Positions 1 to 64,000 of a stretch of 64,000 nucleotides of DNA are shown piece after piece. Where the stretch lies: contig JBLDXI010000031.1 in assembly GCA_047495785.1 (NCBI GenBank), positions 682,001 to 746,000 of the forward strand, given 5' to 3'. Position 1 is the first letter of the stretch. Each line of letters starts with the position of its first letter. Both the position numbers and the translations under genes were made by a program. The notes beneath the pieces were generated by a model. That model had not been told where the DNA came from, made no database searches, and saw only the letters and a list, made by a program, of their open reading frames with translations. This stretch comes from Lepidodermella squamata. Its lineage: Eukaryota > Animalia > Gastrotricha.

Positions 1-715
1 GTCGTTGATCGAGAATGGCTGATGAACGACAACGGCTGGATGATAGCGAATGGAAATGCTAAGCCTATTTCTAATGCCAGACTTCTTGTTGATTACGACG
101 GAGTGCCTACAGCTCTGGATTACAGGATTCTTTACACTGATTACCAAAGTATAGCTGTAGTGTATGGCGAGGTCACTTCATATGACGACAAAGTTACGAA
201 ATATGCGAGAATTCTTGCGAGATACCCTGATCCGGATGAAGCGACGATTCAACGAGCTTTTGCTATCATTTTCTCGAGGACTTTGTTGACGAGGAATAAT
301 TTCGTGAAAATCAGGCATGGAGTTCGAGGGACTATCATTACAACCACTCAAAATCCTGATTATCCGTTAGCTGAGATTGAAGCTACCACCAGTAAGCCGA
401 TGAGCTCAGGCCCGAATGTTGACTTCGAGAATCTTTTCCATGCTGAGACAACTGAGCGGAGTGAGTTGACCAGATGTTAACGAAATTTCTTTGATTTTGC
501 ATTATTTTTTAGTTACTACGACATCTGACAAGTCTTGGAAGTGCGCCTACAGGCCCCCGGAAAGCTCTTGCATGTTCCTTGGCCGATTTATTGTCTTCAA
601 CAGTGAGGATCAACTATGCGTTATTCAAACATCGGGATGCAGTATGACCGATGTCCAGCGGCATGCTTTCACTTCTTGGGACGAATGTCAAGAAACTTGT
701 GTTGCAGCGCCATAG
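1..715 (+). CDS. Lipocalin (5'-partial) fused via Thr-rich linker to a C-terminal Kunitz-like domain; exons <1..460, 513..715
   Basis: Frame open from base 1; lipocalin SCR2 DYRILYTDY and SCR3 RILAR; phase-1 intron gtgagt(461)..ag(512) joins ORF 22..480 to ORF 491..715, which has 6 Cys spaced C-x8-C-x15-C-x6-C-x15-C-x3-C with GC and F-x4-ECxxxC. Confidence 0.8.
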
Positions 716-1412
716 AAACATTTTACATGAGATTGTTTGAGCATGAAATTGGAATAAAATACTGAATTTGAATTCGTATTGCGGCGAACCAGCCCTTGAC
801 ACTTCTTCATTTGCAGAATATGTCCTATGAGACAAGTGTTAGCAAATTAAACAATGGAAAAATATAGGAGCGACAATTCAGCAAGGACAATCGAGCTGGG
901 AACTCTTCCGAAACCTACTAATCCACAAACCTTAGCTTGAATCTTATCAAATTCAGAGGAAATGTAAATCTTCTGCTGGAATGTCGCTTGCTGAACTGTC
1001 GGGATAAGAAAATTCTCGAAATAGCTGTTTGATTGCGTGATCTCAGAATTTTCACTTTTGTGCATTTTTGCCCAGCCTGATTATTGGCAACCTCAATTTT
1101 GACCGGCTATCTTCACGTTTTTAGGCGCCTGCTGCCGCGTATTTATCACCTCTTGAGATTTGACACTAAAAACACACGAGCACAAACAAGGGATTCTTGT
1201 TACAGGTGCGCGTTTCGGCTAGGTGTTAAGCCGCTTTACTTGCCAAGATTTTAGCTCAGCTACCAGCACTGCGTCATGATTATTAGGCGTTCGAGCGCAC
1301 CTACGACAAGTAATCTCCGGCTCACAGCAACCTGCTATAGCTGCTCATCAGTTTACAGCCGACAGTTTTCTTCTCGAGCCCTTGCCATTTCTTCTCGTAT
1401 TTTCGACTTCAC

Positions 1413-1420
1413 TATAAATA
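1413..1420 (+). promoter_or_regulatory. Probable TATA box of the lipocalin gene at 1460
   Basis: TATAAATA about 40 nt upstream of the ATG. Confidence 0.45.
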
Positions 1421-1459
1421 CACTGCTGTTTAACCACAAACATATTTTTTAATAGAAAG

Positions 1460-2281
1460 ATGTATACTGTGTTAGTTCTAGCGATTCTACCCTTAGCTTT
1501 AGCTCAGGTATGATCGATCAATTTTCCCTGAATTTTAATGATTTTCTGGGATTAACAGGAAGTCCCTGGCGTCGCAGATTTCGACGTCTCGCAATATGTC
1601 GGCTTATGGTACGAAGTCTACAAAACAAGGGGCATGCCATTTCAATCTGATGCGGCAACCGACGTGACAGCTCAATACACGAAGAACGAAAACGGAACTG
1701 TAACAGTCCTCAACAAGGAATGGCGGCCCTGGGAAAGCCGTTGGAGCTCAATGACCGGCCTCGCTACGCCTAACGCAACCGAATCTGGCGTATTCTCAGT
1801 CCAATTCCCTGGCAATCCAGTACCAGGAGATTACCGAGTCATTTCCACTGATTATTCAACGTATTCGATTGTATACAGCGTTAAGCGATACTGCTGGATC
1901 TTGTCACGTTTCACTAATATGACTGACGCTTTCGCTGCGACGTTGTTCGCGTTCATTCGAGAGAAGACCGATTTGAGGCCGTATCAATTCTTGAAGACGG
2001 CGCACGGTGTTTGGAACGTGAATACGCCTGAGAAACCGGTGACTGTTCCGGTGTTTCAGCCAGTGCTGCAGCCTCAGCCAACTCCGCCTCAGCCCATCTG
2101 GAACCCGCAGCCGCCGACGCAGGCGCAACCGCAGACGTTCCCGTTTTTCTGGCCGTTTAACAACAACAATAATCAGAATAGCAATAGCAATACTAACAAT
2201 AACAACAACTTCTTCAATCAAATGCCACCGCTGGCTTTGCCGAGCTTTGGCAACTTCCAGAATTTGCCATTGTTTGGCTGA
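1460..2281 (+). CDS. Secreted lipocalin with P/Q/N-rich aromatic tail; exons 1460..1507, 1559..2281
   Basis: Signal peptide MYTVLVLAILPLALAQ, phase-0 intron, DFDVSQYVGLWYEV (SCR1 GxW), DYRVISTDY, CWILSR; tail with FFWPF, poly-Asn, ending LPSFGNFQNLPLFG. Confidence 0.9.
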
Positions 2282-3290
2282 TAGCTGATAGCTGAATGCT
2301 GTTTTCTCCCTTGCACTGCCTAAAGTCTAGTAAATATCATTGAACACAGTTATTTTGAATTGAACTAAGCAGAGCTTATTCGCAGATATATTTCGAAGTA
2401 AAACTTGGTCTGAAAAGTGATGGATTGTCTCTTATGAATGGGTCATTGAAGAATACTGAAGTAGGAAAGGCTTCAAGAAACGAAATCGATAAGGAAACGA
2501 AGTCTTCGATCGTTGTTTGCCGCTTCAAATTTCTCTCTGGATGAAAGAAATTCGTCTTGAAGAAATTGGGACCACGGCTTGTTGATATAAATCGCAAAGG
2601 TTATTCTTGATCACCGGAACTAAGCAATCAAGTCAACGTCTAAAATTGATACCAGAATCCGAAACCAATTCGTCAATTTTTCACAGAGGCTCGGTTACAT
2701 ATCAATGCATTTCGAATGAAGAGCAGACGAGGCAGCAGTTATTTCTAGAGAAATCTCCGATAATCAAATAGGTCAAAGACTACCTTGAGCATATGAAAGC
2801 TGCAGGCTGCAGTAGAAAAGGAACATTTTCTAGTCAGTATGAAGCGAACAATGATCGTTCGTAAAGTTACCAGCGGCTAATTCACGAGCGTGCTCAGATC
2901 AGTAACGGCGCGCAGCATGCCTATGGACTCTTTATTTTTCTGATGTAGCCAACCCACGTGATGACCATAGCTTTGTGACTTAGCGGCCAATTATCATACC
3001 GTTTGGCCTTATGATTTAGATTTATTGAATTTCAACTCGTTTTTTCACCCCGGTAGGTCATGCAGCGACGGGCTTGCTCACCGAATGCCCGCATTGAGGC
3101 GGCCGGCGCGCGGCTTAGGCAAAGCCGTTGGGGAGCCGTGTGCTGGACGCCGGTTCAGATAATCCGCAGATTAAGCGCGGCTTTATCATCGAGCGAAAAA
3201 CACTCGCGACGCAAGCTCGAAGCACCTGCAACCTTTCTCCCTCAGCATTCGCGTTTTTTTGGATAGTTGGTAACTAGGAGGCATCGAAAC

Positions 3291-4256
3291 ATGAATTACC
3301 TGGTGATTCTCGCAATCTTACCTGCAGTCGCTCTTGCTCAGGTCTGAAGGAAACCCCCAATCGAACCTAAAAATCTATTGATTTCTCGTTTTAAATAGGA
3401 TACCCAGACGTCCGTCGATCTCTCCCAGATTATTGGCCTTTGGTATGATATCTACCATCTGAAGGACACCCCAGGCCAGGTTGACTCGTCGACTGACGCC
3501 ACGGTTGAGTACAGAGACAACGGCAACGGCACCTGGACCATCACGTCTAAGGACTGGCGCCCGTGGGAGCGTCGCTGGAACGTGATTTCAGGCCAGGGCC
3601 TGCCCAACCCGAGCGAGGGAGGTGTCTACTACGTCAACTATGCCGGCAACGCGAAGCCTATTGAAATGCGAATTCTCCGCACTGACTACACCAGCTACTT
3701 GATCGTCTACAGCCCGGTGGGCCCGTACTGCTGGATCTACGCCCGCCAGGCTTCAATGACCGATGCCGACGCAGCCTCTTTCCTCGCTTTCATCCGCGAG
3801 AAGACCGACCTGCGCCCGTACCAGTTCGTCAAGACTGCCCATGGCGTTTGGAATGTCAACATCCCCAATGCTGACGATCAAAAACCTGCTCCCCAGAATG
3901 TCAACCCGATCCAGTGGGTTAATGTTCAAGTCCCGCAGCCCCAAGCCCCAGCGCCGTCCCCGCCACCAGTTGTCGCCCCGCCTCAGGTCGCGCCACAGCC
4001 TGCGCCTGCCCCTCAGCCCCAGGCCCTCCAGCCTCAGATGCCGGCCATCCCAGGTCTTCAATCCCTGTGGAACCCAACCAACCTCCGCCTGTGGCCTTTT
4101 GGTGATAACAACGCTGCCCTCCCCGGCTCTGTCCCTGCAACCAACCAGAATGCCAACCAGAATAACAACAACCAGAACAACAACGTTGCAAGGATCAACC
4201 CGATCCCATCTCTCCCGACCATTGGCAACTTTGGCGGCTGGCCTCTTAACGGCTAA
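3291..4256 (+). CDS. Secreted lipocalin with P/Q/N-rich tail; exons 3291..3341, 3399..4256
   Basis: Signal MNYLVILAILPAVALAQ, phase-0 intron, GLWYDIY, RTDY, CWIYAR; close paralog of the 1460 gene (FIREKTDLRPYQFxKTAHGVWNVN). Confidence 0.9.
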
Positions 4257-5246
4257 ATCATGGTTTTGGAGATGTAGAAAGAACATTAGTGTGCATTTTA
4301 GTTAGGGCCCGTCCTGTATGCTGTGCAGCTGATAACTGTCTATGTTCTTCTGAGGAGTTAGGTTCGAGAGACAAGAATAAAAATGATAAGTGTCATGTCG
4401 CTGAACTGAAAACGCTAATCAGGAAATGTTGCTTGATGTTCGCGGTTATCGGATAAAAGCTGAGAGTATTTTAGCTTCAAGCCACATAACATCGCATCAG
4501 GATGTGAGAAACAGTGAGCGAATTTTCATGGTTCAGTAATGATTTTCATCGGCATTCGCATGGAAATCTTTCGAAAAGAGACAAGATCAGGACATAATTT
4601 TTGGGCTTCGCTGAAAAAAGGAAGCGGTAAAGGGATTCCGCTATGCTGTTTCATGGGAATTTCAACGCTGCGAATTCACTATTACAACGGTGGCCAAAAA
4701 GGAATAAAGGAGGGATACTATTCTGCTACAAATCACACTTATCCTTTTTATTTATCACTCAGGCTTCTGATAGATCTGTATTTCTGCAATATTTAGAATA
4801 TTTTTGACATCCGAAATGAGCATTTATTCTCATACCGCCATAATGCTCACAAGCTATTTTGTCAGTCTAATGTTAATGCCAGTTCTCAGTGCTATACTAT
4901 TTAAACCAACGTAAAATATAATGCATTAGTCTGAGCTGTGGCAAAAGCTTGTTGACTCACTGCCGCGCATAAGTGTAAGGAAAAAACTCGCGGGTAAGTG
5001 CGTCACTAAACGTAGTTTTTTCCTGTTTATCGCCGAGTTTTCAGAAACGCGTCAAACGGCGCTTACATTGTTCAAACGATATGAACACTATTTTTTGCTA
5101 ATCAACAGCCTAAATTATGACGCTGACTGCCTAGGTCATCGGGCGGACACGTGGAAAAACATAAAAAAAATGGTTGAAAGTAGGTAAACAGACTGAAAAA
5201 AGCGAAACTGTGGTGATGAAACAGAAGGGCTGGCCAAGAATTTGTC

Positions 5247-5253
5247 TATAAAA
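5247..5253 (+). promoter_or_regulatory. Probable TATA box of the cathepsin gene
   Basis: TATAAAA about 90 nt upstream of ATG 5339. Confidence 0.4.
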
Positions 5254-5338
5254 GGTCGATATGAGAAATAGTCTATCCAACATCTGCACTCAAAGCTCGA
5301 ACTAAAGTTACAGTCCGAAGTTGAAATCTTTCTTCACA

Positions 5339-6465
5339 ATGTTTGCTATCTCATTCACTCTTGGCTTTGTCGCCATCTGTATTCATTCCTGCAGTAAGTT
5401 CAGAAGAATATTGAAAATTCAGTTTTCTTAATCGATCTTTCTTCATTAGTTTCTGCTCCGGCTGATGGCGACTGGAATAACTGGAAGGCGGGGAACTTGG
5501 TCTCCTACCCTAACCCGAATGAAGACCGCCTACGTGCCGATATCTTCAGCCAACGCAAGGCAAAGATCGAAAATCACAATTTAAAAGGCTCAGCGTCGTA
5601 CAAACTCGCTCTGAATCGTTTGGCTGATCAAACTGAGCAGGAACTGAAAATGCGACTCGGCGCTGTTGCTCCGACCGGACCGCTTGTTGGCGCCGTTACC
5701 ACGACCACAAAAAAAGCGACTACCATAACAGCGAAAGCGACCACTACAACGAAAGCCACTACTACGACAACGAAAGCTCCCACCACAACTACAACAACTG
5801 CTGCTCCTCTTGCTAGTCTAGACTGGAGAACAAGTGGCGTTGTAACTCCGGTTAAAGATCAAGGATCCTGTGGTTCTTGCTGGTCCTTCTCGTCAACCGG
5901 AGCTCTCGAGGGCCGTTACAAGCTGAAGTACGGCAACTTGGTCTCTCTTTCAGAGCAAAATCTCATGGATTGCTCGTACTCCTACGGTAATCAAGCTTGC
6001 AACGGCGGTTGGATGAATTCAGCATTCAGCTATGTTCAATCGGTCGGCGGCATCAATACAGAAACTGCCTATCCCTATAAAGCAGCTAGCAGCACAACTT
6101 GTTTATTCAACAACACTGCTTCGGCTAAATTCGCTTCAGTTTCATCGATTGTCAGCGTTGCAGCGACTGAGGCTGCTCTAATGCAGGCCCTTCAAACCGG
6201 CCCGGTCTCTGTCGCGATCTACGCTGGTCACGATTCATTTTGGTACTACTCAAGTGGCATCTATAATGATTTGAATTGCACGGCTAGCATCGACCATGCA
6301 GTTTTGGTTGTAGGCTATGGAACTGATGCTGCTACAAACACGAACTATTGGCTGGTCAAAAACAGCTGGGGCGCTTGGTGGGGCGAGCAGGGTTACATTC
6401 GCATGGCTCGCGGCTGGAATAACTGCGGAATTCTGAGCTACGCTAGCTATCCTGTGATTGCCTAA
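5339..6465 (+). CDS. Cathepsin L-like papain-family (C1A) cysteine protease with Thr/Lys-rich insert; exons 5339..5393, 5450..6465
   Basis: Signal peptide; I29 propeptide with ERFNIN-like and LNRLAD motifs; LDWR; catalytic QGSCGSCWSFS, DHAVLVVGYG, KNSWG. Confidence 0.93.
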
Positions 6466-6795
6466 AATGTGTGGATATCTTTAGAATTTTCAAATTATAC
6501 TTAACTTAATAAAATACTTGAATATTTATTTTAAGTTTTTTGAGCACTCTGGAATGTTAAAAGGGGCGCTATATGCACTATTTACCCCCACTTATTACAA
6601 TAACATATCATTATTTAGCCAACAGTTCACCGTCTTATTGACTTAGGTGGCAATTTATCACCGTTCATTGAGCCCTCTAATTTTATAAATAAAACAAAAC
6701 GCAAAAAATGCGCGAGCCGGTCAATGGCCGAACAAACGGGCCCTTTTGACCACCGCCCAGTACCCGCGTAAACAGCCAAGCCTTAGAGCGAAAAA

Positions 6796-7895
6796 ATGCG
6801 CCGAACTGCACTGCTGCTAATAGCGATAATTTGCCACAGCGTTGCGCCGCAATCGACCTACAACCAATTACCACTGCACACCGATTTTGATGCTTCTCGA
6901 TTTGTTGGCAAATGGTTTGAAATCTACAGGTCCATCACATCGCCCATTGAAATGGGGACTGATGTTTCGATAAACGTAATTCTGAATGGGGACGATAGCC
7001 TCGGCTTTTACAAGCAGGAATGGCTACCGCAGGAGAGGAAATGGCGGTTAGCTGTCGGTCAGGCCATGGTTCCTGAGCCGAGGGAGCCTGCGCAATGGTC
7101 GATCCGCTTTGTCAATTTCGGCCCATCTGCTGCAGTTGACCATCGAGTGCTTTTCACCGATTACCGGCAAATCGCAATTGTCTACGGCGAGGTAACAACT
7201 TCACGAGGATTGACGAAGTACGGTTGGATTTACAGCCGGTTGAAGACGCTGCCGAAGGATTTTATCGATTATGCGATTCAGTTGTTGGAGATTCGCGGGT
7301 TGGGTAAGGAACTAATGACTGCGGTTCCGCATGGCGTGGCGATGTTCTACGGAGGACCGATGGAGATTGCTCGACCGATTAGAAGAGCTAGTTGGCAGTG
7401 GACACCTACAACTTCTACTACTACAACTACTACCACGACTATGACTCCATATCTACCTGTACCAGTCTGGATACTACCTCGTAATAGCAACAAAAATGTT
7501 CATGCAAAAAGAAAAATATTAATTTTCTTAGCAAAATTGAATTCAGTATTACTAGGGTCGATTCATCCTTCCAATTTTTATCCAATTTACATTATCAATA
7601 ATAAATTTAATAAAAGTTTCCGGTTCCTCTCATTAAAAATTAAATTAACAAATCATCAAATTTAAAATTAAATTTAAGTAAAGATTTTGAAAAATCGCAA
7701 AAAATAAAAAAAGTTGAAATAACATTTTTTTGAAAATAATTAATCATTGGTTCATGCTTAAAATGCTATGATTATTATCAAACATAAGTTTAATTTCATA
7801 ATCAAATTACTTGAAATTTTCTACCGTGTCCTAGTTTATGTATTCTGAAAGCTTTTCTCTCTCTTTTGTTTAGGGCAGCAGCAACAAAGACCACT

Positions 7896-7928
<33 letters not shown>

Positions 7929-8064
7929 ACAGCAGAGACAGCAACTACAACAAAGACCACAGCCGCTAGGACAGTCGCCATTGTCTCCGATAAGCAGATC
8001 TGGCGTAGCCTGGTTTCCAAGCCTACTCGGCTCAAATTGGCCATTTACCAACATCATAGGCTAA
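6796..8064 (+). CDS. Secreted lipocalin with Thr-rich and polyQ tail; exons 6796..7480, 7874..8064
   Basis: Signal peptide, DFDASRFVGKWFEI, FTDY, GWIYSR; AT-rich phase-1 intron 7481..7873; last exon QQQQRPLQ(n)...AWFPSLLGSNWPFTNIIG*. Confidence 0.85.
7876..7953 (+). repeat. CAG/CAA polyglutamine coding repeat
   Basis: Interrupted (CAR)n tract in the last exon of the 6796 gene. Confidence 0.85.
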
Positions 8065-8355
8065 TAACGTTGTTTTTTTTTAAATCAGTGATACATCTTC
8101 AATAAACTGTCATCGTCGAAACTTCTCGCTTTCATTACTACGAACATGTATAATATTAGTTTATATGAATACACACACGCAATATCTGATAGCGATCAAG
8201 AAAAAAAGACTAAATTAACGCGCCTCGACGGCACCGCCGTAGAGTGTGAATGCATCAACTCGCTCGTGCCGCTCGTGCCGCCGCAACAACATATGTGAGA
8301 TGTCGAAAAAGCATCTTGTCGCTGCCCACTATTACTGCTAATACTACTCCAAAAC

Positions 8356-9219
8356 ATGTTGCCGGTGACCATTATTTGCGTAGCTATTTTAGCACCAGTT
8401 GCAGTCAACGCCCAGTCGACGTCGGGCGAAGCGCCGCTGCAGCCAGATTTCGACGCGCAACGGTTCGCCGGCACGTGGTATGGCATTTTCCGCAGTAAGG
8501 ACAACAAGATGTACGCTGGGACGGACCACTCGTCGACGTTTTCTGTCGTCATGGACGGGACAGTTCGCATTTTCAACTTCATGTGGCGGCCTGATTTGGC
8601 CAAATGGATCTACGTCTCCCAGGTAGGGACCGTTCCTAACCCAAGAGAACCGGCGCAATGGGAAATGCGATTCACGAACAACCCTAGGCTTGCGCCTCTT
8701 GATTTCCGAGTTTTAGCGACTGACTACACGGATTACGCGGTCATTTTCTCGGAAACAGTCCAGCCAACAGGGCTATCGAGAGATGGTTGGATCCTTAGTA
8801 GGACTAAGACCTTGCCCCAGGCAATTCTAGACTACGCTTTCGACCTACTGGAGCTTCGAGGCTTGAGTAAGGACTTTTTCGAAGCTGTAAGACATGGAGT
8901 TGCCCCGAATAATGGATTTGTGGTCGAGAGACCTCAATCTATAACCGTCCAAGTCCCGGTTCAGGTGGTCACGCGGCCAATCGTAATGCAGACACCACGG
9001 CCACTCCTTAGAGCCACGACTACAACAAGGCGGCCGAATCCTTTGATGATGTTCCCTTCCTTGGGCTTCTCAGACCCTTGGCCAGCGGTTCCTCAGTTGA
9101 ATTTCCAACTGCCCGGCCTGCAGAGTGGTCTTTTGTGGGGGGATTTGTTTAACAACAACAATCAACAACAAAGGTATGGCCAGCAGCGACAGCAGCCGCA
9201 ACAGGGCTGGGGCTTTTAA
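8356..9219 (+). CDS. Secreted lipocalin with T/P/Q-rich tail (single exon)
   Basis: Signal peptide, DFDAQRFAGTWY, LATDY, GWILSR; tail ends QQPQQGWGF. Confidence 0.92.
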   Translation: MLPVTIICVAILAPVAVNAQSTSGEAPLQPDFDAQRFAGTWYGIFRSKDNKMYAGTDHSSTFSVVMDGTVRIFNFMWRPDLAKWIYVSQVGTVPNPREPAQWEMRFTNNPRLAPLDFRVLATDYTDYAVIFSETVQPTGLSRDGWILSRTKTLPQAILDYAFDLLELRGLSKDFFEAVRHGVAPNNGFVVERPQSITVQVPVQVVTRPIVMQTPRPLLRATTTTRRPNPLMMFPSLGFSDPWPAVPQLNFQLPGLQSGLLWGDLFNNNNQQQRYGQQRQQPQQGWGF

Positions 9220-9478
9220 TCTCTTCCACCACTTGACTACAACACATGCTTAATGTGTGTTATAAATCCCCTTATGTTTTTCAGCTAACACAAGTGCATT
9301 TGATACTTAAAACAATAACAATAAAACAGTGAGCTTTGGCCGCACGAGATTGTTGTTACAGACTGGTGGGGGTGAAAAAGCACAACATTTTTTGTGTTCT
9401 GCCGGCGGCGCCAGCTCATTTATTACGTCTGGGCGATAAAGTGTAGGTTTAATTAGATTTTTTTCGCGCTCAGGAATT

Positions 9479-10228
9479 ATGCCGCTATTTAGCCTGATAA
9501 CCTTGTTCAGCTTGCTTTACCTGCAAGCGAATGGCCAATCTTCGCAAGGCCAGTTACCGTTACAGCCTGATTTCAATCTCAATCGATTCGTTGGAACTTG
9601 GTACGCCCTGTTCCGCCTTCGGGACAATCAAATAGTGCTTGGGACCGATGTGATTTCGCAATTCACCGGGCTTAATGACGGATCGTTAGCTGTTTATCAA
9701 ATCGAATGGAGACGGCTGGAGAACAAATGGCGCTACACAGCGCAGAGGGCTACGGTCGACAATCCCCGGGAGCCAGCTTTATGGATGCTGACCATGCCAG
9801 AATCTACTTCATCCCCTCCGAGTACCTATCGAATCTTAGCGACTGACTATATCAGTTACGCAGTGATTTATGTGGAAATGGGCCAACAAAAGGGTGGTTT
9901 CATTCTTTCGCGATCGAGGACCCTTCCCCAGCAGGTCATCGACTACGGTTTTGCTATTCTGGCTATGCGAGGTGTTACCCGAGACAGCTTCGAAACTGTG
10001 ACCCACGGCGTTGCGCCAACTGTCGGCTACATAGAGCCAGTCGATAATCCAGTGCCAACTACGACAACTACCACGACTAGAGCGCCGTTCATCGCGTATC
10101 GGCCAATGAATAGGAGATTGCCTGTTCCGGTGCGACGGGAACCTGAGTCGAATGCCATTGACGCTGGTATGCTGTGGGGAGTGCCTATGACCAACGCGCA
10201 AGCGGCTAAGCTTGCGTTGGCTCAATAA
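9479..10228 (+). CDS. Secreted lipocalin with Thr-rich tail (single exon)
   Basis: Signal peptide, DFNLNRFVGTWY, LATDY, GFILSR. Confidence 0.92.
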   Translation: MPLFSLITLFSLLYLQANGQSSQGQLPLQPDFNLNRFVGTWYALFRLRDNQIVLGTDVISQFTGLNDGSLAVYQIEWRRLENKWRYTAQRATVDNPREPALWMLTMPESTSSPPSTYRILATDYISYAVIYVEMGQQKGGFILSRSRTLPQQVIDYGFAILAMRGVTRDSFETVTHGVAPTVGYIEPVDNPVPTTTTTTTRAPFIAYRPMNRRLPVPVRREPESNAIDAGMLWGVPMTNAQAAKLALAQ

Positions 10229-10660
10229 TAACCTTTATATTCTTGTTACCTTCACCTTCAATTTTTCATGGCAAGCTAAAAATGCAATAAAATATATGCG
10301 CATTTCCACTCAGAGTTTTGAATCAAAAGCGATTGAGTGCCAAAAGCTGGGTTTACCATTACCGAATCTGTGCCAGAAAAATATCGTAGACTGATAAGCT
10401 TTATGAAGCGTGTATCATGCGCGTTAAATTGAAATGTAAGCTTCGACTTTAAATGATGGACTCGTGTTGATGTTTTTCTGGCCAGACGAAAGCGGCCAGC
10501 GCGTGTTGATGATAAAAAAACACAGTGCCTAATTGCCGTTCGCACGCCATCCATCACTGACCACCTAATGATAATAGCGGTCTCGCGCCCCAGACTTGAG
10601 AAAACTCATCATCTCAAGAGACTGACTGTGTTATGAGCTCATACGTGATATTTGATACAA

Positions 10661-11524
10661 ATGCTGATACGTATTGCTATCGTTGCAAGTTTCGCCTGCC
10701 ACCTCGTCGCCGGCCAGGTGTTGTCACGCGAGCTACCTCTACAGGCTAATTTTGATGTGAATCAATACACGGGCACTTGGTATACAATCTACCGACTAAA
10801 GGGCGATCCTAACGAGTACGGAACTGACACATCGGCTACGTACAGCCTCAACGATGATAGATCCATTCTCATGTACAAGATGGAGTGGCGGCCGTATGAG
10901 AATAAATGGGTCTTTCTAGGCCAGAAAGCTACCGTGCCGAGGCGGAGGGAGCCAGCGCAATGGAAATGCGTCATTCTCGGAACAGACCTGCCCCCAGAGG
11001 ATTACCGGGTCCTCGCGACCGACTACACGAATTATGCCGTGGTCTTCTCGAAGAATCAACTGCCCGATGGCTCCATTACTAGAGATGGAGTTGTTCTCAG
11101 CCGGACTAAGACTCTAACGCCGTACCTTGTCGACTATGCGTTCAGACTTTTGGACTTGAGAGGTCTAAAGCGGGAGTGGTTTGAGCCGGTTCTACATGGA
11201 GTCGCGGCGCGAGCGACTACAACTCAACGCCCGACTACGACGACTACGACACGGCCAACTACCATGAGGACTACTACGAACTTACCGCCGAGGTTTTACC
11301 CGAATTTTCTAGCCGATGCACCGACGTACCCAATGAGGCCTGTGAATAATTATGTGGAGACGCCGAATTACTACAACCCAAGGCAGCAGCCGTATGGCCA
11401 GCCGAGGTCTCAGTATCAAAGTCCGGCAGTGCAATATGATTTGCCGAGCTGGGGTTTCGGAATGCCGCTTGGTTATCCTGGGCAGAATCAAGATCGAGGA
11501 TACGGCGGTGCGTGGGGGCGCTAA
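10661..11524 (+). CDS. Secreted lipocalin with T-rich and Y/G/Q/P-rich tail (single exon)
   Basis: First ATG at 10661; NFDVNQYTGTWY, LATDY, VVLSR; tail ends GYGGAWGR. Confidence 0.92.
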   Translation: MLIRIAIVASFACHLVAGQVLSRELPLQANFDVNQYTGTWYTIYRLKGDPNEYGTDTSATYSLNDDRSILMYKMEWRPYENKWVFLGQKATVPRRREPAQWKCVILGTDLPPEDYRVLATDYTNYAVVFSKNQLPDGSITRDGVVLSRTKTLTPYLVDYAFRLLDLRGLKREWFEPVLHGVAARATTTQRPTTTTTTRPTTMRTTTNLPPRFYPNFLADAPTYPMRPVNNYVETPNYYNPRQQPYGQPRSQYQSPAVQYDLPSWGFGMPLGYPGQNQDRGYGGAWGR

Positions 11525-12581
11525 ATAGCCTTGACTGTTTTCATCTTTTCCACTTTTTTCATGGAGATTGTTACGCGTTGGCCTCATCGCTAATAAAAGA
11601 CTAATGATAACTAGCTAATAAACTAAAAGCGTGCCATTTGAGATGGTTAAAGCCTTGTTCTTGGGAAATGTGTATGACTGTGATTAAGGGAAAGATGGAA
11701 GACATTTAGACTGAAAACAAATTTTTTTGGAAAAAGGAAGTTTCCTGTTGTAATTCAGAAAGCCTTGAACTTGTTGGTAAGCTACGTAAGGTAGAGTTGG
11801 CAATGGCTTTTTCACGCCTCCTGGATTACAACAAATTATAAACTGCTATCTTATTTCAAAATTCCAGAAATTCCAAAATCCCGACAATGAGTTGGAAAAT
11901 ACATGTTTGAGAATTTCATTCGTGACTCAATTTAAATGAAATTAAAATTCCGGCAACATTCATTTTTGGAACCTTGCCAATTATGATTTGAAGCCAGAGA
12001 TGACCAAACTAAAGTCTGGAAGCTTCGATCAATTCATTTTGGTCAATTTTGAATTCAGTAGAGAGGGAATCTGTTTTTTTACGAGTTGACTATTCTGAGC
12101 TGCTGTAATTCATCCAGCCAGCTAATTATCGTTTTTTCGCGACGGCGGGCCACCTTAACGCTGTTAATTACATCTCGCTTACGTGGACTGATGTTATCGC
12201 ACATCTTAATGAGATTTTTCGTGAGGAGCAAACTGCTCGAAATAATCCTGGACTACAGATATACTCTACTCGGTTTTTTTTCCAGAATTTTCACCGTGAT
12301 TCACACTGCTTAGATAGTACAAGTCTGCGTCATATATTTTACATGTGTTGAAAGCTGTTGATTTGTTTTTCGCACGTCGACGCTTCCTCGCGTGTTCGTG
12401 TGTTTATGCCAATAAAAAACGACCGCGTTGAACCCGAGCTTTGGCACGTTCAACATCGACTAAGCAGCAAAAAAAAACGCAACTTGTCGACGATATTTAA
12501 ACGCCCGCGACCAACGTCGACAGGCAATTATTCCGTCGACACAAGTCTTTCTCGTCAATTTAGAAAACAACACCCACTGCC

Positions 12582-13424
12582 ATGTTATTGGCTGCGACTA
12601 TAGCCGCAGCTGTTTTCGCTCTCGCATCAGTCGATGGCCAAACTTCAGTCGGCCGTCCTGCCCTACAGGCGGATTTCGACACTTCCCGCTATGTCGGCAA
12701 CTGGTATGAAATCTACCGAACGAAAGGCTCGCCCATGGAGTCTGGCACCGATGTTACATCGACCTATGTCGAAAACGGTGATGGAACAATGACCGTCTAC
12801 AACCGAGAGTGGCTCGTGTCGAAAAATACCTGGAGCATCGCTGTAGGCCAGGCGAGGCAGAAGGGTAATAACGAGCCAGCTTGGTTCAGCATCCGCTATC
12901 TGAACTTCGGCGATAAAGAAAACGACTACCGTGTTCTTTACACCGACTACGACAATCTCGCTGTAGTCTACAGCGAATCTGTTCAAAACGGCTTCACATG
13001 GCGCTATGGCTGGATATTCGCTCGACAGAAAGTTCCGCCGACTTATCTGGTTAACTTTGGCATTCAGTTGCTAGGGAAGTGGGGAATTCCTCAGGGAAAT
13101 CTCGAGGCGGTTCTCCACAATATTGGCCCAGCGATTGGCGGTCGAACTGAATTGGCTACCCCACCGCCGCCCCCTTCTCCGGGTTTGGTTATCATATTAC
13201 CTCCAGCGACTCAACCTCCAACATTGCCGCCGCCTATTTATCGACTCCGGCCGAATCCTCCAATTTATCGATGGGAAGCTCCGACTACCACAACTACTAC
13301 AACAACTACAACTCAGGCCCCTATTCAATTCAACATTCCTTGGGTTCCGCCACCTGTTTGGAACTGGAACGCTTTGCCAGCTCTTAATTGGAATTGGAAC
13401 AATTGGCCATTCAACAAAAAATAA
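12582..13424 (+). CDS. Secreted lipocalin with Pro/Thr and W/N-rich tail (single exon)
   Basis: Signal peptide, DFDTSRYVGNWYEI, LYTDY, GWIFAR; tail ends WNWNALPALNWNWNNWPFNKK. Confidence 0.93.
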   Translation: MLLAATIAAAVFALASVDGQTSVGRPALQADFDTSRYVGNWYEIYRTKGSPMESGTDVTSTYVENGDGTMTVYNREWLVSKNTWSIAVGQARQKGNNEPAWFSIRYLNFGDKENDYRVLYTDYDNLAVVYSESVQNGFTWRYGWIFARQKVPPTYLVNFGIQLLGKWGIPQGNLEAVLHNIGPAIGGRTELATPPPPPSPGLVIILPPATQPPTLPPPIYRLRPNPPIYRWEAPTTTTTTTTTTQAPIQFNIPWVPPPVWNWNALPALNWNWNNWPFNKK

Positions 13425-15914
13425 CTCATCACTTGTATTATCAAAAATACACTACGCTAAATATGCTGCCTTTAGCTATGACGTTAACTTTTTTTTTATA
13501 TTTACGCGGAAAGCTGGATAATAAGGCTTTGTAAAAGCCGCAAAAAACACACAGTCACTCGGTGTTGTAGATGAGAGCTTTCATTCTTCAGCTACGCTTT
13601 TTTCACGGCACTGACGAACGTGACATAATGAATAAAAAAAACTATTTTTCAACTACTTCAACACATAATCCTGTGAAACGTTAAAAGCAAAAACGAGAGA
13701 AAGCCCAGAAATACAAGGAACGACGAGAGATGAGCACCTGCGTAAGATTTGAAATCATCCCACTCAAGAAGAAAAAGGCGTGAAACTAAGGAAGTGCAAA
13801 CCGGATATGTATGAGGTAATTTGGTGTAATTTGAAATTCATTGTCAGGTCAATTCTTTCAATTCTGAAGTTATTAAGTTATAGGTGCTTCTCGGAACATT
13901 TGCCAGAGTAAAGCATTTTTTTCATTCACAACTAATGCTTCCCGTTCTGATGCCAAACCTGGTACCAAGAAAAGCCAAGAAAAGCCGCAGGAGACCGATT
14001 TCATTGATTGGAGTGAGCATCTAATCAACTAAGAAAATTCATAGAAAACCGTTAGCCGCGCAAAATTCAAAAATTTAAACATTTCAGCAATAAAATGTCA
14101 TTTCAAAAAGCAAATATTAGATTAAACATTAATGATTAATGAATTAAATGTTAAATGTTCCCTTTCAATCAAGTGAAAGATATTCACGCGACGAACGACT
14201 AACGAACAACGAACAACCGTCGTCGTCGTTCTGGAGGTTACGCGCTGTAAAGCTCGCTGTAAACATTTTCACGCGCAATTTTGCCCCACTTAATCCTCTC
14301 ATCCACTTGAAGGCGATTAATTAAAAGTTGAATGTACGCTGCACGCATCTACGTCTTTAGGGCGAGGATATTTTGATCATGTGACCTAACCAATACAGTA
14401 CAGGTAATACAAAGTTGATCGCAACGGACTAATGATAAGCGCCGGATCAAACTCTGCGTGCTCTTTACATGAAAACCTTGGTGGAATAATACCTTGGAGT
14501 GAGCACTGCAACGAGATCAAAAATCATCGTGGGCATGATGAGAGCTTTGAGAAAAGGCTGGCCCGAGCCTACCAGCTAGTAAGCTTAATGATTAGTTCTA
14601 AGAAATTGAAGAATTTCAGTCGGCAAAAGAATGGTTCAAATTTCTCAATTTCTCAAAACAGCTAATTATTTGATGAATGAGCTCCAATCAATGAACTTTG
14701 CCCCCTATGCGGCTTTTAGTGACCACCTATGTAAAAGACATAGGTCTAATTTGAAGTATGCAAATTATTTGATCACATCACTTGTCATGGACATTAGACA
14801 TAATGCATCGTCAACTATTTTTGCCGCAAAGTATGACCGAAATACTTCGGGACAGAGCGTGTATAGAATAGCTTTCATCCAAGTATCACTTTCTCGCGAC
14901 ACAACTTAGGACGTATTATGATATCACTTGCCTCTAAAATAAGATTACACTCGAGATTTTCGGTGTTTTATTTTTGTTTTTGCCTTGCGTAGTAAACATG
15001 CGTGACTAAGGCAAGTTTTTTTACTACCATGTATTTAGGTGTTGAAAAATTGCATAGTAGTGAGCGGATGAGTACTCAAAATTGCACTATTGCGTGCGTG
15101 TTAGATGTAATGCCTTAGTGTCGCCTTAATGAAATAATCTTTTAGGGTAGATGCCGTATAAAAAAACCGCGCGCGCGCTCACGGCTCGGCCAAGTTTAAT
15201 GGCCAGCAGCGAGGGGTTAACCTTATTGTATATGAGAGTATGCCAGAGCCGTTGTCAAATAGAAGTTGCGTAGCCACTGGTCAGATGTTAGATGATGAGA
15301 GACTGCCAGCGATGAGCGGCGTTAAACGCTTCGACATGGCTACTACCTAGTGGCGACGCGCTTCATTAACACGTGTAACCTATGGCTATTAGCGCTAACA
15401 AGCACGCGGGTGGCCTGTTATCACCGGCCATCCAAAATGCGTATCGGCAGATGTTGTTTTCACTATAAACAACCATGCAAAACTTGTCAAAAAATATTGT
15501 GATAAATTGACATGTACTTACTCACACACTCGAGTGTGATTTTTTTCTCACCCAACCATTTAGCCTGCTAATTGCATTAGGGCTAGGCCAGTCAAAATTA
15601 AGTCGTTTCAATGAGTATTACACTTATTATGACACCTATCATAACAATATCATAATTAATAATCTTTTCCCTACCTTTGGCCTTTAGGCAGCGATACACT
15701 AGATACTATCAAGATTGAGGTGAGAAAGCTGTTCATTGAGAAGGCCATACCTTTAGCACTATCAATTATCCTAATACTTTGAAAGCGGCAACAAAACAAA
15801 AAACTTCCTTATTCCTACTATTAATCTACTTAAAATCCTTATTTTTCAGTTCGCAGAAATCGAGGATTCTAGAACTTTAATAATTATTCCAATTTTAGGG
15901 TTACTTAAGAGGCA

Positions 15915-17351
15915 ATGATCAAGTCTGTTGTGGTGTTTAGTGTTGTGGCCGCGGCGCAGGCCCAGATGATGTTCGGACCTTCGAACTTCCCGAACGGCTT
16001 CGCGAACAGCCCATCCTGGTTCCAACCGATCGTGGGTGGGAATAACGCGTTTGGAGGTAACCAGCCGTTTCAGTATCCTCAGCAGCAACCCGTGCAGCAG
16101 CAGATGATGCAACCGCAACCTCCACAACCTCCGCAACAGCCACAGCAACCACTTCAGCAGCAACAGCAGCAGCAGATTATTTTCCCGCAAGAACGGCCTG
16201 TTGCATTCGCTCCGCCTCAGCCACAATACCAGAGCGTTACCCCACCGCCTAAGGAAGTCGCTGTTATGCCAGGTGCAGTTTCTAGTAAGTCACATTATGG
16301 AATTTAGTAATTTTCGAAGCTGTTCAGTAATTTAGTTGCTATACCTAACTTTAGAACTAGCGATTTTATTTATAAGTCTCCGATTAGTTATTTTCGATTG
16401 GACATTAACAAGTTTTTCACAAGTGTTCTTTTAAAAGATGGCCTACGCTAAGAGCTTTCAGCTTTATTTTTTTTCTATTTTCATTTTTTCTCGTAATTTA
16501 GCAATTTCACTTACCTAAACTAATGTTAATACAATTTTTCCTTAATATTATCATAATTTTCATTTGCAAAGATCCTAAATTACCAATTAATAGCATCTGA
16601 TTTTCGAATTATCATGATCTGCTCTTTAACTAAAATTCAAGAAGGATACGAGGAATCCGTGGGCTTTTTAAAAAGTGGTCATTATGAATTAAACGTAACA
16701 TGTAGCATTTAGCTAATCTCAGATGATTGTTTTTCCGACTTGCTTCTACCCTTCTGTTTGCTAATTTGTGTTCCTTTTCTGCAGCTGCTTTGCCTCAATC
16801 TCCTTCAGGTTCGCTAACTCTTTCCTCTTCTTTCTGCTACAGAATAGAGTCAAATTTATTGTTTGCATTTAGACTTAGCCGACCCTCGAACTATTGTTTT
16901 CCCGGCTCAGCAAGGACCTCTTCCTCAATCTCTTCAGGTTCCAACACAATCCGAAATTCCTCAACAAATAGAAGTCCCTCAACAGCCCCAGCAACCTGAA
17001 GAAATTTACTACCCAGGAGCAATTCCATCCCAACTACCTCCTCAATACCGAGCTCAGATGCTCCAGGCTCAAAACCAAGCCAGGCAACCGGCTCCGCTAC
17101 CAGCTCAACCTCAACCAATGCCGCAACAAAGGATAGCTCAGCCACCTCAACAAATCGCCCCTCAACAGCTACAAAACCAGCCGGCTGGACTTCCATGGAT
17201 GTTTGGCCTAGGAGGCTTCGGCGGATTCCTCGGCAACAACCAGCAATTCGGCGGTTTGAACAACTTTGGCGGAAACCGGTTACAGAACCCCCAGTCACCC
17301 CAAGCCCCCAATGGCTTATGGTCCAATTGGAGCCCGTTTAGAAGCTGGTAA
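15915..17351 (+). CDS. Secreted Q/P-rich low-complexity protein with F/G/N/W-rich ends; exons 15915..16284, 16785..16808, 16873..17351
   Basis: Signal MIKSVVVFSVVAAAQA-Q; two phase-1 introns keep the frame into ORF 16863..17351; no globular domain recognised. Confidence 0.75.
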
Positions 17352-17769
17352 CTTCCAGGAACATTTAACTAGCAATTGATATATGTGAAATCCCTCTTCT
17401 ATGCTGATCCTCTTTTGTATATATTAGTTCTTCCCTGTGGAGTAAGCCTCGTGACGTTAGACTTGAACGAGGCCCTTCCCGTGTAGATATACGTATTGTC
17501 ATCGACAGAAAGAAAAGAATAAATCTCGAGATTTTTAACCGGCTTAATTGTTTTTTCATTCTTTCTGGCGTTAAGGTGAAAGCGTGCAAATGCATTATTC
17601 GGCCTATTAGCTCGTGGCGCTAAGGCTATTAAACGCCGGCACGAGTCGACATTAATTAGGCATGATGCTATGTATAAACTGCGGCTACTATGAAGTCCAG
17701 CCATTACGCATTTTGCCGCGAGTTTTGTCGCCCATTTAATTCGTCCAAACCATCCTTCAAGCCACTGAA

Positions 17770-18427
17770 ATGAATCAAGCCGCCACTGTTTTCTGCCTTG
17801 TCATCTGCCTTGCTGGAGGCTCGCTTGGCCAAACCTGGCCTGATAACTGGTTCGATTTGTCGAACCTTCAGAAGAACATCCAACAGAACATCCCGACTAA
17901 CATTCAACCGAGCCCTGTTATCGCCTTTATCCCAAGAGTTGAACAGAACCGTCAGATTCCCATCAATTCCTACGAGCTGCCGAAAGTTTTGGTCGACCTG
18001 ACTACTACTACAACAAAGGCTACTCGTAAGTTTTTTGAGTTTTTTCAGCTGAGGAAGATTAGACCTGTTGACTTTATAGCTCAGCCCGCCGCTCCTTCTC
18101 CTGTCGCTACTGCTTCTCAGTCAGGTTTAATTTTGATCCTCTTTACGGCCTGGTTTTTCATGACTTTTTCTTTGATTAATCTCCTTAGCTGCGGCCCCTG
18201 CGACTACTACAACCACCGGTGCGCCAAGTAATGTTTTGAATTGATAATAATTTCATTGGGGTTAACTTTTTGTATTAACAGTGTTCAACTGGATGCTAAC
18301 GGTCCCTGACGTTTACAGCTGGTTCCCGGCTGCTAGCCAGAAGGCTCAGAATGACACCAGCAACAACTGGTGGCCTGTTAAAGTTCCGCAGGTTTCCATG
18401 ACCAACCGCTGGCCATTCAGCGGCTAA
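17770..18427 (+). CDS. Secreted T/P/A-rich protein with Trp-rich termini; exons 17770..18025, 18080..18124, 18189..18227, 18282..18427
   Basis: Signal peptide then QTWPDNWF; three phase-1 short introns; ends NNWWPVKVPQVSMTNRWPFSG*. Confidence 0.78.
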
Positions 18428-18760
18428 GCGAAGGTCGACCGGTTTCACATGTTATCCAAAAAACTTGTAAATCTTGTTTTTTTGTGTGGTTGATTGCCAA
18501 TAAAACATGTTGTTAGGACATATGTTTATGCAAGTCATATTTCATCTTTCCTAAATACCACACGTTTTTTCGCAGAAGAGTTATGAATGAGAAATGGATT
18601 TTGAGATAAGACGTTTTTTATCTGTAATTCTAAATTGCGTTGATAAGCTGAAAGCTGAATCAGTGATTCATCGGCAATGTTATAAGCTAATGGCTTGAAG
18701 GTCGTAGTAGCAGTTACTTAAAAGTTTAACATAGCATCTATTCGCAATTATTAACGAAGG

Positions 18761-19891
18761 ATGACAGAATTGCATCAAGCTGTGATCAATGGCCAAGACA
18801 ATACTGTCGAGCTTCTCATTCAGCAGTCAGGGGCTGATGTGGAAGAAACAGACAAAGATGGGTTGACAGCACGACTGCATCACGCCGCTGGTAGCGGCCA
18901 AGTCACAATTGTGAACATGTTGATTGAGAAATTCCGATCAAAAGTTGAAGCAGTCGACAAAATAGGTAACACAGCCCTTCACCACGCAGCTAAACGCGGA
19001 CATGAGACTATCGTTGATCTTCTGGTAGCGAAATTCGGGGCAAAGGTTGACCCTGTTGACAACCATGGATGGACCCCACTGCACTACGCTGCTTGCGAGG
19101 GCTATGCGACGATCGTGGAAATGCTGATCGGGAAATTTGCCGCGAATTTCGAGGCTTTGGATGAGCATCACGCTACGCCTCTGCACTACGCCGCTTTCTT
19201 CGGCTATACAGTAGTCGTCGACTTACTTATTGGGAAATTCTTAGCCAAAGTCGACTCGGTTGACGATGAGGGATGGACGCCTTTGCATCGGGCTGTTTTC
19301 AATGGGCAAGCTCAGGTTGCTGAGATGCTTATCGAAAGGTTCTCGGCAAGGGTAGACCATGCTGATCAATACGGATTCACGCCGCTCCACCGCGCCTCCT
19401 ACCAAGGTCATGCTGCAATAGTATAGTTGTTGGTCGAAAAGTTCGGGGCGAAGATTGACGCCAAAGACAACTGTGGCTTCACGCCGCTTCATCGCGCCGC
19501 GGAAAAAGGCCATTCCTCTGTTGTCGAAGTTCTAGTCGAGAAATATAAGGCGGACGTTGAAGCCTTAGATAATGCTCCTTGGACGCCTCTTCACCGTGCT
19601 GCCTGGGATGGTCATGCATCAGTTGTTGAAATGCTTATCGAGAGGTTCGGGGCTAAATGGAACGCTAGGACGAAATGCGGGTCAACGGCCTTGCATTTGG
19701 CTTGCGCGAATGGCAAAATTAGTGTCATTAAGCTCCTGTTAGATAAATTTGGTTCTGACATTGCTTTTTTGAGAGACAACGAACAGTGTTTTGCGTTGCG
19801 CCGGATCAACGATTCCAACCTTAGCGAGCAGCTCAAAATGGAAGTTTGTGGAATTTTTGAATCAAATTACTGGAAAAACTCTGCGAGCTAG
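18761..19891 (+). pseudogene. Ankyrin-repeat gene (about 10 repeats) interrupted by one in-frame TAG at 19424..19426
   Basis: GxTPLHxAA...GH...IVxxL repeats continue in the same frame across the stop (AAIV*LLVEKFGA versus neighbouring repeats IVEMLIxKF). Confidence 0.75.
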
Positions 19892-20285
19892 ATTTGTGAG
19901 TTATCACTCAGTGACTTAAATCTGCCGCAATCACTAGCATGCGACATCGTCAAATCAGTAACCAAAATACATTATAAACCTGTATGTAATCTGTGTAGGA
20001 AAATGAGTTAAATGAGAATCCTTCGTGTCTATAGGCAAACCGTAACCTGTTCAAGCCGTTCCATTGTTTTATCAATAAACTACCACGAACGATGATCGAA
20101 ATTTAAAAATAGATTCTTGTTAACTATAATGTCTGCTGAATAATAAAATTGAAAATTGTTGTCATTTGTCAAGCGTTGTTATCTTGAATTTTCCTTTATC
20201 TGCCGACACTGTAGCTTTTTTCTTCAGCTCGTTTCTGATAGTTCTTCTCTCTTGGTCATTTCAAACTTTCTCGAATACATTAGAA

Positions 20286-22234
20286 ATGTCAGCTCGATTT
20301 ACTTCTCTAGCCAATTTCAGTATCGTCAAACGCCTCGGTCCAGTCGGCGAATTTGGAGAAGCTTTTCACGCTCGAATTGGAGATGAGGAATTCGCGATCA
20401 AAGGTGTGAACCTAACAGCTATGCGCCAGGACAAACGGTTTGGCAATAGATACGTGACAAAAATCGTTGATACCAGTTTGCAAGAAGTGAGCTCCATCTT
20501 GTCAATCCTTTCGTTTATATTTGAAATTGGCCCCTAAACCTTCACAATAGCACGGCGAACTACAAAATATTCGTGATCCATTCATAGTCAAAGTTAAAGG
20601 AGCCTTTATAGGTAACAGAATCTGTAACACACTGTTTCCACCAGTGAATTCCTGTTTTCTTTTGGAGAGAAATCTCAAGGGGATGAACCGAAAAATGAGG
20701 GACCGGAAATGTACTATCTAGTAACCGAATATTGTCCTCGCGGCACACTGGAGGATATAACCCGGAGAAACGATGGAAATGAGCGTATACCGGAAGATCA
20801 ATTGATGGGCTGGATTTTGCAACTTCTGCTCGCGGTTGAGGTCCTCCATAACAAGGACATAATTCATCGCGACATCACGCCAGGAAACATATATTTAGCT
20901 AATAATGGGGAAACAGTGAAACTCGGCGGATTTGGACTAGCTAAGAACATAACTGAGTAAGCAATTTTCAAGTTCTCATCCAGCTTAAATAATCCAAGTA
21001 ATTTGTGTATTCGAGCATTTCCCGGAATGATGTCTTGTCCGTCTTGAAAACCTATGACTACGCATCGCCTGGTGTTTACATTCGTTCAGAATTTTCTAAA
21101 CCAAGTGACATTTGGTCGCTTGGAGTGACTCTGTATGATGCAGCTTGCGGCAGCAAACCGGCAAGTCATTAACTAAGCATTCTATTCATTTAAAATCATT
21201 ATTTATTCAGTTTTCAGTTGAATCGGCCGATAGAGATATTTTCGCTCACTTCGCTGCCTTGCGATCGCCACTGTGAGATTGTGCCTAAAACTGGCTGTTC
21301 ATAAATTGATAAAATAGCTATTTTCAGTAATGCCGATGAATTTCGTGGTTATTCTATTGATTTCGTCAACCTTGTGATGTCGATGATGAGTGACCCCAGC
21401 GATCAAGCCTGGAGGAGACCTACAGTTTACCAGCTGATAGCAGTAGCTAGCAGAATCGGCAGAATCAGCCACTTGAATTTGTCTGCTGCGAATGGCCACG
21501 CTTCAATCATCGAGTTACTAATCGAAAAATACGAAGCAGATGCAAAAGTTGAAGACAGGGACGGCCGGACACCTTTGCATTTCGTTGCTTGGAAAAGCCA
21601 CGATTCAGCCGTGCAGTTGCCTGTCGACAACGGAGCGGATGCGAACGCTTTTTATAAAATAATGCCTACGCTTTCGAATCAGCTGATCGCTAGCCAACGG
21701 TTGCTTTTGAATTCGATGTTAACTAGTTACAAAGAGCATAGGAAAGCTGTGGAAAAAAGCCTTCGGTCGCTTTTGAATAAGGCTGCTTTTGATGGCTTCG
21801 ATTTTTGCGTGCAGATACTAATCGGCGAAGGCGGAGTGGATGCGAAAGCAGTTGACTGGCCCGGCATGACGCCTTTGCATTTCGCTGCATGGAATGGCCA
21901 ATCTTCAGTTGTGAAGTTGCTGATCGACGAATTCCAAGCAGATGCAAAAGCTGTAGATAATATCGGCCGCACACCTTTGCATTGGGCAGTGACGAAAGGC
22001 CACGCTTCAGTTGTGAAGTTGCTGATCGACAAATACCAAGCGGATGCAAATAGTGCTGATAAATACGGCCAGACGCCCTTGCATTTGGCTGCAAGGAATG
22101 GCCACGCTTCAGTTGTGCAATTGCTGATCGATGTGTACGGTGCGGATGCGACAGCTGTTGATATACACGACATGACGCCTTTGAATTGGGCTGCACGACA
22201 TGACTACGATTCCGTTGTTCATTTGTTGCGATGA
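20286..22234 (+). CDS. NEK-like pseudokinase fused to C-terminal ankyrin repeats (multi-exon)
   Basis: Exons ~20286..20486, 20551..20611, 20668..20956, 21016..21160, 21211..~21271, ~21329..22234; FAIK, HRDITPGN, KLGGFG, YASPG, SDIWSLG, then ankyrin repeats. Confidence 0.75.
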
Positions 22235-22553
22235 AACTTAGTAACTGAGGTATCGCATATTAAGGAACGTAATTTCGTTGCACATTTGTATTATCAGCTT
22301 CGAAAACCATGTTTATAATATACTGAAGACATGAAGGGTATATAGATTTTTATACCACTGTTGCTCATATAAACCGATTGTTTTCGGACGCCCATTTTCA
22401 GATATGGACAGTTTCTGTCATATATCTGTGCCCACTGTTGCATGGTACATCCTCGCAACCCAGACCGGCACGAAATAAGCCGAAATGTGCTGGAACTGAT
22501 TTCATCAGCTGAAATACGCTGAAATAAGGCATGACGACCTCTTCACCACTGAA

Positions 22554-22896
22554 ATATCGTTGGCAACGCGCAAAAAAAAACCCCAAGAAAGCACCGTAGG
22601 TACTTGAATTAGGAACCAGTACTTAATATAGAAACCGGTATTTTTTCCTTACACCGTAATTCCGAACACCGCTGTATCGTTACTACAAGAAGCCCGTTTC
22701 CAATCGGAGTACCCAGCCATGCCTTTAACGCCGTAGCTAATGACACCACCAGTTACCACTTCCTGTAGTAACGATACAGCGGTGTTCGGAATTACGGTGT
22801 AAGCAAAAAATACCGGTTTCTATATTAAGTACTGGTTCCTAATTCAAGTACCTGCGCTGCTTTCTTGGGGTTGTTTTTCCGCGTTGCCGACAATAT
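22554..22896. repeat. Long inverted repeat (arms ~139 bp, 66-bp spacer) inside the CACTA-like element
   Basis: 22554..22692 is the near-perfect reverse complement of 22759..22896. Confidence 0.9.
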
Positions 22897-23226
22897 GCTG
22901 GAGCTGATTTCTGGGCTGCGCACATGTCAGCTGATTTTTTGCCAAGTCATGTTTCTTTGCTATCAATCTACGCACAGCGCTGAAATATGCTGAAATGAGC
23001 ACATGGCGACGTCGACAAGTTTGGCAGCTTTCAGTTAGAAACTATTGCATGCTGGAAAGAGCTAAATTACCCTCCGAATAAAAGTGTGCATATGCAAATA
23101 CGACTGTTCCTCAGTTCGCAATTGAATTCAAGACCCGATGCAAAAAGAAATTCTCAAGAAATTATGATATCACCCTTTTGTAAAATTGTATATAATAGTG
23201 TCTCTCTCAGGTTTGATTCTTGCTAA

Positions 23227-23366
23227 TGGGTCAATACATATGAACAAATTCGATTAATATAAAGACAGTACTACACTAATAATAGAAAATGTTCTTGCTA
23301 CGTACTTTTTCTTTTATTAGTGTAGTACTTTCTTTATATTAATCGAATTTTATATATATTGACCCA
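23227..23366. repeat. Second AT-rich hairpin/inverted repeat inside the CACTA-like element
   Basis: tgggtcaat..aattcgattaatataaaga..gtactacactaataa pairs with ttattagtgtagtac..tctttatattaatcgaatt..attgaccca. Confidence 0.85.
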
Positions 23367-24132
23367 ATCATTTAATTAGTTCGAATTTTGCAGTGGGTAA
23401 AATTTTAACGTTAATTTTAAAATTCGATTTTTTGGAAATTGTGTCTACCGGTCTGATCATCCAGTGAATGGTGATCAATTTTCAGGAAATTATCGACTCA
23501 TACGATTTCGAGATTTTAAATAAAACAGGAAAAAGGGACGGGAAAGTGCTGAAATACGCTGAAGTTATTATAAGCTGAAATACGCTGGAATTTTAAGTTG
23601 AAATAACCTGGAAAAACGTTAAGCTGAAATCCGCTGAAATCATTTGCCAGCTTATTTCAGCTTAATTATTTCAGCGTATTTCAGCTTATTTCGTGTCGGT
23701 CTGGGAAGGTTTCGAGTGTTTTAATTTGAAATAAAAAAATGCAAGTTAAAAAATCGAGAAGTTTTTTCTCAGAAATCAGATTTCCGTTGTTGAGTGTTGG
23801 ATCATAACGTCTACTTCGGTTGAGTCCGAGTCTGAATTTGTATTCGGGTCAAGCAAATTGAATTCACGAGTATCAACATAAAAAGTCAATACAACACGCG
23901 TGCCTCGCGGCCTTATACTTAACGTATCACCCCGTCGTTTTTTATTAAGCATCTGAGGATTACATCGCTAGCCACGAATTATTTATCTGTCAATATTATT
24001 CACGGCGTTGATATGAACACGAGCTGACCGGGTGTCATTTAGATGCCCCGCGGCTGGTTAACAACACTTCTTCACGCCTCGTGCCACAGAAAAGAGTTGT
24101 TGGTTTTATTTCCATTGACTCCAGGCTGAAAG

Positions 24133-25434
24133 ATGACTCTACGGCTAGCTCAAGCTTTAGCCGTTTTCACTATAATAATATCACAATCAAAAGCTGATAT
24201 TGATCCAGCTGGATTATCCGGTAAATGGTTCGAAATTTACAGACCTGTGAAAAGCTTACTAGGCGATAGCTTCAACGCAAGCCGGTTCCCGTTAACGAAC
24301 GGAACTGACGTATCAGTCAACATCACCTGGTTCCCTCAGAACAAAGTCTTGGTATTTGATATAAACGAATGGATAGCTGGAGCGAATCGAAACGAAGGTA
24401 GATGGGCTAGCAACGTGGTGCGATGCTACGCCGATGAAAATGACACGGAACTATTCAAAGACTGCCAGTACCGGAATCAAGGCGAAGACTCAAAATTCCT
24501 GATTACGGTCAATTACACTGATTACATCAGCGTTTTGACTATGAAAGTCAGCGCTGGAGTCGAGAGGGGTTGGTTGTTGGCTAGGAGCCTTGATTTGGCT
24601 GACGAAGTGATCGATCCGGCCTATGATGCGCTCCCAGAGCTGAATATTTTCTATTTCTACCAAAAAACCGCTCATGGCTTGGCGAACCGGTCTGCTACTT
24701 TGCCACCTCCAACGCAACGACTTGTGGCTGCGGAACAGAGCGGCGATGACGAAGTGAAGCCAAGCACCACGCGTGCAGCTAGACGTATGTTTTTTACAGT
24801 CATGAAAGGAACCTTCTCATCTCGCATAATTCAGTAAAACCTATTAAATGAGATTTCTCCTTTTCTTAAATTAGGAATATTATTTTTTCTGTATTTTTCT
24901 AAAAATTAAATTAAAAGATTAATCGGGATTTTGGATTCAAATAGGGATTACGAGTTTTGTTCCCTCTGCGATGAACCCAAATTTTTCCCACACCTTCAAC
25001 TCTTGAAGGAGACGTGTAATCATCTTTTTCCATAATTCACAGCAACTCCGATTCGAACCTCATCCACAACTTCAACCACTACATCAACCACTACCACCGC
25101 AACTGAAACATTCGTAACTACGACTGTAACTGCGGCATCAGCAAGCAATCCCTCGCCTGTTGAAGACCAATCGCAGCCGATTTTTTACTACCAAAGTGGT
25201 CCAGTCTTTGATTCATCATTCCCTGGTTGGTCGCGCCGCCAGCAATGGGGTTTCCGGTACCAGTACCAGCAACCGAGCCTATTCTCCATTCCATCTTTCA
25301 CAAACTGGCTGCCAGCAATTCAACCACCCAACCTTGGCTTTTTGCCACTTTTTAACAACAATAATTACCTCCCGAGCTTCCCGAGCAACCTATACAATAT
25401 ACTTCCTATCCAACCGCCGTTTTGGCCATTCTAA
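24133..25434 (+). CDS. Divergent secreted lipocalin with Thr-rich linker and aromatic tail; exons 24133..24784, 25043..25434
   Basis: Signal peptide, SGKWFEIYR, NYTDY, GWLLAR, KTAHG; phase-1 intron; last exon ends ILPIQPPFWPF*. Confidence 0.83.
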
Positions 25435-25804
25435 GCGAGTTGATGAACTTATTGGCTTTACGCGTCACCTTTACTACCTAATTGATATAAAATAATAATC
25501 TCATGCCTAAGTATAACAAGCCTGCTATTCTTCAAAAAGTGCAACCGGTTGTTGTAATGTATGGTGAAAACTTGTTAATTAGCCGCTGTGTGCCGGCACA
25601 AAAGTGAGAAGAGGTCATCATTTTTCCTGTGTATGTGCTGTGTTTGCTCTTACACGTTTGTTTTGAATAAAATGCCGCTAATGCTCTTTTGTTGGCTGTA
25701 AACCTCAGTTCGTAATCTCTACGCCGGGTCAGAAGCCGCTTAAGGCGCCACTTTTTTCTTCCGGCTCGTTTTTTTCTCGTTTAATTGAGTGGCGACCTTT
25801 ACAA

Positions 25805-27740
25805 ATGCATCTCTACAGGGCGCTGTGTCTTCTGGCCTGCGCCGTGGCTAGCCAGAGCCAGATGACTGATTTCGACGCGAAAAAGTTCGAAGGGAAGTGG
25901 TACGACCTGTACCGATCCGAAGAATTCCCATTCGCTAACGGCGCTGATACAACAGTTACGTGCTACGCGCCAACGGCTGGCGAGGTCGAAACAGGCATTC
26001 GCATGTACATTAACGAGTACCAAGAATCTGTCAGCCGGTGGGTGAACAACGTCGGGCGTAGTACGGTCGACGAAAGTATCCCATCGAAATTCTCATTCAT
26101 GTTCCTCAACCAAATCGTTGATTTCGACGACGTTCAACTTCAAGTGTTGTTCACAGATTACAACAACATCGCTGTTGTTCATGTTGATACTGGAAAGGGC
26201 ATTTACGGCTGGATTCTAGGCCGGAGCCTCGATGTACCGGAGCAATTGATTAAAAACGCGCTTATCCTACTTGACGCGAAAAATATTGATCGGTCGTTTA
26301 TGAAAGCGACAAGACACGGGTTGGCCAAGGTGTTTGTTGATACAACTTCATTACCGGGTTCGACAACGACTGAAGGAACCCCTGAACCTGTTACTACAAC
26401 TACTACTACCACCGCTGCTACTACTACTACCTCTTCTTATACTCCTAGAAGAAGGTCGACGACAACTACTACTACAACCGCTTCAACAACGTCTGTTGCC
26501 ACGAATCCACCTACTACTTCAACCACAACTACAACTTCGACTGTTAGACCTGTTACCACAAGGTTGGCAGCGACAACTGCTAGAGCTGCCCAGTCAACAG
26601 CGAAAATCGCGGCTGAAACTACTCAAGCTCCGACTACGATTAAGCCACGTCGGTCCAGTACCGAGCAGGAAGCAGTTGTTACCGTCCAGCCAGCAGTTCA
26701 GGCGGCTGGTTTAGTCGATTTCCTACCTCCTGATGTCATTCTAGTTCGAACTGCGAAGCCTGTCCCGCAGAGGCCAGTAACTTTGGACTTGAATTGGGCG
26801 ACTCCTTTCGTTTGGAACTGGAGAACGCAGGGCAAGACTGAGAACCCAGCCACTGTGGCTCCAACAAAGCGACCGCCAGTTGTTATTATTGTCGATAAAG
26901 TTAACAACACAAGTCGAACTCTTACTCCAGGACCAGGTTAGTTAATACGGAATTTATTGGTAAAATACACATTTTTGTGTCTGATTTTAGACTATTTTGA
27001 GGCAACCGAGACGACAAAAACTACAGAGAAACCGACCACACAGGCGATGCCCTGGCCCTGGATCGCTTTTCCGATAGACACATCTAATCGTAATTTGATT
27101 TTCCGCTTATTAATTTTGATTCATTTCTGTGTTTTCAAAGCCATCGATATTTTACCGTTCCTGAGTGGATCTAGGAGTTCGCCATCTACCTCAAAAGATA
27201 AAGATACCACCGCTGAATCTGGCTCGACAACTACGAAGCCTCAACAACCCACAAACAGTGAGATTTTTCCTTCAAAATCCCATCTAATGAAATTATTTCG
27301 TTTTAGTATTGGATAGCTTAAAATTGCTGCCTTTTATTGGTAATAACAATTGGCTCAATGCCAATGATACACCAACTGCCTGGACTCCAGCCGCCAATCC
27401 ATTCCGGTTTAATTTTGGCGGTCTCGGCGGTCTTGGTGGAATTTTCGGTAATACCGAGCCAGAAAAATCAACGACACAGGTTTCGATCAGTTCAACAGCT
27501 GCTTCTCCATCAGCGGCTACGACGCGTCGCGGTGCATGGGAGATGCCTTTCATGGCAAATTTGCCAACTTTACCTACACCTCAACTTCAATTCCCGTTCG
27601 GCGGCTTTGGAATGCTCAATCGCAACAACGATAATAGTAACAATAACAATAATAACAATAATAACAATAACAATGGAAATCCGTTTAATTTCAACCAATT
27701 CCCATCGATATCCAACAGTTGGAACTTCTGGCCGTTTTAG
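25805..27740 (+). CDS. Secreted lipocalin with long mucin-like Thr tract and W/F/N-rich tail; exons 25805..26936, 26991..27089, 27141..27257, 27307..27740
   Basis: DFDAKKFEGKWYDL, FTDY, GWILGR; phase-1 introns link ORFs 25805, 26957 and 27309; ends NSWNFWPF*. Confidence 0.83.
27639..27674 (+). repeat. AAC/AAT polyasparagine coding repeat (12 codons)
   Basis: (AAY)12 in the last exon of the 25805 gene; similar tracts occur in the 1460 and 29643 genes. Confidence 0.85.
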
Positions 27741-29642
27741 AGCGTGCGAGTGCAAAGTCTTGCAAATTGAGCTATTATTTTGTTTACAAATGAGTTAATG
27801 AGCTTGTTTTGAGGCGCATGGCGCTTTCGCTTTGTTGTCGCCGCTCCGTTCGGTATAATAAACAAAACGGTTAACTCGAGCGAGCTCATCGCGTAATTTC
27901 TCTGATGTTCTCTTTCAAGTAAACACTGTAACCAATTACATGTAGAACATTTTAGCGCATTGTTTGCGCTTGTGCCTTTCAAGTGGTTTCAGCTGCAGTT
28001 AGGGACAAGTGCTTACGTGTTATTCTCACGAGCTTTAAAGGTACACACACGCACACATTGTTAGGTTACACACATGAAATGACAGTTAACGCAATATCTC
28101 GGCACATGTGGATGTTTCACTGGACTGATTATCTTGACATTCCACATCTTACAGATATAAAATATAAAGATTTGAAGCCTGTAAGGGTTTTAATGAAATG
28201 GTTGTCCTGGAAATTCCAGATTCAAGCTCAAAAGGCTGAATTCAAATTGATGTGGAATCCAAATCTGCAAGGTCACAACTGCATTTGTACCAGATTACAG
28301 AACTATCTGATTTCCAACACTTGGAACTGAGAACTCAACAATTTCGAGTAGGATTTTAGGCTAAACGTAAAATTTATTTTCACTTTTCAATTCATCAAAT
28401 GTTGATGCCAATGCACTCGCAAAATTACTCCACCTGTGCTCTCTGGCACCGGCAGAAGCCGATTTCGAATGATAAATAGGATTCGTATTTCTTGTCTTCA
28501 AATTGAACAGGCTAAGATAACAAACATCATCGCAAAATCGGACATAACATTGGCGCGTAAACGTGCAGGATGTTTGGTGTAGCTCGAGTGCTTTCAGCTG
28601 GAAGCTGAGTGCTGAAAAAACGTATCCTCCACGGTGCCATCTCCCGCCCTTTGAGGCATCACGATACATCAGGAATGAAAAACACACGAGGCGCTCGTCA
28701 CATTTCAAGTCATGTAAACTGCTATTCATGCGATTGCGTGCTGAGACGAAATCTACTCACTGAGACACGGTATATTCAGAACATCTTAATTAAATTGACC
28801 TTAATTGGATTTTAAAAGGCATTAAATAGCCCATGATCTCGGTTCGAAATTTTTTTGTACTGGATCTAGGCAAAGCAAAAGCAGATGGTAGTGTGCCTTT
28901 TCCTGTTCTTACTCAACAAAATTATCCGCTCTTGAGTTCTTTCTCGCGCTCAACAGGAAATATGTGTTTAGGTGTGAAAAATTTGTAATTCCACCGCTCT
29001 TTGTCCTTGGCCATATAATTCAATTTGCAAGGGGAGAGACCTTGATATTATTATAGAAGTTCTTTAGAAAAAGCTAACAGAACTCACAGAGTGGGAGAAA
29101 TAAGTGTAGCTCACACATAGCAATTATGAAAAATTGCACTTCCCGTTTCTTAATTTAGCAATTCTATGCTTATGGTTAAGATTTTGATAGTGCTCGCGAT
29201 TATCATTTAGCTGCAATTAAACCCCAAAACATCTCATCCTACTACGTAGTAGATTTCACCGGTACTAAAGGTGAAGCTAAGGTTTTACTATCCGAGCTTC
29301 CACCCGCGGATGAGATAGTCGAAGTATACAATAACAACTTCCACCTTAAAGAGTCGGTACATATGCTGGCAACGCATAGATAGGCGCAAGGCTTTAGCAT
29401 GAATATGATGACAAATAACGCTCGACACGTGCGGCATGACACTTGATAAAAAACACCGGGAAAACTTGTTGACCGCATCAATTTTTAAACAATTGTATAC
29501 AACCCCCTCATGTATCACGCCAAGTATATCATCATCACATTCTTCTTCCTTGTTAGGTACTTTGCTCAACCTTAATTATTGAAGATAACAACCCTCATAC
29601 ATCATCGACCTCAATTGCTACCGCTAGTTCACCGGTTCAAAA

Positions 29643-30875
29643 ATGACGAATATATGGCTCAGCATTGCGATCGCTGCCAACTTTGCTCAACTTTTGTCAG
29701 CTCAGGTATTTTCATTTTGCAAAAAATTCTGCGAATATCAATCAATAATTGAAGACACCATGTTTCATGGTAGCTTCAACATAACAAAAACTGAGGATCC
29801 GAAATTTGTCTCCATTGCTCAACAATTCCCGATTCGTTACGAATGTTTGACTTTTAAGATCTCAAAGCATTCCTCTTTCATATTTTTCGTGTCGCTCATT
29901 GATTTGTTTTCGTTTGGTTTTAGCTTTTTTTGGGATTTTTCGGCCCTTGTAAATCACAAACTGTTTGAAGTGTGACTTTTGAAAATTTGAAGTCTAACGA
30001 TGATATTTTACTTTTCCACGCAGCTTGTCCAAGCCAACTTCAACAACGCATCGTTCGCCGGGCGCTGGTTTGACATTTACCATATAAAAAACACGCCATA
30101 CACATCGGACTGGTCTTCCGACATCACATTCGAAATTTTGCCGGGCCCCAATAAAACAGTAATGACTGTCACCATCAAAGAATGGATAACCAACATTAAC
30201 CAGTGGCGCGAAACGAAGGGCGATTTGAAAATGGGCGATAAACTCGATACGCCAGCTGTTTTGAGCTTGAAGCTACAAGGCTACCTCGATCCGATTGATT
30301 TTCGAGTTTTATACACTGATTATTCAAGCGTGGCTGTTGTATACAGCAAATCCAGACTAGCCTGGGTATTTTCAAGGACAAATTCTATCGACGAATCTAC
30401 GTCAGCTCAATTGTTTGCCCTTTTAAGGCAACGCGTCGATTTCCGACCGTATGAATTTGTTAAAATCGTTCATGGTACGAGTCAATCCTACCAGATTATA
30501 CCGAATAATAACAACGCAGTTACCAGCCCACCTCAAACTTCTCCCGTCAACGCCTGGAATCCATTCCCCACACCGCTTTGGATGCCTCAACCGAGTAACA
30601 ATAATTTCAATAATTTCCTGCAATTACCAACGAACTTCCTCGGTAATTCCAACGGCAACATTTTGCCTGCGAGTCCCTTTATGGGTAACAACTTGTTTGG
30701 CGGCTCGAATAACAATGATATGAGGAACAGTTTCTGGCCAACAATGCCGAGATTGCAGCCTCTTAGCATTCCAAATTTGTTTGGTGGCGGCAACAGTAAT
30801 AATAATAACAACAACAATAACAACTTAGGTTTCCCATCATTCGGCAACTGGAATCAACTGCCTTTCTTTGGATAA
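29643..30875 (+). CDS. Secreted lipocalin with N/P/F-rich tail; exons 29643..29705, 30024..30875
   Basis: Signal exon ending LSAQ with the same phase-0 intron as the 1460/3291 genes; FAGRWFDIY, LYTDY, AWVFSR; ends FPSFGNWNQLPFFG. Confidence 0.88.
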
Positions 30876-31485
30876 ACCGAATATTATCACGCGATCGTCA
30901 TAGCGTTTTTCGAGCTTGTTATTATGTGTTTTAGAGAAGAAATAAAAAGTGTTTGTGCCTAGGTTCTACTGGGTGTCTTGTTACATGTTTCAGAGCAGAG
31001 TTGGAAATGGTATCGACTAATCTGATAATTGTCCCTTTTTACTGTCTAAGGAAGTTAGAAGAATCCACTATAAGACTGACATTTCAAGTTTTCTTTTGAG
31101 TTATTTTGGCCCAGGAGCTTTGATTCTGGATAATTCAAGGTATTAGCAAAGCTCGAGATGGATAGCAACAGATAATACATATGTCGTGAATTTTTATCTT
31201 TTCCTAATTCTTCAAATCGCAACCCTACGACGTATTTTGTGGCCGACCGAATAGGTTGGACTTTTATCATGAAATAGAGAAATTCTTTTGGTTTTCCGCC
31301 CATCTCAGTGCTATTGTAAAACAATTAACATATTTCTAGCATTTGATAATTGATAAGAGTTGCACCAATTTGCTGTCTGTGTTCCGCAAAAGCTTCGTTA
31401 GATATCTAAATTCGTTTGATATAGATAAGGAAACTGGGATAAGAAAGGCTCTGAGCGCCATTGAAGCCAATTTCTCACCCTTTTC

Positions 31486-33893
31486 ATGGCGATCGCGTTT
31501 CGATCTAAGAAAGACTTTGAGGTGGTTAGGTTGCTGCGTTCCGGTGGCTTTGGCGATGCTATACTGGTTAGAAGCATACGGGACCACGCTCAATATGTTC
31601 TGAAAGAGGTGAATATCACAAAATTAGCCAGTCGAACGGATGATTCGACCCTGAGCGAGAAACTGGTGGCTATGGCAAAGGCAGAACATGATAGGATGGC
31701 TACCTTTCGCCATCCCAACATAGTCCAGGTGTATGGTTCCTTCACTGGTCAGTTTCGTAGTCCTCCTTAGAGGAACTGAAGTTGTTTTCAAATTTTTCCC
31801 AGAGAGGCGCGACGAGGGGAGTCTGAAGAATTGCGAAATATACGGCATGGTTATGGAGTTCTACGAAGGCGGTGAGTTGATGATTGGCCAGCCTCTCTCT
31901 AATCAATCGACTTTCATTTAATTAGGGGATCTTGACTCTTACATCAGGAATGCAAAAGGCCCTATTCCCGAGCCGTTGTTAAGACGATGGTCTAAGCAAC
32001 TTGTTTCGGCTCTCAAGTTTTTACATGACGGCGATCTGGTTCACCGAGACATCAAACCGGGCAACATCTTTCTGACTCGCGACCAGGAAGACGTGAAACT
32101 CGGCGATTTTGGGCTGGCTAAAGGTGTAGCAGAGTAAGGGCTTTCTCCTCCATCTAACGCTAAAGAGTTCAAGATTATAAAAGGATTTCATCGATATCGA
32201 ATGGAGTCACGCAAACTGCTACGCTCGAGTACGCATCGCCTGATTTCTTTCAAGGCGTACCACATTCAAAAGCTAGTGACATTTGGTCTCTTGGTGTAAC
32301 GCTCTACGAGCTCGCTCATTTCCAACGTCCGGTAAATTTCGAGAGAAATCACTAGTCCTTAAAGTTATGGTATCAATTCAGTTCCCAGGCAATGGTCCGC
32401 ACATGATGATATCCATATCTGTGTAAGCTAAACTTGTTTCGTGTGGCTGTTGCCTATAGTTAAACCAAACAGGAAACCACCTGCTCCATTCAACACTGCA
32501 AGAGGCTATTCCACCGAATGCCGGGATTTCGTCATGGGGATGCTCGCTAAAGACCCAAAGAAGAGAACGCCGGCGAGCGACGCCCTCAAATCTCCATTTT
32601 TGAGCCTTGAAATGGATAAAAGCCCTTCATCCCAAGCCACAGGCGATTTTTTCGATCTGCTAAAGAGCAAAATCGTCGAAAAGAAACCGAGATCAAATTC
32701 AGCTGTAATTGAAACAAACTTAGAATCCTTGGTCTGTTTTAAGAACTTACAGGCCTTATTTTCTATATTATTGTAACTTGTAGGCGCTGATGCAAGTTGA
32801 GACATTTCACTCCTACGCCGCTGTTGGCGATCTGACGGCAATGAAATCCCTTCTGAAGAATGTTAAATTAAAACTCAAAAAGAGCCCAACAACAATTGGT
32901 GTCCTGATAGAAAGCAAGAATTCGCTGAATTTCGACCGAACTGCCCTAATCGATGCCGCCTATAACGGCCATCTCGAGATCGTCAAATACCTCATCACAA
33001 AATACAACGCAAATGTCTGTGCTAAGAGTAATGAGAACGACAACGAGTCTACAGCGTTACATCTCGCGGCTTCAGCTGGGCATTTGAACATCGTGAAGCT
33101 TCTAACAGATTACAAAGCTGATCTGATCGAAGTTCGAAACAAACTCAACGACAATCCGCTATGCCGAGCTGTTGTAGCCGGTCATCTTCCTGTAGTCGAA
33201 TATCTGGTAAAAAGTAAGAAGGCTAATGTGGAAAGCCCTGGCCAGTCTGGTCGAACCCCTTTGCTACTGGCTTCGGGTAAGGGGAGACTTGCAATCGTGA
33301 GGTTCCTCATCGAAGGAGCCAAGGCGAACATTCAGGCTAAAGACAGCGTTTCTGAGGCCATGTGCATCCATTTGGCTGTTGAACACTCTGAAAGCATCCC
33401 TGTCATTGATTATCTCCTTAAGGTCGAGCCAAGTCTGTTAGAAGCGAAAGACAAGTTTGGAGACACACCATTATGTCGAGTCGCTTTGGGTGGTCAGTTA
33501 ACCATGGTTCAGTTTCTCGTGAAAGAAAAAAAGGCGAATGTGGACGTTCGAGGCTACCTGGGCCGAACTCCTCTTTTGAAAGCAGCTTATGAGGGCAAGC
33601 TCGACGTTGTGAAGTTTCTTGTCGAAGAGGGCAATGCTGATGTTATGGTGCAAGATTTGTCTGAAAATGAAGATTCAGCGATTCATCTAGCTGCCCATTA
33701 CGGCCACACTGCTGTTGTGGAGTATTTGCTGGAGAAAAAGCCTGAAGTAGCTGCCCTGAAGAACAAAGCGGGTCGAACTGCGTTGGCTGTTGCAAAGTCA
33801 CTGAATAACAAGAATGTTGTAACTGCGTTAACGAGGAATCAAGCCGTGACTAAGCCTACTTTCACGAAAAAGATGCTGAATCTAATGAAATAG
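31486..33893 (+). CDS. NEK-like Ser/Thr kinase fused to C-terminal ankyrin repeats (7 exons)
   Basis: SGGFG, VLK, HPNIV, HRDIKPGN, KLGDFGLAK, YASPD, SDIWSLG across short introns; phase-0 intron 32732..32783 joins the ankyrin exon 32784..33893. Confidence 0.85.
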
Positions 33894-35003
33894 TTTTACT
33901 GCTAAATTTGTCATGCAATAAATAGTACGTTTTGTCATTTAATTGTGCTAAAACAATCGTAAATAGCTTGCTTATGTCATCATAAACAAATAAAATTTAA
34001 ATGACTAAATTTTCGCTCAAATTATCCAATATTTGACTGATTTGTTGCTGGCGGATAAGTTTCTAGTTTCGGAAGTTTCTGCTAGGGCTAGAATCCAGGA
34101 AATTTTTTTGGTATATAGTTGTTATGGATCTCAGGATGAAATTTGCATTTTCCCCAGGATAATACCGTATCTTTCAAAAGTCATGCGGGGGCTCTCCTCT
34201 ATAGTCGCGTGTTTTATTTGACATTGCTTGGATATGATGGTGACGATTTGGCAAAAAACAATTCCTGCTAAAGCCACGATCATTTATAATGGGTTCGAAA
34301 GCAAATTTTTTCTCGGGATTTCCTCAGGTACATGTTTTTCTCGGCAGGAGCATCAGCTTGAAGATTTTAGCTCGAGTTCACAATTGAATTTGCAAGATGA
34401 AGTTGTTGAAATGAGAAGACTCCCTAAAAATTTCGACTATGTAACAATTGGCTTATTATCGCTTGCCTTTCACGATAATCTATCTTTATTTCTGCTGCCA
34501 ACTTTTATCTATTTTTCCGCAGTGGTTCAGGCAAAATAAATAAAAAATATTCGTTCAATAAGGAATTATGTACAATATCGGGATTTCGAGCGAAGCGAGA
34601 CATTTTTTCGTAATTTCGCATGCATTTCCTCCCTGTTTTAAGCAATTTTAGCCAATTTCTAGCGAAAATAGGCCGAAGAAGGGTTTTGATTTTTCATTTT
34701 GGTAGTTGTTCGAACAACCAAAACAACCAGCAGGTTATACGCCCCCGGGCTAGAATGTTTTTGGGCGTAATTGCCAGACACCAATTTCAAATTCACCCAG
34801 GTAAACAATCCCCACTGCACTGCATTGTTCAGTACGCATAAACATGCAGTGAGCAAGCCGCAGTTATTAATTTTCGAAATTCACGAGAGGAAATGAAAAA
34901 TCTTTGCTATATGCCATAACTGCGCAGATATCTCCCTGTGTATATTGTCACAAGTTTTTCGTTTTTTCTCTCATAACTGCTTTTTGAACTTCAAAAGCAT
35001 AAC

Positions 35004-37051
35004 ATGATATTTGCGCTGTTCGTTCAGATCTTACTGGTGTTAACGAAACATTGTCACGGCCAGCGCAATTGGTTCGATGAAATCGAAACTGATGATCAAA
35101 AGAACTCGGGAATCGGACAGATAAAAGAGTATACTTTCTGCAAAACACTTATCGAAAGTTGCGAGTACTTGCGGGACCCTCTCGCTTTCCCGAACCGCCT
35201 AATAATGGGAAACTTAAAAATTTACGCCAGTTTTGACCCACTTTCGTTCCAGGGCATCAACGACATTGAACAAAGTTTCTACATGCAAGGAGCGCTAAAG
35301 ATTGAGTGGTCGCTTGATTCATCCTGTGATTTGCGCAAGCCAGCGGAATCATGGGCTGAAAGGTATGTGAAATCATCATCGGATGCCGTCGAATCACTGA
35401 TCTGTGAAATCCCAATCACGCAAATGTGGACACCATCACTGCAGCACTTCAACCGAATCGGAACAACTAATCCTTTCAAAGAGTTTGAAGACAAATCTTG
35501 AAAACACATATATGATTTTTCGCCAATTTTCAGCTCCTCCAAGCTTTCTGTCGACGTCAATGGACAAGTCACATGGAAAATTGCGACGAGATTCGACTCA
35601 TCGTGCTCGATGACATTTCGGAAGTAAGTTGTCTTTTAACACTGCAGCGCGTGAAGTACAGGGGGAGAACATGGGGTATCGTACCACTCAATGCGCAAGG
35701 CAGAAGAGAAAGAACTCCAAAAAACCACAGGCTGAGACTTTGATTTAATTCGATTTGATTGTGATTTGAAGTCTCCTCAAAAACCGTCTGAATATGAATA
35801 AATTAGAGAAAAATTGGTTTGACCACCTCTTGAGTGTGAGTATCGAAACAACAGCTAAATTGATTTGCATATGCACACTTTTGAAAATAATCAAATTAAT
35901 TGCTGCAGACTTGGTTGCATCTAAGACACATCTATGCATCATGTACAATTCATCTTTCATGATTCCTAAATGATGGGGTTGACATGTAAGATGCATCTTG
36001 TACCCATCTAGAACACTTGTTTGACATACATCTTACATGTGTCTTACATGCAGCCGAGATGTGACGGTCTCATGTTGAATGACATCTACATCAGGTCAGG
36101 ATGATCCCATTTTTTTCCTTGGGTGTTTATTTCGTTATGAATTTCATCAGATTAAAAAGTATTCAAAAACCGAATTGAGAGATATCTTTTCATTTTTTGT
36201 ATTTTCTTTCAATTTCGACACGCGCTACTGACAACTGAAATCGGTGGGTTGAGTTGGGCTAGATGGTTCAGGGTCCAGCTTGACAACTTGCTCGCGTGCC
36301 GTCTGGCTGAAGTCCAACGCTAAAAATAGCCTGGCTATTATTTATTGAACACCCTGTAACTTGGAAAAAACATTCACTTTTTGTTGTCGGCAGGTTCCCT
36401 TTCGATGAGCAATCTTGCTCAATAGAAATCTCACGACTAACAAATATGTTTCAAATGGATTCTACACAATGCGAATACCGCTCCCTCCAGAACGAAATTT
36501 GGGATGTGTATGAAAGAAGTCCTGAGGTCACGAAAGAAACAATCACTTTCAGGTTCATCTTCAAACGGAACCCAGAAACGTACACCCTGAAGATTTTGTT
36601 GCAAATCATTTTTCTGACCGTTCTTCAACTCGGGACGTTTTTGATACCACCCAAGGGGCCTGACCGTGCGGCCTTTTCTATCACAATATATTTGGCCATG
36701 ACGTTCATAATGGATACTCTGAATGGGATGCTACCTGTGACTTCTGAGCAAACTATCATCGGCGTAAATTTCAGCTGCCAGCTTGCGATTGGGGTACTCA
36801 TAACTATCTACTCATTAGCCATGTGTTGGCTAGCTAACAGCTCTTATCGTTCGATTCTGAGGACGAAAATGTTAAATACCTCCATGACGTTGTCAAACAT
36901 GATTGACATCTCAGCTTTTGTGGTAGCGTTGCTATCTTATGTGATAGCTGATGTAACTACGCTTGTTTTGATGGCACCTAGCAATTATAACTACTCAGAT
37001 GTAGATTCAATTCGTGGAAACTGCCTTTATAAGCATTATGACTTGTCATGA
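35004..37051 (+). CDS. Cys-loop pentameric ligand-gated ion channel subunit, minimal (no large intracellular loop); exons 35004..35482, 35534..35623, 36394..37051
   Basis: Signal peptide, MWTP loop A, Cys-loop CSMTFRKFPFDEQSC (C-x13-C), pre-M1 KR, four hydrophobic helices. Confidence 0.88.
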
Positions 37052-38494
37052 ATCTCGCAACTCGCAAGTTGTGTGACTGTGGTTATATTTCTAATATAGC
37101 CTTACTTATATTTCCTATCCGATGTTGTATCCGGATCGTATTGTAAAGTATGCCTGACTATTATATAATATACGGAAGATATGAAGGTATATTCGCCAGA
37201 AGGATTATATTTGGGCCTGAGGCGCAACTGAAGGACGAAATGGTACGGCGTCAAAACTGCAATGGCGCAAAATAGCGAATGCGACAAAACAGAAAATTTT
37301 TATTTCGTGACAAAACAGCGAAAACCTACTATGTAAAATATTCATCTTGTTTCTGCTGTTATGTCGAAACCTGAAATATTTGCTGTTTCGTCGCTTTTGA
37401 TGTTTTGCTGTTATGACGGTCTGCCGACGAAAGTCCGGGAGTCATCCGGGAATCCGGGCCTGAAGGCGGATTTTAACCCATTTAACCAGAATGGTTTCCG
37501 TATATTATGTGTGTTATCCGGGTAGTATCGTAAAATTCGCTGGGTTTCTAGTAATGTATGGTTCATTCTCGCTAAATTTCTATTGCTTTGAATAAAAAAA
37601 AATTCTCGCATTCATTTTGCGAGTTTCTGGTAGGTTTTTCACATCGAATTTCCCGCATTTCTGGCACGCTCAACAAATTGCTGGTACATATCGAATCTTA
37701 ATATTGGGCTCTCGTACGCAAGGTGATTCTGTTTTCGGCTCGATTGGCTTCGGATGGTTATCAAAGCGAGTGTCACGACACCTTCAACACCTCGGTTTTC
37801 AGAGCGGCTTCAAAGTCGACGGAGAACTCGATCGACGAATTCCGATGTTGTACGGAAAGCTGCGATTTGTCACGGTTTCAGCAAATGCCCCAACCAGACA
37901 TTCTTGAATTTCTCTACTTTGCTCGATTCGCTGTCACTTCTAGCTTTCAATGTATATCTTTCAAAGGGATGCCGTGTTGCGATTACTGGGATCCAATGCT
38001 GCCCGAGCTCTCTCGGATTTCCTCTGAAGCTGGCCGATTGTTTTTTGATCTTCGCGACATACTGGACGAATTATGCCCGATTCTCCCGAATTTTCGGACG
38101 AGTTCTGTCCGATTTTCTCGGCTCCCGGCATAGAGCTGCCACTTTTTACCGTAGCGGACAAAATCTCACAATGGAAACCATGAAGTGAACAATTGAACGC
38201 GACCTGTTTGTCGACAAATATTTTTCATTTGGCGCGTAATTTTTCTGCTCTATTGTGCGCTATGCGAACGCGTGGCAAAGTACTGTTCGATTTGCACTTC
38301 TGCCCAATTTGCACCCAATTTGTGGGTTTCTCTTGTGAGCTTAACAAAGGAGGTTTTTGGTGATATTTTCTAGACAAGCAGGCATTTTTTTATTTAAAAA
38401 TATTAAAAATATTGATAAACTGCGCACCGTTGTCAAACCATTTACCGAACCAGTGAAAAGTGTCCACTGCTTTCATTTTTAGTGGAAGGGTAAT

Positions 38495-38920
38495 CTCATA
38501 CTCATACTCATACTCTTTATTTATGCAAGTTGCCTTTCGACATTTAGCATTTGGTATCAGACATCATCACAAGGCTTATGAGTCAACTATTCCCATGGTT
38601 GATGGTCGAACCATGGTCCCCAGGCTTTTGCGTGCTGAGTAGCCATATCTTGATTGCCGGTGAATGGCGTCCTACACCGGGAGGGAGGAAACCGCGGTCT
38701 CGGGTGGATTTGCTTGGCGGTGTTACCAGCAGGTACGCACTCGAGGATTGTGCCCTTGGCTCCGTAGTCGGCGACACGTCTTCCTGTCAGCTTGATTTAC
38801 GGTCCCAGAAACGCCGCATTTAATGCGTAGAAGAATGATTGGTGTTGCGGTTCTGGGGATTGAACCCGTGCCTCTTCGCCGCCAGTGAGGTGCTTTGACC
38901 GCTCGACCACTAGCTCCCCC
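38495..38920 (-). mobile_element. tRNA-derived SINE with (GAGTAT)n tail
   Basis: Minus strand starts ggggagctagtggtcgagcggt (A box) ... gggttcaatcc (B box), ~330 nt body, then AATAAA and gagtatgagtatgagtatgag. Confidence 0.75.
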
Positions 38921-39272
38921 TAGCTCTAAGTTCGGGAATTTTGCCACGCGCATCTAAAAATTCTGGCGAAATCAACTCGACTTCTCGTGATTGCGAGACG
39001 GTATACTTAGTATAAAATTGTTCTTGTTCAATATATCCTTTTCGGGATTCCTTCTTGATATCTCGTTTCTCGTTTTGTTTCACAGTCATTGGAAAGCACG
39101 GAAATTGAAGCGCGATCACGAAGCGCTGCTAAATCTCCGCAGCCGGCAGATTTTTCTCGTTTGTTTCGCCGGAAATCATATTTCCGAATAAACAGTTCGG
39201 TTGGAATAACTTTTGATATTCCATTTGTTATCTAACATCAGCAGTAGGCTATGACTGGCTAGAGGGGCGAAC

Positions 39273-41745
39273 ATGATTATTTCTAACATCATTCCAATCC
39301 TATGTTTCGTTCTAGTAAGTAACAGCTACGGTGCCCATCCTTTACTTGAAAGTCTACCAAGAAACCCTGCGATCTACGCTTTGTTTCCACTCGACAGGTT
39401 AGCGACAAATCAAGATGCTGGTCCTGATCAAGTTAAAGGGTCTGTAAAATATAAGAATAAATGGCCGGAGTGTCTTGGTCCTTCACAAAGCCCAGGTACA
39501 TGCTACTCTGGGGATGCAAAAGGAGCCCTGAATAGCTTCCGGACCGCCGATTTCAGAGCTCATCAACGAAAAAGGGCATCGTTCTTCATCGCGTTCTTTT
39601 ATAAAGCTTCAACTAGCGACTCGGCAAAGAGCGGCGGAATTTTGACATATCGAAGCTCTTCTCAAGCAACTCCCGATTTCGAAATTAGCGTAAAGGGTGA
39701 CAGAATCGATATAACATACATCAGTACGTTAACATACGGGAGAGCGCATTTCATTACATCAGGGAGAATGAAACTGCATGAATGGACGTTTGTACAGATC
39801 AGCTACAACGGCCAACATTTACGCGTTCAATACGGCGATCCACGTCAAGACACTATGGAAATGAAAGAAGATGGGGCATCTTTCTATACGGCTAATGAGC
39901 TCTTACTCGCTTCGTCGTTCAGAACTGGAGATGCAATGTCGTGTTTATCGATTTACACATATGCGAATTTTGCAATTCAAGAAATCAAAGGCATAGCACG
40001 GGCGTGCGTTTATTACATTGGTGAGTTTAATTTTAGATTATGCTTCATGAGTAGGAAGGTAATTTTCTCCTAATATTATTTATGAAAAAAACGTCAGTTA
40101 CAACTTTTCTCGAACTAAATCAGGGATTGATCAATCAACCATCAACCCATCAACCATTAACGCATAAAGAAATCTTTCTGTCACTTAATAATAATTAAAA
40201 AATCCCGCAGGGTGGCTACAGTACCAGGGTCTCTAAAAGGTGTTGGGAAATCGTATCAATTTGGGGAAAACGGATAAACGACCAGTGTATCGTAGGATTG
40301 GTGCTGAGCTAGGAGTCGTATTTTTGAACTGACACCAAACTTCGCTCTTGTGTCATCAAAATAGATTTTGCACAATGTATCACCTATAACCCAACGTACT
40401 GCATTTCTAGATATATCTCATCACGCTGATAAACTTTTTCTTTGAGAGCGGCTTCCTAGCTATCACCGTTCTTGAGATAATCGTCCAGGTGTGACAATAG
40501 GTAAGGTCACGTGACAACTTGACGCTGGAATATCTCAATAACGGTAGATGATAAAAAATATGTGGTTCTCAGATTCTTCATCCCCCCATTTTTCTCGGGG
40601 AAGCGGGGAAAGCATAGGGAAAGCACGTGTCAATAGGGAACGAAAAATGAAAAATTTTCCGAAAACATTTTAGGCTTGAATGCACATTTCAGGAAATTCC
40701 TCGACCAATCTTCTACCGCCAGCGCAAACGGCCATGAGCAGTATAGCCACCACACCACCAGAAGAAAAAGTGGAACATGCTCTGGTTTCTCTATTGCCGA
40801 GACCATCAGATTTGTACGCGATTTTCCCTCTCGACGACAAAGTTCGAGGAGACGAGGCTTATCGCGGCGTTCATTGTTCAGCTTGTAACAACGTGTGGTT
40901 TGCAAATTGTTTGGGCCCTTCTGAACTCTATGAAACATGTTATTCAAGCGTGAAGAACAATGCGCCAATAGCTGAAGCATCTATAGAGGATTTGGGAGAT
41001 TTTCCAAAAGCTTTCCTAATTACCTTTTACAATAAACTGGCTAGTTCAACTACTTCAGACGCAAGCTCTGTTCTTACCTTGAGTAACTCTTTTGGCGATA
41101 TGCTAATGGCAATCATTGGTCTGACACTCAACGACTTCAATCCGAACCCTCAATTCTTCATTTCCTGGTCGACTAGTAACGACATAATTGAATCGGAACG
41201 TTTTCAAGGCTCGCAGCCGGGTTTATGGGCGTTCTACAGCATTTTCTACTCAGGCGACGAGCTCATTATTTCCTCTATTACCGGAAGTAACACATCTCGC
41301 ATAGTCATACCACAAGTAGCTTTGCAATTGGATGAAGTGAAAGCAATCCACCTTGGCTTCACATACTACTCAGAATCGAACAGAAAGGTGTATTTCCGCA
41401 ATAATGACGCTCTGGCATGTTTAATAGTGTATAATACGGCTGAAGAATTTGACTCCGATGAGCTTCAACAAATTATGCAATCCTGTGAATCTTATCTAAA
41501 GCTCAATGGTAAGTAACAATATCTCAATATTGGTGCAATTTGGTTTTCACTTCGCGGTAGAAAATGAAACGACTGAAGATACCGACGCGGACGATGGCAA
41601 GTTTTCCACTGATTCCAAACGGAACAGTGCCGCTTCTGGTATCAGACTTAAAGCATATCTAATTGCAGTCGCTTATCTTTGCTTGTTCATTGGAGACCGT
41701 CCGCAAGAAATGCTGGCAAGGCGATTTATTGATGGCTTGTCTTAA
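39273..41745 (+). CDS. Secreted/surface protein with two tandem LamG/concanavalin A-like (pentraxin-like) domains and a GPI-type/hydrophobic C-terminus; exons 39273..40020, 40693..41508, 41561..41745
   Basis: Two homologous domains (LPRxxxxYAxFPLD...CLGPS...TCYS...WxFxxIxYxG...DAxxCLxxY) joined in frame by phase-1 introns; NSAAS followed by a hydrophobic stretch. Confidence 0.7.
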
Positions 41746-42397
41746 AATGTACGAAATCCATGCTTTTTTCATTGTGACTTATCTCCATATTGTGCAAGTA
41801 TTTCTCACATGTTCTCATGTGTAAGGTTTATTAAATAAAACTTTGCTTGCTATCGAGATCGAACCTTTTTTCAAACTGCGGCGAGATACTAATTTTTGTA
41901 TCACCTCGAGATTCCAGTTCTTCACAAAATGCCGACGGAAATTTTAGAGCTAATTGTTTAATTTCGAGAGCAAAATTATTTCAGTTTTCGCGAAATATTT
42001 GAATCAAGGAAGTAACGTAAATGTATTGGTTTGGTGAATCTCGGGGACAGAGAGAGAAGTACCGCACTGCGGGGGAGGGCTGGGTCAGACCCACCAGTTC
42101 ACTCGTGCAGTGCAGTGTACACATCCAAAGACCAAAGGGGAACCTCTTACCCTTTTGACGACTTTCATCATTACCAGTTTTTTGCCAGGGATGAGAGGAT
42201 TCATTGAAAATCAGACCATTTTAGCGGGTTTCAATAAACTTGAACACCACAATGGTCATGAGTTCTACAGCACCTGAGAACAATATTTCACACCAGCCTA
42301 TTCGTCTCATTCCACGAAGCCGGAAATTGGAAAATCACGCAACTCACGTATCAATTTCATCGAAATTGTAAATTCTACTAGACCTATATTGTATAAC

Positions 42398-43642
42398 ATG
42401 CGACTGATACGCCAAGCTTTCTACTCCATTTTACTCGTAACCACACTGTTTCGTACTAACTGCTCCGCTGTTAATGACGGAATCTCTACAGAGTCTTTGA
42501 TGATTGACTTTGCCTTATGCAACCAGCTGGTTTCAGACTGCGAATACCTGCGAAACCCACTAGCATTACCATATGGCGCAATATATGGCAACCCGCAATT
42601 GCTGATTTACTTTGAACCATTATCCTTTCAGGGAATCAATGATGTTGATCAAACTTTCTCCATGCAAGGAGTGCTATCTGTTGATTGGGTCATCGGGCCA
42701 CCATGCAATATAACAGAAACCGTTCTTTCAGTCTTCGCTAATTCAAGCATGGCAGGCGAGGACTTGATGAGATTCGGGTGGTGTGAAATCCCGGCAAAGC
42801 AAATGTGGACACCCTCGTTACAACACTTAAATCAAATAGGAAATAACGACCCACTCAAAAAGTTGGAATTTTTCTGCAAATGCAAAAAAACATGAATGAT
42901 CTTTGATTATCTAGCCCGAGGAATCTTTTCGTCGATGTCTTTGGCAGGGTCTTGCTGAATTTTGGAGCTAAATTCGACTCCTCTTGCTCAATGTCCTTCC
43001 AAAAGTTAGAATTTTGCTTTAAGTTATTAATGCTAGTGGGTTGTTGATACTTTTAGGTTTCCTTTCGATGAACAATCTTGCTCTATCAATATCAGAACCT
43101 TGATGCCAACATTTCAGTTGAAAGCATACCCTGCTTTGAATCTGACATTTCATAGCGAATTGTGGCATGTTTTCGAAGAGAAGCCCGAATCAAGCAGAGG
43201 TGTTTTATCGTTCAACTTTTTATTGAAAAGAAAGCCCGAAACCTTCGTCCTGCCTATTTTGCTGCCAATTATATTTCTCACCGTTTTGCAACTCGGAACC
43301 TTTTGCATCCCACCCGAGGCTCCAGATCGTGCGACATATTCCATAACAATTTATCTGGCAATGACTGTCATGATGCAGTCATTGAACGCGATGCTCCCCG
43401 CTTCATCTGAACTCACAATTATTGGAGTGAATTTCGCCCTTCAAATGGCAATCGGCGTAATTGTTACCGTCTATTCTCTTTTGATGTGCTGGCTGGCTAA
43501 CAATAAAATCTATCTGCGCGCAAAATTTGGATACAGTAATTTAACATTAATTTCGCTAATTGACTTTGTAATGTTCTGTTTCACAGTTTTTCTGTATGCA
43601 AGCACTGATGTTTTCACGTTTATTTTCATGCTAATAAGCTAG
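42398..43642 (+). CDS. Minimal Cys-loop ligand-gated ion channel subunit; exons 42398..42861, 42915..43004, 43057..43642
   Basis: Paralog of 35004; CSMSFQKFPFDEQSC; PPEAPDRATYSITIYLAMT; 4 TM. Confidence 0.88.
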
Positions 43643-44132
43643 AATCTCTCAAAATTTGTGTCTTATCCAAATTCCAGTGATGCTGTGAGCCTCAAAATTC
43701 AACCTTCGAAATTCGATTCCTATTTTGCCTGAATGAATAAACTTAATGCCTGACTAGTTGTATTTTCTTGAAAGTTTCCCTGATGCATTTGACCTGGTAA
43801 GTTTTAAGTTCCCGAGATTCGACTGATGTCACATCATCGCTGTTCCTGCTCCTTGCAAGCAGTTCAACGAATATTTATTTCAATCGGTATACGAAAACAT
43901 TGATCGGTGAAATATTTCTCGCGATATTGAAGTTGCAGTTATCTGTGGCCGGTGAATTTTTCATTTCCTAACCACATCTTTATTAAAACTGGGGAAAATA
44001 TTATGATAGCTGAGCCGGCACTACAGTCGAGCTTAGCACGAAATAAAATTCGAACGATTCATTGACTTATATAAACTCGACCGGAAGTGGTAGGCTGAAA
44101 GCTGAAAGCTAACAAAGTTATCTCAAAAGAAA

Positions 44133-45482
44133 ATGCTTGGAAATAAGCAAAGAATGCTATCAATGCACATCATCATGGCAAGTGCTTTTCTTCTCACTTC
44201 GTGTAACGAAGACAACCGACTCCTTCCGATGGATAACGCGATTGATGAAGATGAGGTTGAATGGCCAGAAACAGTCGACGATTACTTCCTGTGCAAGAAG
44301 CTCGTTGAAGAATGCGAATACTTGCGAAACCCTCTTGCGTTACCTAAAGGCGCTATATTCCGCGGCTCGCTGCTAAACTTGAATTTTGAGCCAGTGTCAT
44401 TCATAGGAATCAGCGACGTCGAACAAGCTTTCTCTATGCAAGGCGTGCTCTATATCAACTGGTACATCAAATCGTCATGCAATTTGACAGAAATAGCCCA
44501 AACGTTTATCGCCAACTACAGTCTCTCTGTCGAAAACTACGATGACCTCGGATATTGCAACATTCCAGCTTCGCAAATGTGGACACCATCTCTGCAGCAC
44601 TTCAATGGCATAGGAAACAATGATCCCTTCGAAAGGTGAGCTAATTTGTTGCACGAATTCAACCCAGATATTTTTATTGAACAATAGCCCCTCAAGATTG
44701 ATGGTGAGTGTATTTGGCATGGTCATTTGGACCGTGTCGGCCAAGTTTGACTCTTCTTGCACGATGGTCTTTAGAAAGTAAGTCAACAGCGAGATTCCCA
44801 TGATCGTGCCTTGACGGAGAATATTTACAGGTTTCCTTTTGATGAGCAACTTTGCTCAATCGATATCAAAAGCCTAGGCGTAAAATTGGGATTCAATCCG
44901 GCGCCAGCTTTGAATGACACCTTTGAGAACGAGTTATGGCTGGTGTTTGAAAGGAAAGGTGAACAATGATAGCTAGATATAAAATCACCTTTATGATTTA
45001 TATGCATTCTAGAATATTTGACTGAAGACAAAACGATGCTATCGTTGAATTATCTGTTCAAAAGAAAGCCTGAAACTTACATCCAAACAATTTTGTTGCC
45101 TGTTCTTTTTCTCACCGTTTTGCAACTTGGAACATTTTGCATCCCAGCCAAAGCTCCGGACAGAGCAACATATTCGAGCTCGATTTATCTAGCCATGACT
45201 GTAATGATGCAGTCTGTGAATGCTTTGCTGCCTACGACTACAGAACTTACAATCATAGGAGTGAATTTAGCCCTCCAAATGGGGATCGGTGTTCTGGTTA
45301 CTGTTTACTCTTTAATAATTTGCTGGTTGGCGAACAATCGTAAATATCGCCGTTTTTTGAATGCTAAATTCAGCCCGTTTTCTGTTACATTGATATACTT
45401 CGTCGACACCGCTGCATTTACGTGCACAGTTTTGTTATACGCCGCTACTGACGTTACAACCCTGATTCTGATGATAACCTAA
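44133..45482 (+). CDS. Minimal Cys-loop ligand-gated ion channel subunit; exons 44133..44635, 44688..44777, 44831..44958, 45013..45482
   Basis: CTMVFRKFPFDEQLC; PAKAPDRATYSSSIYLAMT; 4 TM; start could be a later Met. Confidence 0.85.
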
Positions 45483-45652
45483 AGCTGTGTGTTTTTTGTA
45501 CAGAAATTAATGAAACCACAGGTGCGAAATTGTAATTAAAATTTACCTCGTATAACTCAAGTTACACGCTTTGTGAGTTGTGGGCGAAAATACATGGCCG
45601 TTTTCCGGATTCTATTTCATTCAGCCTATTGTCGCCGTCCTGTATCAGAAAG

Positions 45653-46660
45653 ATGCTTACAAGACTTTATTTAATTTTAGTTTTCGTAGCATACGCCTCT
45701 TCGCAGCTTGATTTTTTCTACCGACAGAGATCTTTTGTCAATTGTCGATCCGATCAATTTCGCTGTCGAAATGGCAAATGCATTAGTAGAAGGGAAATCT
45801 GTGATGGCGTAAACGATTGTGGTTCATAGATGAATAAAATATCTTAAAGCTTTTATAACTCTTCTTTTGGCCATCAGGAGACTGGTCACCCGGATCTGAC
45901 GAATCGCAATCTCTTTGCGCGAACAAAGTCTGGCGACAAAGCTGTATCGATAGAAACGGCTTTAGTTGCGAAAATGGCAACTGCGTTCCGAAATTTTTTC
46001 AATGCGATCAAGTAAACGATTGCGGTAGTTTAGCAATAATACCCAGAAAGTGTCGAAATCAAGAAGAATTCTCACAGGTGATTGGACTGACGAGAAGGAA
46101 TGCCCAGCTCTATGTGGGGTGGCTGAATTCAGCTGTGATTCAGCTACCAGGTGCATTCCAATCCAATGGCGATGTGATGGAATCCCAGATTGCGGTAAAA
46201 ATTGTTCTCATTTCAAGAAAAATCTTCACAGAATCTACCCTAGTCGACCGAAATGACGAAAGAGGCTGTGCGACTTTGCCAACGTTTGATACTCAAACAA
46301 CTACGAACTGCAAAAGGCCATCATTCCGTTGTAGAAATGGAAAGTGCATTGCCCAAATCAGGCGGTGCGATCGAAGAGACGATTGTGGTAAATTTCGATA
46401 TTAACCGTTGACTTTCCAGCCATTTCGTGATTCTTTGTAGGGGATGGAAGTGACGAGGAGTTTTGTCATCTGTTTGCAGAATGCAGCAAGCAGCAATACA
46501 AATGCGATGGGAAGTGTACTGATCCCCACAACAGATGCGACCTATACCAAGACTGTGGTAAGCTTTTTCAGTTTTCCCAGCATTTTGAGAATAATGCACC
46601 TCAATTTAAGCCGATGGAAGCGATGAAATGTTCTGTGAAGCAATGACATACGAACAATAA
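45653..46660 (+). CDS. Secreted protein of five LDL-receptor class A repeats, no TM; exons 45653..45821, 45878..46024, 46078..46194, 46244..46387, 46441..46557, 46611..46660
   Basis: Signal peptide; repeats such as [14 protein letters not shown]...CDGVNDC..SDE; all introns phase 1; ends [15 protein letters not shown]. Confidence 0.85.
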
Positions 46661-47320
46661 TCCTGCAGTGGCAAAACTTATAGCCAATTATGATTAAAGA
46701 CTGAATCTAATTCCGCACTGCCCAAAATGGAATTCAAGAGTCTCAAGCTTCTTTGAACTGTACAATCTTAAGCTTTTTTTTTAGCTTATCTCGTTGGCTG
46801 TAATTTAGAGCTGATATTAGTCCAAATTCCCAGGTAGGAAAACCAGATTTTTGATAATATTTTCCAGCTTTGGACATTAGATTGAGGGCGGAACTAAGTT
46901 GAAAGTATTTATTGATCTGATAATCATTAATTCATAATCTTGAAAATCTCCAGCATACCCCTTACATGAAACCACTCGTAAATGACGTTTCTTCCACGTT
47001 GAGAGATCTATTTTAGAAGTGATGCCAGCCCCTCATTCATGAATTCTTTACTGTTTACACGCAAATTTCTCTAGTAGTAAATCTTCACGCCTCCGGTGCA
47101 TTCAGCTGTCATTCTTTTTGAAGTAAAACCAAGCGTAGCGCCATCGATCTGCTGCTTTAGTAACGTAGGCGCGCGGCTCCCCCACAACAATATTGACCAT
47201 TTTCCACGAACAATGAGCGCACAGGTCGATATTTGCCGTTGGTGGTATGTATAATAAGTAGGTAGAGATCCCACAACTGCGCATCATTCCAACCGAAAAA
47301 GTTGTCTAACTCACTTTTCA

Positions 47321-48477
47321 ATGAAAGAGACTGCAGATCGTGTGGTAAGTCCAGATTATCAACTCCAAAATTTAATATTATATCTTTGCATACCTTTCAG
47401 CTAGCGGAGGGGGTGAAATACCTTCATAAATGGGCGATCAAGGGTGATCTAAACGAGATCAAATCAATGTTTCGAGAAATCCAAATCACTGCACCCAAGT
47501 CAAATTCTCGTCAAATCATCACATACTTGGTAGAATTTCGCAATGCTAACAACTATAGCCGAACTGCTTTGATGGAAGCTGCGGCGAATGGCCAGACCGC
47601 TGTTGTTCAATATCTAGCCATGGAACTGGGGGCAGATGTATTTGCAAGGAGTAATGCTGATGATTTCGAGTCTATGCCCATCCACCAAGCTGCTGAGTTT
47701 GGCCATCTAACTACAGTCCGTTTTCTAGTCGATTTTCGGCATGAATTGCTCGAGGCGAAGAACAAAGATGGCGACACCCCGCTGAGCCGGGCTGCTTTGA
47801 ACGGCCACTGCCTAGTCGTTGAATTCCTTGTCAAAGAGCGGCGGGCGAAAGTTGACGTGAAAGGGCAATTGGGTCGTACCCCACTTCACCACGCAGCCGC
47901 GGCTGGAAATTTGGCAATTTGCCAATTTTTGGTTGAATACGGAAATGCTGATGTAGCAGCTCGGGACTCAGATTTCGGAAGTACCCCTCTTCATCTAGCT
48001 GCGTCCAGATCTGGAGACCTAGCCACGGTCAAGTACCTGCTAAGTATCAGGCCTGATCTACTCGAGGCTAGAAATAAGGTCGATGACACTCCGTTATGTC
48101 GCGCTGCTTACAACGGCCATTTAGCCGTTGCTAGGTACCTGATTGAAGCTAGAAATGCTAATGTCGAGGTGAGAGGTGAATATGGCCGAACTCCCTTGTT
48201 GATAGCTGCTTCAACTGGTAAGACAGAAGTGGTGAAATTCCTAATTCAAGAGGCTGGTGCCAACGTATTTGCCAGGGACGATTCTCAGGATCAAGTTACG
48301 GCTATACATCTAGCGGCTTATTTCGGGTTTGTAGAGATAGTGGAACTGCTGCTGCAGAGGAGTAACGATTTGCTGGAAATTCCGTCGAATCGCGGTAAAA
48401 CTCCGCTGGCCTATGCTAGATCTCAAGATCGGGCAGCGGTCTTCACTTTTCTGCGTCAACGTGGAGCTAAAAAGTGA
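47321..48477 (+). CDS. Ankyrin-repeat protein; exons 47321..47344, 47401..48477
   Basis: About 10 ankyrin repeats, closely paralogous to the ankyrin exon of the 31486 kinase. Confidence 0.85.
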
Positions 48478-48943
48478 ATTCCAGAAGAAATCTCAAACAT
48501 TTTGTTTTTGTCTGTGAAATTATTTTGATTTTCTTCTGAGAAGAGTAAACGTCTTTTCGTGTTTCCAATCTACATTGTGACTCATAAATAAAAGTTTAAT
48601 GAATGTAGACGTTGAGTTCTGTTTGTTTATGCATATCACAACCTTCCACCAGTACCATATACCACTAGTACCTAGAAAGCAGCCATCTCGCATAATACTC
48701 AGGTGCCTTTCAATACCATTCATCTCTTTCAAGTTGCAAGATTTTAGGGAAGGATTCTTCCCGAACACTTAACAGTTCCCGAACCAGTTATTAGCACTAT
48801 AGATCCTTTCGAACTAATTTTTACGTTGTGATTCCAATATTTTATATCCGCAACGTCACAACAGTCGGAAATTGCCAGTTTCGTCAGTTGCGCATCAGGA
48901 TTGATTTCGCAGCATTGTATCAAGCATAAAGAAACAAATTATC

Positions 48944-50205
48944 ATGATATTTCGACAAAGTTTGTATCTTCTGATCCTCGTGTTTCATAGAATATGTAAC
49001 AGTCAAAATCACAGTACCAGCGAGAATCCCACCATATTGCCAGCCCCTGTCAAAGATTATAAGCTGTGCAAAACATTAATCGAGCAATGCGGGTACTTGC
49101 GAGATCCTCTAGCCTTTCCAAACGGTGCAATATTCGGTGATTTGATCGTATACGCTGATTTCACACCGTCATCTCTCCAGGGCGTCTACGATATCGAGCA
49201 AAGCTTCTCCATTCAAGGCGAGCTACATATTCAGTGGTCACTTGAATCATCCTGCGATTTTCATGAAACCGCTTCGTCTTTCATTGATGAGCATTTCGGA
49301 ATGTCATTGGAAGACAAACCGATTGGTTGTGAAATCCCAGCGTCACAAATGTGGACTCCGTGGCTGCAGCACGCTAACCGTATCGGAACATACAATCCTT
49401 TCAATGAGTATGGCAATCTTATGAATTTTTCTAGCAGAAACTCTTGTTATTTTTATAGCGCCTCAATGCTACTTGTCAATGTTGATGGACTCGTTGTTTG
49501 GCCGGTGGCGACAAGATTTGATTCTTCATGCTCGATGTCATTTCGAAAGTGAGCTTTAAGAAATTGAAAAATCTTGTGTTTCACAATCAAAAGATTGCCA
49601 GATTCCCTTTCGATACACAGTACTGCTCCATTGACATTAAACGACCGAACGCAATTTTCCGATTAGAATCTTTTCTAGCTGAAGAGAATCGCACGTTGGA
49701 CAACGAATTATGGCTTGTTTACGAGGGCGAACGCGAGTCAACACCTGGCAAGTTATCGTTCAAGTTTGTTTTCAAACGGAAGCCTGAGACCTTCATCTTA
49801 CTCATTTTGCTGCCGATTCTTTTCCTTACCGTTTTGCAAATCGGGACGTTTTGCATACCACCAAAAATGCCGGACCGGGCGTCTTACTCCATCACGATTT
49901 TTCTGGCAATGACTTTCATGATGGAAACTCTGAATAGCATGCTACCCGTGACTTCAGATGTTACAATTATTGGCATTAATTTCACGCTTCAATTAGCAAT
50001 TGGTGTACTTGTTACTGTTTACTCCTTAGTAATGTGTTGGATAGCTAACAGTTCTTATCGTTCGTTAATGAGAGCGAAATTAGTTAATACGACCATTACT
50101 TTGTCTAACACAATTGACGGGGCTGCTTTCGCGGTTACTTTGATACTGTACGTAACAACCGATGTCACAACGCTTGTTTTGATGACCTCTGATAGTAATG
50201 AGTAG
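48944..50205 (+). CDS. Minimal Cys-loop ligand-gated ion channel subunit; exons 48944..49407, 49459..49548, 49602..50205
   Basis: CSMSFRKFPFDTQYC; PPKMPDRASYSITIFLAMT; 4 TM; most similar to 35004. Confidence 0.88.
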
Positions 50206-51173
50206 AGGATATTTCTCTTTAACTCTTTGTCTTCGTGTCTTCTTATCGCAGGATCAAATCCAAACCTGAAATGCGAACTCGAGTGTAATCTGACTGTTGC
50301 TAGGTTTGATTAGAAACTCAATCAAAGCTCGGGTATAGAGTAAATCATCAGAAATGAAATAATAGGGCGCCTAACTTTCAAATATATTAGGAGATTGTTC
50401 AGGTGAGTCGAAAGCTCAATGTTTGCTATTCGCTTCAATAAAACTTACAGCAATTTACTCGCATATCCTTTATCCGCGATTTCACCGAAGTTAAGTAAAA
50501 TTTACCGGAAAGTGAAAATCGAAGGTGAATAGCTTGCAACTTTCAATGGTTTTACCTGGTTTTATGAGATTTGTAATGCCTTTAGACTTCAGAATATAAA
50601 ATCAGATATTTTCTCCGCTTTTTCTTCGATTTCTTCGTCAATGTGCGCTGCGATAATGTCGAAATTTTCTGAAGATTGAAATGAAAGTGAAAGGAATCGT
50701 TCCCTTAAAACCGTCTAATTATCCCTTAGAATACCATTAGGATCTTCGGCGATGCTTCCCGATATCAGTGTGAGTTTCAGCTCAAAGCCTCAATCTTGCC
50801 TGTCCTCTAAATCGGTGCGACTTGTCAGCAGTGCATAGCTTAGCTTAGTAAGAGTCTGGAACAAAGTCTCGGCTATAGCCGGCAGTCTGTAGTACATAAG
50901 CACTCGGTGTCTGTATTTACCTAGTAGTCATAGCAGACCCGAGCAACTCACGGCTCTTGTCCCGCTATTGTTTGTTTACGCCAGACTTGGGCTGCACACT
51001 CGACGAGCCAGGCGGTTGTAGCGGCCAGAACGCTGCTGCGTGACGCACCCGGCTATAATCATACCTAGAAACGGTTTTCTGCGATAAGTCATCATCCGCT
51101 TTACACAGATACAGATTCAATGGCTTGTTCCCACTACTACTACTAACGGCTCATGGCCATTTGACGATCAAGC

Positions 51174-52633
51174 ATGGAAACTGGAACGATTGCAGATGGC
51201 GCGACAATCGCTAATCTTACTTCGATTAAAGGTATGTGACAGTTATTTTTATAATAAATGTAGGGGCGTTTTCTATATCAAATTTGAAAAGAGGTCCTCG
51301 AGCTGCTATCAGGAACAAAATGTAGAAAAAATCGATAATAGCTTCAAAATAAATTAATTTTTGCTTTCTAGCTCTGGATCAAAAGCAGCTGAAACCTTCC
51401 CTGCAAAGAATCGACAGCTTAGGCAAAAATGGCCTACCCGGAAAGGTGATGGATCATTTCCAAAAACAGTACCTTAGCTTAACCCTGATGAATGACCAGA
51501 TCGCAGCAGCTGCACCGCGAATGCACGACGCAGCTATCAACGGTGATCTCCTCGAAATGAAAGCTCTTATCGCCGAGGTCATCGAAGAACTTCCAGATTC
51601 TGTCAAAGAAGATCGGCCAGCTCTTTTGGAATGTTTGAAACCTCTTATTGATCATAGAAACAATGGCGAAAAGCTCGGACCAACTCCGCTGATGGAAGCA
51701 TCAAGATTCGGCCATTTCAATGTCGTTAGATACCTCGTTAAGCAATTGGAAGCTGATGTGTTCTTAAAGGGGGCTCTCCAGCGGTACGAAGTCGAACGCA
51801 CTGCTGTTCACTTCGCAGCAGAATGTGGCCATTTAGACATAGTTATGTTCCTGATCGAAAACAAGCCCGATCTGTTGGAAGCTACGGATAAAATGAACGA
51901 TACACCTCTATGCCGAGCAGCTTGCGCCGGGAAAATGCCCGTTGTTGAGTACCTCGTGATTATGCAAGCTAATCTTAATGGCTTTGAAGGCCGATCTCCT
52001 CTAATTATGGCCGCAGCTCATAGCCATAACTCGCTTGGGGTTATCAAATGCTTAGTTGAAGCTGGGGCTGATCTAAGACCTAGAGGTGAGAATTCATCTT
52101 CGGTTATGCATGTAATCGCTGGTTCAACCGGGGATCGCCAGGTTCCTATCTTAGAGTACCTATTGAATGTAGCTCCTGTTCTTTTAGAAGCTAGGGATGA
52201 GTCAAATAACACCCCTTTGTTCTGTGCTGCCTCGAATGGGAACTTGCTAGCTGTTCAATTTTTAGTCGAAAAAGGAGCTAATCTTGAGGCTAGAGGTTAC
52301 CTTGGCCGAACTCCGCTACTCGAGGCTGTGAATAACGGCCATGAAGATGTCGTAGCATTTCTCATTGAAAAAGCTGGTGCAGATATGTATGCGACTGATA
52401 CGACTGAGGATGAGAATTTCGCAATTCATCTTGCTGCCCGGCGATTCGGCGGTCTTTACAGCCATGTTGTGCGGTATCTGATCGATCGCGATCCTAATAT
52501 GGTGAGGATGAAGAACAAGGCTGGCGAGACGCCGCTGTCGCTGGCAAAATCGCGGAACAACGCTGCTATGGTCAAGTTGTTGCTACCTTTTTTCAGGAAA
52601 GATACTCATGTTGCAAATAATGATGGCAAATAA
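51174..52633 (+). CDS. Ankyrin-repeat protein; probable exons 51174..51231, 51372..51445, 51500..52633
   Basis: Ankyrin repeats of the same subtype as the 32784/47401 exons; 5' end less certain. Confidence 0.78.
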
Positions 52634-52801
52634 AAACGAATTTACGTTATTAGGTATTGAACACCCTATGATAAAGAAACTGCAGGTTGGCGATTCCCTC
52701 AATCTCAATATTGGATAATTGAATTTCAGGGCTATTCACATGAACATTCTTTTCAGACGCAACACAGTTTATTCCACCCGCAAAATTTCAAATGACTGAC
52801 T

Positions 52802-54022
52802 CTAAAATTCCTGAGGTTCGTGACATTGACCAAACTCGCTTTTCAAGTCACGAATTGTTTTCGGCTCATAGTTACCAGCCCACAGCCGATCGCAAAGTGT
52901 TGACCAGCCGAAATTGAGCGGATAGCAGTATTGATAGAACCCATCCACCTCCCGGAATATCAACTCATAGTCGTATTGCCAGGCGTAGAACTGCGCCAGT
53001 TTCTCCGCAGGGTACCTTGAAACCTCTATCAAGTGATTTGCTAAAGCTTCCGCACTTTCGAACTGCCTCACGTCGATATAAGAACCAGGTGGCAGGATCG
53101 TATCTATCTTCCCCCAGGTGTAAACAACCGGAATCAAACCAAACTTCAAACTAGTGTATAATCCGACAAAAGACTTTTCAGTGATATAGTCGTCACATAG
53201 GGAATTTTCAATGCTAAGGTAAAATCTGTACTGCGAGAAGAAATTGGCAATGCCAAGTTTTTTCCACGCTTCGTCAGGTGATATGAAGGCTTTGTCATCG
53301 GCACAGAGTCCCCATTTGTCAAGACTGATCGATTGCTCGAGCTTATAAACCAAATCCTCGCGATTGCTTTGAGACTCGCAGTCCGAAACAGCCCAAAAAG
53401 CATCTCGTGATCGATTTGTATAGCCCTGTATGAATCGTTGAATCTTCGCGTCCATTTCTAACTTTTCAGCATGTGATAAAAGTGATGTTCGTTTGACAAC
53501 CCTTCCGTAGGGTATATAAATATCAGCACTTGGCCTGTAGTCCATCGTCCAGTTGAAGCCTATTTCGTTAGCCGCTTCATATTTCTCCTGGCTCATCCCA
53601 CTTTTATGGTGCGGTTCTAGCATGAAGAATACCCAGGGCTGATCGAACGGGCGTTGCGGCGGTAATTTCATTTTCAAATCGAAATCAACGCCATGGAATA
53701 CGACGGCTGAAGCTACTGGTGAGAATCCCTTATTGGTTGTTAGCAAGCAGGTTTTCTCAGGGTCACTGTTGCTTTGCCAGATTATGCTGTAGTTGTTGTA
53801 CCTTACGAAAAATTCTTGCCAATCGTTGTCGTTCCACCAGGGCGTCCATAGCACAATAATCTTAGGCGGATGTTGAGTGGGATTATGGCTGTAACTATTA
53901 ACCGGAATCAAAGACCCATACACGTATCGCGTTGCGGAATTTTGATTTTGGTTTAATAGCATTAAGATCGATGAAGTGGAAGCTAGGGCCATAACGGCTA
54001 TGAAAAACGTAAATTGCTGCAT
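52802..54022 (-). CDS. Alpha-1,3-fucosyltransferase (glycosyltransferase family 10), single exon
   Basis: N-terminal signal-anchor, AVVFH, QPWVFFMLEP, FNWTMDYRPSADI..PYG, YRFYLSIENSLCDDYITEK. Confidence 0.93.
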   Translation of the reverse strand: MQQFTFFIAVMALASTSSILMLLNQNQNSATRYVYGSLIPVNSYSHNPTQHPPKIIVLWTPWWNDNDWQEFFVRYNNYSIIWQSNSDPEKTCLLTTNKGFSPVASAVVFHGVDFDLKMKLPPQRPFDQPWVFFMLEPHHKSGMSQEKYEAANEIGFNWTMDYRPSADIYIPYGRVVKRTSLLSHAEKLEMDAKIQRFIQGYTNRSRDAFWAVSDCESQSNREDLVYKLEQSISLDKWGLCADDKAFISPDEAWKKLGIANFFSQYRFYLSIENSLCDDYITEKSFVGLYTSLKFGLIPVVYTWGKIDTILPPGSYIDVRQFESAEALANHLIEVSRYPAEKLAQFYAWQYDYELIFREVDGFYQYCYPLNFGWSTLCDRLWAGNYEPKTIRDLKSEFGQCHEPQEF

Positions 54023-55095
54023 TTTTCTAATGCGCTCATCAATTTACGCAGATAATTTCTGTTGATTAGTGGGAAATAGGGTTATGGAGACCGCACTCAC
54101 TTGCTCATCCTCAAGAGCTTTAATAACCAGGTTACGGTGACAAAAAAAAACGAAACGCAAACACCGAGAAATCGTTGAGGATTAAAGCAAATAATAGGAA
54201 ACATGTTTGCTCACAAAAATTAGAGGAACATTCAGCCGCCCAAAATTATGAGCGATGGAGCAAGCGTTTACACGTACCATTTACCAGTATGTTGATCTGG
54301 TTCATGTAAAAAAATATGCGCAATAAGCTCAGCTATATGATGAAAGTTCCCTAATCTTAAACAAATGTTGTGTATCATAGCGGCCGGGCGGCGTACTGAC
54401 AGGTGGTTGAAAAATTCTGGTTCAAAAAATTTTTTTTTGAGTAAACATTTTCTGATCTTTTTGCCTTAATGACGGTCTGCTTTCATTAACATTCTAGGTC
54501 AAAATCTTTTCATCGCAGCTGCCACCGTGGTAAAACTCGCAATTGTTGCAGGCTGAAATGACGCAACGAAAATCGAACGACGATATTAGAGCCAGGCTTA
54601 ACACGACGTTCATTAGCAGTCACAAATATATTCTTCAATAAAACCGCTTAAAAGTCGTGGCAGGTTTGGCTTACACTTGTATGTCAGCTTCGGCCATTCA
54701 GCATCACCGGGACTTTAACTCGCCGTTACTGGTTTTGATAATTTCTAACCTCCCATAGCCACATTATTCCTTCTATTTGTGTTCAAGTTTGCTACTTCAT
54801 GCATTTTTCGAATCAGCCTGGAATGAAATGAAATACCCTTCAACATGTACTTCTAATTTCGGCTGAAGCATGCTCTCATTTTTTGGCATTTCAGAGTAGG
54901 TGAATCCTTATTATTCATTATATCTAACCCTTATTATTTAATTTTTATATGTTTAAACAAACAGGACAGTTATCCACACTGAGCAGCATCATAGACTGTT
55001 ATGAACAAAGGCCTGTATGATTCATGGTTATTTATTGTCGAATAATATTCTGATTTGAAGAGCAATGGCCAGATGAATTCACACTCAGATTTTTC

Positions 55096-56651
55096 TCAAA
55101 AAGAACGCCGCACATGACAGCCTAAAATTGCCATTGCTATGGTGGCGAAAATATTGGAGGCTGCTACTCGTTCAGTTCCTGCTCTGTTATTCGTTTCAGG
55201 CGTCGTATAAGAAGAACTTGTTGAAGAACGCGATATCGAGATTGTGTCTGCTTCTGTAATTCATATGGGCTAAAAATTTCGAAAATTAATTGAACTAATG
55301 AGATGTTACCAAACGAAGTGACGGGCGTTGGCCATGTATACTCAGCCGTAGTGCTCTGCCGCAAGGCATAAGTAAACATTCTTGTTTTGCAGAGTACGAA
55401 AATCATATTTCCCTTTGCAGCCCACGACGTCACGGCAGGTTCGAAAACTGACGAAGCTGCCACTAAAACTCCTTTCATTTTGTCAAAAGCCAGGATTTGC
55501 CTTTTTGGCTCGCGCTCAGCCTCAACGTGGGCGAAAACGTGTGAGCGTGAAATGATTGGCTGGCCGCAGAATTTATATGTTGAGCCATAGGATAAGTATA
55601 TCTCCTTCTTGATGGTATTCCATGCGACCAGGCGATGACCATTGCCGCAAATAAAGTAATCCAACTGGCCGTCACTTGCGATTTCTTGGTTCTGCGACTC
55701 CTCGTCTTCACATGGAAATTCCCAGGTTTTAGTCAGGGTTCTGGTGAAGTCGTAGCCCCGAACGGTGTAGCCAGAACTCGCTACAACTATCTCCCCACGA
55801 CTTGAAATCGCTTGAATAGCCCCGAAAGTCTCGTTGTGACCCAAATTCACGGTCTTTGAGATTTCGACACCGGTTGTAGCATTCAGCTCGTACAAAACAC
55901 CATTTCGAAGCCATAAGAACAACCGATCAGCCGAGCCATGAGTTGCTATCAAATCGGGAGGTCCAGCTGCTGTTTGGTTGAAGCAATTCAAGTTCTCCCG
56001 CTTAGCATTTTCCAGCCGGGAGTAGTCAAGCGATTGGATGCAAACTACTCCTCCGCGGCTAGCTAGCGCGAGGTAGAAACGTTGCAACCTTTCAATCAGA
56101 ACGCCCCCCGTTGGCGCGTGGATTCCTTCGAAAGATGGTGCCGAAAATCGTTCCTTTCCGGCAGTTATTGTATAACTATACGCCCACGAAGTAACATTGA
56201 AAATCAAAGTTGCTTTGTAAACCGTTTCAATCCTGCCGCTGTACTCGCCGTTAACAAGTAACAAACCACGTTTTGTAATGACAAGCGGTAGAAAATTTCG
56301 AAATTCTCTGGTTGATAAAATGTTCGTGGCATAACCGATCCCTATTCGCTGTGTCACATTTCCGCTGCCCGCGTCAATCTCCACAATTTGAGCGGAGAAA
56401 TTACTGAAATGTAGCAACGTGTAGATCGAATTTTGGTAAGTAACTGGCGGTGATGACCAGGAACAGTATTTATCTTTGTCATCGATTAGCTCAATCTGCC
56501 ATATCATGTCGATTGCGTTGATTTGCGAAATGTTGTTTGTCGGATCGAAGCTTTTTCGCGTAAAATCACCGCCAATTGTCTGCCATTCAAACGCAGGCAT
56601 AAGTTCGGCGTTTACGCTCAGACATAATGTCAGAAGGAAGTAGACTCGCAT
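55096..56651 (-). CDS. Secreted PQQ/BamB-like beta-propeller protein with S/T linker and GPI-type tail; exons 56651..55310, 55253..55096
   Basis: Signal peptide, WQTIGGDFTR, SSPPV, EIDAGSG, ELNATTG, AFDKMKG blade motifs; last exon ends NIFATIAMAILGCHVRRSF*. Confidence 0.7.
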
Positions 56652-57539
56652 ATTATGGTGATAAATGATTGCGACGCGATGGTGAGGGAATGAAAAATGA
56701 TTGAACCAATATATTAGGTTTTAGCGTCAACATATGTCGAATTCATATCGAATACCGAGAACATGTGTTATTCTTTTGCAAGTGGGCGTTTCGTGTATGA
56801 CGTTCCGTAACTTGCTCATGTTTCTGTTTCCGCCAATAGATTTCCATTAATTTCATGCGCAAAATCGAGCAGCACTTGGCCATTATTCCGTGAAAATCGA
56901 GCAGCAGTCGGCTCCAATGTCGATAAAATCCAAAACTCCACCGGGACAATCGCAAAATCCGAGCGGCAGTCGTCATTAATGTTGGGAAATCGCGCAGCAT
57001 TCCTCCTGAAAATGACTACAATGGCGCCGTATTCGTCTTGGATTCCGTGCCATTCCATCGGCCTTCGTTCCTGGCTCCAACTGGTTCAACGAACGGAATC
57101 GATAACTTGATTGTGCTAGTAATTGACCAGACCGGCGAACTAATTGCCATGAGCCGAATGTACTCGCCGAGTAACAAGCTTGATTTGAAGAGCCGATATA
57201 GTTCAAATTGCATGAGCAATTGTGTGATTCTTCAACGTAGCAGCGTGCCAGATTGACGCAAACATCAGGCGGCAAAAAAGCGAATGAAAATCAAAACGAA
57301 AATCGACCGAATGAGTGTTTGATTTAAAAATGGCAAAAGGCTCAGTTTTTGATGAACAATTAAGTTGGATGTTTTATTTTCCCAAATATAACCTTTGCAC
57401 CATGGGGGGTATGTATTTCAATGGAGCCCTTGGCAATAGGCAGATACTAATATGCCTCGGGGTATATGCAAATATTGGACTGAGAGTCGTAAATATGTTG
57501 AAAAAATCGGAGTCCTTTTCCTCGAGAAGGCTCATTGAA

Positions 57540-59160
57540 TTAGATTTTCCTCAACGTTGTAGTAATGAAAACAAAAACAACCGACGTCCAAGAGTTGACT
57601 GGTTTAGACACTGAAAACAAACAACTTGTAGTTACATTGCCAATCTATGAAAAAGCTCTTACCGGAATTGGTTGTACTGATATGGCTTTGCTGCTTTTCG
57701 AGCGTTGTTGCTGAGGTCGTTGATTCATAGGGTTCGCCAGAGCGTTCGTCCGAATCTATTGAATCCTTATTGAAAAAACCTCCGATGGGTGATTAAAATC
57801 CTATCTAACCTTCTGAAAATGAAGTTGCAGGGGTTGGCCAGACGTATCGCGTTGTAGCAGTTCGCATCATTTCAAACGCTATCATATATTCGTCACAGAT
57901 TGTAAAAATTACATTACCCTTAGCTGCCCACGAGAGAATGGGAGGTTCAATTGGCCGAGAAATAGCTACGGCAAAGTTAGTCTTAATGTCAAAAATGAAT
58001 ATCTGACTCTGTTTGCCGTTATCTAAGTCAACATGAGTTATCAAGTATTCGGGCGTAACAATCGGCTGGCCGCGAAAACGAAACAGCGAAACGAACGAAG
58101 TTACAGCCTCCTTTCTAACATGGTTCCATGCAGCGATGCGATTGCCATCTCCGCAAATAAAGAAAACCAACTCGCCATTACTCGCGATTTCTTCCGACAA
58201 TGTAGCATTTCGATTAGAATTGCAGTAAACATCCCAACTCAAGCGAAGATCGTTAGCGAAATTGAAGCCACGAGCTCTGAATCCAGAACTTGCTGTAACA
58301 ATCTCACCCATGCTAGATAAAGCTTGAACTCGGTCGATGGTCATATTTTGAGGCATACTCGAGGTTCCGGCGATGTCGAGACCACTAGCCGTGTTCAATT
58401 CAAACAGAACACCATTTCGAAGCCATAGAAACATTCGATCAGTTATGCCAGATAATATAAGATCTCCTGAACCATTAATCGTTAGATTTGTGATACACCC
58501 TAATGGCTTTAATCTTGCGTCCTTCAAAACTGTGTAATTCATAGTGTGGAGACACACTGAGCTGCGGTTCACCAGAGCGAGGTAGAACAGGTTTTGTTTC
58601 TCAATTAAAACGCCCCCAGATGGTAGATGGTCGGCGTTAGTTGAAAACTGCGTATGCTTTCTCGTTATTGATGTTGCCCAGGTCCATGTGTTAACGTCGC
58701 ACAGCAAGTTCGCTATTACTAGGTTCACCACATTTCCTAGTAAGTCACGTGACTCGTATTCGGCTGTCACAATCAACAATCCGTTCCTAGTAATGACAAT
58801 CGGCAGAATCGACACGAAGTCTCGTCCCAACAAAATAGTATTTGGGCCGCCAAAGCTTAGCTCTTTTGTGATATTCCCAGTTCTGTAGTCTAATTCAAAA
58901 ATTTTAGCCGTGCCGTCTTTGCCAAAGTGTAAAACTGTATAGATTGAGTTCTTATAGGTTACTGGGGGCGAGGTCCATCTAACGTAGATGTCTGGGTCTT
59001 GATTGAGCCTCGTTCGCCAAATTTCAGTAACTCGCTCAATTTTAGAACCATCGTCATCTGATAGAAATCCCTTACGGGTGAAATCCCCACCAACTGACTG
59101 CCATTCGTTCCCAAATGCATTGTGAGCTAAAAGTAAGACAAACAAGACTGAAATTTCCAT
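57540..59160 (-). CDS. Paralogous PQQ/BamB-like beta-propeller protein with GPI-type tail; exons 59160..57810, 57755..57663, 57610..57540
   Basis: WQSVGGDFTRKGF, TSPPV, ELDYRTG, ELNTASG; collinear with the 56651 paralog; ends WTSVVFVFITTTLRKI*. Confidence 0.7.
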
Positions 59161-59484
59161 TAAGAAGCGCTGATCTCTTAAAAATTTCCTGATGAAAAAC
59201 TTGGAGCATGCGGGCAGCCCACGCTCTCTTTTGCAATTAAAAACTCGACATATGCTCGATAAGTTGTTGGCTAATTACAGTCTGGAAATTTCCTATCAAT
59301 TCCAACTCTACCGGTTTTATCGGGAAATGTTCCGCAAATTTGTTAGAAAAAATAATACTTAATAAATGGCTTATAGTTCTTTTTTTCTATTTCATATTAC
59401 AACATCGATACAATAAGCTCTTTGAAAATGAAGTACAAATTGAAAATGGGTTCTAGGTTAGTTAATCGCTCCAGATTCTCAGCC

Positions 59485-59584
59485 GCTCCAGTTGCATAGT
59501 TGGTTAGTGCGTCGTACTTATAAGCAGTACTTGATTGTACGCTGAGTTATGCGAAGGTCGCGAGTTCGAGCCTCGCCTGGAGCA
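59485..59584 (+). tRNA. tRNA-Ile-TAT: tRNA-Ile(TAT) with 26-nt intron (59523..59548)
   Basis: GCTCCAG/CTGGAGC-A acceptor stem, anticodon loop CT-TAT-A, canonical intron position, GTTCGAG T-loop, downstream T-run. Confidence 0.95.
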
Positions 59585-59617
59585 ATGTTTTTGAATTTCA
59601 CTCGCTTGATCTTGATC

Positions 59618-60830
59618 TTAGTATTTACGATTCATCATTTTGCTAAAATAGTAAAAGTTTACAATAATAAGAATAAGTGAAGTTCCAGCCGCAACACAGC
59701 AATCAAGAAATCGTATTGGACTGAGAGAAAAGTAACGATTTTTCTCATTCCAAGCACTCACTGCGATAACATTAGCGATCGATGAATATATTGTCAACAC
59801 CACACAAAGCACAATCTGTATCTCTACAAGGACGGCTAGGTAGACAGTATCAGACGTCTTAGGGATGGTTGCAAAAATCATGGCTAAAATAACGGTAAAA
59901 GACAGAACAACAGTCACGCCGTAGGTAGCTCGATCTGGGGAAGCTGGTTCCATGACCAGCGAGCTCAACTGCAGGACCATCAACAAAATTACAGGCATAC
60001 AAATCGCGTTAAGGTAATACGCAGATTTCCTCTCAAACAACATTTCGAATGACACAATTTCGTTACCTTCAACAACAGACATGTTGTATGAAAAACCTTG
60101 CGGCAAAGTAGACCAAACATCAGATGGACCTAGCAGAGTCTCAAAGTCCGGATAGTACTGGATCTCAACGAAATGCATGTAATTTTCACGTTCCCGGGCT
60201 CGCAGTTTGATATTACAGCTCAGGCGATCGAATGGGAAGAAGGTTAACTGGAAACCATCGCAATTAGTTTCCACAATGCGAGTTTCCATAGAGAGGCCGT
60301 AGACTTCATCAGCGGATGCATGGTATTGAATCTCCGTGTTCTCGTACGGGAAAAGGCGCAAAGTTTTTACGGCGTTGATGTGATCTATCTCTGGTCGCCA
60401 TGATTTCTTAGTATCACTGCCAAACCAAATTCCGAAATCCTCTCCATCCTGCCCAACGAGCTCGGTTGCATTCAAAGGCTTACAAATGCTATTCGGAATT
60501 ACCCAGAAGACATAAAATGTCGCGAACACTGACAAACTGAAAAGGGATTTGAAACTTTCAAGAGTAAAACAGTTTGTAGTACCTTTGGTTCAAATCGTCT
60601 ATATCAGCTATCCTTTCCAGGTAACACATGACCTTTATCTTGATAGGCAAGTCATGAGTTACGCGTCTAACAACGATATAGTTCAACAGGTAGCGCCTCA
60701 TCACTGCTGGACAACGCTCATTGATGAATTCGGAGTCGGCATCAATTGTAACTGTGGTATTATCAGAAGTTGCCAATTGCACGCAGATAGTCAGCAGTAG
60801 ACACGGGGATACACAACATACAAGTCTCAT
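59618..60830 (-). CDS. Minimal Cys-loop ligand-gated ion channel subunit (second subfamily); exons 60830..60583, 60536..59618
   Basis: Signal MRLVCCVSPCLLLTICVQLA, SWRPEI, CDGFQLTFFPFDRLSC, ERK pre-M1, PASPDRATYGVTVVL, 4 TM. Confidence 0.85.
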
Positions 60831-61252
60831 CGTCGGGTAGCGAAAATTTGAATAGGAAGTGACTGAATCCTCCACATTACTGATAGGTTTGGAAGATAAC
60901 GATGTGATTCTGAGTAAATAACTTGGAAATAAGCAGCACGCCAATGCAAATTTCGTCAACTCTAAATTAGAAAAAACAAACGGAAAATACTCCAAATTAT
61001 TAATACATACGCAGCAAAAATCCGCACGCCTTCACGTAGAAACGCAATCGTTCAAATTCTATGGCCGAAGGAATAAGCTGGCATGAATAAGATGAATAAT
61101 GTTGTAGGCATAAAAAAGACATTTATCAGAACCAATGGATGTAACTAGACATCTTTTTGCACATTAAGTACCTAGTTGCTCCCAATTGAATCCTAAAATG
61201 AATAGAATACCTGGATGAACAGGAAGGATTATCGGCTCGAAGCTCACCCACT

Positions 61253-61352
61253 GCTCCAGTTGCATAGTTGGTTAGTGCGTCGTACTTATAAGCAGTACTC
61301 GATTGTACGCTGAGTTATGCGAAGGTCGCGAGTTCGAGCCTCGCCTGGAGCA
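61253..61352 (+). tRNA. tRNA-Ile-TAT: tRNA-Ile(TAT), intron-containing
   Basis: Exons identical to the 59485 copy; one intron substitution; T-run terminator. Confidence 0.95.
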
Positions 61353-61561
61353 AATTTTTGTTCAGATCATAGGTTAGCATAAGTACCTTCCAAATGTATA
61401 GTACATTACAGATGGCAGGTATCGAATAATGAAAGATTAATTTTTAATTTCACGGTTCCAACACTCAATTTCCACACTTTGGTTTTTCCTGTTGAACATT
61501 TTCAAAAGGAACGATAGTCAGTTTTATTTGTTACGTTGCGTCACCTATGGTTGGTGATTAA

Positions 61562-63450
61562 TCATCTTGTTAAGGAAGTAGAATCTGCACCGATTAAGAT
61601 TATCGAAGTTATACCAACACCGCAGCAATCGAGAATTCGAACCCTACTGAGTCCGGAGCGTGTTGTTCTCACATGCCAGCCACTTGTCGCAAGGATATTC
61701 GCTATCGATGAATTAATTGTCAACATTACACAAGCAACAATCTGAATCTGCACAATTACATCAAGATATACTGTATCTTACTGTATCTGAAGTTTTAGGA
61801 ATATTCGCGAAAATCATTGCTAAGATAACGAAGAACGCTAAAACAACAGTAACGCCGTAACTAGACCTATCTGGGCAAGCCGGGTCCATTATTGGTGAGC
61901 TCAACTGAAGAATAACCAGCAAAATACTGGCAAACAAATCGCATTGATGTAACACGTATGCTTCCTCTCGAGTAGCATATCAAGCGACAGCACTTCGTAA
62001 CCATCGACTACAGAGATGTTGTAAGTAAAACCATGTTACAGCTTAGGCAGTGTCGAATGGGAAGAAGCTTAATTGGAAGCCATCACAGTTAGTTTCTATG
62101 CTACGCGTTTCTTGACAATGGCCGTATACTTCCTTCTCCGACGCTGCGAAGTTGATTTCACTGGTTATGTCCCGTAAGCGCAACCTCAGGAGCGTAACCT
62201 CGCTTGTGCGTAACTTTTCGTGTGCGCAACCTATGTGCGCGACCGACGTGCGCAACTATTGGGCGAAACCTGCTGTGTGTAAATAAATAAGTCAAAACAC
62301 GAGGTAATTCCCATTAGTTCATCCGCGCAAATATACGAATTCCTCCCGCAGTCATCCCGCACATCCCGCAGTTCATCATGTGGACGTCCACGTGTATTGC
62401 AGCGTGATAAAAATTTCTCTGCATTCCCCCATACAAAAAATAGTGTGCATATGTTAATGATTTTGCGAGAAGATGAATGCTTACTCATTGATACTGGCAA
62501 AAAATCATGTTTGTAGGGTGGGCCGGGTGGGATATAGCTTATCCCGCACCCTTATCCCGCAGTCCCGCAGTCATCCCGCAGTCCCGCATCACTGCAAACT
62601 GCGGGATGCTGCGGGAGGAATTTCTAAATGTGCACATTCTCGGAATTTTCAACCAGCCGTGTATTTGTCTAACCAATTCGCCCAACTCTGCGAACATAAA
62701 TTAAAAAAAAAGAATTTATTCAAAATTTAATTGAAATTTTTTTATTGCGTGATAAAAGGAGCTACAGTTTTGATCACCATCTTAACCATTTGCTAGCAAA
62801 CATGTATTACTTTAACTGTTGACAACATGATCCACCTCAACATAAATAGCACAAAGCACCCTGGCCGCAACTGTGAGGACGAAGAATCACAGCTATTAAG
62901 CGGGCGCGGCAGGCCTCTGAAGACTCAATTTCACTGTTATGGTTTGACAGAAGTTGCAGGATGTTGACGGCGTTAATATGCTCCCATTCTGGCCGCCATG
63001 ATTTCTTGGTGTCACTGCCAATCCATATTGTGAATCCTTCATCGTTCCCACCTTAAAATTCTGTGGCATTTAAAGGCTTACATAGGCTGCTAGGCAATGC
63101 CTACATCAGTCCGAATTGCGTAAACACTAGAGAGACTACGGAATCGAATGTGCAATATCACCAAAACTGTGGGATAGGAATGGAGTTACCTCCGATTCAA
63201 GTCGTCTATTGCTGTGATTCTTTCTAAGAAGCATTTAAACCACAATTTGATGGGTAATTCGTGCAACGCTCGCGTTAAGACGACGTAGGTTGGGAGGCAT
63301 CGCTGAGACGCAGCGGGACATAGTGATTCGAAAAACAACTGTTCAGCCACCTTCGATTTCGTCAATGTTTTTACATTATAAGCTGCGCTGAATGGTTGCA
63401 CAGCAATGATTGCAAGAAGATATGCCCAACTAAGATAGTATAGGATTATG
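61562..63450 (-). pseudogene. Pseudogenised paralog of the 60830 Cys-loop channel
   Basis: Homologous fragments (CPAASQR...ERITAIDDLNRR; ETNCDGFQLSFFPFD; PACPDRSSYGVTVVL) with a W>TAG stop, frameshifts, a deletion after the Cys-loop and a ~760 bp insertion; ends approximate. Confidence 0.85.
62170..62927. mobile_element. Insertion in the channel pseudogene flanked by an imperfect 14-bp direct repeat
   Basis: atttcactg(g)ttatg at 62155..62169 and 62928..62941; internal (at)cccgca repeats in both orientations. Confidence 0.55.
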
Positions 63451-63624
63451 ACAGAACTGATGCAGCCGGAACCTTAACTCTTAACTAATTCCCCTTCAAG
63501 ATCGAGGTTCGAGAGAACGACTGCAACCGAATTTGTTTCTCATTGAGAATCGAAAATTAGTTTAATAGCAAGTTGGCCTTATCCTTTGATTTGAATAGAC
63601 TAAAAGCGAGGCTAATTTCCAACC

Positions 63625-63712
63625 GCTCCAGTTGCATAGTTGGTTAGTGCGTCGTACTTATAAGCAGTACTCGATTGTACGCTGAGTTATGCGAAGGTCG
63701 CGAGTTCGAGCC
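63625..63712 (+). pseudogene. 3'-truncated tRNA-Ile(TAT) copy
   Basis: Matches the tRNA through GTTCGAGCC, then loses the 3' T-arm/acceptor strand and joins a copy of the upstream flank of the 59485 gene. Confidence 0.9.
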
Positions 63713-63759
63713 AAATGGGAATGGGTTCTAGGTGAGTTAATCGCTCCAGATTCTCAGCC

Positions 63760-63859
63760 GCTCCAGTTGCATAGTTGGTTAGTGCGTCGTACTTATAAGC
63801 AGTACTCGAATGTACGCTGAGTTATGCGAAGGTCGCGAGTTCGAGCCTCGCCTGGAGCA
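63760..63859 (+). tRNA. tRNA-Ile-TAT: tRNA-Ile(TAT), intron-containing
   Basis: Complete copy; shares ~40 nt upstream flank and the downstream atgttttt with the 59485 copy. Confidence 0.95.
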
Positions 63860-64000
63860 ATGTTTTTGTGACTTCACGAAACTATCGTTTTGAAATGGAC
63901 CTACTGACTAGTAGTGACCAAGCGGCAGGGTGAAAAGGAAGGAATCAAAACGAAGAATCGCGTGCCGAGCCTAAAATACGTTATTAAATTGCTTGAATTA

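Follow-up and report, generated by a model that had tools for sequence, protein, structure and literature searches.

Organization of the Locus

The window, a stretch of 64,000 nucleotides of Lepidodermella squamata DNA, contains a tandem array of lipocalin genes within which two further genes are located, gene A (15915) and gene B (17770); their exons and the tail segments of the neighboring lipocalins are listed in Table 1. That both genes are real and are transcribed and spliced was established by cDNA-like contigs (run X1), which matched all of the GT..AG introns as well as the two terminal exons. The products end in GLWSNWSPFRSW and NRWPFSG, respectively, as the first-pass annotation had read them. 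The 24-nt mini-exon of gene A is used alternatively, being included in cDNA-like contigs with the joints 16284>16785 and 16808>16873 (depth 203.8) and skipped in those with the joint 16284>16873 (depth 111.8).

Table 1. Positions of genes A and B, of the lipocalin tail segments and of the WPF tripeptides in the window.
Feature	Position	Strand	Remarks
Gene A	15915-17351	+	C-terminus GLWSNWSPFRSW
Gene A, exon 1	15915..16284	+	ORF; GT donor 16285; cDNA joints start at 16284
Gene A, alternative mini-exon	16785..16808	+	24 nt, 8 codons, phase 1-1; cDNA joints
Gene A, last exon	16873..17351	+	Includes stop codon; ORF, cDNA; cDNA end near 17482
Gene A, C-terminal decapeptide WSNWSPFRSW	17319..17348	+	Read from sequence
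Gene B	17770-18427	+	C-terminus NRWPFSG
Gene B, exon 1	17770..18025	+	ORF, cDNA joint
Gene B, exon 2	18080..18124	+	45-nt P/A/S/T-rich linker mini-exon, phase 1-1; joints 18025>18080, 18124>18189
Gene B, exon 3	18189..18227	+	39-nt A/P/T-rich linker mini-exon, phase 1-1; cDNA joints
Gene B, last exon	18282..18427	+	Includes stop codon; joint 18227>18282; contig coverage to 18462
Gene B, WPF codons	18410..18418	+	Two residues short of C-terminus
Lipocalin 1460, internal WPF	2150..2158	+	40 residues from end; protein ends LPSFGNFQNLPLFG
Lipocalin 3291, internal WPF	4092..4100	+	51 residues from end; protein ends ...GGWPLNG
Lipocalin 6796, predicted terminal exon	7874..8064	+	Phase-1 donor 7481, acceptor 7873; WPF 8038-8046
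Lipocalin 12582, WPF	13404..13412	+	End ...WNWNNWPFNKK; reference for conserved WNNWPF
Divergent lipocalin 24133, predicted terminal exon	25043..25434	+	Phase-1 GT..AG model; WPF 25423-25431
Lipocalin 25805, predicted mini-exons	26991-27089, 27141-27257	+	Phase 1, upstream of terminal exon
Lipocalin 25805, predicted terminal exon	27307..27740	+	Phase-1 GT..AG junctions; WPF 27729-27737
All WPF sites	2150, 4092, 8038, 13404, 18410, 25423, 27729	+	Sequence scan of window

Exon 1 of gene A encodes a signal peptide followed by an F/G/N/P-rich part and then a Q/P-rich part, and is followed by a phase-1 intron; the last exon encodes, in order, a Q/P-rich spacer, a G/F/N-rich FG-like stretch and an aromatic end, with FG occurring six times and GF three times in the product. 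With gene B, the signal peptide of exon 1 is followed by an N-terminal region of 65 aa without Cys and by the first part of a Thr-rich linker, and the last exon encodes a Trp-rich 47-aa C-terminal module with the NRWPFSG end. Both products are nearly uncharged and of low complexity and begin with a signal peptide, all of the introns of the two genes are in phase 1, Cys is absent from A, B and all of the tails, and charged residues account for approximately 2-17% of each. The A and B proteins are predicted to be disordered; a single-sequence AF2 model of gene B exon 1 gave a mean pLDDT of 49.8 with no fold, a weak sign of disorder.

The neighboring tail-bearing genes are lipocalins, defined here by a match to the PF00061 or PF08212 barrel profile including the G-x-W motif, together with a beta-barrel fold. 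Pfam matches were obtained for 8356, 12582 and 30000, 25805 fell just below the cut-off (22 vs 24 bits), and the divergent 24133 was aligned to a lipocalin profile by hhalign with a probability of 98.2%. The transcript of lipocalin 12582 is covered by cDNA contigs. Genome-wide, 51 matches to PF08212 were found.

Ancestry of Genes A and B

The first-pass annotation had described A and B as secreted proteins lacking a lipocalin domain, and this description held: no exon of either gene matched Pfam at E <= 0.1. Exons were searched separately, and statistics were calculated on exon-wise translations with split codons dropped. The possibility that the two genes are decayed lipocalins was rejected following hhalign comparison with a profile of 47 in-genome lipocalin sequences (B, 3.7%, confined to the signal peptide; A, 0.3%). 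No support was obtained for either being a recognizable copy of a lipocalin tail, Smith-Waterman alignment of the C-terminal 70 aa giving z values of at most 2.5. The annotation had also considered the tails to be unalignable outside of the WPF motif. This was borne out for A and B, neither of which aligned with any tail beyond composition, but only in part for the lipocalins themselves; the tails of 1460, 3291, 30000 and 25805 are mutually alignable (z 3.5-8.6), and that of 12582 can be aligned well to a pair of paralogues from other parts of the genome.

No paralogue of A or B was found in the 121-Mb genome, and no homologue of either in two large protein searches, the word-index query being exon 1 of B; the same word-index protein search queried with the whole 12582 lipocalin also found nothing. 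A bacterial 1328-aa repeat protein, the sole match to the last exon of A in an exhaustive HMMER search, was judged to be spurious, and a protein atlas provided no usable look-alikes or fold for A or B. Among 12 upstream regions, no promoter word was common to A, B and the lipocalins.

The C-terminal WPF Motif

The tripeptide WPF was found on the forward strand in all seven of the products for which it had been claimed, namely B and lipocalins 1460, 3291, 6796, 12582, 24133 and 25805. With the phase-1 GT..AG splice models predicted for 24133 and 25805, it constitutes the last three residues of both proteins, as had been claimed (...PPFWPF and ...SWNFWPF, each followed by the stop codon), while the Q-rich terminal exon predicted for 6796 ends in ...SNWPFTNIIG. 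Of the 12 tails or tail-only proteins, 7 contain WPF compared to 0.41-0.56 expected, an enrichment of approximately 15-fold; composition-matched shuffling of whole tails, within exons, or within blocks of 30 or 15 aa failed to reach seven in any of 3000-5000 trials. An unbiased scan of tripeptides also ranked it as the strongest outlier, and FGG too was enriched in the tails. Five of the seven copies lie within five residues of the C-terminus (0.38 expected; 0/100000 simulations), and [WL]P[FL] occurs within the last nine residues of 8 of the 12 proteins (0.24 expected). Three of the 12, 8356, 9479 and 10652, lack the end-motif.

Since the tails are paralogues of one another, the copies in the window do not represent seven independent events. 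Out of sample, the tailed lipocalins C1:2432117, C28:1521277, C33:522430 and C31:642306 were found to end in NNWPF followed by one to four residues. Across paralogue subfamilies, WNNWPF is invariant despite a protein identity of 38% and differences at 52-73% of 4-fold degenerate sites, which are thus nearly saturated, and the motif is therefore under selection. On these sequence comparisons, W-x-N-W-P-F followed by zero to six residues is a genuine short linear motif of the C-terminus that is subject to purifying selection. The group is defined here as secreted proteins that have a low-complexity tail and an exact W-P-F no more than six residues from the C-terminus. Its members are B, 6796, 12582, 24133 and 25805 within the window, plus the four lipocalins beyond it; A, with W-S-P-F, is excluded.

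The view of WPF as a motif shared by the lipocalin tails and both tail-only proteins consequently needs qualification. It is common to the lipocalin tails and B, where its position is fixed and it appears to be under selection, but the end of A carries only the degenerate WSNWSPF, in which one Ser is inserted into W-P-F and exact WPF is absent. A relaxed end pattern within the last 10 residues of A gave P = 0.003-0.01, this pattern having been chosen post hoc. With B, WPF within the last eight residues has a P of 0.0014 based on whole-protein composition and 0.0047 based on local composition, whereas for WPF anywhere in the protein P = 0.03.

These values bear on a first alternative, that the motif functions only in the lipocalins and is a coincidence or a leftover in A and B, or that B captured lipocalin tail exons without the function of the tag. 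Any neighboring low-complexity gene rich in W, P, F and N will sometimes show such a motif. The value for WPF anywhere in B, the lack of WPF in A and the post hoc pattern of A fit this view, as do the failure of A and B to align with the tails and the symmetric phase-1 mini-exons, which would ease exon capture. Against it stand the terminal placement of WPF in B, the full succession in B of a head, a Thr/Pro linker and a Trp-rich end, and the mostly synonymous variation of gene B (eight synonymous and two non-synonymous differences between the assembly and read sets in the mature region). This alternative is regarded as improbable.

The residues around WPF suggest a second alternative, that the Trp-rich end is a modification site, C-mannosylated at W-x-x-W (WNNW, WSNW, WNFW) and/or amidated by PHM/PAL at Gly or Gly-Arg ends, such that the tail is stabilized or matured. 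W-x-x-W lies inside the motif of 12582, the C28 and C33 genes, 25805 and A, and the decapeptide of A includes a W-S-x-W-S string, WSNWS. Like WNNW and WNFW of the lipocalin tails, this string fits the C-mannosylation consensus of cytokine receptors and thrombospondin repeats; the known sites, however, are inside folded domains and without Pro-Phe, whereas those here are at a disordered C-terminus. Gly is the last residue in 5 of the 12 proteins, including B (P = 2.5e-4), and Gly-Arg in one. The genome encodes two DPY19 C-mannosyltransferases and yields 39 matches to PHM/DBH-type copper monooxygenase domains, but enzyme genes establish capacity only. The motifs of B, 6796 and 24133 lack W-x-x-W, and Pro-Phe, unneeded for C-mannosylation, is conserved like the Trp residues; modification is considered a very unlikely explanation for the motif.

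Genome-wide, the motif occurs at no more than control frequency. NWPF-stop gave 10 matches compared to 15 and 23 with controls, FWPF-stop 40 compared to 114 (with the stop pattern TRR, by which TGG was also matched), and WxNWPF 6 compared to 4, and none of 13 examined matches outside of the known WPF-tailed lipocalins had a tail-like context. Terminal WPF is therefore a family-restricted end-tag and not a general signal of the secretome.

A third alternative, close to the granule-sorting role first suggested, is that a receptor of C-terminal peptides, in the manner of sortilin and its Vps10 domain, reads the free aromatic end within the secretory pathway or at the cell surface and routes the bearers to regulated secretory granules or takes the lipocalins up again. 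Short hydrophobic or aromatic C-terminal motifs on unrelated cargo are characteristic of sortilin ligands, such as neurotensin (C-terminal PYIL) and progranulin (QLL), and of plant vacuolar determinants, such as AFVY of phaseolin, which need a terminal position. The motif here is likewise strongly anchored to the C-terminus, forming the exact end of two proteins, and its bearers, B and the lipocalins, are not related in other respects. Most copies, however, are followed by one to six variable residues, and the motif is confined to one gene family and B. Since it is at chance genome-wide and the extra matches lie in contexts that do not look secreted, it is not in wide use as a signal, and routing by such a receptor is judged to be distinctly unlikely.

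A fourth alternative places the aromatic end within the hydrophobic calyx of another lipocalin, such that chains are formed which A and B would cap or cross-link. It has plausibility in that lipocalin cups bind small hydrophobic groups, and in the AF2 monomer model of 12582 the barrel (pLDDT > 90) is followed by a tail of pLDDT 39-41, with slightly higher values (52-57) in the final 20 residues. In that model, however, the tail is neither docked nor ordered, most lipocalins elsewhere in the genome are without any tail, and A and B carry one end-motif per molecule, which would permit capping but not cross-linking. Such polymers are considered extremely improbable, and the earlier proposal that A and B are scaffolds or cross-linkers of the lipocalins found no support.

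Comparison with Known Systems

The closest parallel is provided by LPR-3, a matrix (pre-cuticle) lipocalin of Caenorhabditis elegans, of which a short terminal motif outside of the barrel recruits the partner WRT-10 in a "landing pad" model (PMC13732703). Both systems involve a secreted lipocalin with a short conserved terminal segment outside of the barrel, and LPR-3 is a component of the extracellular matrix. However, the segment of LPR-3 is N-terminal and is added as a beta-strand to the folded WRT domain (PMC13732703), whereas the motif here is C-terminal and aromatic and closes a long disordered tail, and no sequence relationship between the two was found.

In their uncharged N/Q/P/T-rich low complexity with Phe-Gly and aromatic stickers, the proteins of the locus resemble GLFG-type FG nucleoporin domains and sticker-and-spacer condensate proteins. 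They do not qualify as FG-nucleoporin-like cohesive domains: in contrast to the nucleoporins, they have signal peptides, far fewer FG units and no nucleoporin anchoring domain (no Pfam nucleoporin match was obtained), and what is conserved is one terminal W-P-F instead of a repeat.

A Proposed Role for the Motif

A, B and the lipocalin tails share a common plan, consisting of P/Q/N/T-rich spacers resembling mucin linkers, aromatic stickers (Trp; FG/GF), phase-1 introns and, at the extreme C-terminus, an aromatic-Pro-aromatic motif, canonical in B and degenerate in A. A and B are orphan genes for secreted proteins built on this plan, and it is tentatively proposed, with a little less than even confidence, that the C-terminal tag docks its bearers to a common partner or material. 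The exposed tag would bind one such partner or material, so that lipocalin heads on glycosylated stalks and the headless A and B may be deposited together in one extracellular matrix or secretory condensate, with the aromatic and FG-rich low-complexity parts adding weak multivalent cohesion. Several observations count against docking. A lacks the exact motif, and WPF is internal in 1460 and 3291; 8356, 9479 and 10652 are without the motif, no promoter word is shared by A, B and the lipocalins, and no order is predicted at the tip of the tail. A and B, moreover, cannot be aligned to any tail apart from the motif.

Whatever the tag does, it is short, conserved and easily mutated, and it is present both in a greatly expanded lipocalin family and in at least one disordered orphan protein. 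Should it act in docking or as an address, the six-residue peptide would serve as a handle on the partner and the material, and the locus would illustrate how globular heads and headless low-complexity proteins are brought together in a single extracellular assembly, a question also under study for the nematode pre-cuticle lipocalins. Should it be merely a family heirloom, the two orphan genes and the lipocalin tail architecture would still have been cleanly annotated.

A more ambitious proposal, considered somewhat unlikely, is that terminal W-x-N-W-P-F represents an undescribed portable address tag, extracellular or secretory and spiralian, that would direct a whole lipocalin subfamily and unrelated disordered proteins such as B to one material or compartment and may have been spread by phase-1 exon shuffling. 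To our knowledge, the molecular biology of gastrotrich secretions, which include the cuticle and scales, the duo-gland adhesive and the egg coats, is almost unexplored. Candidate materials or compartments for such an address tag are the cuticle or scales, the adhesive secretion and the egg coat.

A C-terminal WPF motif in the lipocalin tails

The Trp-Pro-Phe (WPF) motif was examined in twelve proteins, comprising ten lipocalin tails from the tandem array (lipocalins are named here by their start position in the window) and the products of genes A and B, two "tail-only" secreted-protein genes within that array. All seven plus-strand WPF codon triplets of the first-pass annotation were recovered, in lipocalins 1460, 3291, 6796, 12582, 24133 and 25805 and in gene B; those of 6796, 24133 and 25805 lie in terminal exons predicted from splice signals, the models pairing a strong GT donor with a polypyrimidine-AG acceptor in phase 1, and these introns resemble every confirmed intron at the locus (GT..AG, phase 1). 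The motif is present well above chance, as 7/12 proteins carry it compared to 0.41-0.45 per set in composition-preserving shuffles, with seven reached in 0/5000. Among all tripeptides scanned, WPF was the strongest outlier even with shuffling confined to 15-aa blocks (expected 0.56). Five of the seven copies fall at most five residues from the C-terminus (0.38 expected), the looser [WL]P[FL] occurs within the last nine residues of 8/12 proteins (0.24 expected), and aromatic content is 20% in the last 15 residues vs 8.7% in the remainder of the tails. The copies are not a DNA repeat, because their codons and flanking DNA differ from copy to copy; they are paralogous, however, and therefore not independent events. 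Raw six-frame WPF counts are unusable as a background, being inflated by ankyrin-repeat genes which, read antisense, give a repeated ...TTEAWPF...

Genome-wide, a lipocalin profile gave 51 matches, and most copies beyond the array end a few residues past the barrel. Four tailed lipocalins outside the window end in NNWPF followed by one to four residues (C1:2432117, C31:642306, C28:1521277 and C33:522430; C-numbers denote contigs). The latter two both end in FWNNWPFF; their proteins are 98% identical, with differences at 10% of the 4-fold sites, and the pair represents either a recent duplication to a second contig or an uncollapsed haplotype. Between this pair and the 12582 group, protein identity is 38% and 52-73% of 4-fold degenerate sites differ (close to saturation); W-N-N-W-P-F is nonetheless unchanged. 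This invariance reflects purifying selection on the six-residue C-terminal motif.

The motif had initially been proposed as a shared interaction or granule-sorting motif, but as a general signal it did not hold genome-wide. With exact DNA patterns, not gene models, NWPF-stop occurred 10 times (reversed control 15, scrambled control 23), FWPF-stop 40 times vs 114 for its control, and WxNWPF six times vs four; 0/13 examined hits outside the known WPF-tailed lipocalins had a tail-like context. Within reach of such scans, the tag appears confined to lipocalin tails and gene B, with A marginal. That it serves as a sorting signal read by a receptor is considered unlikely.

Genes A and B

Assembled contigs of read set X1 behave as cDNA: they bear SMART-type adapter ends, skip GT..AG-bounded segments, and leave intergenic positions 13750-15750 essentially uncovered. 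They confirm the terminal exons of A and B, and different terminal exons were not seen; every intron of both genes is in phase 1. Among the differences listed between assembly and read sets for gene B, eight are synonymous and two non-synonymous in the mature region, and its variation is thus consistent with coding sequence under constraint.

Coordinates of features in the window
Feature	Position	Strand	Evidence
Gene A exon 1	15915-16284	+	run X1 cDNA-like contigs
Gene A 24-nt exon, included or skipped	16785-16808	+	inclusion joints and skipping joint both in cDNA-like contigs
Gene A last exon	16873-17351	+	cDNA-like contigs
Gene B, four exons	17770-18025, 18080-18124, 18189-18227, 18282-18427	+	cDNA-like contigs
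Second tail ending (1460, 3291, 30000)	2237-2278, 4212-4253, 30831-30872		
Arg-Arg pairs (approximate)	~7440-7470, ~8990-9010, ~10100-10140, ~25230-25240, ~26400-26420, ~27525-27535		
Cathepsin-L-type cysteine protease	5497-6465		
Ankyrin-repeat genes, antisense WPF frames	19512, 21498-22104, 47594-47807	-	

By inspection, each product begins with a plausible signal peptide. Mature A (~270-280 aa; 23% Gln, 20% Pro) has near its end a G/F/N-rich stretch with six FG and three GF dipeptides and terminates ...LWSNWSPFRSW. Mature B (~140 aa) consists of a 65-aa N-terminal region, a Thr/Pro/Ala linker encoded in part by two mini-exons, and a Trp-rich 47-aa module (...NRWPFSG). Neither contains cysteine, and charged residues make up 6-11%. 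With exons searched and folded one by one rather than as joined spliced models, no exon of A or B matched Pfam, and AF2 gave exon 1 of B no confident fold. Against a 47-member profile of same-genome lipocalins, hhalign matched the signal peptide alone. No look-alike was found in the protein atlas, no paralogue in the 121.2-Mb genome (151 contigs, 43% GC), and no homologue by word-index or exhaustive HMMER search; the sole HMMER match, a bacterial repeat protein aligned over a Pro-rich stretch, was not taken as one. Since no family or relative was detected, "lipocalin-less, tail-only" is a fair label for both.

Of the two proteins, B carries an exact WPF two residues from its terminus (P = 0.0014 from its own composition; 0.0047 from local composition only); A lacks WPF. 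The W-S-N-W-S-P-F of A resembles W-N-N-W-P-F with one inserted Ser, a post hoc reading (P = 0.003-0.01). Also, tails described as unalignable proved mutually alignable for 1460, 3291, 30000 and 25805; for A and B, alignment to the lipocalin tails outside the motif gave nothing beyond composition. What A and B have in common with the tails is a grammar: the composition of the spacers, the use of aromatic stickers, modular exons in phase 1, and an aromatic end. Little weight is given to the possibility that the motif is functional in lipocalins but, in A and B, a chance occurrence or a vestige.

Possible functions of the tag

The conserved motif caps disordered tails: AF2 models 12582 with a pLDDT above 90 in the barrel, 39-41 in the tail and 52-57 over the last 20 residues. 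A polymer in which each tail inserts into a neighbouring calyx seems very improbable. Tentatively, and with somewhat less than even confidence, we infer that the C-terminal tag would dock the proteins carrying it to one shared partner or material, with Thr/Pro-rich parts serving as glycosylated stalks, aromatic and FG-rich parts supplying weak multivalent cohesion, and headless A and B being laid down beside the lipocalins. The nearest functional precedent for such a tag is LPR-3 of C. elegans, a matrix lipocalin in which a short terminal motif recruits a partner by adding a beta-strand to a folded domain (PMC13732703). That motif is N-terminal, unlike the C-terminal tag described here, and homology with the present proteins was not found. 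The tails are similar in composition to cohesive FG domains but lack the defining features of that family. A full-text literature search, whose only match was a survey of tick salivary proteins, turned up neither lipocalins with tails of this kind nor a WPF end-tag.

A second tail ending, [LF]P[ST][FI]GN[FW]xx[LW]P[LF][FN]G, is found in 1460, 3291 and 30000. Upstream of the window, two lipocalins (C31:656038 and C31:656803) have IPDFVRQMLG-like repeat tails without WPF. Arg-Arg pairs occur in five tails (6796, 8356, 9479, 24133 and 25805), often near the linker/tail boundary, and may be proprotein-convertase cleavage sites. The cathepsin-L-type protease within the array has, like the lipocalin tails and gene B, a long Thr-rich mucin-like linker, here joining propeptide to catalytic domain.

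Terminal Gly is found in five of the twelve proteins and terminal Gly-Arg in one (P = 2.5e-4 from composition), a possible sign of C-terminal amidation. The frequent terminal Gly and the W-x-x-W strings, along with a genome that encodes two DPY19 enzymes and numerous PHM/DBH-type domains, would be compatible with the tag being a modification site, a reading nonetheless considered quite improbable. The DPY19-family (Trp C-mannosyltransferase) genes lie at C9:5013125 and C19:958845. Copper type II monooxygenase domains (PF01082, PHM/DBH-like) gave 39 six-frame matches, most of them in a single region of contig C13 (C13:1.99-2.36 Mb, outside the window); this cluster has the appearance of an extensive tandem expansion in a usually small family.
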